Of a DNA stretch of 64,000 bases, positions 1 through 64,000 are shown in pieces. Numbering within the stretch: position 1 is the first letter of the stretch; every line of letters begins with the position of its first letter. Both the position numbers and the translations under genes were made by a program. The stretch is from contig NC_068993.1 of assembly GCF_001194135.2 (NCBI RefSeq), forward strand, positions 45,097,431 to 45,161,430, read 5' to 3'. The DNA is from Octopus bimaculoides. Lineage: Eukaryota. The notes beneath the pieces are model-generated. The model saw nothing but the letters and a program-made list of their open reading frames with translations, had not been told where the DNA came from and searched no databases.

Positions 1-38
<38 letters not shown>

Positions 39-3000
39 CATACTACAGGCTGCCACAAAGTTTCTGTCTATGAAAATTCACTCACAGTGCAGTGTTTGGC
101 CGAAAGCACTTGCCCTAGGTTACCATGCAATAGAACTAAACCACAAACCGGATAGATTTAAAGTGAACTTGTTAATCCCACAACCTTGCCCATGAAATGT
201 AACTGCAGGGTTTTTACCCTATTCTGATGTATAACTAAATTATCTATTTACCCTGCAATCATATGACAATGTTTAGTAATACTTAATTGTAACTAATTTC
301 TGTTTTTAATTATTTTCTACATGCTAAAAACAGTAGACAAGCATCAGCTTCTTCTATAGATAATTAAGTTTGAATGATTAACACACAATTATCTATATTT
401 CAGCATAATAATAGCTAACCTATTTGATTTTTGAGCTTTAATGGCAATAAACTACAAAGATAACAAGTTGTTATTGTTAATCATGATGGATAAATCTAGT
501 TAACCATAATAAAGCAGTTAAGGGAGTGATTAATTGAAAACACGGGATCAAGTTTACAAGTGGTCTTTAAACATCACATGTCAAGTGTTATGTCTACTTA
601 TTGACCACTTATCACATAATATATCTACTGCTTATCTCCCTGATCTGGGAAGAGTAAATATGTATAAACGGTCATGTTAACTTGGACTAAATTAGAACTC
701 AGTGTTTGTAAACAACTGGCAGAATGGCTAAAACATTGGGAAGAAACACCTTGTGGTATCTCTTCCAGCTCTTTACATTCTGGATTCAGTTACCGCTAAG
801 GTCAACTTTATCTTTCATCTATTCATCCTTGTTGTCATCATCACCATCTTCATCATCAATCCTTGGACATTACTATTTCCAGTCCTACAACTCATAAGAC
901 CGGTTATCTGGGTTTCATGGCATGTAAGTAACTGAGATCCCAACATTTCCCATGAATGGGACAACAGTTTATTGCAGGGTTAACTATTTACAGCTGAGTA
1001 ACATGGCTAGAACAACATGGAATGTGCACAACACACTGCCCAGTCTGAATATCAAAACCATGATCTTGTTATATCGTAAGTGCAGCACTCTAACCACTAG
1101 GCTGCAATAAAATAATGTGCCAGCCTTGTGACAAAATTAGAAACAATATTACTGTACAATTTGCTTGTCACTCCCCACTGCATTCCATATTAACTTGTTT
1201 TTCCCTTCCCATTTTGACCAGAGCTGGCTATTTAGGTAATAATTATTATTGACATTAAGGGCGTAAGTTTCTTTTAATTCAAATATTCAGGTTTACGACA
1301 TACACCAAGTATGTTTCCACCCACTTGTACAGTTTTATATTCTTTGATAATCTTTCAAAATAACTGCATGTTTTCACATAGGCTAGCAAGTTGATAAGTC
1401 AGATTTCTTCCTTGGAGCATGAAAATATTTCAGTCCTAAAGGTCTTCTAGCTGTATACAAAGGTCACTAAACTGCAGCTTACTTTTCTTGAGAGCTGTAT
1501 GCAGCATATGCAAACACATACATTCTGTGTTGCGCCAAATCAGTTGCCAACACTTTGGGAATCTTCAGCTCACAGGCAAATTGTGGTCATCCCTCAGTCT
1601 CTCTCAAGTACACTTCAATGGTTGCTGCTCCCATTGACATACTGATTCTAGACCAATACTAGCTATTCTTCTGTCAATTTGTATTTGGCATGATGACAAA
1701 TACACCACATACACATCTTGTTAATTATATGATTTGTGTGATATTTTCCTTCTAGAGGCACTCTTAACTCTCTTACCTTACTTCCTCTCTTGTCTAATTC
1801 CTCTTTTATTCATATAGCGGAGTATGGTTTGAGGAAGATTTGGCTCCAATTTCTAGCAGATTAAACATCCATGTTGAGGATCATTTGTTATTACATTAAA
1901 AATGTAGTAAATGTCACAACTGACAATGAATGAACATCAAGCCATTAAGAACAGATTTTATTTACAATACAAAATAGTTTATTCTATTCATAATATTTAT
2001 GATAGCTCTTTTCAGTTTGTAGTGAAACAGTTAATTGAATTTAATGAGCATTAATTACCTAATTTTAAATACTTAGAAAAAAAGAAAACATGAAGTTCAA
2101 TGACTAATACTATTTTAATCATTTCAGTGAGCAAGGGAGGGAAGTTCAAACATAGTTCAGTCTTATTAGCCTTCCTTCCTGAATAGTGTGAATAGTAATG
2201 ACAACATCATTAAGTATATGTACAATACTGTACATGAGTAGGTGTGAAAAATTATATATTTAGAGGAAAAAAATGTCACTGAGGCTCATGTAGATGGCAT
2301 GCCTGAGTAATTAACACCAGGAATTTATTCTTAAATTAAGCTAAATCCAAGTAGGATTGATAATGTCTATGACTTTTTTTGCAGGCTCTTCCAGATTTAT
2401 GAGTGGGCCCTAATGGGTGCAGGTAAATCATGTGTATGAAAGGAATTAGAAGGGATAGCAACTCTGGGAAAGAAGGATTAGGAAAAATATGTTTAGTGTG
2501 AGTTGTGGAAAGTGAGACATAATGTGTGTATGTGTGTGTGTGTGTGTGTGTTGGTGATGGTGGGATGGCGAGAGAGAGAGAGAGAGAGAGAGAGTGAGTG
2601 AGTGACTATATAATCCAAGTGCTGTGGTTTGATGGAGATGAAATTGATAGCTTTCTGTTGGAGGCATATTTCTTGTTTATGTTTGTGTGTGTGTACATAT
2701 ATGTTACGCAACCAGCACATTAAGCTTTGAAACAAGCTACCAAGTGAACTTCTTCATACTAAAAATAGCAGCAAAGTTTCACTTGGATGATACCCTACTA
2801 TCGTAAACAAGGAAGAGGACATAAGATAAAGTAGTCTGTGGTATACAATACCTAAAAAAAAAAACAGAAAGAAAAAGTAAATAATGGATGGTCATGGCTG
2901 AAATGTCTTTGGTTATAGGTCTGTTTACTGAAGGCCAACTTGGAGCTCACCAACACCAACATCCAAAAAACAAAACAAAGTCATCTCATGTATTTTAGTT

Positions 3001-3312
3001 GTTACAGTTATTTAACTGCAACCATGGCACGGCACCGCTTAAAAGGGTTTACTCAGACAAATCAGCCCCAGTACTGGCACTTATCCTATTGGCCCCTTTT
3101 GCTGAACTGTTAAGTTATGGGGGATGTAAACAAACCAATGCCAGTTGCCAAGTGGTGGGGGACAAACACAAAGACAATGCAGACACACACATTTACAGTG
3201 GGCTTCCACACAGTTTCTATCTACCAAATTCACTTCTCGCAAGGTATTGGTCAATCTGGGGCTATTGTGGAAGACAGTTGCCCAAGATGCTGCACAACGG
3301 GAACTGAAGGTG

Positions 3313-3466
3313 TAGGCATGGCTGTGTGGTAAGAAACTTGTTTCTCAACCACATGGTTCTGGGTTCAGTCCCATTGCATGGCACCTTGGGCAAGTATCTT
3401 CTACTATAACCATGAGCTGACCAAAGCCTTGTGAGTGGATTTGGTAGATGGAAGCTGAAAAAAGCT

Positions 3467-3501
<35 letters not shown>

Positions 3502-3720
3502 TATGTTTGTGTCTGCCCCCCCCCCATCGCTAAACAACCGATGTTGGTGTGTTTACAACACTGTAACTTAGCAGTTCGGCAAAAGAAACTGATGGAATAA
3601 GTACTAGGTTTACAAAGAATAAGTCCTGAGGTCAATTTCTTTGATAAAAAAAACCTTTAAGGCGGTGCTCCAGCATGGCCACAGTCAAATGACTGAAACA
3701 TTTAAAGACTAAAAGAATAG
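3313..3720 (+). mobile_element. SINE family B (CORE-like GCACCTTGGGCAAGT block); related copies at 12915, 16350, 24520, 42935, 59975
   Basis: GGTTCAGTCCCA B-box-like motif, GGCACCTTGGGCAAG core, internal (TA)n and a CTCCAGCATGGCC...TGACTGAAAC tail; multi-copy. Confidence 0.75.
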
Positions 3721-6700
3721 CTAGTTTTTCAAGGGAATGCCCCAGCATGGCCTCTGTCCAACGACTGAAAAAAGTAAATGAATAAAAGACTACATCATAG
3801 TATTTATACAGTTAATGGTTAAATTTCACACTGTTACTCACACTCTAGCTCTAAGATTAAAAATAACTTTCTAATTTATAACCAATTAGGTGATAGATTA
3901 GTGAAACCATTAGAGTATTACACAAAATATCTGAAATATCTAATTAGGCTCTTTACATTTTGTGTTCAAATCCCACCAGGATCAGCTTCGCTTTTTATCT
4001 TTCCTTCTAAGGTCAATAAATTAAAGTACAGGTCAAGAACTAGGATCCATTTAATACTTCATTAATACAAAATGGTGAGCTAGCAGAATCGTTACCACAT
4101 CGGGCAAAATGCTTAAGATTTTGTCTGTGATTTTGTCTCTGAGTTCAAATGTAATCGAGGTTGGCTTTGCTTTTCATCCTTTTGGCGTAGATGAAATAAG
4201 TACCAGTTGAGCCCTGAGGCTAATGTAATTGACTTATTCCTTCACCCAAAATTGCTGGCCTTCTACCAAAATTTGAAACAAATCTTTCATTAATACAGAG
4301 CGGTAAGCTGGCAGAGTCGTTAGCACATCAGGCAAAATGCTTGGCATTCCAAGTTCAAATTCTGCTGAAGTTGGCGTTGCCTGTCATCCCTCCAGGGTTG
4401 AGAAATAAGTACCATTTAAGTGCTGGGCTTGATGTAATTGACTTTACTCCCTCACCCGAAATTCTTGGCCTTGTGCCAAAAATTGAAACAAATATTTCAT
4501 TAATGTATCATAGATGTGAGTGGAATTATAATAGAAAGAAGATTCCCATGATATTTTCACCAAATACTCTCTTAAATTATTTCATTATTGTATTTGGTTT
4601 TTGTAAAATCCTTGGTGTCAACACATGCATCAAGGCATATTTTGTTGAATCTGAGGAGGGTGATTATGCCACGATGCAGACCAGGAGTAGAGAGGGCATG
4701 TCATTAATGAGGTCACAAATGGTGACAAAAGGATTTTGGCAAACATCACTGATTCTTTGATTGACAAAATGATTAATCAATCAATCATTTAGCTAATTGG
4801 TTACATAGTTAACCAACTGACAAAATAAATAATAAAAAAGTGAAATAGAATCAGTGTGTGTGTTTATTATTGACATGATGACCTTCTCAAAATACAAACG
4901 AAATAATTATCTTAAATGTTTATGATATTCTCTTATAGTTTTGTTATTGAGAAAAAAATGTGTCCAGGGTAACCTTGTATTTTTAAGTAAGTTATTAAAA
5001 ATTATATAAAGTTTTGTTTGGGAATGTATATACGCAATAAAATTAGTGTCCTAAATCAGTGTGTTGGCCTAGGTTAAAAACAACAACTAAACAAACAAAT
5101 AACTTTTTGCAATAGTATAATGCAACAAGTGAAAACATGGCATTGCTCTGCATTATGAATTCCAGGAAACTAAGAAATAATTTTCCAGAGAAAATTGGTT
5201 GAAAAGTGTTTGTTAACTGAAGTCAATGCAATGTTCTATATTTAGCTCAAAAAGATATTGTGATGGTTTGGGAGGAAAAATGTAGTGTGGAGAAAGTGTG
5301 TGAATAAAATGGGTACAATGTTGGGAGTGTATGCTTATATGTGTGTATATGTTTATATTTGTATGTGTGTATACGTTTATATTTGTATGTGTGTATATAC
5401 ATATATATGTGTGTGTGTGTTTGTATATCATCATTTAACGTTTGTTTTCCATGATATATGTGTATATGTGTTTTTATACACATACACACAAACACATTAT
5501 ATACATATATAAGAGCAATATTTTCCCAATGTTTTTTGTAATCTTATATGGAGTTTAGAAGCTTTTCTAGATTGTAAGTAGTATTCTGCTAAACCCAAAC
5601 CTTACACCTGTGTTTTCTTTTATCTTTCATCTAAAAACATCAGCAAATTTTTTTCCTTCTTCTAATAGACAAAAAAAAAAAGTAATATCCTATTTAAAAT
5701 ATAACAAAACAAAAAAGCAAGATCAAAAGTAAACCCATAAAAATGAAAAAAAAAACATAAAGTGAGAGTAGATTAATATTAATTTCCCTCTCAGAGCAAG
5801 CAAAAACAATCTTTACATGGTTGCTCAACTTGCTAGAAACAACAGCCAAATCTTCCTGAAATAGCACATTAGGAAGGTCACATTGGATAATGTTGTTCAA
5901 AATAGCCTTAAAAAGACTGGATGACCTTGGCAGGAATGTTTTTGATCATAGATTTGCTCAAACAGAGCTGGGTAGAAGTTAAACAACAACACAAGTAATG
6001 CATTTTATTTATTTCTTGTCAAAGATGTATGCAATTTTGTAGTGTGATTTGAAAATGTGATCTCACATTGATAGAGTACCTCCTGCCACACATAGCTTGT
6101 TAATTAAAAAAAAGAAGTTTAATCAGTTTATCTTATCTATAAAAGGCAGATTTTCTCNNNNNNNNNNNNNNNNNNNNNNNNNNNNNNNNNNNNNNNNNNN
6201 NNNNNNNNNNNNNNNNNNNNNNNNNNNNNNNNNNNNNNNNNNNNNNNNNNNNNCGGAATTAATATTCTAAATACCATAACTTAGGTCACAGCGTCATTTT
6301 TTTTTGTCAATATTACTCCCAATTACGAATAAAATCCATAAAAACTACACAAATTAACATTTTCTCCTCTAAAAAAAATCTAAATTCCTCTTTCTATTAC
6401 CTTTACATATCCTTTCAACTCCTACTTTCTCTTATGAACCTTTACGAATGATCCAACAACAAATACAAAAAGAAAGGAAGGAGAAACACTGACAGTATCA
6501 AAAAATATTTAATGTAACATTAACTGGTTGAGAAAGAAATTGCTCTTCCAGATAACTTCTTTGAGAAAGGAAGACACATATTCTTCAGCTAAGTAAGCTG
6601 AGTTATGTTGAGGTCAATGTTTTCCCTGAGAAAATGTAACCTTAAGTCACATCTTATCTTAGGACAATATAGCCTTTAAATTGTCTTACATTAAGATAAC

Positions 6701-6769
6701 CCCTAAATTAAGGATTTTACTCTGAGTATTGTAGCATAGAAATTGTGTGTGTATACATATATCGTCACC

Positions 6770-7170
6770 ATTATCATCGTCAACATTCTTTAATGTCTGT
6801 TTTCCATGAGTTGGACGGTTTGACCAGAGTTAGCAAACAGGAGAGCTGCACTAGGTTCCAGTCTGATTTGGTTTGGTTTCTACAACTGGATGCCCTTCCT
6901 AATGCCAACCTCTCTTTACAGTGTGTGCTTTTGACATGGCATCGGCATGAGCACTTTTATGTGGCACCGATACAGGGCTCTTGCAGGACAATCCTCTTCA
7001 TCAGTGGGAGTGACATTAACACTTCTGTTGCGTAGGACGGGGCTTCTTGAGTACAGCAAGGCACCAGATAGCTCAGTCCTTTGTCATCTCCTCCATGAGG
7101 TTCAGTGTCCTGAAGTTGTCCTTCAGTGCTTTGTCCCATGTCCTGCACAAATTCCATCCATTCCGAGTAA
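6770..7170 (-). mobile_element. RTE LINE 3' end with GAT-rich tail
   Basis: The minus strand encodes RTWDKALKDNFRTLNLMEEMTKD*AIWCLAVLKK, followed by the GGTTGGCATTAGGAAGGGCATCCAG block shared with many copies in the window. Confidence 0.65.
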
Positions 7171-7531
7171 TTGTCACTTCTTTATGAAACTGTCGACATC
7201 CATCTGCATATAAATGTGTCATTGTCATCCCCCCCAATGCTTGACAATGGGGGATGATTTATTTACTTCCTGACAATTTAGCAGCATGGTGAAAGAGACC
7301 AATAGAATAAATACTGGGGTCAACTTATTCAACTAAACCCTTCCAAGATGGTGCCCCAGCATGACCACAGTCCAATGACTGAAACAAACAAGATAAAATG
7401 CTACTGTAAAATAAATCAGACCCTCTACTATTTGTTTGGAAGAAGATTTGTGTTTTAGGCTGGGCTTCACATCCCACCAAGGTCAATTTCACTTATCAAT
7501 CCCTTCAGGATTGATAAGAAGGTACCAATCC

Positions 7532-7772
7532 TTTTAAGGCGGTGAGTTGGCAGAAACGTTAGCACGCTGGGTGAAATGCTTAGCGGTATTTCGTATGTCA
7601 TTACGTTCTGAGTTCAAATTCTGCTGAGGTCGACTTTGCCTTTCATCCTTTCGGGGTCGATAAATTAAGTACCAGTTACGCACTGGGTCGATGTAATCGA
7701 CTTAACCCCTTTGTCTGTCCTTGTTTGTACCCTCTATGTTTAGCCCCTTGTGGGCAATAAAGAAATAAGAAA
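7532..7772 (+). mobile_element. tRNA-derived SINE family A, young copy
   Basis: 17-bp TSD TAAGAAGGTACCAATCC (7515-7531; 7773-7789). B-box-like GAGTTCAAATTC and a conserved core CTTTGCCTTTCATCCTTTCGGGGTCGATAAA. More than 15 copies are visible in the window. Confidence 0.85.
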
Positions 7773-8974
7773 TAAGAAGGTACCAATCCAGAGCAGTAGA
7801 TTTACCATCCAATTAGGTATTTGATAGCATAAAAGATACATGGCTTTATTAGATGCACTCCAATTTCAGCAGCACATACTCAGGAAAAACTGAGTGCCAG
7901 GGACAAAATTAGCTTATGAGAGAATCATCCCAGCAATAAGGACCTAGGGTGATATTTTGTGTTTTGTTTTTGAGACATCTTGTATGCTATCAAATACAGT
8001 GATCAGTTGGCCAGTTTAGGAGCCACTCTTAGCACCTTGGATTCCTTTAGCAGATTCCACTCTGTTGTAAGTATTCAGATCAGGTTGTAAGTACTCAGGT
8101 TTGCAGATACCTTTCTCTCTCCCTCCCACCCTCTGTTAACAGATGCCCTGTTATAGGATTATGGGTGCAACCTTATCTCATCATGTAAACTAGAAACATC
8201 TATCTAGATGTCTAACTGGAAAACTTGGTAGCTTGGTGAGAAATGATTTCAATAATAAGAGTGATGAGTGTTGTTAAAAAATAAACAACACTTTCAGATA
8301 TAGAAGAAACAAAAATATTATCATATTACTTACTTCAAAACAATCAGCCTGTTAACAAACATGTCTGCCTATTGTTTAACTCTTAGTTTAGCTCTTTTTG
8401 AGCTGGTCTATGACAACAGCCTAGTATTTTTCCTTGCAATAACCATCCTGTCTTTTATTTCAGACATATTGAATTGAAGGAATTATCCTTTGTTTTTTTT
8501 TTAAAGATGGTAGAAGTTATTTTAAAGGAGATTTAGCTGCTATCTCTTGCAGATAAAGTAATCACATAGCAATTTCTTCTTTGGCTTGTAAGAGTAATGG
8601 TGTGAAGGTTATGAAGATTTTTTTTGTTCAGGAATATTATTTGTTTTGTTCTTGTATTTGGTTGGCAAGCTTTTTGATATAGACTCATGTGTTGAAACAT
8701 TTTTTGTTGTATGTTGAAAGGGTCGTTATGCCAACAATAAACACACTCACACACTGGTTCTGTTTCACTTCTTTATTTTCATTAGACAATTGATTAACCA
8801 ATTAACTAATCAATTGTTTGATTGATTGTTCAGTCACTCACTCAATCATCTAGGTTTGTCAAAGATCTTGTGTTACCATTCCCAACCTCGTCAATGATAC
8901 ACTTTCTCTACTCTGGGTTTGCAGTCATTTACAAAACAATACCAAAGGTTTTATAATTTGATGAAAACATCATT

Positions 8975-9215
8975 GAAGATTTTGTAAGTTGTATGCAACT
9001 TTTTCAGCATATTTTGTAATTTATATGCAACTTTTGAGCACAAAGAAGATTTTGTAATTTGTATGCAACTTTTTGAGCAGATCTTGTAATTTGTATGCAA
9101 CTTTTTGAGCAGATCTTGTAATTTGTATGCAACTTTTGAACACAAAGAAGATTTTGTAATTTGTATGCAACTTTTGAGCACAAAACAAAATTTGTATGCC
9201 TTTTTGAGCACAAAA
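8975..9215. repeat. Minisatellite of 32- and 38-bp units
   Basis: About 7 copies of TTGTAATTTGTATGCAACTTTT(T)GAGCA followed by GAT or CAAAGAAGAT. Confidence 0.9.
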
Positions 9216-9438
9216 CAGAAACAAATAAGCAAAATTAAAAATGAGATTTACTGTATTTTCAGGCACGTAAGTTGAATTTTTCTGACCAAAATTTACAGCC
9301 AAAAAAAGGTAGGTTGACTTGTACGCCTAGATGTCTTTAGAATGATAGTGATGATGTTTGAATGTTTACACTATATTCTTTGATGACTTGTATGCCAGAA
9401 AATTTGATTTATTTTCAGATTTTTATCTTTACAGAACA

Positions 9439-9608
9439 ATGGCTGATTGTAACACAAAACCTGGTCCCTGTATCGCGAAGAAAACTCCTGGGGGTCATCC
9501 AGCAGAGAAAATGAATTATTTACAACTTTTTGAGTCTGTAAAGAAAGCTGCTTTTGTTGTTGGCACTGCTTTGCTTGTATTTGCTGCAGCTAGGAACACT
9601 ATTACATG
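9439..9608 (+). CDS. FAXDC2: Fatty acid hydroxylase domain-containing protein 2, coding exon 1 of 6; CDS join(9439..9608,12228..12331,13512..13633,16132..16337,18150..18422,19769..19949), 351 aa
   Basis: Acceptor tttacag ends at 9434, ATG at 9439 and donor TG|gtgagt. The translation ends KKAAFVVGTALLVFAAARNTITW, matching the FAXDC2 N-terminal region. All six exons have GT-AG junctions and join in frame (1056 nt). Confidence 0.9.
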
Positions 9609-9791
9609 GTGAGTTTATCTTGTTCTGATTCTTTTCTTCTTTTTTTTTGTTATCTTTAAAAAAAAATTTTTTTTTAGTTGTTTCAGTCATTGGACTGTGG
9701 CCATACTGGGGTACCACCTTGAAGAATTTAGTCAAACATATCAACCCTAATACTTATTTCTTAAGTCTGATATTTATTCTATCGACCTCTT

Positions 9792-10110
9792 TTGCTAAAT
9801 CAACTTGCTGAATCAACCATCCTATCCAGATGTGGAAAAAGTGAGGATGTATTCATTCCCGGGATTCCCCTTACTCCCTCGGGAGCAGATATACCTTTCA
9901 CCTTCAGAAGACTGCAATTCCCGTTCCGGCCCAGCTTCGCCATGTCTGTCAACAAGGGCCAGACTCTTTCTGTGGCCGAACTTCTCTTGGAAGAGCCTTG
10001 TTTTTCCCATGGCCAGCTGTACGTTGCATGCTCCAGAGTCGGCAGTAGAGACAGTCTGTTTGCATTAACACATCAGGGGAAGACAAGAAACATTGTCTAC
10101 AACAAAGTGC
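9792..10110 (+). mobile_element. Helitron PIF1-like helicase C-terminal fragment in FAXDC2 intron 1
   Basis: FRRLQFPFRPSFAMSVNK-GQTL...PCFSHGQLYVACSRVG matches the Helitron helicase C-terminal motifs (RxQFP.R..FAMTINKSQGQ...FSHGQLYVAxSRV), with SQ deleted. Confidence 0.85.
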
Positions 10111-11077
10111 TACGTATTTGCCAAAACTGAAGTGGGTACGTTATCGCCATGCATGCATATAACGGGGTATGCTCAAATACTTTTACTATTTTTTTCTCAT
10201 ATCAGACAGAAGCATCAGAAAAGGGCGCCTGCCTCTTGGCATTCTGTGGGTTTATGGAAGGCATTTGTGTGGTGCTCCTATGATAGCAAAGAGGTGGCGA
10301 TTCATTGCAGGTGCACGATAATAATGCAAAGAAACAATGTTGTCAAACAGCTGCTACAAATGGACCAGCAGAAAGGCAGGTTAGGTATCGCATATTTGAG
10401 GACATTTCTGCTGCCTTCTATATGGTCAATTACCTCAAGTATATTTATTCATAACATTAAAGTGACCAATTCAACGGAAAGGATACCAATTTACAAAACG
10501 CATGGCGGCTACATGTTGCATGAACTTTGTGAGAGCGACATTCCAACTGTTGACGATTAACCTCCTTCAACTGGGAGCAATCTATCGCTCAAATGGTTCC
10601 CTCTTAGGAAACGCTGAAATTGTTCAGCTCGTTCTCTTCCTATACGTTTATCTGTGTGCTTCATTTTATGGCTTCATAGTGTATGGTTCTAATCTGCACT
10701 GGGCTGAGGAGTAAGGTGTTGAAATCAGGAGAGCATTGCGTGAACGCAGTAGCTGAAGTAGGGCTCAAAAAATTTTCTCAAGTGTAAGGCCTCATCTTTC
10801 AGCAGTTGAATGAATGGTGATTTATTAAGACCTGTGCAACGCTGGGTACTACTGCTAGTGAATTTTATAATTGTTAAAGATACGTAAGTTGACACCTTTG
10901 TTAAAACACAATGTGCTATGAGTCAGCTTGGCAATTTCTATATATGTTACCTGACTTACTATTAATACAGTGGCCAGTATTCAGAACCTGTAGGTTGTTT
11001 TCCATGTATTCAGTTGGCAAAAGCCAACTGAAAGATGAACTGAATAAAACTAGTCAACTACTACACATCACCTTTAA

Positions 11078-11297
11078 CCCTTTTGCATTTAAACTGGCTA
11101 TATCTAGCCCAAATACTCTACAAATTTTATGTTTAAACTGACCAAATTCTGCCTCTCACACCTACCATAAATTGTCATTCTAAAAATATACTATCCCATC
11201 ATTGAAATCTAGAAGTGGTGAGATAATGAATGATAAATTCAAACCAATTTGAATAAATAAGCATTTCATTTGATTGAATGATCCAAATGCTAAAGGT
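11078..11297. mobile_element. piggyBac-type MITE (related copy ~13721-13948)
   Basis: TTAA at both ends; short TIRs CCCTTTTGCATTT / AAATGCTAAAGGT. Confidence 0.65.
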
Positions 11298-11769
11298 TTA
11301 AATATAAGCCTAGCATGTATAGAGATAGAATCATATATTAGCTGTCTTTATGCATTTGTATTATGCCTATACAGATAAGTTGACTTCGGATACAAAGTAT
11401 TGTTTTAAAAAATATATATCTCTTTATGTGGCTTTGTTTGGCGAAGAAGGGCTGTGTTCTAGAGTTGTTTATAGGATTTCTGAGACTAGTAATGATAAAG
11501 GGAAGAAAAAACAAACAAACTCATAGATTAATACTGGTGGAAGTAGCATATTAAGATATTGAGTTATCCTCATGCAACAACTCTGCTACAAGCTCTCAAA
11601 GGACCTCAGCATAGCTGCAGTCTAGATGAAAATTGACACAAATGGAACATAAAATCACATTTACAATTCATGCATTGCTAGCCAATATACTGATATGTAA
11701 CCGAGTAAAATAAGAGTCTATTACTCATAGCATTTTTTATAAGTAACTCTACAAAGTAAAGCAGTAATA

Positions 11770-11985
11770 CAAGGGGGTGCTGAAAAGTTCCTGGCTTTAA
11801 GGGTATTGTGAAAGGCTTTGTTGAAGGCCCAACCTTCCAAAATTTTTTATAGGGCTTAGAGAAACTGAAGGACTGCTGCAATAAGTGTGTGAATCTGAGA
11901 GGGGAATACGTTGAATAAAATCACAATTAACTGATCCTCCTGTATTTTATTTACCCAAAGCCAGGAACTTTTCAGCACCCCCTTC
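11770..11985. mobile_element. Mariner-type MITE (further copies at 29127-29351 and partial 46388-46570)
   Basis: TIRs AAGGGGGTGCTGAAAAGTTCCTGGCTTT / AAAGCCAGGAACTTTTCAGCACCCCCTT flanked by TA. Confidence 0.85.
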
Positions 11986-12227
11986 TAACTAAACAAAATT
12001 AGCCAAATTTAGTACATTCTACAGAGAAAGCCCTGTGCTTTAATCACAAGGTTTATTTATTTACACAGCAAGGCTGAATGTATGTTAGTCTATATGTCTA
12101 ATGTGAACTTATTCATACTTTATCCACACACTCTTATTCTAGTTATTCTTAATATCGCTTATGTATGTTTTTGCTTTTCTATTTTCTGTTCATTCTCTGA
12201 CTTATGAAACTATGAAACACTTTTCAG

Positions 12228-12331
12228 GCACATGCAAAGATTTTGGGGTGCTTCTGGAGACTTTTGGCAAACAACATGGAACAACATCTTTAGTTTGTTC
12301 AATGAAGATGAAATGTTAGTTGGTGTTGTAG
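12228..12331 (+). CDS. FAXDC2: FAXDC2 coding exon 2
   Basis: ttttcag|G...G|gtaag. Encodes (W)HMQRFWGASGDFWQTTWNNIFSLFNEDEMLVGVV(G), similar to the vertebrate FAXDC2 motif WHLQRFWGASG.FWQ. Confidence 0.93.
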
Positions 12332-13511
12332 GTAAGTTCATCGATGTGAATTTTGACAGATAGTGGGGGTAGGGCTGGGCAAATCTTTATAGGGCTCAAA
12401 AGCTTATTTCTTTTTCTCTTTCTGTTATGAAACAATAAACTAGATAAGAAGGTAAGGAAACTTCAAGAGACACGAAATGGTTTGTTTTTTAATGATAGAA
12501 CTTGAAATAGCTAAAGCTATAATAGCATGTAAATCATCATCATTAATATTTAATGTCTGTTTTTCCATGCTTGCATGGGTTGGCCAGTTTTGACAGAAGC
12601 TGGCAAGCCAGAGAACTGCACCAGGTTCCAATTGTCTGTTTTGGCATGGTTTCTGTGGCTGGACACCCTTCCTAATGCTAACCACTTTACGAATGTACAG
12701 GGTGCTTTATACATGTCACCAGCATGGTTGCTTTGTACATGGAATAAATATTGACTTAAAAACCCTTTGGATTGAAAAAGTCAGAGGTTATCAGTGATAG
12801 AATGTCTGTCATGTTCTCTGAAGATGTGGGGTTTATGTCTCAGAGGCAATCTGTAACTTTTTTTTTGGGGGGGGGGAGGTTTTTTTAACCCAATATTCTT
12901 TTATCATTTTTCCATGTTTCAGTCATTTGACTGTGGCCATGCTGGAGCACTACCCTAAAGGGTTTTTTAGTTGAACAAAATCGACCTAAGGACTCATTCT
13001 TTGTAAGCCTAGTACTTATTCTATCGTTCTCTTTTGCCAAACCGCTAAGTTACAAGGATGTAAACACATCAACATCGGTTGTCAAACACACAGACATATA
13101 TGTATGTATATATATATATGTATGTATATTAGTACTAGAGCGCACAATGTTCCTGAAGGTCGACAATGGTCTTCCTCAGTCACGAGTGGACGGCCATCAT
13201 ATATATATATATATATATGTAGGGTGATTACAAAGTCTTTCCCTTATACCATCTGCCTAAAAGTTATTATTCACATAAAATGAAATTCGGTAAACTTCAA
13301 CATGGGCTCCTTTTGTGGCTCAGAGCGCATCTAATTGATATTCAATTTCACGCTATGTGTTCTGTGTAAGCACACACTCTTAAATTTTGCAGACTTTTTT
13401 TTGCAAAAGATTGTAAAAAATTTCAGACCTTGGTTTACACCCTCCTCAGCAAATATATGCCATGATGAGTTATATATTTATTTATTTCTCTAACCACCTT
13501 CGTTATTTCAG

Positions 13512-13633
13512 GAACAACTCTGTTTACGTTTACGGTATTTTGGTTGGCAAACAGTTTTCTTATATTTTTGGATGTCACTGGTATGCCTTCGTCATTGTTG
13601 CGCTACAAAGTCCAGCCTGATAAAAATACCCCG
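13512..13633 (+). CDS. FAXDC2: FAXDC2 coding exon 3
   Basis: atttcag|GA...CCG|gtaag. Encodes TTLFTFTVFWLANSFLIFLDVTGMPSSLLRYKVQPDKNTP; splice phases match both neighbours. Confidence 0.93.
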
Positions 13634-16131
13634 GTAAGTATTATGCAAATGAATTCAAATGCCCTTGTTTAGTATTCAGACTTAATCTCATGTATTATTT
13701 GTCCCCTGGAACATTCTGGTTTAGCCCTTTAGTATTCAAATTACTTTGTCTTGTATAATGTTTATTTATTCACATGGGTTTGAATTAGTCATACATTATC
13801 TTGTAGCTTTGAAATTTCAATGATGTGTTTATTTTTAGAATAATACTGTAGGGTAAGTGGTGCGAGGGGCCAGATCTGGTCAGTTTGAACATTAAACAGG
13901 TAGAATATTTGAGCCAGATCTGGCTGGTTTTAAATGCTAAAGAATTAATGACATTGCTAGTCAAACACTTTTTCTAGTTGAATAGGACTGAATACTCTGC
14001 ATATTCCTGGCTACACTACCCTCGATGTGAAGTGTAAGGGAGAGAGAGAGAGAGTGTGTGTATGTGTGTGATGGAATGGATGGGGTGATACAGGGAAATT
14101 TGTGAAACTTGCCAAAATATGTATCATTGTTTATAGATACAAACCACTTTATGGTTTGCAGCTGTGTTTGAATACTTCAAGCAGAGTTACTGCTTTTTTC
14201 CCCCCATCTTCTTCTCTCTTAGATATATGTATCCTTCTTGTAGTTATTGAATACCACAGATGCAGACATAGCTATGCGGTTAAGAAGTTTGCTTTGTAAG
14301 AATGTGATTTTGGGTTCAGTCCCACTGTGCAACACCTTGGACAATATGGCTTCCAGGTTGACTAATGCTTTCTGAATGAAATTAGTTGATTGAATCTGTA
14401 TGAAAGCCCATTCTGTGTATGATTTGTGTGCTTGCTTACATTCTATGAATACTTAAGCGAAAGTTATATGTTGATATTAAACCTGTGTGTGTGTACCTTT
14501 GTGTATGTGCTTACATTCTATGATGTCCTCATGAAATTTTATAAGCAGCAACTTCATGTTGACTTCCCCTGTCAACAAATTGCCCCTGTAGCTTCTTGCT
14601 CTTGAAGACAAGTGGAATAAATATCCCTTGCATGAAAAATTTTGAAGGATTAGTGACAAAAAGGACATCCAGCTGTAAAATAATGCCTTGTGAATAAGGC
14701 CTCATCCAACATGTGCTTGCATAGGAAAATAGGACATTAAACGAAACCCAGGAATTATAAATTTTGTTGTCCCTACATATAAAACTAAATTTGTCATCAT
14801 TGAGGTCCAATAACTATTACACTTGATACACCACACAGAGGAAACATTTTTAGATTGAACTTGCTTCTTGCAATTTGTTGCATGGACACAACTAATGATA
14901 ACAAATCAATCCCTCTCTCTCTCTCTCTGGGAGAAAGGCATAAGCACATACACAGACATATACACACACGGCAGTAACTTCCGCCTACCAAATTCAATCA
15001 CAAAGCTTTGGTCGGCTCGGGGCTATAGCAGAAGACACTTGCCCAAGGTGCCACGCGGTGGGACTGAACCCGACCCTTTTGATAACAACCCATTTGACAC
15101 TGTCCTTGAGCCTTTGATACGAACTTCCTCTCTTAAAATGATTTAAATTAAAAGTTTCCATCAAAACTTCCCAAACACCAGCTTAACAATGACAGAATTA
15201 TTTTAAGAAGTTCTTCATTATTTTGAAGAATTCAATGAAACAAAGGCAGTGGATTTCAAGGAAAATTTGGTAACATAACAAATATATATGAAACTTTGTT
15301 TAACTTCTGTCCTTAGTGGTTTTGAAAACATGCAAACTTAAATCATAAAATATATGATTATGCAACTAACTCCCACTCCCTAAAATTACTGACCTTGTAC
15401 CAAAATTTGAAACCATTTTTATTACTGTTCATCATCATCATCATCATTCAACATCTGTTGTCCATGCTGGCATGGGTTGGTAAAAATTTTATTATGCAGG
15501 AATAAAGAGTCACCAGTTGAGTAAGGTATGGCAAACCTCGCAGAGACTACAACGCAAAAGGACTTTTCACTTAGTATGTTGCTGAGACCCCCTTCAGTCA
15601 TGACTAACCATGGGATTGCACCTGGAAAGTTACCCTCCCAGGCACAAGTCTGGGCAAGGTTGTTTATGGAAGACCAGCAGTCGCCCATGCATACCGGCCT
15701 CCCCTCTCCACGCCACCAGTGCTATCCAAGGGAAAGGCAAAGGCAAGAGCTTGGCACTTGTGACATCACAACTCATTTCTACAGCTGAGTGAACTGGAGT
15801 AACGTGAAATAAAGTGTCTTGCTCAAGAACACAACATGCAGTCTGGTCTGGGATTCGAACTCACAACCTCACAATCGTAAGCTCGACACTCTAACCAGTG
15901 AGCCATGTGCCTTCACGACGCAGTATGTAGAATATGCAATATTGACATTCATTCATACACAAAACAAAATCAACAACAAAACTTTATCACTCATTCTTGG
16001 ACAAGAAACCTTTGTTTAAAACATTAAATATCACCATGATGCATGCAAACTGATTTCTTAAATTTTGTAAAATATCATACTGTTATTAGATATAAACTAT
16101 TTATTTTCAAATGTCTTTATTCTCTTTTCAG

Positions 16132-16337
16132 CTTGCAATGAAGGATTTGAAGAAAATTTGTCTGAGAGTTTTGTTTAACCAAACAATTGTTGCCCTGCCA
16201 ATGAGCTTTTGTACTTGCTTAGTTATGAAATGGAGAGGATGTCCTGTTAGTGGAGACCTGCCAACATTTCAGTGGGTTCTCTTGGAAATTGCCGTATTCA
16301 CTCTTATTGAAGAACTGGGATTTTACTACTCCCACAG
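16132..16337 (+). CDS. FAXDC2: FAXDC2 coding exon 4
   Basis: cttttcag|CTT...AG|gtaag. Encodes ...VLFNQ...LPTFQWVLLEIAVFTLIEELGFYYSH(R), the start of the first histidine box. Confidence 0.95.
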
Positions 16338-18149
16338 GTAAGTACCTGTTACCTTGTACTCGTTTCAGTCATTGGATTTTGGTCAAGCTGGGGCACTGCC
16401 TTGAAGGATTTAGTTGAACAAATTGCTCCCAGTACTTATTAAGTCGGGTATTTATTCTGTTGGTCTCTTTGTCAAACTGCTAAGTGACAGGGGCATAAAC
16501 AAACCAACACTAGCTGTCAGGTGGTGATGGAGAATAAACACAAAGATGCACGCATACACACACACACACACACACACATGCAATGGGCTTCCACACAGTT
16601 TCTGCCTACCAAATCACTCTCGGAGCATTGGTCATTTTGAGGTTGTGGTAGAAGACACTTGCCCAAAGAGCTGCACTGCAGGTCTGAACCTGAAACCACA
16701 TGGTTACAGAGCAAGCGTCTTAACCATACAGCCCTGCCTGTAAGTTTTTATGCTTCAAATTTATATACTTTAAGACTGACATGAAAGTTTAATAGACTCT
16801 AGACTTGAATCTCTTACATTTTATAACTGCCAGTTGTAAAAGTGAAATAATTCTGAATTTAAGCAATTTATTTCTTTACTTCTTTTGATGAAGAATGTTC
16901 CAGATCGACATTTTAATATACTTTATGTACTTGAAGTTGAAGTTTCTTTCGTCTGTTAAAAAAATATCTCACAAAGTGCTGAAATATTCAAACTGTTTTT
17001 TCTAAACTCTCAGTTTTTCTCTTAATTTTATTTATTTTTTTCACGATTCTTAATAGACATTTTATACCCCTTGAATTTATCCCAAAATATTTTATCTGCT
17101 GCTTTATTGAAACAGTCTTTTTTTTTTCACCTATTTTTTAGTGTGGATAGCATTTATCTATTAAATAACATTTATAATATATAAAATAAATTTAGTTTCA
17201 GAGAAGACAAAAATAAACTTCATTATAGTAGTTTAGGGTAAAATAACATTGTTCTCAGTTTGATATTATTCTGACAAATCGAAATTATATTTTGGGTGAC
17301 TGTAGTTTTGAACAGCGCGTAAAAAGCATTCAGTTCTCACTGGCATTTGGAAGGGCATCCAGCTGTAAAAACCATGCCAAAACTGACCTTTCCTGTGCTT
17401 GTGCAACATAAAAAGTTCTCTGTCCACTCTGCTGTGTGGTTGGTGTTAGGAAGGGCATTCAGCTGTAAAAACTGCCAAAACAGACACAGGAATCTGGTGC
17501 AGTCTTCTGCCTGGCCAGCTCCTGTCAAACCATTCAACCCATGCCATGATGATGATGATGGTATATACGTATGTGCAGGTATTGCTGAGTGGTTAACAAG
17601 CTTGCTTTCCAATCATGTGATCAGGTTCAGTACCCAGAGCAAATGTCTTCTAATATAGCTCCAGGCTGATCAAAGTCTTGTGAGTGAATTTGGCTTACAG
17701 AAACTGAAAGAAGTCCATCATATGCATGCATGCATGCATACATATACACATACATATGTACCTATGGGTGTGTTCCCCTTTGTCTTGATGTCATAGGATA
17801 AAGGAGCATTTCCATCTACCAGTGGTGTCCCTTGTGTCCAGTCTTCCATGAAAACATATTCAGCTGTGGGAAAATATTACCTGGCTTGAAAACAAAGGCA
17901 TTGGCACATGGAAAATCTGCCTTGACGAATTCCTTCTGACCAATATTAGCATGGAAAAGTGGATGTTAAAATGATGATAATAATGATAATATAAGAAGAT
18001 GAGATGTATCTATCAGCCTATTTTTTGTGGGGTGAGTGTTACCTATATTATGAATGAATGATATACTTTTAAAACTAATTTCTATATCTACTTTTATAAT
18101 TAACTTCAAAAATCAAATCTATTTAATTGCATTTCATTTTTATTTCCAG

Positions 18150-18422
18150 ACTTCTGCATCACCCAGCCTTATACAAATACATTCACAAGATACATCATGA
18201 ATGGACTGCTCCAGTTGGCCTTGTATCTGTCTATGCTCACCCACTTGAACACGTTATGAGTAACATGCTGCCACCAGTTCTTGGACCCATCATTATGGGA
18301 TCTCATCTGGCAACATCTTGGCTGTGGTTCGCTCTGGTTTTGCTGTCCACCACTGTAGCACACAGTGGTTATCATTTCCCCTTTCTCCCATCACCTGAAG
18401 CTCATGATTTTCATCACCTCAA
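18150..18422 (+). CDS. FAXDC2: FAXDC2 coding exon 5
   Basis: tttccag|A...AA|gtgagt. Contains the fatty acid hydroxylase/sterol desaturase His boxes (H)RLLH, HKIHH, YAHPLEH, HSGY and HDFHH. Confidence 0.96.
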
Positions 18423-19033
18423 GTGAGTAAAGTAATTTAGTCATAAGCTCCAGTAATTAACCCCAAAAATGTTTGTTTGGTTGAAATCAAGTACCATATT
18501 TGATGGCGTATAAGACCCACTTTTTTCCACAAAGATAATCTCAAAAAAACCACCCTGGGTCCTATATGTGAAGTTGGGCCTTTTTTACATGCTTTAATGC
18601 ACTAACCATGTGAAGGTGTGTAGCTTAGTGGTTAGGTTATTTGGCTCACTAGCATAAGGTCATGAGTTCAAAAACCGGCGGTGCACTTTGTCCTTAAGCA
18701 AGACACTTTATTTCATGTTGCTCCAGTCCACTCAGCTGGCAGAAATGAGTTGTACCTGTAATTCAAAAGGGGCCAGCCTTGTAACATTCTGTGTCACACT
18801 GAATCTCTCTGAGAACTACATTAAGAGTATGCATGTCTGTGGAGTGCTCAGCCATTTGCACATTAATTTCACAAGAAGGCTGTTCTGTTGATCAGATTAA
18901 CTACAACCCTCATTGTTGTAACCCCTGGAGTGCCAGTTTAATGCACTAAAAACTTCCTTTTGCTAAAATAGGGGTAAGTCTAATATTTCTCTGTGTCTTT
19001 TATGCCATCAAATATGAAAGATATATTGGAGTT

Positions 19034-19199
19034 TAGTTCTATATTTAAGAGATGAGGAATTATGTACATTATTTTCATTATTTACATTTGACAGATATTT
19101 GTCCTCATCTTATTTGTTGTTAACACGGGCATATGGCGTAGTGGTTAAGAGCGCGGGCTACTAACCCCAAGATTCCAAGTTCGATTCCAGGCAGTGACT

Positions 19200-19241
<42 letters not shown>

Positions 19242-19377
19242 TTGAAAAATACCTTGGGAATGAGAATCCAGGTTCGAAATTTCCCCAAGACACCTGATGA
19301 AGGCTGGAGGGTATATCAGCCGAAACATGTTAACAACAAACAAGATGAGGACAAAAATCTGTCAAATGTAAATTATG
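19034..19377 (+). mobile_element. Non-autonomous PLE-associated element (inverted tail + tRNA head + (AAT)n + hammerhead) in FAXDC2 intron 5
   Basis: 12-bp TSD TATATTGGAGTT at 19022-19033 and 19378-19389. A box TGGCGTAGTGG and B box GTTCGATTCC. 19081-19126 is an inverted repeat of the 3' tail. Confidence 0.85.
19289..19335 (+). ncRNA. Hammerhead ribozyme motif, 3' side damaged
   Basis: GACAC-CTGATGA-A-GGCTG-GAGGGTATAT-CAGCC-GAAAC with a perfect 5-bp stem II. A few nucleotides after GAAAC are missing compared with the other copies. Confidence 0.6.
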
Positions 19378-19768
19378 TATATTGGAGTTATATTAGTGAA
19401 GCTATCCCAATTGAATGACTAATGTCTGTATGATACAGTCATTTATCTAATCCAGTAGGCAGTGAGCTGGCAAAAACATTAGCACACCGGGCATAATGCT
19501 TAGTGGTATTTCGTCTGTCTTTATGTTCTGAGTTCAAATTCCGCTGGAGTCGACTTTGCCTTTTATCCTTTTGGGGTCTTTAAATTAAGTACCAGTGAAG
19601 TACTAGGGTCGATCTAATTGACTGGCCTCCTCTCCGAAAATTTAGGGCCTCGTGCCTCGAGTAGAAAATATTTACCTAATCTAGTTATTCTCCTCCCTTA
19701 CTCAAAATCTATTTGCATTCCATCAAAACCAATAATTCTGATCGACCTTTATTTTCAATTCTTATTAG

Positions 19769-19949
19769 GTTCAACCAAAACTATGGCATTCTTGGAGTCC
19801 TTGATCGTCTTCATGGCACCGATAATCTGTTCCGTGCCAGTCCTGCATATGAGCGCCACATTCTTTTGCTTTCTAAGGTACCCATGTCTGTGCAGTACCC
19901 TGATTCTTCACCTAAGAAATCAACCAAGAATGAGGAGAAAACTGAATAA
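19769..19949 (+). CDS. FAXDC2: FAXDC2 coding exon 6 (terminal)
   Basis: ttattag|G; encodes (K)FNQNYGILGVLDRLHGTDNLFRASPAYERHILLLSKVPMSVQYPDSPKK... to TAA at 19947-19949, followed by AATAAA repeats. Confidence 0.95.
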
Positions 19950-20167
19950 ATAAATAAATTAATTAAAAAAAAAACACAAATGAAAATGAAAACACAAAGA
20001 GAAAGCTAAAAACTTTATGAAAAAACTATCCCAGGAGTCTAGAAAACTAATTATATTATTGTTAAATCTTGCTTTCTCTATTCCTCTTAAAATGTGTCCC
20101 AGCACACTCCATTAAAAAAAAAAAAAAGGCATTGCTAGCTCCTGCCATCAGTCATTATCTTGAAATA

Positions 20168-20199
<32 letters not shown>

Positions 20200-20224
20200 A
20201 ATTCCTATATGTGANNNNNNNNNN

Positions 20225-20274
<50 letters not shown>

Positions 20275-22839
20275 ATCGTTATTGCGTTTTTTGATTCTTG
20301 GAAGATCTTTGTTTCATGAAGGATGGTTATGTTTCTGAGATTCTTGGAATCTCTTTTCCATGATAAAAAAAATAGCAGTGGATATGGATTTTAAGAGAGT
20401 GACCAAACTAAATGCATAATACTATTCTGTTTTTGTGTCACTTAGATCCTGACCCAGGCATTGCTCAGATTGATAGCAATACCAGTTATACATTGGTATC
20501 ATATCTGTCAATGAAACTTTCCCACCCACCTCAACTGGCTTTGTACTTTAAAAACAAAAGAAATTTATATTTATGCTTCATGAAATTGACTAAATATATT
20601 TTATTTATTATCTCGTGATATTTTAGATATATATCTATTGGCTTTGTATGAGGTGGGAGGCAATATTTCGTTTTTAAAAACAAAAGTAACCTTGTTTTAC
20701 CTTCTATTAATTTAACATCAAACCCTTTGAAAAGAATAATAATTATTATTACAGTAATGTAGGTCTTGATAATTTAATTAAAGTTTTAGTAATAAATGAT
20801 TTAGTATTGTTTGTCTGTGACATTGAAAAGAATGGCACACATAGGTAGTTCATCTAACTTTAAAAGAAACAGTCTTCCATAGGATAAAAAAAAATGTACC
20901 ACAAAAACAAAATTATGGTATTTTTTTAAAAATGGAAATGAAATTCTTCCATTATGTATGAAAAATTCTAGGATGGCGTGTTGGTTAAAATTATGGATTG
21001 CTGAACTAGAAGTTACATTATAATATTTGGTTTCATCTGTCTATATTCTAAGTTGAAACCCCTATTAAAGTTGTTTTTGGTTTTACAAAGTTGTTTAACA
21101 TGAAGAATATGCTGGAGTCAGTTTGATTAACAATACCTCATCCCTTTATAGATAATTGATCCTGATTCTTGTCATAAGATGTCATTAATTATAAAATAGT
21201 AATTAGAGCAGTATATTGGCAGAATAATTAGTGTCAGAGTAAAATGTCTTGTATTTCTTCTGGCTCTTTAGGTACTGAGTTCAAATCTCACTGTAACCAA
21301 CCAACTTTGATTTTCATCCTTCCAGGGTCAATAAACTAAATGTAAACCATCAGTTGAGAACTGGGGTCATCGTAATTGATTATCCCCTCTTCTCAAATTT
21401 GCAGGCTTTGTGCCTAAATTAAAAATAATTAGCTATAAAAATTGTATGAGAAACAAAAGAAAAAAAAAAGACATTTAGTGTTTTAATTAGAAATATAAAT
21501 TAGCTATTAGCAACAGTAGCTGTGTTTGTAATCAGTAATAATTAGCATGTCCAACTTAAATTGGAATGTGTTATTTAGACTGGCTTAACCTGCTCTGAAT
21601 GTTCAGAGATACTATCTCATTTTGAGCATTAACATGTGGTAGTATCTCTGGATGTTAACAGCTACATGTACCACTGGTGGTTCATCACAAACTTCACACA
21701 ATCACTATAAGCACCACTGGGGGTACATGTTCATAATTTGAGAAAATATTTTATTCTGTATCTTTGACATGGTTTCAAGGATATTTAAATAACATGAGTG
21801 CTAGATATTAAAGTTTAATTACGAAATATTGTAAAAATGCAAAGGAAAAATTTGTAATTAAACAGTATGCTGGGTGACTGGAAATACATAGTGACACTGC
21901 TAAGTTCCATAGTGGTTAACATGTTAAGGTGATCTAAGCAACACATTCAGTTTAAGTTGACCATGCAAATTTTTATGCAATTAAAAATATGTTATTAAAA
22001 AATATAGAAAACAGATAGTAAATTTTAACTCCATGACTATTAATTACATACATATTTTACCTCATTTCAGCCGGTGAGCTGTGGCCATCTTGGGGCTATA
22101 TAAAAAAATATTTAACCATGGAATATATTAGTAGATATTTAGTCATCTTTAGCGTTACAACAACTATATCTTTGTGTTAAGATTATTATGAAGTTATATA
22201 AAATAAGATTTATAAAATATTTACCTGTTTAGTGTATTCATAATCCAAACCCCCACCCACCCACATAAAACCCTACTTTAATAACAGTTAAAATGTAGAT
22301 AGTCTTGTTTTTTCATACATACATATATCCAATATCACCAATATCAATATAATTAGATATAAAACATTGTGGATATTAACAACCTTGATTATTAATATTA
22401 TTAGTAGATTGGCAGAATTGATGCATATTATTGCATATAATGCATTTTGGCAATTAGTTATGGACCCTTTGCTTTCTTTGTTCAAAAATCAATTTTACTG
22501 CTCATCCTCCCATGAGTTAATAAAATAAAGTACCAGCTGAATACTGGGTTGATACACTTCGACTGTTCTTCCTCCAAATTACTGGCCTTACACCTGTTAG
22601 AAATTATTATTATTATTAAGGCGGTAAACTGGCAGAATTGTTAGCATGCTGGACAAAATGCTTAGTGGCATTTCATCCATCTTTATGTTCTGAGTTCAAA
22701 TTCTGTTGAGGTCATTTTTGTCTTTCATCCTTTTGGGGTTGATGAAATAAGTACCAGTTGTGCAATGGGTCAATGTAATTTGACTAGCAACCCTCTGCCA
22801 AAATTTCAGGCCTTGTGCTTATAATAGAAAGAACTATTA

Positions 22840-22870
<31 letters not shown>

Positions 22871-24894
22871 AGTCACTCTATGATCCTTGAAATATAAAAT
22901 TTTACCAGAACGTATTTGTTTTATTGAGACTAACCAGAAACTTTTAGTGGTTTATTTGATTTTTATGACTGTTGTGTTTTAAACATTCTTAAAATAGAAG
23001 ATTACTGAAAAACTAGATTATAGAAATGATTTATGACAATTGCTATCTTTTAGAGGCAAGCAGTCTTAGCAACTTTAGAACTGAAAATATTTTGGTGACC
23101 ATAACATGTGTTCCTGTTTTGATTTTAGTTTGTAGCTATTCTGCTTCATTTATATTACCAGTTCCCTAGGGAAAGATGTGGTTATCAGAACATTATATTG
23201 ATAATTTCATTGACTATTTTTGTTGTTCAAGTACAAGTACCATAGAGTTCGGAGTCTACTCCTTGCTTATAAAAAAATAAAGGCCAGCTAATATCACATA
23301 TAATTTTTCCATACTCTTAAACCTATGTTAATTAGAATGCTAATAAGTGAATTGAATTGATCATTGAGGATTAAGAATATGAAAAGTTTACACATAAAAT
23401 AAGTTAGTTTGCATGTTATGAAATGGTATCAGGGTAATTTCAGTTTGTCAGAATAATATTAAATTGATAACAATGTTATTTTACCATGAACTATTATAAT
23501 GAAGTTTTATTTTTGCCTTTGCTGAAACTATTTTATTTTATATATTATAAATGTTATTTAATAAATAAATGCTATCCACACTAAAAAACAAACAAAAAAA
23601 TGAAGATGAAAATCGACTGTTTCAATAAAACAGCAGATGAAAGAGGATATTGAAGTGGTATAAAACTCTAATAACGTCGATTATTATTTGTAACAAAAAA
23701 AGGAACAATGAAAGAGGAAAAAGATGAGCAGAACTGAGAATTTAGAAGAAACAGTTTGAATATTTCAAAATATATCTAAATGGTGAAATGATCACATAAT
23801 TACCAAGAATTAATGTAAAACAGCAAAAGAAAAAAAAAAATCAAAAAAACAAAGTAATATTAAGATATATATATGCTACTCCCTTCCTGTGTCCAGGTTT
23901 TCCTCATATTAAAAATGGAAAACTTCAGTTTTATCTGAAATGTTTGTGATAAATTGGTGCCTTAGAATAAATATACATTTAGTTCAACATTTTATGACAA
24001 TAATAATGATATTAATGAAAAATATGATTTCATTGAAAATGTAATGATTGTCTGGAAATAAATTGCTTCTATAAAAGAAATGATTTGTTTATTGCTTTTG
24101 TGGGAGTCGGTTGGTAGAAGGCCTGAAATTTTGAGAGAAGGGGTTAGTCAATTACATTGACCCCAGTGCTCAACTGGTTCTTATTTAAAAAGCACGCAGT
24201 ACAATCTGTAAAATAGTTGGTGTTAAGAAGGGCACTCAGCCATAGAAACCATGCCAGAACAGACAATGGAACCTGGTGTAAACACCGACCCCAACAGCTT
24301 TACCAGCTCCTGTCAAACTGTTCAACCCATGCCAGGATGGAAAATGAATGTTAAGTGATAGTGAGGAAGAGAATGAATTCTGTATATCATCATCATTGTC
24401 ATTCTGTCTGTTTTCTCCATGGTGGTTTGAGTTCGATGGGTCTCACAGTAACTTATAATAATGTTTTCAAAATTTGGGACAAGGCCAACAACAATAACTT
24501 ATAATAAAACTCTTCTATACGTTTCAGTCATTTGACTGCAACCATGCTGGAGCACCACCTTTAGTCAAAGAAATCAACTTCAGGACTTAATCTTTGTAAG
24601 CCTAGTACTTATTCTATCAGTCTTTTTTGCCGAACTGCTAATTTTCAGGGACATAAACACACCAACATTGGTTGTCAAGAGATGGTTGGGGGACAAACGA
24701 AGACACACACATAAATATATATGTACACATGATGGGCTCCTTTCAGTTTCCATCTACTAAATCCACTCACAAGGCTTTGGTCGGCCCAAGGCTATAGTAG
24801 AAGATCTTGCCCAAGGGGCCATGTAGTGGAACTGAACCCAGAACCCTGTGGCTGGGAAGCAAGCTTCTTACCACACAGCCAGTCCTGTGCCTAG

Positions 24895-25546
24895 TAATTA
24901 TTTTTTTTCTGCCTCTGGCACAAAGCTAGCAATTTTGAGGAGAATGGATAAGTCAATTACATCAACCCCGGTGTTTGACTGTGCTTACTTTAATGGCCTC
25001 AAAAAGATGAAAGGAAACCACCACCTTGGCAGGATATGAACTTGGAACTGCCACTAAATATTTTATCTAATGCGCAATTGATTGCCAGCTTGCAACTTTT
25101 ATAATAATAATTCTTTTTAAGTTTGGCACAAAGCCAGCAGTTTAAATGGAAGGAGGTTAGTCAGTTACTTCAACTCAAGTGCTCAACTGGTACTTTAATT
25201 TATCAATTCTGAAAAGATGAAAGGCAAAACTGGCCTTGGGAGAATTTGAACTCAGAATGTAAAAGTGCTGGAAGGAAAGCTATTAAGAATTTTCTCCAAT
25301 GTGCTTATAATTCTGCCAAATCACTGCATTAATATAATAATGATAATAATTCTTTCTACTATAGGTACAAGGCCTGAAATTTTGGGAGAAGTGACTAGTC
25401 GATTACGTTGATCCCAGGGCTCAACTGTTGCTTATTTTATCAACCCTGAAAGGATGAAAGACAAAGTCAACCTTAATGTCATTTGCAGAAGAAATGTCGC
25501 CAAGTACTTTGGTATGCTAGTGATTCTGCCAGCTCACTACCACAGC

Positions 25547-25579
<33 letters not shown>

Positions 25580-26004
25580 CCTTTCTACTATAGGCACAAG
25601 ACCTGACAATTTGGGGGAGAGGGCTAGTCAATTTATCAACCCCAGTACTTCACTGGTACTTAATTTTTTGACCCCAAAGGGATGAAAGGCAAAATTTGAA
25701 CTCAACAAAAAGATGTCTTGTGTGCTGACGATTCTGCTAGCTTGCTACCTTAATGATAATAATAATGATTTCAAGTTTTGGCATAAGGCCAGAAAATTTG
25801 AAGGAGTGGGGAAACAGTTTAATAAAATGACCCCAGTGGTCAACTGGTACTTATTTAATTGACCCTGAGAGGATGAAGGACAAAGTCAGCCTCAACAGAA
25901 TTTGAACTCAGAACATAAAGATGGATGAAATTCTACTAAGCATTTTGTCTGGCATGCTAACAACTCTGCCAGCTTGCTTCCTTAATAATAACAACAACAA
26001 CAAC

Positions 26005-26057
<53 letters not shown>

Positions 26058-26310
26058 CAATAACAATAACTATAATAATAATAATAATAATATTCTTTTC
26101 TACTAGAGGTACAAGGCCTTGAATTTTGGGGAAGGGGGCTAGTCGATTGCATTGACCTCAGTATGTAACTGGTACATATTTCATCAACCTCCGAAAGGAT
26201 GAAAGGCAAAGTCAACCTTGGTGGAATTTGAATTCAGAATGTAAAGGCAGATGAAATGCCACTAAGCATTTTGCCTGATGTGCTAATGATTCTGCCAACT
26301 CACCGCCTTA
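24895..26310 (-). repeat. Head-to-tail array of six degenerate family-A SINEs separated by (AAT)n
   Basis: Each ~200-230-bp unit contains GCACAAGGCC...AACTGGTACTT...AAAGGATGAAAGGCAAAG...AATTTGAACTCAGAA...TTCTGCCAGCT and is bounded by AAT tracts. Confidence 0.8.
25985..26090. repeat. Long (AAT)n/(AAC)n microsatellite, representative of the many (CA)n, (TA)n, (GA)n, (GAT)n and (TATG)n tracts
   Basis: Seen directly in the sequence. Confidence 0.95.
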
Positions 26311-27872
26311 ATAATAATAGTAATCTTGTTGCATCCTGTTCTCAATTATTAAACTACATGAAAAAAATGACAGAAGAGGAGACAGGAAACAGCAATAAGT
26401 CAAGTAAAGAAACACAGCAATGAAACCAAAATTGCATGCACAATACGCAGAATAAAAGAGGAAAGCAAAAAAAAAAAGAAAGATAAAAGCAAAATGAACA
26501 GTAAATGAACCATAAAGAGGAAAGGATGCATTTGTATATCAGGATTAGTGTTGGCAAATTTTGGGAAGCATAGAATTTTTGAAAGATGCAATTGACAGCT
26601 GACAACTGGCACAAGTAGTTTATTCTATGATTCAACAATTCTGAGTGCAAAACAAAAAAAAAAAATGGATGTTTGGCTGATTTTTTGATTTTATGAGTAC
26701 GTTATTGAGTACATTATTTGTTATGGTTCATAACATCTATCTCATACAGCATGAGAAAAGACCAGTCAAGTGTGTTATGTATGTCTAAGAATGTGATGGT
26801 GCATGACTTAGTGGTTAAGATATTCAGCTCACGGTTGCAAAGTCGTGAGTTCAATTCCCAGCAACGTGTTGTGTCCTTGAGCAAGACACTTTATTTCACA
26901 TTGTTCCAGTCCACTCAGCTGGCAAAAATGAGTAGTACCTTTATTTCAAAGGGCCAGCCTTGTCGCACTCTGTGTCATGCTGAATCTCCCTGAGAACTAT
27001 ACTAAGGGTACACATTTCTGTGGAGTGCTCAGCCACATACACATTAATTTCACGAGCAGGCTGTTCCATTGATCAGATCAACTGGAACCCTTGTTGTCAT
27101 AACTGATGGAGTGCCAGTCATGTGTAAGAATGTAGACACAGCCCCTTTTATCATACTACCAGCATTAAACAATAAAACCAAACGAACCCTCTACTCTGTA
27201 TCAATTCTCATTTGGAATTACTACCTTCTTTGGTGGGTAGCTTGCATTGTAGTTTGTGGAGTCTCATATCTGATTGGTACATACTATCTTTTGGCATGGT
27301 TACAATAGCTGGATGCTCTTTCTATCACCAACCACTTTACAAAATGTTCTGAGTACATTTTATAGAACCGATATTACTGTAGGAACTATACTATATAGGA
27401 GGTGTGCTACAGAAATCTCCAGTAGTCTGTGTCCTTATTTAAAATTACTGCCCTCCAATAAGGAATGAGATGATTGATCACCACTGTTTTGCATGCTGGT
27501 TAATTGGCATGATTGAATGGACATTGAACCTCTTTTAGTAACTTTTTTGGCACTAGAGGCAAACATACACACATACTTGCTTATGCTTACAGAAATGTAT
27601 ACATACAAATTAAGAGGGAGAGAGAGAGAGAGAGAGAAGGAAGGAGAGAATTGTTTACTAAATTGGGAAACTCATTAAGGACTGACCTGGAAAATGACCA
27701 AGCAGTTTCTCTCTCTCTCTCTCTTTTTCCCCACGTACACACTACATTTTGCTGTTCAACTACGCATTTGATTTAGAATAAAACCCATGACACAGTAAAC
27801 GAAATAACTGCTTTCTCTTAGGAATAATTTCAAACTAACAAGGTTACTGTTGGTACTTTATTAGTCAGCCAG

Positions 27873-27945
<73 letters not shown>

Positions 27946-28094
27946 AAGAAAGAGAGAGAAAGGTGGGATGAAAGAGAATGAGAGAAACATTAAAATGTTT
28001 GATGTCAAATAGACTAGTGTTGAATCTGCAATGCGGCTTGTAGAGCTAAATAGCAACTCTTGTGAATGTTGAATTTTCGGAAATCTGAGTGAAG

Positions 28095-28131
<37 letters not shown>

Positions 28132-29439
28132 GTTTAATGCCCTCTTTTCCATGCTTGCATGGGTCAGATGGAGTTTACTAAGGCAGATTTTTTACAGCCA
28201 GATGCTCTTCCTGTCGCCAACCCTTACCTGTTTCCAAGTGATGTAATATTTCCCTGTGGCCAGACATGTTCTTGCAGAATACTGGAAATCAACGACAATG
28301 CTTGTATGGCAGTGACATTCATTTACAACTGTTGTGCAATGTCAAGACAAAGAGACATGAACATACACAAACTGACACACACATGCATGAATACTGAAAT
28401 GTCCTGTTGTAAATTATAAGAACAACAGCAATGATAAAACATTGCTCTCTTTTCATCTGTATTATCCATACAAGCTAGAATGAGTGAAATTTATTAAATC
28501 AATGACACTGCTTGCATGACAGTGAGATTCACTTACAATTATCATGCAATGTCAGGACAAGGAGACGAAAACATTCACACACTTAACACACACATAAATA
28601 TATATACTGACATATTCTGTTGTGAATTATTAAACAAATGGCACTCCATCAGTTATGATGACAAGGGTTCCAGTTGATCTGATTAATGGAACAGCCTGCT
28701 TATAAAATTAATGTGCAAGTGGCTGAGCACTCCACAGACATATGTGCCCTTAATGTAGTTCTCAAGGGGAATTCAGTGTGACACAGAGTGTGACAAGGCT
28801 GGCTCTTTGAAATACAGATACTAAACATCTTTGCCAGCTGAGTGGACTGGAGCACTGTGAAATGAAGTGTCTTGCTCAAGGACATGACACGTTCCTGGGA
28901 ATTGAACTCATGACCTTGCAATTGTGAGCTGAATACCCTAACCACTTAGCCATGTGCCTTCACATTCTTAAACAAGAGCCATGATGAAAAATTGCTGTTT
29001 TAACATCCATTTTGTTCATACCAGCTAGCCTGAGTGAAATTAATTTAGTGTAAAATCCATAGTTGTTATGTAGCCTGGTGTCAGCTTTGACTGAAAAGAC
29101 CTATTGCATGCAGCTAGTTGATCATATGAGGGGGGGGGGGTTGAAAAGTTCCTGGTTTTAAGGGTAACACGAAAGGCCTGGTTGGAGGCCCAACCTTACA
29201 AGTTCTTTTACAGGGCTTAGGAAAACTGTAGGGCTGCTGCAATAAATGTATGAATCTGAGAGGGGAATTCGTTGAACGAAATCATAATTAACTGATCCTC
29301 TTGTATTTTCTTTTACCCAGGTAAAGCCAGGAACTGTTCAGCACTCCATCATATGTGATAAATACGAATGTACAAATATAATGGCACATATTGAGTGTGA
29401 TCGTTACCAACGTCGCCTCCCTGGCACTTGTGCCAGTGG

Positions 29440-29750
29440 CACATGAAAAGACATTCGAGCGAGATCATTGCCAGTGCCGATGGACTGGCTCTGGTGCAGG
29501 TGGCACGTAAAATACACCATTTCGAGCATGGCCGTCGCCAGTACCGCCTGACTGGCCCTCGTGCTGGTGGCACGTAAAAGCACCCACTACACTCTCGGAG
29601 TGGTTGGCGTTAGGAAGGGCATCCAGCTGTAGAAACTCTGCCAAATCAGATTGGAGCCTGGTGTAGCCATCTGGTTTCACCAGTCCTGTCCAACCCATGC
29701 TAGCATGGAAAGCGGACGTTAAACGATGATGATGATGATGATGATATGAC
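29440..29750 (+). mobile_element. RTE-type LINE/SINE 3' segment with (GAT)n tail (related copies at 12535, 17340, 28085, 30200, 37590, 47480, 53470)
   Basis: GGTTGGCGTTAGGAAGGGCATCCAGCTGTAG...CAACCCATGCTAGCATGGAAAGCGGACGTTAAACGATGATGAT is repeated many times in both orientations. Confidence 0.75.
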
Positions 29751-30607
29751 ACTTCATTTTAACAATAGTACATATAATGGTACTTATTGTAACACTGAAG
29801 TGTTATCATGTATACTGTCATAGCAGTAAGAGTGTGGTCATGTGTATTATAGTTATAGTGAAGTACCATCAGTTGTGCTATTTTAATAGTAAAGTGTCAT
29901 TATGTGTCTTTTGTTAAAATTAAAGTAGAGGAACTCTATTGTGTGTGTGTGTGTGTTGTGGTTACTTTGTCTTCCTGATCATCAGACTGAACACAAATTA
30001 TTTTTCTGCCACCAAGTCATACTCAATATATATATTGGTACCACTTATGTCCAAGTTTGGTTCAACCAGTGCCTCTATCATGCCTTATATATATAGATAT
30101 ATATATAACCTGACATAGCCTTATATATATAGAGATTCATGCATACATACATACATGCATACATATATACATACATACACACACGCACATATATACATAT
30201 ATCATCATCATCATCATCATTTAACGTCCATTGTCTATGCTGGCATGGGTTGGACAATTTGACCAGGGCTGGCCAGCTGGACAAGGTTCCAGTCTGATTT
30301 GACATGATTTCTACAGATGGATGCCCTTCCTAACGCCAACAACTTTACAGAAGGTGCTGGGTGCTTTCACATGGCACTGCAAGGGTGCTTTTACGTAACA
30401 CCACACGGGTGGCACTGCCACAAGTGCTTTACACCACCAGAGGGACCAGCCTTAACACTTCTGCTGCAGAGTATAGACCTTCTTGAGTACAACAAGGTGC
30501 CAGACATCTTGGTCCTTTTGTCATCTCACCTGGTAGGTTTAGCATCCTGAAGTTGTTCTTCAGTACTACATCTCGTCTTCCTGGGTCTCCCACTTCCATG
30601 TGTTCCA

Positions 30608-30638
<31 letters not shown>

Positions 30639-30902
30639 TATATTTTATTTATGTGCCCTTTCAAAGCCTAGCCAGGCTCATGGCCCCAGTTTCCATGGCA
30701 TATGTGTTCCTCCCAGCAGGACGGGGTGCCAGTCCATCGCAGCGTTACTCAAGAAACAAGAAGAAAGAGTGAGAGAAAGTTGGGGGGGTGGGGCGAAGGA
30801 GTACAACAAGGGTCGCCACCACCCCCTGCCGGAGCCTCGTGGAGCTCAGGTGTTTTCGCTCAATAAACACTCACAACGCCTGGTCTGGGAATCGAAACCG
30901 CA

Positions 30903-30933
<31 letters not shown>

Positions 30934-32725
30934 TATATGCATATATATATGTACATATATGTACATACCTTCATCTACAAGTACATATAGATACATATCT
31001 GGGTAGATGACGTTGCAAAAGAACATGGACAAAATTATAAACAAGGTACAAAAAACAAGCAGGCATTAAAAAGTTGAAATTCTGAAAAAGTCTTCTTTTC
31101 AAAATTGTAATCTTCAATCTCCATATTTCCAAATGTAGAATTCCAAAAATATTTTCAAAAATGGTGCAGCTAAAAATTTGGGCGGGTGAAGAACAAATCA
31201 AAAATTTGAAAAATTATTTTTTTTGCAGAACTTTGTTGTTGAAAATAGGAATCATAAAACATTTGAAAAAAAAAAAAATGTTGTAAATGTGGTGCTGTAT
31301 TCGATATGGCTGGCTAGATATTGTCAAATAATATCAATAATTCTCTTTTTTTGGCATATCTGCACAAGTGTACCACTATGAATTTGTTTCCTTGTAACTG
31401 TAAGAAAATTAGATATTTTTAAATGGAATTTTCTGCAAATATCCTTCAGATTGTGTCTATTCTGATTGTACAGGAATTTGCAGGAGAAGTAGAATTTTTT
31501 GGAGGTGGGAGGAGTTTGATAATTGACACGAGTTTAATTTGTTTCTTCATAGCTTTTAGAAACGTGTAATTTTTGATGAAATTTTCTACAAAAACTTTTC
31601 AGGTGGTGTAGAGTATGATTGTATTGGAAAATACAGATGGAATTTCACTACATATGCTAAGAACACAGCAACTGAAAGAATGAAAATGAAGTTTAAAACT
31701 GTTGTGAGGGTTAAGTTGCCTGCAGATACATATGGGGAAAATGTGAAAGCCATTGTAATTGATAAAGACAGATACTATAGGTTGAAGGAAATGTGTAACA
31801 TTGATCCGCTGGGATTTGCGGTGGAGTTTGATGAACTGCCGTTATTTTTGTGATGTGCTTCAATATGGGTGATTTCTTTTTTTCTTTTTTATTACATTAA
31901 ATTCCTATTTAATCGTAATCTACAGCATCTGAAAGGTATATGCAGAAAATTTCAATAAAAAATACCCATTTTTCTGAAAGTTATGAGGAAACAAAATTAA
32001 CTCAGGTGAATTATCCGAAACGCCTTTCCTGCACCCCGAAAACATTTTAAACCACAAATTGCAATACAAATGAACTCTACACCATCTGAAAGATATTACC
32101 AGAAAATTTCAATAAGAAATATAAATTTTCCTGGGAGTTATCAGGAAGTAAAGTCGTGATGAGGCACATACGCGTAGGTATGACATTTTTTTTTACGCAA
32201 GCTAATATCGAACCTGTTACCCATACTTTTAAATATCTTCCTGCTAATTAATTATTCTGTTAAAATTCAAACCGGCAACCCCTCTTTTATAATGTTCTAT
32301 TTCTAATTAGATGCTTGGGACATAAATAAGAAGAAAACATTCGTTTCACTTTTTTGAAGTTTCAATTTTTAAAAGCGAAAATGTTTTAATGTATTTCTGG
32401 AAATTGGGAGTCGTAAAACAGATATAAAAAGTTTCGTACGTATATCTCATATTTGCTGATATTTTAAATTGAATTGAATTTGATTTATTTGTTTCACATT
32501 TTCTTCCTGTTTACTTCATATAGATATTTATTTCCAAAAATATATACGATATTTCGATGGCATAAAATTTCAACAGCGCATATTTAAGAAAACAATTTTT
32601 TTAACATGTAAATATTTAAAGTAACTTGGCGTATAAAACCCAGATTTATTTTTGACAAAAAAAAAAGTGCATCTAATATGCTATCAAATTACGGTATTTA
32701 TTTCTGTTTCCCTAAAGAATAGAGC

Positions 32726-32869
32726 TGGCATGGGCAACCTTTTTGGAGAAGCGGGTCGCATGAGACATGAGTCATTATCGGGAGAGTCGCACTATTGAGA
32801 AAATTGAATGTAATATTTCATTTGGTGTACCATTCAGAGAGTCCACGAGCCGCAGGTTGCCCGTGATTG
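32726..32869. mobile_element. hAT-like MITE
   Basis: Imperfect TIRs CATGGGCAACCT / AGGTTGCCCGTG. Confidence 0.55.
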
Positions 32870-33780
32870 GAATGCAGTCTGAAGTTATCTTGTGCAGCGG
32901 TTCTCAACCATTTTTTTGCCTATGGACTCCTTTGAGGCGGAGGTAAATAATACGTAACAAAAGCCCTAACCCTAAACACCGGGTGTACGTATTCTTTACT
33001 TTCGTCCCCTTTGATTCCTATTTTACTCGAGTGGACCCGTTCAATGTTTTAAAAAATTCTATTTTTATAATTCAATATTATTTGGAATTGTATAAAAAAA
33101 AAACTGTTGAAATATTTTGTGTATTGTAGAANNNNNNNNNNNNNNNNNNNNNNNNNNNNNNNNNNNNNNNNNNNNNNNNNNNNNNNNNNNNNNNNNNNNN
33201 NNNNNNNNNNNNNNNNNNNNNNNNNNNNNNNNNNNNNNNNNNNNNNNNNNNNNNNNNNNNNNNNNNNNNNNNNNNNNNNNNNNNNNNNNNNNNNNNNNNN
33301 NNNNNNNNNNNNNNNNNNNNNNNNNNNNNNNNNNNNNNNNNNNNNNNNNNNNNNNNNNNNNNNNNNNNNNNNNNNNNNNNNNNNNNNNNNNNNNNNNNNN
33401 NNNNNNNNNNNNNNNNNNNNCAGCGACCGTTGTGACAGGACGTTTTTCCAGGCTCTGTGACAACATCGACCCCGACATGTGGTCGAAGCTTCCTTTGGTA
33501 TTATAGCGGCATGCTTTTCACCCGGGAACCAAACGGCTCTACACCAACCAGGAATAAATTATTGATCTGTTGTTACCGTTGACCCTCGTGTTTGTTGTAT
33601 TTCTGAATTTAATAAATAATATAAGAGCTGGGGAGAGATAGCCAAGCCATCATATCTCATCCAACTCTTATAATATCAACAAAGAAAATATTTTGTTACA
33701 TATATAATACGTATGCATGTCTAAATAGTACAAAAAGACAATAAAAAGGAGAGAAAGAAAGCAATCTCTACACTAGTATA

Positions 33781-33904
33781 CAGGATGTCCACGAAGTCTG
33801 GGTACATGGGAATTAACACTTATAAGAAATTATTATTTCTTATATTTAATTGTTTATATTATGATTTTATTTACTACATGTACCCAGACTTTGTGGACAC
33901 CCTG
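33781..33904. mobile_element. Tc1/mariner-type MITE, 124 bp
   Basis: TIRs CAGGATGTCCACGAAGTCTGGGTACATG / CATGTACCCAGACTTTGTGGACACCCTG with TA on both sides. Confidence 0.85.
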
Positions 33905-36269
33905 TATAATTATAGTAGATGTATACAGCCTGCCCTCCACTTAATTTACATATAAGGTAACAGTAATGAGGTTACAGAAGACAATACTATAACCAGAGAT
34001 TTTAAGTAATTCTATTTCTTTAAATAAATGAAACTGTAGAAATGATCGTGTGTTCTGTTAATTGGAAAATTCACTTCAATGTTCGTTAACAAAGATTACG
34101 TTTCACTCATTGACAACCTGGCTGCGGTTAACTCCCGAAAGAATAGAAACTGCACAGAGAATATCGACGATAGTGCAATATATCGTTACTGGCTGTATAT
34201 TATGATGTTATACGAGTCAGTGAGGGAGTCACTCCATGGTTGCCCAACCAGCTGGAAATAATTGACAAATATCGCACAAACCATACATTATTGTTTTGTA
34301 AAAAGAAATATATATTGGATAATGTTGTACTAATATATAAGTCAATATGGTTTCGGCTAGAATACTTTTGATCAAAAAGACCTGTTTGATTCTAAGTGCC
34401 GTGAGACGAGACTGAATGACAACAGATGTAATGTGTTCATGGTCAAGATATAGAACATCCGATGACTCACTTCAGCTAGCTGCAAATAATCAGCAGCAAC
34501 ACTGTTTATGAGTAAGTGGAGTTTGTTGGTAGACGCATTATTTTCGACCTGGTTATATTGATAAATTTACTACATTCATTTTTGTGATACAGACCGGGAA
34601 AGTAAAACTCAATGTGTGTGTGTGTGTGCGCGCACACACATTCACATAATTCAGTTTGCTATGCAACTCCACGTTCTTTCTAATGTACATTTTTGAAAAT
34701 CATACAAATGTACAGCCGTATTTATTTTAAATTTTAGATTAATCTCCATATCTATTCTGTACATTTTCAGCTTCATTTATTCCTTTCCATATTATTACTT
34801 GTATGGATAAGTAACGATTATATAAAATTATTATTTTTTTAATTGGCAGAAGTTGCAAAGTGATTCAGGGACCAAAAGTTTCGTGTATGATATTTTTGAT
34901 TAAGTGCCATGTACGAAACTTCCAGCTCTTGAGTCGCTTTGCAACAGCTGCCAATTAAAAAATAAATCCATTGCGTCACTTTTTTCCTTTTTTCTTTTTT
35001 TTTTTTTGTAATAGGTGAAACACACAGCAAACTCAAGTAGAAGCTCTTTGAGGAATCCCTGAAAGAAAGTGCATTTTTGTGCCCCTTGTCTAAATGTTTC
35101 AAATCCACTATTGCCCCATATTTGAATAAACTGGAACACATTAATTATAGAAACATTCAAGAATTATAATACTGAACTTATTGTATGCAGTGATTAGGTG
35201 CANNNNNNNNNNNNNNNNNNNNNNNNNNNNNNNNNNNNNNNNNNNNNNNNNNNNNNNNNNNNNNNNNNNNNNNNNNNNNNNNNNNNNNNNNNNNNNNNNN
35301 NNNNNNNNNNNNNNNNNNNNNNNNNNNNNNNNNNNNNNNNNNNNNNNNNNNNNNNNNNNNNNNNNNNNNNNNNNNNNNNNNNNNNNNNNNNNNNNNNNNN
35401 NNNNNNNNNNNNNNNNNNNNNNNNNNNNNNNNNNNNNNNNNNNNNNNNNNNNNNNNNNNNNNNNNNNNNNNNNNNNNNNNNNNNNNNNNNNNNNNNNNNN
35501 NNNNNNNNNNNNNNNNNNNNNNNNNNNNNNNNNNNNNNNGAGAATTCTGGGTATGAAATAAATATCTTCAAAAGTTATGTCCTTGAGTGTACTAAATAAA
35601 AAAAAGATGACTAGAGTTATAGTTGGAAAGATGATGGATGATTTAAATTTCCAATTCTTAATTTATTTTATGCTGCAACTTCTACCAGTTATTCATTTTT
35701 AGGTTTGTTACCTTTAGAGTATATTTGTCCCCAGAATGACTTTGTATTTCCTCTGGTTTGTAGGCTGATTGATCGACAAGAAACAAGTTCCTTCTAAACG
35801 ATACTTTGTCCTTCCACTATTGTATAGAACAGGTAGGACGAACATTATGTCCTCACATTCATCTGTGCAGATTTCAGTATCCTTCAGCATTGTGAATTCG
35901 GGACTGACAAGTTATTTCATTAAACCATGAAGCATTTTTCTCTCAGTGCCTATAGCAGAACCCACTCTATTGCAAGCATTTGGGCTGGGTTTCCAGTTTG
36001 AGATTCCTCCCTCCCTCCTACATAACCTGTTACAAGGATATTATAACAGATTACAGGCACCATCTTTCCTCTCTTTCCTGATTAAAGGACCAAATAAAAA
36101 GGGTTTTTTTTGGTAATTTTGTAAAGAAGGAAGCAATTGAAGGCATTGAAATGAGAAAGTATCTGTATGGCTTCGTAATATTCACATGCTAGCACTATTT
36201 GGATGATTCTGGTTATTGTTTCATATTTTTAAAATATCTTTTTTTTTTCAGTGTAAAATCCTGCTGAAA

Positions 36270-36380
36270 ATGTCCAAGCATCTTGGCGTTAGTTCTTTCC
36301 CTTTACCTCCCATGCAATATGTCAGGTACTGTACTGATGAAAATATGGCAAAAGGAATACCGGCACCACCACCAACTCAG
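36270..36380 (+). CDS. MED7: Mediator subunit 7-like, coding exon 1
   Basis: Acceptor ttttttcag ends at 36251, ATG at 36270 and donor CAG|gtaaaa. Encodes MSKHLGVSSFPLPPMQYVRYCTDENMAKGIPAPPPTQ, matching the MED7 N-terminal motif PPPMQY..YTDEN...G.AP.PPP. Confidence 0.88.
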
Positions 36381-36480
36381 GTAAAATTTATTTCCAATTG
36401 ACAAAANNNNNNNNNNNNNNNNNNNNNNNNNNNNNNNNNNNNNNNNNNNNNNNNNNNNNNNNNNNNNNNNNNNNNNNNNN

Positions 36481-36910
36481 CACACTTGCGATCTTCAATT
36501 CAGTTTCTGTGCCCATTTTCACCCATCATTGTGAATGTTGGGTAATGACTAAAAGAGTACAATTCAAATACAAGCAGTTGAAATGGGGTTTCTTCAAAGG
36601 ATCTCTGGAGTAATAGTGCTTGACAGAGTGCATAGCTTGGAGTCACTTCAGGTGGAACTGCTACTTTTTCCACAAAAGGTCATAGCTTCAATACTATGGA
36701 CATGTGATTAGAATACTTAAAAGATGGATCATGAGAAGGATCAAGCAGACTGGCAGGGAGAGGCCTAGGGTTAAACAAAAAGCAAGATGGTTGGATAATA
36801 TCCATATTCTCATTTGGTCACACTTGGGAATTCAGCCAGAATGTGTAATGACAGTTGTTTCTGATGGGACCCAATCAAGGAGGTACCTGAGGTCTCTAAT
36901 CCCTATAAAC
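36481..36910 (+). mobile_element. RTE-clade LINE RT C-terminal fragment in the MED7 intron
   Basis: Frameshifted translation gives VPI.T..CECWVMTKR...QAVEMGFLQRISG...LQYYGHVIR...RPR..KARWLDNI, typical of the region after the RTE RT domain. Confidence 0.7.
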
Positions 36911-37065
36911 CTCTTAGGATAGCAGGCACTGAAGATAAATGGGTGGATAGACAAAATAAGTTTAAATATACTGACATTGTATATTATGAAAGCATTTCAC
37001 TCCTGAAAAATCTTGCTGAAATGTTTTCTGTAGCATGAAACCTATTTTCCCATTGCCTTTAGATT

Positions 37066-37440
37066 GTTGTTGTTGGCACTCTGTTGCTTATGACGTCGAG
37101 AGTTCCAGTTGATCCGATCAATGGAACAGCCTGCTTGTAAAATTAACGTTTAAGTGGCTGAGCATTCCACAGATATGTGTACCCTTAATGTAGTTCTCAG
37201 GAATATTCAGTGTGACAAGGCTGACCCTTTAAATTACAGGCACAACAGAAACAGGAAGTAAGAGTGAGAGAAAGTTGTGGTGAAAGAGTACAGCAGGGTT
37301 CGCCACCATCCCCTGCCGGAGCTTCGTGGAGCTTTTAGGTGTTTTCGCTCAAACACTCATAACGCTTGGTCTGGGAATCGAAACCGCGATCCTATGAACG
37401 TGAGTCCGCTGCCCTTAACCACTGGGCCATTGCGCCTCCA
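37066..37440 (-). mobile_element. tRNA-derived SINE family D in the MED7 intron
   Basis: 12-bp TSD TGCCTTTAGATT (37054-37065; 37441-37452); colinear with 54555-54944. Confidence 0.85.
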
Positions 37441-38123
37441 TGCCTTTAGATTAGATGTAAATCAATGAACATAAAAATCAGAGAAAACATGTACCACTCT
37501 ACAGAACTCTGTTAATGCATGGTTTTCTTGAATGTAATACTTCAATAATATGGAATACTGTGTAAAAAGTACTCAGCCCATTCAGTGGAGTGGTTGGTAT
37601 TTGGAAGGGCATCCAACCATAAAAAACCATACCAAAGCAGATACAGAAGTATGGTGCAGGCTTCTGCCTGGTCAGCTCCTGTCAATCTGTCCAACCCATG
37701 CCAGCATGGAAGGAGGACATTAAATGACGATGATGATGTAATACTTCCATAATATAGGTGATGTATATATTAAGATAATGAATGCAATTAGGGTTAATCT
37801 GGGTTAAACTCCTCATCCCGTTTTAAAAAAAGGGGATGCAACAAAGTTTGCAGGAGATTTTCTCTGGCTGAATGCCTTTTCTGTTGCCATCCCATGCTTT
37901 TGAGTAAGGTAATATTTTCTTATGATCAAACATCTTCATAGAATTCAATCACAAGACATTGGTTGATCTGGGGTTATAGTTGATGACACTTGGCTAAAGT
38001 GTTGCACAATGGGACTGAACATGAGACCACATGGTTGCAAAAGTGAGCTTCTTAACCACACAGCCATGCTTGTACCTATATAGAAATAATTATTTTTACA
38101 ATTTTTTTTTTTTTTTTTTGCAG

Positions 38124-40604
38124 GAGGACTACACAGTATTTGGTGTACCTTCCAACATTAATGATCCCATCCAGACATTAGAATCCCAAGGACTTACGCA
38201 GTTATATCCTGAAAACTGTAATCGAAAAAAGGAAATGAAGAAACTGAACCATTCCATTCTTGTGTGCTTTCTAGATTTGATAGACATACTTATTCAAAAT
38301 CCCAGCTCTTCAGACAGGAACGAAAAGCTGAATGACCTGCGTTTACTATTCATAAACCTCAATCACCTAATCAATGAAATCCGACCAAATCAAGCCCGGG
38401 AAGCATTACGAATGATGATGATGAAGCAAAAGTGTCAAACAGTTGAACTATTGAATGATCTTGAAAAAAAACTTGCTGAGGCCAAAGAATTGATAGCAAA
38501 AAGTATACAAAATCTGCAAGTTTCCAATCCAGATGATTGTGAAGCTTTTAAATTATCTGGTTTGTTAGAATCCGGGTCATGTAGATTGAATGAAAACATA
38601 GAAATGACTTCTGAGTGTTCTGTACAAGATTATACCATCAATACAATAGAATACTTAAATGAAGTTTGTAATTTTGGAAGAGAAGATTCTGTAATACAAT
38701 CTGAAGTGAAAATGGAAAACATTGACTGTAAAAGTAAAGTTTTAGCTGCCCAGGAAAGTAATAGGGACTTGGGTGCAACTGGAGGAAAGGCATGTTTTGA
38801 TTCTAAACTTTCAGTTAGAAATACTGCTGATGTGAAAATAGAGAATGAAGATATTTTAACCAATACTTGTGCTAACAAGAATCAGAAAGATATGGAATTC
38901 ACGGATAGTATGAAGGTTACAGCAGACTACATTGGACTTTCAAACAGCTTGCTTGCTGCTAAGAATGGTGTGCAGCTGGCTTTGTGTGAAGTCAAAGCCA
39001 TGTCAGAAGATCTAGACCTTTCAGAGTGTAAGCAAGGTGTTATAAATAATACTAATAAGACATGTATAGATGTGATAGAAAATGAAGAGTGCAATGTAAA
39101 ACTGGAGAGAAAAAGTAAAGATAGCTGTTCTGAAGATATTGGTTCTTCCCAAAGTGAATCTGTGGATGTGTGTTTCTCACAGAGTAAACAAGATGAAGAT
39201 GCACAATCTAAACAGGAAGCTGAAAGGGACAGTACACATGAGACTGGAGATGATTTACCACTCTTGCAGGGAGCTGAAAATGAAGTGTCACTCATTCATG
39301 TTAAGCAAGGGTGGGAAAGAGATGCGTCACTTGAGAGACAGGCTAAAGATGATGCGTCTCTTGTGCAAAGTGTTGGGGGTGATGTGTCACTTATGAAAAG
39401 TGAGCAAGGTGGTGAGAGCAATTTGCAAAGTAAACAAGGTGATGTGCTCTTCAGGCAAAATAAAAAAGAAGCTGAGGGTGACTCAAGACTTGTGTCACCA
39501 AACCGGAACTTGGAAGATGATACTCAATTTCTGCTGTATAAACAGGGAAGTGAAAGAGAGATGTTGCTTCAAGAGACATCAGATAACTTGGTTGCAATGG
39601 AGAGCAGAAAGCTGTTGGCCAGAGACACAAATATAGAGGAGAGCAAAGAGGAGATTTATGACAAAAATATTGGGGAAAACAAAGAGATTTATGATGACAA
39701 AAATATTGGGGAAAACAAAGAGATTTATGACAAAAATATTGGGGAAAACAAAGAGATTTATGATGACAAGAATATTGGGGAAAACAAAGAGACATATGAC
39801 AAGAATATTGGGGAAAACAAAGAGATTTATGATGACAAGAATATTGGGGAAAATAAGGAGGAAATTTATGACATAAATATTAGGGAAAGCAAAGAGGAAA
39901 TTTATGAAGATACAAATGTAAGGAAGAGCAAAGGAGAAATAACTGATGACACAAATATGGGAGAGAGCAAAGGGAGGGATTTTGGAACAAATGCTAAAGA
40001 GAGCAAAGAGGACATCCATGATGATACAAATATATGGGAGACCAAAGAGGTAACAAATATTGATGAAGGAGTAGTGGAGAGCAAGGAAGAGATGCCATGT
40101 GGCAAAATATTAATGACAAATCAAGAAGAGACGACAGGTGATATGAGTGCTACGAAGAATCAAGAAGAGACGGCTAATGACAGTAATGTAGTGGAAAGTC
40201 AAGAAGAGACTGCTTGTGTCACGAATGAAGTAGAGAGTCAGGAAGAGGCTGATTGTGATGCAAATGAGGTGGAAAACCAAGAAACAGCTTACAACATAAA
40301 TGCAGAGAGTCAAAAAGAGATGGATAGTAGTGTGAGAGGATTGGAGAGCCAAGATGAGAGGGGTGATGGCAGAGGCATAACGGAGAGCAAGAAAGAGTGG
40401 GAGGGTAATATAAATGTGGCAGGGAGCCAAGAGGAAATGGCCGGCAATGCCAGAATAATGGAAAGCCAAGTGCCATCGAAAAGTAACAAAACTACTGATG
40501 ATGATCCTGACAATGTAAGTACCTTGCAGGGTAAACGGAAACATGATGATGATGTGGGTCATGAAGAAATGAAGAAAAAATTGGAAGATAACTTTTCAAA
40601 TTAA
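38124..40604 (+). CDS. MED7: Mediator subunit 7-like, coding exon 2: MED7 core plus ~690-aa acidic repeat-rich extension (863 aa in total)
   Basis: The poly-T tgcag acceptor at 38123 is in phase 0 with exon 1. EDYTVFG...LESQG...KKEMKKLNHSILVCFLDLIDIL...EKLNDLRLLF...HLINEIRPNQAREALRMMM matches the MED7 family. The frame stays open to TAA at 40602-40604. Confidence 0.85.
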   Translation, partial: EDYTVFGVPSNINDPIQTLESQGLTQLYPENCNRKKEMKKLNHSILVCFLDLIDILIQNPSSSDRNEKLNDLRLLFINLNHLINEIRPNQAREALRMMMMKQKCQTVELLNDLEKKLAEAKELIAKSIQNLQVSNPDDCEAFKLSGLLESGSCRLNENIEMTSECSVQDYTINTIEYLNEVCNFGREDSVIQSEVKMENIDCKSKVLAAQESNRDLGATGGKACFDSKLSVRNTADVKIENEDILTNTCANKNQKDMEFTDSMKVTADYIGLSNSLLAAKNGVQLALCEVKAMSEDLDLSECKQGVINNTNKTCIDVIENEECNVKLERKSKDSCSEDIGSSQSESVDVCFSQSKQDEDAQSKQEAERDSTHETGDDLPLLQGAENEVSLIHVKQGWERDASLERQAKDDASLVQSVGGDVSLMKSEQGGESNLQSKQGDVLFRQNKKEAEGDSRLVSPNRNLEDDTQFLLYKQGSEREMLLQETSDNLVAMESRKLLARDTNIEESKEEIYDKNIGENKEIYDDKNIGENKEIYDKNIGENKEIYDDKNIGENKETYDKNIGENKEIYDDKNIGENKEEIYDINIRESKEEIYEDTNVRKSKGEITDDTNMGESKGRDFGTNAKESKEDIHDDTNIWETKEVTNIDEGVVESKEEMPCGKILMTNQEETTGDMSATKNQEETANDSNVVESQEETACVTNEVESQEEADCDANEVENQETAYNINAESQKEMDSSVRGLESQDERGDGRGITESKKEWEGNINVAGSQEEMAGNARIMESQVPSKSNKTTDDDPDNVSTLQGKRKHDDDVGHEEMKKKLEDNFSN
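39651..39857 (+). repeat. Coding higher-order tandem repeat (33/36-nt alternation, 3 x 69 nt) in the MED7-like exon 2
   Basis: Units start at 39651, 39684, 39720, 39753, 39789 and 39822; they encode EIY(D)DKNIGENK. Confidence 0.95.
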
Positions 40605-43600
40605 GTAAAAGACTAAAGAACTTGAAACTTGGGTATTAATATGCACAATTCTGAGAAAGACTTGGTGCAGGTTATGCACAATTCAGAAAAATTGATACTA
40701 GTATAAAAAATTTTAAAGTGACATAATGAGGGTTTTGCATGTACAAATCCAAAAATTTTGATGATGTATGCACAATTCTAAAATGGACTCAATGCAAGTT
40801 ACTGACAATATCAAAGAAAGAAAAGGACTTGATGTGCAAAATTCTGAAACAGTTGATGCAGTTTATGTCCAGTTCTGTGAGACTTGCACAGTAATTCCAA
40901 AATGATCTTGATGCTCATGCAAGTTATGCACAAATAAAAGAAATTCTTGATGCAAGTTATTTACAATTCTGAAGATGAATTGCAGTTCATGCATACTATG
41001 CACAATTCCAGAAAGGATTTAAGTGTCTGTAAAGTTTATACATAATTCTGAAAAGGACTAGGTAGTAGTAGTACTAGTATAGATTTCATGCACGAGGCTG
41101 AATATAATTTTAATTAACAAAACTACAGGAACATGCAATAGACCAAAAGTGACAGATAAAAGTGTAATTGTGTGAAAATTGGTAAATTACTAAGAATGTT
41201 GCATTTAACTGGCTGCAAGAAATGTATAAGTTGTGGCAAAGTATGAAGAATTATTTTTTTTGATATGGAAAAGGAATTCCATATCATATATTTCCCAGGC
41301 TCTTCTTTATCAACTGAGACCATTCCAACTGAAACTCAAACTCTATTTTATATTTATCAACACTGCTGCACTGCCAAAGATAATGTTTTTGGTTTTGCTT
41401 GTGCTTTTGTTTCTGACAGTACTATCTGTTCATTACAACTGTAAAATGACCACCTCAACTAAACACCCTCCCCCACACCACATCTCTGTTGATTCACCAA
41501 GAAGTGATAAATTACAGAACTCTACATAATTGTAGATTGTTCTTAAATACATTATAACTGAAAGGTTCATAATTCCAAAACTCCTAGTTACATATTTCTG
41601 ATCATCCAGCTGGCAATCTGATCCCCTTTTACTTTGAATATATTTTGAAATCTATGAAGGATTTGCCTGTCTTTGTTCTTTAAAAAACAGAAAACAAAAC
41701 AAACTTTGTGAGTGACATGCTAAGACAGCTGTTGTGAGAATATTCCAAACATCTTCAATTTCATACAGGCAATGTCACTAACTTTTCTCATCAAACAGTA
41801 GTTTAATATTTTGAAGTAATATTTTAAAAATCAATGTATGCATGCTTACATGTATGTGTGGTTTGCATATGCCTAATATACAAATCTCTTTTGTTCAAAC
41901 CATGACTGCTTGGAACCAAAATTCTTAATTTTTTTACTCAAAGGTCACACTGCATTTTTGATTTGAAGTTACCATTCCCATATGGTTGTGCCTTATCTAC
42001 TATCAACCTCGTAGTTTTGAATTTGTGAAAGTTTGTCTCCTGCAAGAATTATATAAATTTTGACAAAGCTGTAGTGCATTTTATTACTTTTTTTTAAAAT
42101 TTTAGCTAAGAATGACAAATGTTTATGTTTATAAATTCAATTTTTAAATGTTAATTCAGTTTTTGTTTCTTCTTTAACACTACATCATTAACTTTGCCCA
42201 AGTTACCATCTAGTGGATAGTTCTCATAAATTCTATAATAGCCAGCTGTTTTATTCTCTTTTTCATTCAGCTTTGCAGCATTACAAACTCTGATATAACA
42301 GTCAACATTCTTACAAGCTGAATAACTGAACTTAACAGTTCCTATTTGATAACTTGCTATATTTATGCTCTGGTGGGAAATGTCAATTTTGAGTTCATAA
42401 TCACATTAATATCTGACTCACTGTTATCAGTGTTTGCTTTCATAAAATCTAAAGCCTACATCACTGAAGTTTTGGTTATTGAGGGATAAAAGTCAGCTAT
42501 ATTGAAATGTGTGTATTTACAGATTTTGTTCTCATTTATCTAGCAATGTTATCCCAGTTCTTAAATGTTACCCCATAACCTTAATGAGGAAGCTTCTTTT
42601 ACTTTGAAAATGATTTTTTTCTTTTTTTTTTTTGCTATCTACACCTAACTCTGGCTTTGCTGGATAAATTAATTTACACCTAGAGTTACTTTCGAAGTTT
42701 ACTTTATGGTTCTAAAGTATTATAAAAGGGGATTAGGGTGCCAAGCATTCTACCCTATTATCCCTCTTTAGCTTTGCTGATAACTCTTTGAGTTCTAGTT
42801 TTGTAAACTTCCTCTCTAGATATTTTTAATTCTATTGTATCATTTGATGAAAGCATTTTATATGTCTCTTTTTGTTGTACCTTGTACCAGAAGAAACATG
42901 CAACTTATCTGATTTGTGTAGATATTTTTATCTAGTTTCAGTCATTAGACTGGCCATGCTGGGGCACTACCTTGAAGAATTTTAGTTGAACAAATTGACA
43001 CCAGTACTTAGAATAAGTACCAGGCTTTACAAAAACTATCAGTTTGTTTTGCCAAACCACTAAGTTATAGGGACATAAACACACGAACACCGGTTAAGGA
43101 GTGGTGGGGAACAAACATATACAAAGGCACACACATAACGGGCTTCTTTCAGTTTCCATCTACCAAATTCACTTGCAAGGCTACGATTGGCTTGAGGATA
43201 TAGTAGCAGACACTAGCCCAAGGTGCCATGTAGTGGGACTGAAGCCAGAACTACGTGGTAGGAAAGAAAGCAGACTTACCATACAGCCACACCCATGAAC
43301 ATCAAATGTTCATTCAACTTCTTCTGGAAGTTAATGCACACATTATGGCATGTGATTCTTTTGTAAGATGTTGAAAAAAATCTTCAGATCTTAAAATGTT
43401 TATGCAGTGAATTCTTGCAAGTTCTGGAGCCAAGTATTTTTGTTGTTATAACATCCAGGTTATCCGCTATTTTTTTTGTGGAAAATAAATTCCAGTGCAA
43501 ATTGTAAAAGAGAGTGATGTCTAGCATTTGTCTCTTCTAGTGTTTCTGCTATTGTCCAGACCTCATTACAATAGAATGGAGTTGTTCCAGTGTCTGGAAT

Positions 43601-44505
43601 TTGCTACTATAGAATAGAACAGTTTCAATGCAAGCTGGGAAAAACAGCAACTTAACATGTTAACTGCCACATGTACCACCAATGGTTCATTACAAGCTTC
43701 ATACAACTACAATATGTTGTACACTTTCATGATTTGAGAAAATATTTTAATCTATATCTTTAACAAAGTTTTGAGGATATTCAAATAACATGAATGTTAA
43801 GTATTAAAGTGTAACCCTTTAGCATTCAGATTAGGTTAGGGTACTTGATTCCATGCAAAAAAAATCAGTTTTTTTTTTCTTGTTGAAAATCGTGTGGGTG
43901 TACTTCCCAGGGGGAAGGAGAAATTTTTGAGGGTCTCACCCAACCCTGTTCTCCGGACCCAAAAAAGGGTTTTGTGGCATATTAGGTCACTGTAATTCAT
44001 TCAACGAAAAAAACAAAACATGATTCTGGGATGGAGAAAAAAAAGGGGTTTGCGCAAAAATAAGAGGTCTGAACAAAAATAAGGGGTTTGCGCCATATTA
44101 GGTCAGGGTACTTGATTCCACGCAAAAAATCCGAGTTTTTGGTTTTTTCTTTGTGAAATTCGTGCGGGTGAAAGTATAGAAATTAACCCACATATTTAGT
44201 TATGTCTCGGGAATAATTACAGATGTGAGTTTCGTTGATTTTGTTTCCTCATAACTTTCTGAAAAATACATATTATTTTTAAATAAAACTTTCTAGTGAT
44301 ACATTTCAGGTGTAGATTAGGGTTATATCATAATTTATTGTGCAAATTATTTCAGAGGGATGTCAAATCTCACCATTGCACATTGTCGTCCTCGGTTTCA
44401 TTTGCTATCTCTAAGAACCCCTGCTCTTAACTATTTCACCCACCTATTGTCACTCATCTTCTTGGACGCATCCATCCCAACAATTTGATTGTCATTTACT
44501 TTGAT

Positions 44506-44696
44506 GGTAATTTTTTAGATTAACACCCGCACGATTACCTAACCCTAACACCCTAATCCTAACCTTAACCTTAAAACCCTGACCCTAAAACCGTAACCGT
44601 AACCCTAATCCTAACACTACCTCTAAACCCTAACTCTGACCCTAAAACCCTAACACCCTAGTGAAAATCGTACGGGTGTTAATCTGAAAAATTACC
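44506..44696. mobile_element. Merlin-like MITE with a degenerate (CCCTAA)n interior
   Basis: 31-bp TIRs starting GG (44506-44536 / 44666-44696, two mismatches) and a perfect 8-bp TSD ACTTTGAT. The interior is a degenerate telomere-type repeat. Confidence 0.75.
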
Positions 44697-45324
44697 ACTT
44701 TGATATCAGATCTAGCCACCGGGTTAAACAACAATAGTATTTTTAGGGTTAACAACGTCTTTTAGTTGGGGAATCAAGTTTGAGCGTACGCTTAACAACA
44801 GGAAGCTGTATAGCACTCTCTTCTGATTAGAGGTAAGTTCTTTCTTACGATCAATGACATTTCCGGTAAACTGAAAAATAAACATTGCAGTTGTCAAAAT
44901 TTTCTGTTTACATTCATTTACACAATGTTACAAATAACTAATGAACTACTGTAAGTAATTTATAAGATTGTATACCAAATAGAAGAAAATAGAGATATTC
45001 TGTAAGAAATAGTTGGGAGCTCTGCTCAATCTATCCCTTTCTTTATTAATTCCAAGCCCTTCTTGAGTACATCATTATTACATTTAATAATCGCATCGTT
45101 AAGTAAGTATTATCCACGTATTTTACAGATTTCGGCAATTCTTCTTTATTAACTGGCAAGCGGTCTTTCAGAAAAAAACCCTTTACAAATAAATCGTAGT
45201 TTCTCAGTTTCTTTCAGAATTTTTCTACATTTTATAGTATCCTACATTTCAAAACATCGAGGGGCGGGGCAGAAGATATAAAAAGTAAAAAGAAATGTTT
45301 TTCAAAATCTGTCTATCCTCTCCG

Positions 45325-45361
<37 letters not shown>

Positions 45362-45809
45362 TTTGTTAGTTGGGTGGATTTTTCTACAAATTTTAGTATC
45401 CNNNNNNNNNNNNNNNNNNNNNNNNNNNNNNNNNNNNNNNNNNNNNNNNNNNNNNNNNNNNNNNNNNNNNNNNNNNNNNNNNNNNNNNNNNNNNNNNNNN
45501 NNNNNNNNNNNNNNNNNNNNNNNNNNNNNNNNNNNNNNNNNNNNNNNNNNNNNNNNNNNNNNNNNNNNNNNNNNNNNNNNNNNNNNNNNNNNNNNNNNNN
45601 NNNNNNNNNNNNNNNNNNNNNNNNNNNNNNNNNNNNNNNNNNNNNNNNNNNNNNNNNNNNNNNNNNNNNNNNNNNNNNNNNNNNNNNNNNNNNNNNNNNN
45701 NNNNNNNNNNNNNNAATGAATTCTTTTTATATTGTGAATTTTTTTCATTGTTGCCATTTTGTAAAATATATTTTTCTATAGGGTGTTGGTGGGGCAGAAT
45801 GAGGAATTC

Positions 45810-46037
45810 GACGAGCTGGCAGAGACGTTAGCACGCCGGGCGAAATACTTAGCTGTATTTCGTCTGCCGCTACATTCTGAGTTCAAATTCCGCCGAGGTC
45901 GACTTTGCCTTTCATCCTTTCGGGGTCGATTAAATAAGTACCAGTTACGCACTGGAGTCGATATCATCGACTTAATCCGTTTGTCTGACCTTCTTTGTCC
46001 CCTCTGTGTGTAGCCCCTTGTGGGCAGTAAAGAAATA
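45810..46037 (+). mobile_element. tRNA-derived SINE family A, young copy
   Basis: 14-bp TSD AGAATGAGGAATTC (45796-45809; 46038-46051); highly similar to 7532-7772. Confidence 0.85.
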
Positions 46038-48428
46038 AGAATGAGGAATTCTTGGCTAAGAGAAAAAACAAAATTTTCAAATGTTCATTGCTTTACGAAA
46101 ACTGTATCAGCTAAGAAAATGACTCCTAGATGCATCAAAATCACTATAACATATTCAGAACACTGTTTCAGAAAATTATCACCTTTCTCTTTGAGTATAT
46201 ATATAAAAGACAAGTTTAGTTGGGTCAAAATGAGTAAGACAAGAAACAATAAATTTGCCTCTCCAATTCTCCAGAAGTTACGTTTGAAAAAAGTCTTATA
46301 CACATCAATATCCATCCTTAGACATCAGAAATGCAACAAAAATTTAAAATATCTTGGTCAAATGGAAGAGGATCAGGAAAAAATGGCTTTGGGTAAAAAA
46401 AAAAGAAAAAAAATACAGGAAGATAAGTTAATTATTTTATTCAACATATTCCCCTCTGATTCACACACTTATTGCAGCTCTCCTTCAGTTTTTCTAAGCC
46501 CTGTAAAAGAACTTGGAACGTTGGGATTCCGACCAGGCCTTTTGCGATACCCTTAAAGCCGGGAACATCAACTATGGGTCTTTACTCCTTTAATGATTCA
46601 AAGTGGGAAATTCATCATTTATCTGTAATTTCACAAAGATTCGTTGTAGAGCCTTATATTTAGAGTCAATAGTTTTATAAATGTTCTTTCAAAGTAGCTT
46701 ACATTAATTTTTTTTTTCATGTGGAAACTCTTATTTATTAGCATATTTAACTCTTTAACATTCAGATTACTCTGTCAAATGCTAATTTATCCACATTTAT
46801 TAAAATCAGTCAAATAGTATCGTGTAGCTTCAAGATTTTGATGATGTGATTGTTTATTTTTAGAATGACATTGTAGGGTATGTGTGAGAGGCTGCAAACT
46901 TGACCAGACTACATCCATAAGCTTTCAGTTCAACAGTTAACCATGTATTATGCATCATTGATCTATATCAAGCCTTATGCTAAAAAGGTTTGCAATTAAT
47001 TCAGAATAGCCTAATGAGAATGAATGTTTAGATTTAGATTGTACCAAGAAGGGCAAGAGAGTTTATGTAATGAGGTAATAAGCCTAAACTTTTGACCAAA
47101 AGCTAGAATTTAGCATGATCATGGTTATTGTAGATAGTATTTTTGATGTTCCATTGATCTTGCTGATTATTGAAGAAATAATGATTCATAGAAATGTTTC
47201 TTCAGGCCTACATAGATTTTATTTGATATTTGTATGTGTCTCTGAATCTCCTCAGCAAAATTTCATTTTATTCAACTGTTATCCTCCCCCTTCTCTTTCT
47301 CACACACACAAAACCCATCAAAAAAACCCCCAAATATGTACATTTACCTGTAGCACTTGATAGTTAGTTTTGGGCTGTCTGTAAGAGACCATCCCACCAC
47401 ACTTAGGCAATGGCAAGACATTGATCAAAGAAACCTTTAATTTTGCAGTTTTTTTTTTCATAAATGAACTTTGAAGCTCTCTCATCATCATCATCATCAT
47501 TTAACGTCTGCTTTCCATGCTAGCATGGGTTGGACGATTTGACTGGGGACTGGTGAAATGGATGGCTACACCAGACTCCAATCTGATCTGGCAGAGTTTC
47601 TACAGCTGGATGCCCTTCCTGACGCCAACCACTCCAAGAGTGTAAGTGGGTGCTTTTTATGTGCCACCGGCACGAGGGCCAGTCTGGCAGTATTGGCAAC
47701 GGCCACACTCAAATGTTGTTTTTATGTGCCACCTGCACAGGAGTCAGCCAATGTTTTGTTCACATGCCACCGGCACAAGTGCCAGTAAGGCGAAGCTGGA
47801 AACGATCGCGCTCAAATGGTGCTTTTTACGTGCCACTGGCATGGGAGCGAGACCGCTGCTCTGGCAGTGATCCCACTCGGATGGTGCTGTTAGCGCTCCA
47901 CTGGTACCAAATAAAATTTCTTTCTACTATAGGCACAAGGCCTGAAATTTTTTGGGGAAGGGCTAGGCAATTACATCTGATCTCAGTGTTTGACTGCTAC
48001 TTATTTTATCAATCCCTGAAAGGATGAAAATAAAAGTTGACTTTGGTGCTACTTAAACTTGGAACATAAAGCTGCTGAGCATTTTGTCCAGTGCAGTAAT
48101 GATCCTGCAAGCTCGCAGTCTTAATAATCAAGATAATAATGAACACAGAAGACGTTCATATGTCACAAAGGACAATTTATTCTGGCAGTTGTATGTGTTA
48201 ACTGCATATGAATGATATGTATTGTGTGTACCATGCAACTCTGCTTACCCTATCTGCCTTCATGTGTGTCTAAATCATTTCAGTAGCCAGTAATCGGATG
48301 AAATAATTTATTATTGGCACACACGTTTCTTTGCTGAGTGAAAATAAATACAAATTATTTGCCAGGACTAACAAAAATTCATCCATTTAATCCTGAAATG
48401 TTATTCTCCTGATTGAATTTTAGAAATC

Positions 48429-48734
48429 ATGGAAGAGACCAGTCACAAGAAAGCTATGACTCCAGCTGAGAGAAAACGCCTTCAACGACAGCGCCAAAAA
48501 GCAAAAGATCCAGACTTTCAGAAAAAGGAAAACGAACGATTGCGCTTGTTAAGGAATGGAAACAGAGCCATGATGAGCCCATCTGAGCTGCAGGAACAAA
48601 GGAAAAAAGATCGGGTTAGGCAGCATGCTTGCAGAGACAAAAAGAAACGTGTGGCTATTGAGAAGAAGGAAGCATCAACACCAAAATCAAAAGTAAAGGG
48701 ATATGGCACACTACACTCAAATGGTTGTAGTTAG
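48429..48734 (+). other. Short basic coiled-coil ORF, possibly the N-terminus of a Sola2-like DNA transposase
   Basis: AMTPAERKRLQRQRQKAKDPDFQKKENERLR...RKKDRVRQ resembles transposase N-termini. It is followed by GTGACATATGTGAC-type motifs. No catalytic domain is seen. Confidence 0.35.
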
Positions 48735-49321
48735 TGACATTTTCTTGTCCATGAGCTTTTCAGGTTCGTCACGTACGTCACGTGACATATGTGACATTTT
48801 TTTGTGCCCCAGAAAATTTTGGCCAGATCCCTCGACAACGTTTTTCCCCTATAAATCATCCTGGTACACTTCTAACTGACAATATTTAATTATATCAAAT
48901 TTGTTCACCTGCTGCTGGGAAGAAAAAAAAAAAAAAGATATGCCCAGAATGTGATGCATATGACGTTGGCTATGCTACATTTTGCAAAGCACTTTCAAAA
49001 TGCTTCCAAAAATGAGTTTGTAAATAATACATGCTTTTTCTCTTAAACTTCATGCATTAAAGCAGGTGAAGTATGTGCATGAATAAATAATACCTTGATG
49101 TTTGCAATATTTTTTAACATTTTCAAGACAAATATTTTCGATATCATCCAAATTGTGTAGATTTGGAAGTAATTGCCTCAGTATCAATGTTTAGTCAAAA
49201 ATGCACCATTTCAACATAGCTTTGCAGGCAGGTCTATAGGGATTTCTAAGAATTTTTGAAAATCTGTTTTGGTTTAACTTCCATTTAATTGGCCCATTGT
49301 GTTTTTAACACCGTATATCCA

Positions 49322-49645
49322 TAGGGTGCATGGCTCAGTGGTTAGAGCGTTGAGCTTACGATCGTGAGGTGGTGAGTTCGAATCCCGGACCAGGCTGTAT
49401 GTTGTGTTCTTGAGCAAGACACTTTATTTCACGTTGCTCCAGTTCACTCTGCTGTAGAAATGAGTTGCAACATCACAGGTGCCAAGCTGTATCGGCCTTT
49501 GCCTTTCCCTTGGCGTGGAGAGGGGAGGCTGGTATGCATGGGTGACTGCTGGTCTTCCATAAATAACCTTGCCCAGACTTGTGCCTGGGAGGGTAACTTT
49601 CTAAGTGCAATCCCATGTTCAGCCATGACCGAAGGGGGTCTCAGC
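49322..49645 (+). mobile_element. tRNA-derived SINE family E (second copy at ~15585-15912, minus strand)
   Basis: Head GGGTGCATGGCTCAGTGGTTAGAGCG...GTTCGAATCCC followed by a non-tRNA body shared with the 15.6-kb copy. Confidence 0.8.
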
Positions 49646-50452
49646 ATCCATAGGAGATGTTATCTCAAGACAAATACCACTGTAACTGACCTTTTGGTGG
49701 TGTATACATTAAGTATGATACGTAGATGGCTATTTTAATTTAATATTGCCTTAATTGTTTATGCTGGATATATATGTGTGGTTGTGTATATGTCCCTGCC
49801 TAGCTCTTGACAAACAGTGTTGGTTTGTTTATGTCCCTATACCTTAGTGATTTGGTGAAAGGCACTTATAGAATAAGTACTAGGGTTGATTTATTTGAGG
49901 AAAGCCATCAAATAAGAGATATGCACACACACACACATCATTATATATGATTTCAGTTGTCCATGTAAGTGTGTATATCTATAGTTTAACAGTATAATAA
50001 TGTGGTAAAATTTGTGTCTTCTATATCTTATACTATTTCTCTATTTCAGGATATCGGACAACATCAGAGTTAAGTAATTTTTAACTTCAGAGGCATCTTC
50101 AACAGCTATCATCTTTTATTGACTAAAGGACATTATACAGAACAGGCTCAACCTTGTTTTCATATATCTATGGTGAATTACACTGAAATATTTTATTCTG
50201 AACTTGGATTAACAGCAACATTTCACTTCTTCACTGTCTTGGAATATATATATATATATATATAGAGGTTGATTTTGTACCCAAATTAAATTTGGACACC
50301 TTTACAAAGGTGTTTTCTGCATATGCAACCAATGACAAAGATTGCAGTTGATGGAAAGAAGACTGAAGGTATATTTGTTAGGGAAAATACTCATGATGTG
50401 AGAAAAAAAAAAAAAAAAAATTTAATGAACTGATTTTTCTTTTTCTGAAGAG

Positions 50453-51151
50453 ATGCCAAAAATAATGGGAAAATCATCATACCACTGTGATATCTGTAAA
50501 AAGCCATTCTCTCAAGAAGTTAATCTCATTACTCACAAATGTATTTGTGCTGAAGTAAAACCATATCACTGTAATATTTGTGGTAAAGCATTCACTGGAA
50601 GGAGTGATTTAACTAAACACAAATGCATTAACACAAATGAGAAACCACATCAATGTGATATCTGTGGTAAAGCGTTCTCTTATGAAAGTTCTTTAACTAT
50701 ACACAAATACAGTCATACAGGAGAGAAGCCACATCATTGTGATATCTGTGGTAAATCATTCTCTCAAAAAGGTAATCTCACCATCCACAAGCGTATCCAT
50801 ACAGGAGAGAAGCCATATCACTGTGATATCTGTGGCAAAGCATTCCCTGCAAGTGGTGACCTGACTAAACACAAATATATTCACACAGGTAAGAAACGAT
50901 ATCAGTGTGATATCTGTGGTAAATCATTCTCTCAAAATTGTAATTTAACTACTCACAAACGAGTTCATACAGGGGAAAAACCATATCATTGTGATATCTG
51001 TGGTAATTCTTTCTCTCAAAATGATCACTTAATTAAACACAGACAAATTCATACAGGAGAGAAGAAACCATATCTGTGTAATATCTGTGATAAATCATTC
51101 TCTCATAGAAATACCCTAATTACTCACACATGCACTCATACAAAGGAGTAG
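50453..51151 (+). CDS. C2H2 zinc-finger protein with 8 tandem fingers (first two lack the second His)
   Basis: Repeated CxxC-x12-HxxxH with TGEKP linkers (e.g. HCDICGKSFSQKGNLTIHKRIHTGEKP). A possible acceptor ttttctgaag lies just before the ATG. The true 5' end is uncertain. Confidence 0.9.
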   Translation: MPKIMGKSSYHCDICKKPFSQEVNLITHKCICAEVKPYHCNICGKAFTGRSDLTKHKCINTNEKPHQCDICGKAFSYESSLTIHKYSHTGEKPHHCDICGKSFSQKGNLTIHKRIHTGEKPYHCDICGKAFPASGDLTKHKYIHTGKKRYQCDICGKSFSQNCNLTTHKRVHTGEKPYHCDICGNSFSQNDHLIKHRQIHTGEKKPYLCNICDKSFSHRNTLITHTCTHTKE

Positions 51152-51492
51152 CTATGTCACTAGTATCCATGATAAAAGGTTCTATCAAAGAAATAAATGA
51201 ATTTCAAGTGCACTAATGCAAAAGAGGAGCCAATTTGGCTGTGATAGCTGTGGTAAATTATTTTCTGAAGAAATAAAAAAAAACCTACCATATTTACTAG
51301 CATATAAGATGTGCTTCTTTTTTCAGTTTTAAATATATCAAAAAATTACCCTATGTCTAATGTGACCCTACTATGGATAGGAGACTGAGTATTGTCAGCT
51401 AAAGAGCCAGATAAGCATAAGTCGGCTAGACAATAATTGTTGCTAATAATAAAATATTGAAAACAAGTCCAACTATAACAATCTGTTTATAC

Positions 51493-51764
51493 TGTTCTAT
51501 ATTTTAGAGATGAGGAATTTTGTACATTTACATTGGATGGATATGTGTCCTCAACATGTTTGTTGTTACCATAACATTTCAGCTGATTTACTCTCCGGCC
51601 TTCATCAAGTGTCCTAATGGAATTTTGAACCCAACCCTGGGTTCTTATTCCTAAGGTATTTTTTGCTGATGTTTCTATTATTACTTATTCAAGGCACTGC
51701 CTGGTATTGAACTTCAAATCTTGGGTTTAGTAGCCTGCGCTCTTAACCATTACGCTATATGCCC
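51493..51764 (-). mobile_element. Inverted pseudo-LTR-like module (tRNA-like head, AT-rich spacer, hammerhead motif) left of the PLE
   Basis: Reverse complement aligns along its length with 53057-53317 and 19127-19377. Confidence 0.85.
51568..51613 (-). ncRNA. Degenerate hammerhead ribozyme motif
   Basis: Reverse complement reads GACAC-TTGATGA-A-GGCCG...CAGCT-GAAATGTTATGGT. The C3->U change and other transitions make it probably inactive. Confidence 0.45.
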
Positions 51765-52990
51765 GTGGACAATTACGGTCTCCCTAAGATTGTCATGTAC
51801 GGCCTCCCTAAGATTCACAAGGATGGTATTCCATTAAGACTCATAATGAGTAGTAGAAGTTTGGCATGTCGTCCACTGAGCCACTTCCTCATGGATATAA
51901 TCAGTCCATTAGCAAGTAAGTCAACATCATATGTGAAGAATTCCACCCACTTCACAGAATTGATCACGGATATACCCACTGGATTCAACCAGATGGTAAA
52001 CCTTGATGTGATAAGTCTGTTCACCAAAGTTCCAATTGATGAAGCACTGTCATTGATTCAAGAAAAACTAGTACTGGGCACCTATTTAAAAGATTGCACT
52101 GGTATACCAATTGGAAACTTGATGGAAATGTTGGCCTTTTGTGTAGAAATGATCTACTTCAGAATAGAGTGAGGGTTTAGCTATGGGTTTGCCATTATCA
52201 CCAATAATAGCTAATATATACATGGAATACTTTGAGAATTTGGCTTTAGGATCAACACACCCAAAGCCAACCTTATGGCTTCAATACATTGATGATACCT
52301 TTATACTCTGGCCCCACCTGGAAGATGTCCAAGTACTGCTATATCATGTGAATTCAAGACATCCATACAGTTTACAGTGGAAAAAGAAAAAGACAATCAA
52401 CTAGCATTCCTGGATGTATTAATAACACGCACTAAGCATGGGTTCAGGACATCCGTATACTGCAAGCAAACCTTCTCTGGACGATACCTCAACTTTAGTT
52501 CCAACTATCCATACAGTGTAAAGAGAAAGATTGCTCAGTGCCTAAAACATCGAGCAAAGACTATAAGTAGTGATCCCGATTCACAAACTGAAGGAATGAT
52601 CAAGCTAAGTAACAATATATTAAGCAACAACTACCCAAAAAACATACTATCCACTCCAATTAGGAGGAGGAGAGAAGATGGGACCCCTAAACGAACCACA
52701 GTCTGTCTACCCTATGTGAAAGGCCTTCGGGAAAGATACAGAAAATATGTGGTCCATATGACATCAGGACAGTATTCAAGAGTAATACAGCACTTCGCAA
52801 ATATCTTTGAGTAAGACCACCAATAGAAGAGAATATGACCAAAGACTGCGTGTACTCCATCCCATGCAGTTGTGGTAGGTTATACAAAGGCGAAACATGC
52901 TGCTCACTCAAAATAAGGGTAGAGGAACATCGTAAAGCTGTGACACGAGATGTTGAAAAATCGGGTATAGTTGATCATGTATGGAAAAAT
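51759..52990 (+). mobile_element. Degraded Penelope-like retroelement (PLE): reverse transcriptase + GIY-YIG endonuclease, frameshifted
   Basis: Successive ORF pieces encode YGLPKIHK..PLR, DVISLFTKVP, MGLPLSPIIANIYME, YIDDTF, FTMEKEKDNQLAFLDV, and CVYSIPCSCGRLYKGET...RVEEH. These are typical PLE RT and GIY-YIG motifs. Confidence 0.92.
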
Positions 52991-53056
52991 GGTATTAAGG
53001 AAAGATACAAAAATATTAGGTTTATAAGCTCTAAAATTCACTCTATAATTGACCAT

Positions 53057-53317
53057 GAGCATATAGCGTAATGGTTAAAGAGCACGGGCTACTAACCTGA
53101 AGATTCCAAGTTCAATTCCAGGCAGTTCCTTCAATAATTAATAACAATAATAATAGTAACATCAGTAAAAAAATACCTTAGTAACGAGAACCCAGGTTTG
53201 TGTTCAAAATTTCACCAGGACACCTGATGAAAGCTGGAGAGTAAATCAGCCGAAATGTTGTGGTAACAACAAACTAGATGAGGACACATATCTGTCCAAT
53301 GTAAATATGAATAATGT
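53057..53317 (+). mobile_element. Pseudo-LTR-like module (tRNA-like head, (AAT)n, hammerhead motif) right of the PLE
   Basis: A-box-like TAGCGTAATGG, B-box-like GTTCAATTCC, an AAT-rich spacer, then CTGATGA...GAAA. Inverted relative to 51493-51764. Confidence 0.85.
53219..53264 (+). ncRNA. Minimal type I hammerhead ribozyme motif (slightly degenerate)
   Basis: GACAC-CTGATGA-A-AGCTG-GAGAGTAAAT-CAGCC-GAA-ATGT-T-GTGGT: core boxes, stem II (GCTG/CAGC) and stem I (GACAC/GTGGT, one mismatch). Activity not tested. Confidence 0.6.
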
Positions 53318-54360
53318 AATTTGTTAGTACAGACTTACAAAAAATTGCTTATACCATTTTCCTCCAGTACATAATCATCTTATACCATTTTTCCCCTAGT
53401 ACATAATCTGTATCTGATAAATATCTTAGATTATTTAAAAGCGCCTGTGCTGTTGCCACAGAAAGACCATCCAGTACACTCTGTAAAGCGGTTGGCATTT
53501 GGAAAGGCATCCAACTGTAGAAACCAAACCAAAGCAGATGACTGGACGTTAAATGATGATGATAATGTGTTGCATTTTAGAAATGTCTTTAAAATTATGT
53601 AAATGGAAAATTGGAAAATTCTGTGAGAAAGATGAATAGAATGTTAAAATTTCATCTCTCTATTGGCTGTCTGCAATGACTGAATAACAACAAAATCATC
53701 GTGGTGGTGTGCACCCTTGGTGGCCAGTAGCAGTTATATAAAACCTCACAATCAGGAATTCAAGTTTTACATCTTGTATGACAAAAAACTACTAAGTGTA
53801 GAAACACTGTTTACATCATTTACAAGAAATGACGAGAATTAGCAGAAAGAATCGATGTAATCGACTTGACCCCCTCCCCCGAAATTACGGCATTGTGTCA
53901 AAATTTAAAACAAATTATAATAGGCTCAAGACAACGCATTTAGTTGTGGTGTAATCGATTATACACCAGCAGTACTTGATTGGCGTTTTATTATATCGAA
54001 AACAGAATTTGATTCATATTTTATTTTATCGACCACAGCTGATGAAAGGTAAAGTCGATTTAGCTTGTATTTGAGTTCAAGATGTAAAGTAATGTGCTTA
54101 AATGTAGCAGAACTTTTGAAACTGTCATTCGACTGATTAATTTGCCTCACTTAAACTTACATAGAGATTCAAGTTAGATAACTCTTACTAAACTTCTCTT
54201 ATTAAACTTCTTTACAATATGGGAGTAATCTCCCCTGCGCCACATAATAATTTATAAACAAATAATTTATTTGTCTTCAAATTGACTCTGGATTTGGAGC
54301 CTTCGTTATTCCTATCATCTCTCACAACCGATGTATCTGTTGTTATTTGTTGATATACAT

Positions 54361-54534
54361 CAGTGCTCCGCAACCTATTTTCACTTGCAGTACACTTATA
54401 TTCTTTTCAAAATTCGGTGGCACACCTGAACTAAAAATATAGGGGTAAAAATTATATCCAGGTTATACTGCAGCACACCTAGCATCGTCTCGTGGCACAC
54501 CAGTGTGCTGGGAAATGCCGGTTGCAGAGCACTG
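54361..54534. mobile_element. hAT-like MITE nested in an older inverted-repeat element
   Basis: TIRs CAGTGCTCCGCAACC / GGTTGCAGAGCACTG; the flanks share ATACAT. Confidence 0.65.
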
Positions 54535-54554
54535 ATACATTGGTTGTGAGAGAT

Positions 54555-54944
54555 TATGTTGTTGTTGGCACTCCGTCGCTTACGACGTCGAGGTTCCAGT
54601 TGATCCGATCAACGGAACAGCCTGCTCGTGAAATTAACGTGCAAGTGGCTGAGCACTCCACAGACACGTGTACCCTTAACGTAGTTCTCGGGGATATTCA
54701 GCGTGACACAGTGTTACAAGGCTGACCCTTTGAATTACAGGCACATTAGAAACAGGAAGTAAGAGTGAGAGAAAGTTGTGGTGAAAGAGTACAGCAGGGT
54801 TCGCCACCATCCCCTGCCGGAGCCTCGTGGAGCTTTTAAGTGTTTTCGCTCAATAAACACTCACAACGCCCGGTCTGGGAATCGAAACCACGATCCTATG
54901 ACCGCGAGTCCGCTGCCCTAACTACTGGGCCATTGCGCCTCCAC
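54555..54944 (-). mobile_element. tRNA-derived SINE family D, young copy
   Basis: 10-bp TSD TGTGAGAGAT (54545-54554; 54945-54954). The minus-strand head is GGAGGCGCAATGGCCCAGTAGTTAGG...GTTTCGATTCCC. The 3' part is shared with 18610-18940, 26795-27120 and 28640-28965. Confidence 0.85.
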
Positions 54945-55470
54945 TGTGAGAGATGATAGGAATAACGAAAGCTCCAACTCTTGAGCTAATACAAAGACAT
55001 TGGATTTAATAATCTTTCTACCTTCATGACATGTCAGATAAGCGAGAGAACTATCTTATACAAAAAGTAAAAACAACACAATTATTAGTGAACTTATGAA
55101 AGTTTAAAGTTACCTTGTAGACTTTTATATCGTTAAGTAACTCTTACATAGTGAACTAGGTGAATAGACAACAGAGATAAAAATAACAACTGCAATAATC
55201 CGTCTCACATCCAGACAACGATAGATGCAAACTAAAACATAATTGGAAACACCGTGAATTCATTTCGAAGTCGAAGCAAATATTTCGTTTTTTCTTTTGA
55301 TGAATCAATCACCAGCACTATTGCCGCGCTCTCGTTCCCGCCTAATGTCCAGATGTTCTTCATTTTTTCCCCCACGTTACAGTTTAACAGAAGGAGACAA
55401 TTATCGTACCGCTGTTTGGACGCAGACTATTAATTTCTTCGTGGTGTGTATCAGGATCACTATTTATTGT

Positions 55471-55686
55471 CTATGCTTGATGTTTTAGGCACTGAGCAAT
55501 CTCTCTCTTTACACTGTATGGATGGTGGGAGTCGAAGTTAACGTATCGTCCTGTGAAGGTTGGCTTGCGGTATACGGATGTCCTGAATCCATACTTGGTG
55601 CGTATTATTAATACGTCCAGGAATGCTAGCTGATTGTCTTTTTCTTTTTCCATTGTGAACTGTATGGATGACTTTATTGAGTTCAC
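55471..55686 (-). mobile_element. Penelope-like RT fragment
   Basis: SIQFTMEKEKDNQLAFLDVLIIRTKYGFRTSVYRKPTFTGRYVNFDSHHP is nearly identical to part of the 52377-52560 PLE. Confidence 0.88.
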
Positions 55687-56859
55687 ATGATCTAATCGGT
55701 GCTAAACCCTCTTCTTGTCGATATTTTCCGGTTCATTACGTTCTGAGTTCAAATTTTACCGAGGTCAACTTTGCCTCTCATCTCTTCAGGCTTGATAAAA
55801 ATAAAAGTACCCGACAAGTACTGGGGTTGATATAATCGACTTGTCCTCACCCCTCAAAATTACTGGCCTCCCGTTCAGGGGTAATGTTGTGATCTCGGTC
55901 TCTTACATATTACTCCATGGTAACCGGCAGCCCGCCTTTTGAGTTTTAGGGCTCATGAATAAATATTACATTAATGATGGTTAACGAACATTAGAATTGA
56001 TTGTTTTACCAACATGATTTCAGATTATTATTATTAAAAAAAAGCTTATGTTAACATATTTCTTAAATACGTCATTTATCATTCATTGTTTTGAATAGCT
56101 AGAAGACTAGGATAGGGGCGGGGAGATAGTTGAGAAAACATACAGATGTTAGAAATCTGTATGTTCATTCAATGTTTTTGAAGATATCCTTAGTATGTGT
56201 GTGTGTGTTATTTATCTATCTCGGTGGCCTTTTCCTAGGATAAACATCAGTGGTTTGGAGAAAGGTAATCGGTGTGCATAGTCAATTGCCAGTTTTCTTT
56301 CTATTTAAGATACTTCCATAGATAGGTGGATAGACAGACAGACAGACATACAGACATACATACAGACAGACAAGTAGATAGATAGATATGTATTTATGTT
56401 TATGTCAGGTTACTTCTAGTGTTACTGGTAACATGTGACCCAGTACAACATGTCTCATGGCCGGGCTTTCGGCGACTAAACTAGGTAACCATTTCAAGCT
56501 TGCTTGGTAAAGAGAGTGGTTTTCGTTGGGCACTCTGTAGGACGAAAAACAAAACCTATCAAAGGCAGATGAAACCAGTAGATTCAACGGCCATCCAACA
56601 CCTGTGAGTGATCCTTACTCTTTGTTTAAACTTCTCACTAGGTGAAGGGAATTCCAAAACAACATCCACCTCATAGCGAAGCCAGAGATCACGCTCTTGC
56701 TGGTTTCTAGACTACTTGGCATTGTTGTTGAAAGTCTCGACGGTGCTGTGCACTCTTTTATTGACTTTAAATTACGGGCATTGCTGATAGACACCGTAAT
56801 TAACATCTAGGTTAGAAAAATTTGTCACTGATGGTCATACTCATCCACGAGTTGATAGC

Positions 56860-56890
<31 letters not shown>

Positions 56891-57055
56891 ACGAACGTAC
56901 GTATGTATGTAAGTATGTATGTATGTATGCATGTGCATGCTTTACCTTGCGTTGTAACATAGCATGTGTCTTGGGCATTTTTAACTTCGGTGGTGTCCGT
57001 CTCTCTCCATATCTGCCGACAACTGATTTCTTTTAGGAGAAAGACAGGCAGAAAG

Positions 57056-57098
<43 letters not shown>

Positions 57099-57108
57099 NN
57101 NNNNNNNN

Positions 57109-57154
<46 letters not shown>

Positions 57155-60100
57155 GACCCCTGTACACAACTGGTACTTTATTTATTACCCATGAAAAGGT
57201 GAAAAGCAAAGTTAATTTATGCATCATTTCAAATGAGAGAACAGAGGGCCGTAACGACACACTCTAATATGCCCGTTAATTGCGCTACACACACACACAT
57301 ACACACACGTGTGTGTATGTATGTATGTATGTATGTATGTATGCATGCATGTATGTACTGTATATATATATATATATATAAACAATATATGAGTATATGC
57401 ATATATATGTACATGTATGTATATACGTTCATCTACATGCACATATAGATACATAACTGGGTACATGACGTGGCAAAAGAACAAGGACAAAATGGTAAAC
57501 AAGGTGCAACAAACAAGCAGGCCACATAGAAACATCCCCTTCATCAGCTGCCACCATTAAAATTACGGCGTTTCGAAGAATTAAGGCAGTACGCATCGTT
57601 AAAATGGTTCTTCCCACNNNNNNNNNNNNNNNNNNNNNNNNNNNNNNNNNNNNNNNNNNNNNNNNNNNNNNNNNNNNNNNNNNNNNNNNNNNNNNNNNNN
57701 NNNNNNNNNNNNNNNNNNNNNNNNNNNNNNNNNNNNNNNNNNNNNNNNNNNNNNNNNNNNNNNNNNNNNNNNNNNNNNNNNNNNNNNNNNNNNNNNNNNN
57801 NNNNNNNNNNNNNNNNNNNNNNNNNNNNNNNNNNNNNNNNNNNNNNNNNNNNNNNNNNNNNNNNNNNNNNNNNNNNNNNNNNNNNNNNNNNNNNNNNNNN
57901 NNNNNNNNNNNNNNNNNNNNNNNNNNNNNNNNNNNNNNNNNNNNNNNNNNNNNNNNNNNNNNNNNNNNNNNNNNNNNNNNNNNNNNNNNNNNNNNNNNNN
58001 NNNNNNNNNNNNNNNNNNNNNNNNNNNNNNNNNNNNNNNNNNNNNNNNNNNNNNNNNNNNNNNNNNNNNNNNNNNNNNNNNNNNNNNNNNNNNNNNNNNN
58101 NNNNNNNNNNNNNNNNNNNNNNNNNNNNNNNNNNNNNNNNNNNNNNNNNNNNNNNNNNNNNNNNNNNNNNNNNNNNNNNNNNNNNNNNNNNNNNNNNNNN
58201 NNNNNNNNNNNNNNNNNNNNNNNNNNNNNNNNNNNNNNNNNNNNNNNNNNNNNNNNNNNNNNNNNNNNNNNNNNNNNNNNNNNNNNNNNNNNNNNNNNNN
58301 NNNNNNNNNNNNNNNNNNNNNNNNNNNNNNNNNNNNNNNNNNNNNNNNNNNNNNNNNNNNNNNNNNNNNNNNNNNNNNNNNNNNNNNNNNNNNNNNNNNN
58401 NNNNNNNNNNNNNNNNNNNNNNNNNNNNNNNNNNNNNNNTATATATATATATATATGAACTTCCCGCTTATGGTAAAGCCACCATATCTGTTCAGTGTCT
58501 CCTCCCAGCGGACTCCCAGACGCGTTTCTGGCACTTTAGCCTTCCGAAGGGAAGAAACAATGAGCCGATTAGAAAGCCGTAACTTTATCTTAGAACAGTC
58601 AATATCAGTGACTGAGTTGCGCTCGCGGACCACCTTTCAGAATAAATACAAGAATATCAGCGCTAAGGAGTGACGAGGAAAAAAACTGATAATGAGACTT
58701 CTTACAGTTTCTATCCACCAGATCTACTGTAATCTCCAGTCGGCCGGAGGTTATAGTAGAAGACACATGTCCAAGGTCCACGCCGTGAGACTGAACATGG
58801 AACCATATGGATGGGAAACAAATTTCTTACTACACAGCCACGCCTGCACTTAATGTTCGTAATGGTTATGACATGTGCTGGTATTCTCCTGGAACGGCGA
58901 TAAGCTAAGACCGTATTGTTCAATTCGATAGTAAGTAAAGCAGGTCACCGTAGGCAGAATTCAAAGGTGGATGAGAATAAGGAAGAAGGTGTATAGGCGG
59001 TCCCTTACAGCTGTTTCAAGAATAGATGTGCAGCTGATGCAATTTAAGCGGCCATCTATTCAATCATCGGAGAAAACTTCTGACATTAGACATATTACCT
59101 GAATTATACACGCACGCACGTGCGCACGCACACACACACACACATACACACACGCACACGCACGCATGCACGCACACACACACACATGAATCTATGTATA
59201 TATGTATGTATACATACACATACACACATAAAATTCAGATATTATTACGTCTGATGACACGAAACTTTCCCCGATGAAGGAATAGAATGTAACTAGACTG
59301 TATATCTATCTATCTATCTATCTATCTANNNNNNNNNNNNNNNNNNNNNNNNNNNNNNNNNNNNNNNNNNNNNNNNNNNNNNNNNNNNNNNNNNNNNNNN
59401 NNNNNNNNNNNNNNNNNNNNNNNNNNNNNNNNNNNNNNNNNNNNNNNNNNNNNNNNNNNNNNNNNNNNNNNNNNNNNNNNNNNNNNNNNNNNNNNNNNNN
59501 NNNNNNNNNNNNNNNNNNNNNNNNNNNNNNNNNNNNNNNNNNNNNNNNNNNNNNNNNNNNNNNNNNNNNNNNNNNNNNNNNNNNNNNATTTCAAGATGAG
59601 AAAGAATACAAATGTTGCTTTTGCTATTAATTGATATATTTAATCAAGATATTTCTCTTCATTATTGAATTATTGATAACACAATATCGTCTATCTGGCA
59701 AATTGTTTAACTCTCGAGCGGAAAAAATTCTTCAGTTTTCGAAACTCAATATCGATATAATTTTCAACCTCCTCATAATTAATAAACTATTTCCTCTGAT
59801 TTGAAAAGATGATAGTGAAGTGGAGTAAAGTCAGGGGCGAGGAGGATGAGGCATAATATCGATATTTAATCTTGTAATCTCCTCATGGATGACTTGGGTG
59901 ATATGTGGGTTTGCATTGGTGTGTAAAGGCAATACTCCTTTACATTTGATCAATGATTTTTTTTCATCTTTTATCTTTTACTTGTATCAGTCATTAGACT
60001 GCGGCCATGCTGGAGTATCACTTTGAAGAAAGTTTAGTCGAATGAATCGATCCCAGGACTTATTTTTCTTTTTAAGCCTTGTAATTATTCTATTAGTCTC

Positions 60101-60161
60101 TTTTGCCGAACTGCTAGGTTACGCGGACTTAAACACAATAACACCGGCTGTCAAACGGTGG

Positions 60162-60203
<42 letters not shown>

Positions 60204-62143
60204 TGGAATTCTTTCAGTTTCTGTCTACCAAATCCACTCACTAGGCTTTGATCGGCCCGTCGCCATATCTGATTACACTTTCCCATGTTGCCTAGCAGTG
60301 GAACTGAACCGGGAACCATGTGGTTGGGAAGCAAGCTTCTTAGTTCTTTATTGTCCACAGCTGTCTAAACATAGAAGGGACAAACAATGACAGACAAAGG
60401 GATTAAGTCGATTACATCGACCCCAGTGTTCAACTGGTACTTAATTTATCGACCCCGAAAGGATGAAAGGCAAAGTCGACCTCGGCGGAATTTGAACTCA
60501 GAACGTAACGGCAGACGAAATACCGGTGAGCATTTCGCCCGGCGTTCTAACGATTCTGCCATCTCGCCGCAAGCTTCTTACGACACAGCTACGCCTGCGC
60601 CTGATGATGGACACTTTTTCTGAAAATATTTTGGTAATGCATGCAATTCACAACAATACTTCTCTGCATTAAATGCTTTGCTTTGGCTTAACACTTCATG
60701 TTACCCTTCTTTGTAGACTACCAACCACGAACAAGATTTTCTTTCGGGTGTACGAGCTCTGGCTTGATGGTAGATTCTTCTTTTTCTTTTGGTTGCTAAC
60801 CATTGTTGCTTTCGTTAGATATTACTACAGAGAACTCACTTTCCATCACTCTCGTGATGATTGTATCAAGGAAAGTTTCGGTCATAAGTCTGCTCTTCTA
60901 TGACTAACTTTGATTAAACCGAGAGACCGTCAGATGATGAAGGAGCCACTTATCAAGTTTAGACACATTTCCTTGTTCACGAAAGTGTTTTATGGTCGAA
61001 ATGTGACTTGAATTGAACTGATTTGCTAATTCTAGAACAGTTTGCTTTGGATTTTCCTCAACTACGATTTTCAGATGGTCAATAAAAGCAGGGGCAAACC
61101 AGCAGAATCGTTTGCACGCCGAGTAAAATACTTAGCAGCATTTCGTTCCTCTGCACATTTTGAGTTCAAATTCCGCCAAGGTCGGCTTTGCTTTTCAGGG
61201 TCAATAAAATAAGTACCAGTTGAGCACTGGGGTCGATGTAATCGACTTACCTCTCCCCCGAAATTGATGGCCCTGTGCCAAAACTTGAAACCTATATTAG
61301 CAGATCTTAGTCGTCCAGATCGAGAGGAATTTGCGAGAGAAAAATTTCCCGAACGAAACTGGTCAAACCATCGTTTGGTATCAGGATACGTTGAGCTACA
61401 TTTTCACAGACGGAACGGAAACTTCTTGTGCTTTCACTGCTGAATAGCTCCTTTTGAATTTAAACAGCATACAACGTCTCATAAGGGTCAAATCTAAATT
61501 GATTTCAAATGGGTAAAATCGATACGAATTTAAACACTATACTATGAAGTACTCTGAAAAGAAAGAAAAAGATATTAGAATGTAAAAATGCTTATTTTAC
61601 TATAAGTGTAGAAAAAATATCCTCAAAGTGATCATATCAAAAACGCAATAGGATATATCGCATGTACGTATGTATGTATGTATGTATGTATGTATGCGCG
61701 CGCGTATATATATATGTGTGTATGTATGTATGTATGTATGTATGTATGTATGTATGTATGTATGTATGTATGTATGTATGCAGAGTTTAAGGTCAATCTG
61801 TGCCAAGCAGCTTCACTCTGTGTGCTTTAGCTTCGTTACTATGGCAACAGTCCGGATACTTATTGATCAGACTACGTATGCATACATGTATGTAAATTTT
61901 TTTTTTGAGNNNNNNNNNNACTCTGTGTGCTTTAGCTTCGTTACTATGGCAACAGTCCGGATACTTATTGATCAGACTACGTATGCATACATGTATGTAA
62001 ATTTTTTTTTTGAGTTTTATTTAAGTTTTTGACAGAGTTCAAGCCAGCCGCTAACAAAGAGACAAAACTTTTTGAGTTAAGAGTGTTCCCAGTGTTTGTA
62101 AATATGTAATTGTCTTATGCATTTATGTTTGTCTGTCTGTCTA

Positions 62144-62176
<33 letters not shown>

Positions 62177-62256
62177 ATGTATGTATGTATGCATGCATTT
62201 ATGCATAATGTATACATACACACACACACGCATACATATATATGTACATATATACA

Positions 62257-62872
62257 TAGAGGGGTTGGACAAAATAATAGAAACACCTTAAAATTTCAAA
62301 AAAATTAATTTTAATATGGTTTAAGACCGCCTTTGACAGTAATTACAGCTTGAATTCTACGAGGTATGGACTCGTACAAAGTCTGAATTGTTTCCAAAGG
62401 AATCTTCGTCAATTTTTCAGCTAAACCAGTCTCCAGTTCTTGTAGTGACGATGGTGGAGGATATCGACTCCTTACTTATTTTTCTAAAATGCACCATAAA
62501 TGTTCAATAATATTGAGATCTGGGGACTGTAGTGGCCAGATAAGATGTTCAACTTCACTAGAATGTTCCTCGTGCCATTCAGTAACAACTTTAGCTGCGT
62601 GAATTGGTGCATTATCATCCTGAAAGATTGCGTTTTCTCCCGGAAACGGTTCCGCAACCATAGGATGAATTTGACCAGATAAAATGCTTAAATAGTCTTG
62701 ACTATTAACTCTGCCATGAAGGAAAACCATTGAGCCGGTGGATTTCTAAAATATAGCCCGCCAAATCATCACAGATCCTCCTCCATGTTTAACAGCTGGA
62801 AGAAGGCAGTCTGTGTCAAATGCTTCTTTTGGCTGTCTCCACACGTATACTCGGCCGGTGGTCGGAAATAAG
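62257..62872 (-). mobile_element. Tc1 (DD34E) transposase remnant, 3' half and right TIR
   Basis: Minus strand encodes VWRQPKE...VKHGGGSVMIW, FQDDNAPIH and WPLQSPDLNIIEHLW, then RRIQAVITVKGG; frameshift and stop present. The TIR-like end GAGGGGTTGGACAAAATAATAGAAACAC is at ~62259. Confidence 0.9.
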
Positions 62873-63505
62873 NNNNNNNNNNNNNNNNNNNNNNNNNNNN
62901 NNNNNNNNNNNNNNNNNNNNNNNNNNNNNNNNNNNNNNNNNNNNNNNNNNNNNNNNNNNNNNNNNNNNNNNNNNNNNNNNNNNNNNNNNNNNNNNNNNNN
63001 NNNNNNNNNNNNNNNNNNNNNNNNNNNNNNNNNNNNNNNNNNNNNNNNNNNNNNNNNNNNNNNNNNNNNNNNNNNNNNNNNNNNNNNNNNNNNNNNNNNN
63101 NNNNNNNNNNNNNNNNNNNNNNNNNNNNNNNNNNNNNNNNNNNNNNNNNNNNNNNNNNNNNNNNNNNNNNNNNNNNNNNNNNNNNNNNNNNNNNNNNNNN
63201 NNNNNNNNNNNNNNNNNNNNNNNNNNNNNNNNNNNNNNNNNNNNNNNNNNNNNNNNNNNNNNNNNNNNNNNNNNNNNNNNNNNNNNNNNNNNNNNNNNNN
63301 NNNNNNNNNNNNNNNNNNNNNNNNNNNNNNNNNNNNNNNNNNNNNNNNNNNNNNNNNNNNNNNNNNNNNNNNNNNNNNNNNNNNNNNNNNNNNNNNNNNN
63401 NNNNNNNNNNNNNNNNNNNNNNNNNNNNNNNNNNNNNNNNNNNNNNNNNNNNNNNNNNNNNNNNNNNNNNNNNNNNNNNNNNNNNNNNNNNNNNNNNNNN
63501 NNNNN

Positions 63506-64000
63506 NGAATGTCCTCCTTCAAACGCTTCAAAACGTTGCAGTAAAACTCTCGATTGACGGTGAGGTCTAGGGGGTCGAATTCTTGATGCCCAATACCGTG
63601 GATAAAAAAACAAAAAACAAAAAACAAAAAAAAACAACGATGAACATGATCTTGATTGAGCTGCGGCTATGTCGTATCTTCTTCGGTTGTGAAAATGAAG
63701 GGTTCTTCTATAGTAACAACTGCCCTCTTCGTCCCAGGGTCATACCCATAGACTCAACCCTCGTTTCCGGTGATGATCCTCAACACGAAAGGTAAGTCAT
63801 CAGCGGCAAGCTGACAGAGATGTTGACAGACTTCGATGCGATGTTCTTTCTATTGAGAGGTCAGTGGACGGGGTACAAACCTGGCCGAGACACACCGCAT
63901 GTTCAATTCAGACGTTAGGATTGCCTGTATGGACCCATACGACAGACCAACAACATCAGCAATGTCATTGATTGTCCTCCGACGATCCTCATGCACAAGC
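63506..64000 (-). mobile_element. Mariner transposase remnant
   Basis: Minus strand encodes VHEDRRRTINDIADVVGLSYGSIQAILTSELNMRCVSARFVPR, RIITGNEG*VYGYDP and HQEFDPLDLTVNREFYCNVLKRL; stops and frameshifts present. Confidence 0.88.

What the first reader, a model, noticed from the sequence alone, without database searches (positions are those of the whole stretch)
36270..40604. MED7-family protein with a ~690-aa acidic low-complexity C-terminal extension
Seen: two exons splice in frame to 863 aa. The MED7 core ends near 38520, and the frame stays open for ~2.1 kb more, encoding an E/D/S/N/K-rich region with several nested repeat generations (QSKQ.., EIYDKNIGENK, VESQEETA). A stop-free 2.1-kb stretch in DNA this AT-rich suggests selection. 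Known: MED7 is normally a small (~220-250 aa) Mediator middle-module subunit that pairs with MED21. Inference: a long acidic disordered tail could alter Mediator architecture or condensate behaviour in this lineage, or mark a specialised paralog.
Basis: partly seen in the sequence, partly recalled or inferred. Interest (0 to 1): 0.7.

Follow-up and report, generated by a model that had tools for sequence, protein, structure and literature searches.

The report
Octopus-only MED7 duplicate with acidic tail
Octopuses keep a normal copy of the transcription-machinery protein MED7 and also a second, fast-evolving copy (this gene) that carries a 290-690-residue acidic, repeat-built tail, so this is a lineage-specific spare version of a core Mediator part, not a change to the standard one.

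Summary
Exon 1 (36270-36380) and exon 2 (38124-40604) join GT-AG, in frame, to 863 aa. This equals the Octopus bimaculoides RefSeq protein LOC106880515.

The N gap (36407-36480) starts 26 nt into the intron. Its flanks are colinear with the O. sinensis intron, so it does not touch the reading frame.

Residues 7-161 are a full-length MED7 domain (Pfam 2.4e-41; human MED7 structures 7e-43). The remaining 693 aa are acidic (net charge per residue -0.12, pI 4.35).

This is not the octopus MED7. A canonical 219-aa MED7 lies on the same chromosome and is identical in three Octopus species (dN = 0). The long gene ("MED7L") shares its intron position, so it arose by DNA-level duplication.

MED7L is also present in Argonauta. 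Its core there has changed about 11 times faster than the canonical one.

The tail frame is maintained. Neutral drift predicts about 11 stops and none is seen. dN/dS is about 0.6, and nearly all indels are multiples of 3. The tail has no homologue outside octopods and grows by tandem repeats that differ between lineages.

Mediator incorporation, expression and condensate behaviour remain untested.

The parts
36250..36251 (+). AG splice acceptor (polypyrimidine tract plus CAG) 18 nt upstream of the ATG. It implies at least one upstream 5' exon.
   Evidence: Sequence. The same acceptor is present in O. sinensis and in Argonauta, where it splits the ATG. The O. vulgaris model CAI9732018.1 splices FAXDC2 onto it.
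36270..36380 (+). Coding exon 1, aa 1-37. It holds the proline-rich MED7 N-terminus (FPLPPMQY, PAPPPTQ).
36381..38123 (+). Phase-0 GT-AG intron. It contains the assembly gap 36407-36480 and a SINE-like insert at about 37255-37440.
   Evidence: The intron position is identical to that of the canonical octopus MED7 gene.
38124..38522 (+). Exon 2, MED7 core part (aa 38-170). These are the helices that pair with MED21 in solved Mediator structures.
   Evidence: Pfam Med7 142 bits. PDB 7emf_G 6.7e-43. AF2 pLDDT 70-94, and the only Foldseek matches at E <= 0.001 are human MED7 chains.
38523..39629 (+). Proximal tail, aa 171-539. It is non-repetitive and moderately acidic. Predicted helices lie at aa 204-220 and 301-331. 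Short [DE]xSL units lie at about aa 420-480.
   Evidence: It aligns with Argonauta only up to about aa 304.
39630..40517 (+). Distal tail, aa 540-835. It is a degenerate tandem array of about 23 units of 11-13 aa. It includes the young O. bimaculoides-specific EIYD(D)KNIGENK expansion, about 8 units at 39624-39907 by TRF.
   Evidence: The expansion is absent from O. sinensis and from the third octopod (207-nt gap).
40518..40604 (+). C-terminal 28 aa plus the TAA stop.
31500..34500 (.). Island without CpG depletion (CpG observed/expected 0.7-1.1 against a 0.1-0.3 background). It is a candidate MED7L promoter or 5' exon region and is interrupted by the gap 33132-33420.
   Evidence: A colinear island lies at the same place in O. 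sinensis. The promoter role is inference only.
9439..19946 (+). Neighbouring gene FAXDC2 (six coding exons). It is the conserved neighbour of MED7L in Octopus and Argonauta.
   Evidence: tblastn. Argonauta locus.
40640..41063 (+). Degenerate 33-40-nt direct repeats (TATGCACAATTCTGAAAA...), at least 7 copies, just after the stop codon in the presumed 3' UTR.

Best explanation
The locus encodes MED7L, an octopod-restricted paralogue of Mediator subunit MED7.

**Origin.** It arose by DNA-level duplication on the same chromosome as the canonical gene, before Octopus and Argonauta separated.

**What it kept.** The N-terminal 170 aa retain the MED7 fold, including the proline-rich stretches that bind MED31 and the long helices that bundle with MED21.

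**What it changed.** It lost the conserved metazoan C-terminal motif (CDxLDRxMCDIVD). In its place it carries a polyanionic, mostly disordered tail of 290-690 aa that grows and shrinks by tandem-repeat turnover.

**What selection preserves.** The reading frame and the acidic composition are kept. The exact sequence is not.

**Most likely mechanism (inferred).** MED7L substitutes for MED7 in a subset of Mediator complexes, or sequesters MED21 and MED31. That would place a long negatively charged flexible arm on the middle module, and its function would depend on charge and length. Expression is probably restricted or low.

**Shown:** the gene model, the paralogy, the age, the rate difference, frame maintenance, composition and the repeat dynamics.
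**Inferred:** Mediator incorporation, the role of the tail and the expression pattern.
For: **Domain and fold**
- Full-length Med7 profile match and alignment to solved human MED7 across the splice junction.
- AF2 model with a confident core; the only Foldseek PDB matches at E <= 0.001 are MED7 chains.

**A canonical copy exists**
- P0131 (219 aa) is identical in O. bimaculoides and O. sinensis, and in O. vulgaris from Met57.
- For the canonical gene, dN = 0 and dS = 0.088 between O. bimaculoides and O. sinensis.
- In O. sinensis it lies 1.6 Mb from MED7L on the same chromosome. In O. bimaculoides and Argonauta the two genes share a chromosome or scaffold.
- The phase-0 intron is in the same place in both genes: PPIQ|DSYM against PPTQ|EDYT.

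**Age of the duplicate**
- An Argonauta MED7L orthologue lies next to FAXDC2. It has the same two-exon structure and is 457 or 506 aa in two haplotigs.
- The MED7L clade has 500/500 bootstrap support.

**Rate of change**
- Core dN between Octopus and Argonauta is 0.23 for MED7L against 0.020 for the canonical gene.
- MED7L keeps 56 of 74 highly conserved MED7 positions; the canonical octopus protein keeps 71 of 74.

**Constraint**
- Core dN/dS is 0.29-0.44.
- Tail dN/dS is about 0.6, below 1 with p about 5e-4 in the two comparisons with the third octopod and p = 0.03 for O. bimaculoides against O. sinensis.
- A neutral simulation expects 10.7 stops, and 0 of 5000 replicates are stop-free.
- All distinct tail indels (3 to 207 nt) are multiples of 3, apart from one -1 and one -2 in a single species.

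**Tail properties**
- Net charge per residue is -0.09 to -0.12 in both Octopus and Argonauta, although the tails are unalignable past about 130 aa. All tails fall on the disordered side of the charge-hydropathy (Uversky) boundary.
- pLDDT is below 50 over most of the tail.
- An exhaustive HMMER search with the tail against 1.84 billion representatives found only the octopus cluster plus unrelated repeat proteins.

**Motif loss**
- An HMM of the canonical C-terminal motif scores no tail above shuffled controls.
Against: **No direct evidence of expression or assembly**
- No RNA, protein or interaction data were available.
- No RNA-derived fragment of MED7L appears in the protein collection, whereas canonical MED7 and FAXDC2 do appear as mRNA-like contigs. 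This hints at low or restricted expression.

**The core has changed at conserved sites**
- 18 of 74 highly conserved MED7 positions are changed.
- Near-invariant ones include human-numbered R57Q, R66Q, N88C, H120N and H129N in Octopus.
- Argonauta has E125G, P128S and R132N.
- These changes might impair Mediator assembly.

**Constraint on the tail is weak**
- A tail dN/dS of 0.6 is only mild constraint.
- One octopod (run SRR11869384) has a 1-nt deletion that stops the frame at about aa 625, seen in 3 contigs.

**The duplication date is unresolved**
- The tree places MED7L at the base of the molluscs on a long branch.
- Support for a cephalopod-specific origin is only 25%.
Confidence: 0.6

Rival explanations
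1. MED7L has left Mediator. It is a neofunctionalised or decoy protein that keeps the MED7 fold, but either acts outside the complex or titrates MED21 and MED31 as an inhibitor.
For: - Its core changes about 11 times faster than the canonical one.
- It has replaced near-invariant residues.
- It has lost the conserved C-terminal motif.
Against: - The core is still under purifying selection, with dN/dS 0.29-0.44 over short times and at most 0.18 against Argonauta.
- The MED31-binding proline stretches are retained, and so is the heptad-like helical core LNHSILVCFLDLIDILI...LLFINLNHLINE.
Confidence: 0.22
2. This is the lineage's MED7. The tail would then remodel Mediator in all octopus or cephalopod cells.
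For: UniProt names it 'Mediator of RNA polymerase II transcription subunit 7'.
Against: - A separate canonical 219-aa MED7 exists in every octopod examined.
- That gene is under extreme constraint: identical protein in three Octopus species and 97% identity to Argonauta over the first 175 aa.
Confidence: 0.02
3. The tail is not part of a real protein. Either the long ORF is an annotation artefact or a decaying duplicate, or the true product is a FAXDC2::MED7L fusion from read-through transcription.
For: - O. vulgaris model CAI9732018.1 is an in-frame FAXDC2::MED7L fusion. Alternative isoforms in that annotation come from PASA transcript assemblies (PMC10700109).
- The ATG exon has an acceptor directly upstream.
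- One octopod carries a frameshift in the tail.
Against: - Frame maintenance across three Octopus-clade species and Argonauta cannot be neutral.
- In O. bimaculoides a 2-nt difference after the acceptor puts the same fusion out of frame.
- In Argonauta MED7L is on the opposite strand to FAXDC2, so read-through is impossible there.
- A conserved island without CpG depletion 2-4.5 kb upstream suggests the gene has its own promoter.
Confidence: 0.08

Closest known systems
Canonical metazoan MED7 (Pfam PF05983; human MED7 in PDB 7EMF chain G; octopus XP_014782169.1)
   Same: - The whole Med7 domain is present: the proline-rich N-terminus, the helices equivalent to MED7C, and an acidic stretch after the core.
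- The single coding intron is at the identical position.
- Both genes lie on the same chromosome.
   Different: - Size is 457-863 aa. The 199 family members retrieved have a median of 220 aa and a 5-95% range of 192-265 aa.
- The conserved C-terminal CDxLDRxMCDIVD motif is absent.
- Amino-acid change is about 11 times faster.
- 18 of 74 highly conserved positions are replaced.
- It is restricted to octopods.
Lineage-specific paralogues of Mediator and general transcription factors (own knowledge: vertebrate MED12L, MED13L and CDK19; Arabidopsis MED7a/MED7b; germline TAF paralogues such as TAF7L and the Drosophila tTAFs)
   Same: It is a duplicated subunit of the basal transcription apparatus, retained alongside an unchanged original. 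That pattern suggests a specialised variant complex.
   Different: - The known animal Mediator paralogues belong to the kinase module and come from whole-genome duplication.
- The plant MED7 pair is near-identical.
- Here a middle-module subunit was duplicated locally, diverged strongly and gained a new tail.
- Tissue specificity is unknown.
Long disordered regions of Mediator subunits MED1, MED15 and MED25 (PMC7921410)
   Same: It is a long non-globular segment attached to a structured Mediator anchor.
   Different: - Those regions are Ser/basic-rich or Q-rich, and they are ancient.
- This tail is polyanionic (pI 4.35), repeat-derived and lineage-specific.
- No activator-binding or condensate data exist for it.

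Membership tests
MED7 (Pfam PF05983) | Full-length match to the Med7 profile above the curated cut-off | tested here: met
   142.4 bits against a cut-off of 25.8. Profile positions 1-189 of 189 match aa 7-161.
MED7 (Pfam PF05983) | Sequence and fold equivalence to MED7 in solved Mediator structures (proline-rich N-terminus plus long helices) | tested here: met
   phmmer against 7emf_G gives 6.7e-43 over aa 6-177. The AF2 core has pLDDT 70-94. Foldseek matches at E <= 0.001 are human MED7 chains only, at 1.7e-6 to 7e-6.
MED7 (Pfam PF05983) | Conserved metazoan C-terminal motif CDxLDRxMCDIVD at the end of a protein of about 220 aa | tested here: not met
   The HMM of the last 45 aa of 163 canonical proteins scores at most 0.9 bits in every MED7L tail, below shuffled controls with a maximum of 10.4. 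Length is 863 aa against a family median of 220.
MED7 (Pfam PF05983) | One-to-one orthology with the single MED7 of other animals | tested here: not met
   A canonical MED7 is present in the same genomes. MED7L forms its own clade on a long branch.
MED7 (Pfam PF05983) | Physical heterodimer with MED21, binding of MED31, and presence in purified Mediator | not testable with these tools
   This needs co-IP or AP-MS, or complex prediction. Only retention of the interface-type sequence was seen.
Processed retrogene | Loss of the parental introns | tested here: not met
   The phase-0 intron is kept at the same codon as in the canonical gene, in Octopus and in Argonauta.
Pseudogene or decaying duplicate | Stops or frameshifts, and dN/dS not different from 1 | tested here: not met
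   There are no stops in O. bimaculoides, O. sinensis, O. vulgaris or Argonauta. The neutral expectation is 10.7 stops, and 0 of 5000 replicates are stop-free. Tail dN/dS is 0.6 (p about 5e-4) and core dN/dS is 0.29-0.44. Exception: one 1-nt deletion in the distal tail of the SRR11869384 octopod.
Condensate-forming Mediator disordered region (MED1/MED15 type) | A long intrinsically disordered region | tested here: inconclusive
   Charge-hydropathy places the tail on the disordered side, and pLDDT is below 50 for most of it. However, two proximal helices reach pLDDT 70-78, and no dedicated disorder predictor was available.
Condensate-forming Mediator disordered region (MED1/MED15 type) | Phase separation or partitioning with the transcription machinery | not testable with these tools
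   This requires experiments.

The most novel reading that the evidence does not exclude
Octopods assemble a second, alternative form of Mediator. In it the middle-module subunit MED7 is replaced by MED7L, whose long polyanionic, repeat-evolving arm changes how the complex engages chromatin, Pol II or activators in particular tissues such as nervous system or germline. This would be a lineage-specific variant of the core, non-kinase part of Mediator, retained since before the Octopus-Argonauta split.
Probability: 0.3. Interest if true: 0.65.

Novelty: new variant of a known kind. Interest (0 to 1): 0.45.

Why it matters
Core Mediator subunits are usually single-copy and very conservative in animals. 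The known animal paralogues sit in the kinase module.

Here a core middle-module subunit was duplicated locally and kept since before the Octopus-Argonauta split. It was freed to evolve about 11 times faster and gained a new acidic repeat tail, while the original copy stayed frozen.

If MED7L enters Mediator, it would be a natural experiment in adding a charged disordered arm to the complex. It would also be a candidate contributor to cephalopod-specific gene regulation.

The gene is present in databases only as 'uncharacterized protein', and no paper in the searched library mentions it.

The finding is also a caution for annotation. UniProt labels this protein as MED7 itself, and one O. vulgaris model fuses it to FAXDC2.

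Tried and rejected
1. **Tail derived from the canonical C-terminal motif by stop loss and tandem duplication.**
   - An Argonauta repeat unit (KPIDFEDK...VEKVDNLS) resembles the canonical end (KPMDIEPC...DIVDNLS).
   - The Smith-Waterman score of 42 does not exceed the best shuffles, 43-50.
   - The family HMM finds nothing above shuffled controls.
   - I keep this only as a lead.
2. **AF2 on a 3-sequence alignment.** pLDDT was about 30 everywhere, including the core, so the model was uninformative. I repeated the prediction with 65 sequences.
3. **Homologues of the tail elsewhere.** The only non-octopus hits were unrelated tandem-repeat proteins that match the EIYDKNIGENK array by periodicity.
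4. **MED7L in squid, cuttlefish or nautilus.**
   - Profile and core searches gave only canonical MED7s below the octopod hits, with a gap from 599 to 249 bits.
   - These word-indexed searches also failed to list P0001 and P0002 themselves, so this absence is not firm.
5. **Identifying the species of run SRR11869384, and papers on the gene.** Neither search returned anything.
6. **Retrogene origin.** Rejected because the intron is conserved.
7. **tRNA gene in the intronic SINE-like element.** None was found.
8. **TRF on the 3' flank.** It found nothing. The degenerate repeats there appeared only with seed-based repeat finding.
9. **DNA locus of O. vulgaris MED7L (P0129).** It is not on record.


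Full report
**1. The observation**

The window is Octopus bimaculoides chromosome sequence. An ATG at 36270 opens a 111-nt exon that ends at 36380 and is followed by GTAAAA. A long T-run plus CAG ends at 38123, and exon 2 runs from 38124 to the TAA at 40602-40604. The spliced product is 863 aa. It is identical to RefSeq XP_052828417.1 / XP_014785981.1 (LOC106880515, 'uncharacterized protein') and to UniProt A0A0L8I8Q3.

The assembly gap flagged by the scan (36407-36480) begins 26 nt after the donor, so it is intronic.
- Both flanks align colinearly, at about 93% identity, with the gap-free O. sinensis intron.
- That intron has 40 nt with a poly-A run where the window has 74 N.
- The Pfam and PDB alignments cross the exon junction with no missing residues.
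- The gap therefore does not affect the frame.

The tail frame is far more open than chance allows.
- Base composition alone gives P of about 1.6e-26 for no stop in 2082 nt.
- The two other frames of exon 2 contain 54 and 110 stops.

**2. What the protein is**

Residues 7-161 match the whole Pfam Med7 model (142 bits, 2.4e-41). Residues 6-177 align to human MED7 from solved Mediator structures (7emf_G, 6.7e-43).

An AlphaFold2 model built on a 65-sequence alignment is confident in the core (pLDDT 70-94). Its only Foldseek PDB matches at E <= 0.001 are human MED7 chains.

Those chains are modelled for only about 160 residues. The canonical short acidic C-terminus is therefore itself unresolved in structures.

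**3. It is a paralogue, not the octopus MED7**

- Cluster look-up shows a canonical 219-aa MED7, P0131. The same sequence is XP_014782169.1 in O. bimaculoides and XP_029644127.1 in O. sinensis. It also occurs in O. vulgaris, and a 220-aa version occurs in Argonauta hians.
- I recovered the coding sequences. The canonical protein is identical in the three Octopus species, with dN = 0 and dS = 0.088 between O. bimaculoides and O. sinensis.
- The canonical gene has one coding intron, phase 0, at PPIQ|DSYM. The long gene has its only coding intron at the homologous codon, PPTQ|EDYT. The duplicate therefore arose at the DNA level and not by retroposition.
- Both genes lie on one chromosome. In O. 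sinensis they sit at 54.68 and 56.27 Mb of CM046871-equivalent record CM016871.1. In O. bimaculoides both are on CM046613.1. In Argonauta they sit at 2.51 and 15.12 Mb of one scaffold.
- I call the long gene MED7L.

**4. Distribution and age**

MED7L orthologues with tails were found in four further sources.
- O. sinensis: 790 aa, with the same two-exon structure.
- O. vulgaris: 790 aa.
- An unidentified octopod from SRA run SRR11869384, on a genomic contig.
- Argonauta hians: next to FAXDC2 but on the opposite strand. It is 457 or 506 aa in two haplotigs, which differ by one 49-aa repeat unit.

In the window FAXDC2 occupies 9439-19946 on the + strand.

Core and profile searches returned nothing else closer to MED7L than to canonical MED7. 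These word-indexed searches also failed to list P0001 and P0002, so absence from decapodiform cephalopods is provisional.

In a neighbour-joining tree the MED7L clade has 500/500 bootstrap support and sits on a long branch at the base of the molluscs. A sister relation to cephalopod canonical MED7 gets only 25% support, so the upper age bound is unresolved.

**5. Evolutionary rates**

| Comparison | Canonical MED7 | MED7L |
|---|---|---|
| Protein distance, Octopus-Argonauta | 0.039 | 0.544 |
| Core dN, Octopus-Argonauta | 0.020 | 0.23 |
| Highly conserved MED7 columns retained, of 74 | 71 | 56 |

- The replaced positions include near-invariant ones: human-numbered R57Q, R66Q, N88C, H120N and H129N.
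- The MED7L core is still constrained. dN/dS is 0.29-0.44 among Octopus-clade species, and at most 0.18 against Argonauta, where synonymous sites are saturated.

**6. The tail**

*Constraint*
- dN/dS is about 0.6 in all three pairwise comparisons. Fisher p is about 5e-4 for the two deeper ones and 0.03 for O. bimaculoides against O. sinensis.
- I placed the observed 285 substitutions between O. bimaculoides and the third octopod at random. This creates on average 10.7 in-frame stops, and 0 of 5000 replicates stay open.
- All distinct tail indels (3, 6, 9, 12, 15, 21, 39 and 207 nt) are multiples of 3.
- The exceptions are a 1-nt deletion (AAAA to AAA) and a 2-nt difference near the end, both in the third octopod. 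The deletion stops its frame at about aa 625. The shifted downstream frame is still open for 175 codons and aligns. The truncated product occurs in 3 contigs.
- That event is therefore either recent, a polymorphism or an error. It shows the distal array is not strictly required.

*Architecture*
- aa 171-539 are non-repetitive. Two helices are predicted at moderate confidence (aa 204-220 and 301-331), and short [DE]xSL units follow at about aa 420-480.
- aa 540-835 are one degenerate array of about 23 units of 11-13 aa.
- The EIYD(D)KNIGENK units at its start (about 8 by TRF, 39624-39907) are an O. bimaculoides-specific expansion. This accounts for 863 against 790 aa.
- Argonauta instead amplified a 49-aa unit that is single-copy in Octopus, at about aa 262-300.
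- Beyond about aa 304 the two tails cannot be aligned.

*Composition*
- Both tails have the same make-up: net charge per residue -0.09 to -0.12 and pI 4.3-4.5. Both fall on the disordered side of the charge-hydropathy boundary.
- The 49-aa tail of canonical MED7 is similarly acidic, at -0.14.

*Homology*
- An exhaustive HMMER scan of 1.84 billion representatives with the tail alone found only the octopus cluster and unrelated repeat proteins.
- The conserved metazoan C-terminal motif (consensus ...PCDPLDRLMCDIVDNMT) is not detectable in any MED7L tail.

**7. Transcription unit**

- The ATG exon is preceded by a polypyrimidine tract and a CAG acceptor at 36250-36251. The acceptor is conserved in O. 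sinensis and Argonauta, so an upstream exon must exist.
- O. vulgaris model CAI9732018.1 joins an internal donor in the last FAXDC2 exon to this acceptor in frame. That annotation adds alternative forms from PASA transcript assemblies (PMC10700109). Read-through transcripts therefore probably exist in that species.
- In O. bimaculoides two extra bases after the acceptor put the same junction out of frame.
- In Argonauta the two genes converge, so read-through cannot occur.
- An island without CpG depletion lies at about 31.5-34.5 kb (CpG observed/expected 0.7-1.1 against 0.1-0.3). It is colinear with one in O. sinensis and is a candidate own promoter. This is inference.
- No RNA-derived fragment of MED7L is present in the protein collection, unlike canonical MED7 and FAXDC2. 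This is weak evidence for low or restricted expression.

**8. Interpretation**

Shown:
- MED7L is an octopod-restricted MED7 paralogue produced by DNA-level duplication.
- Its core evolves fast but remains constrained.
- Its tail frame and acidic character are maintained while the sequence turns over through repeats.

Inferred:
- It retains the proline stretches and helices that bind MED31 and MED21 in canonical MED7 (established from Mediator structures; PMC7921410 for the MED7-MED21 bundle).
- It therefore most likely competes with MED7 for these partners.
- That would either produce a variant Mediator with a polyanionic flexible arm, or act as a decoy.
- Which of these holds, and in which tissue, needs RNA and protein data.

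**9. Comparison and novelty**

- Among 199 MED7-family proteins retrieved, the median length is 220 aa.
- Apart from the FAXDC2::MED7L fusion model (P0126), only the octopod MED7L proteins and one N-terminally fused wasp model exceed 450 aa.
- No paper in the searched library mentions MED7 in octopus or any accession of this gene.
- I rate it a new variant of a known kind, of moderate interest.

Noticed in passing
window 31500-34500; L002 3500-7000: An island without CpG depletion (CpG observed/expected up to 1.1) sits in an otherwise CpG-poor region. It is conserved in position in O. sinensis and lies 2-4.5 kb upstream of the MED7L ATG exon. It is split by the N gap 33132-33420. It is a candidate promoter.
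   Followed up: partly
window 40640-41063: At least 7 degenerate copies of a 33-40-nt unit (TATGCACAATTCTGAAAA...TTGATGCAAGT) lie directly after the MED7L stop codon, presumably in the 3' UTR. Similar text follows the stop in the third octopod's contig L001.
   Followed up: partly
window 19860-19890 and 36250-36270; O. vulgaris protein P0126: O. vulgaris has an annotated in-frame FAXDC2::MED7L fusion isoform of 1126 aa. It uses a weak internal donor (AT|GTCTGT in the window) in the last FAXDC2 exon. The same junction would be out of frame in O. bimaculoides because of 2 extra bases after the acceptor.
   Followed up: partly
window 37255-37440 (MED7L intron): A SINE-like element that looks tRNA-derived lies in reverse orientation in the intron. 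ARAGORN calls no tRNA. The O. sinensis intron alignment skips 37049-37440, so this is probably a lineage-specific insertion.
   Followed up: partly
window 50453-51151 (+): An intact 232-aa ORF made of tandem C2H2 zinc fingers, a family known to be expanded in octopus.
   Followed up: no
window 51759-52814 (+) and 62746-63627 (-): Two ORF fragments (51759-52172 and 52377-52814) look like reverse transcriptase. A transposase fragment that looks Tc1/mariner-like is broken by an assembly gap. Neither was scanned against a family library.
   Followed up: no
L005 20343-22707 (-) and L006 19994-22652 (-), Argonauta hians: Two Argonauta scaffolds (probably haplotigs) carry MED7L alleles of 457 and 506 aa that differ by exactly one 49-aa tail repeat. 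The start codon appears to be split by the upstream intron (A|TG).
   Followed up: partly
L003, L008, L009: Canonical MED7 is head-to-head with BBS7 in O. vulgaris, O. bimaculoides and Argonauta. The O. vulgaris model P0005 carries a doubtful 56-aa N-terminal extension from a distant upstream exon.
   Followed up: no
(search behaviour): Searches with the MED7L core or with a MED7L profile did not list P0001 or P0002, although these contain the query. Negative results from this word-indexed search should therefore be treated as non-exhaustive.
   Followed up: no
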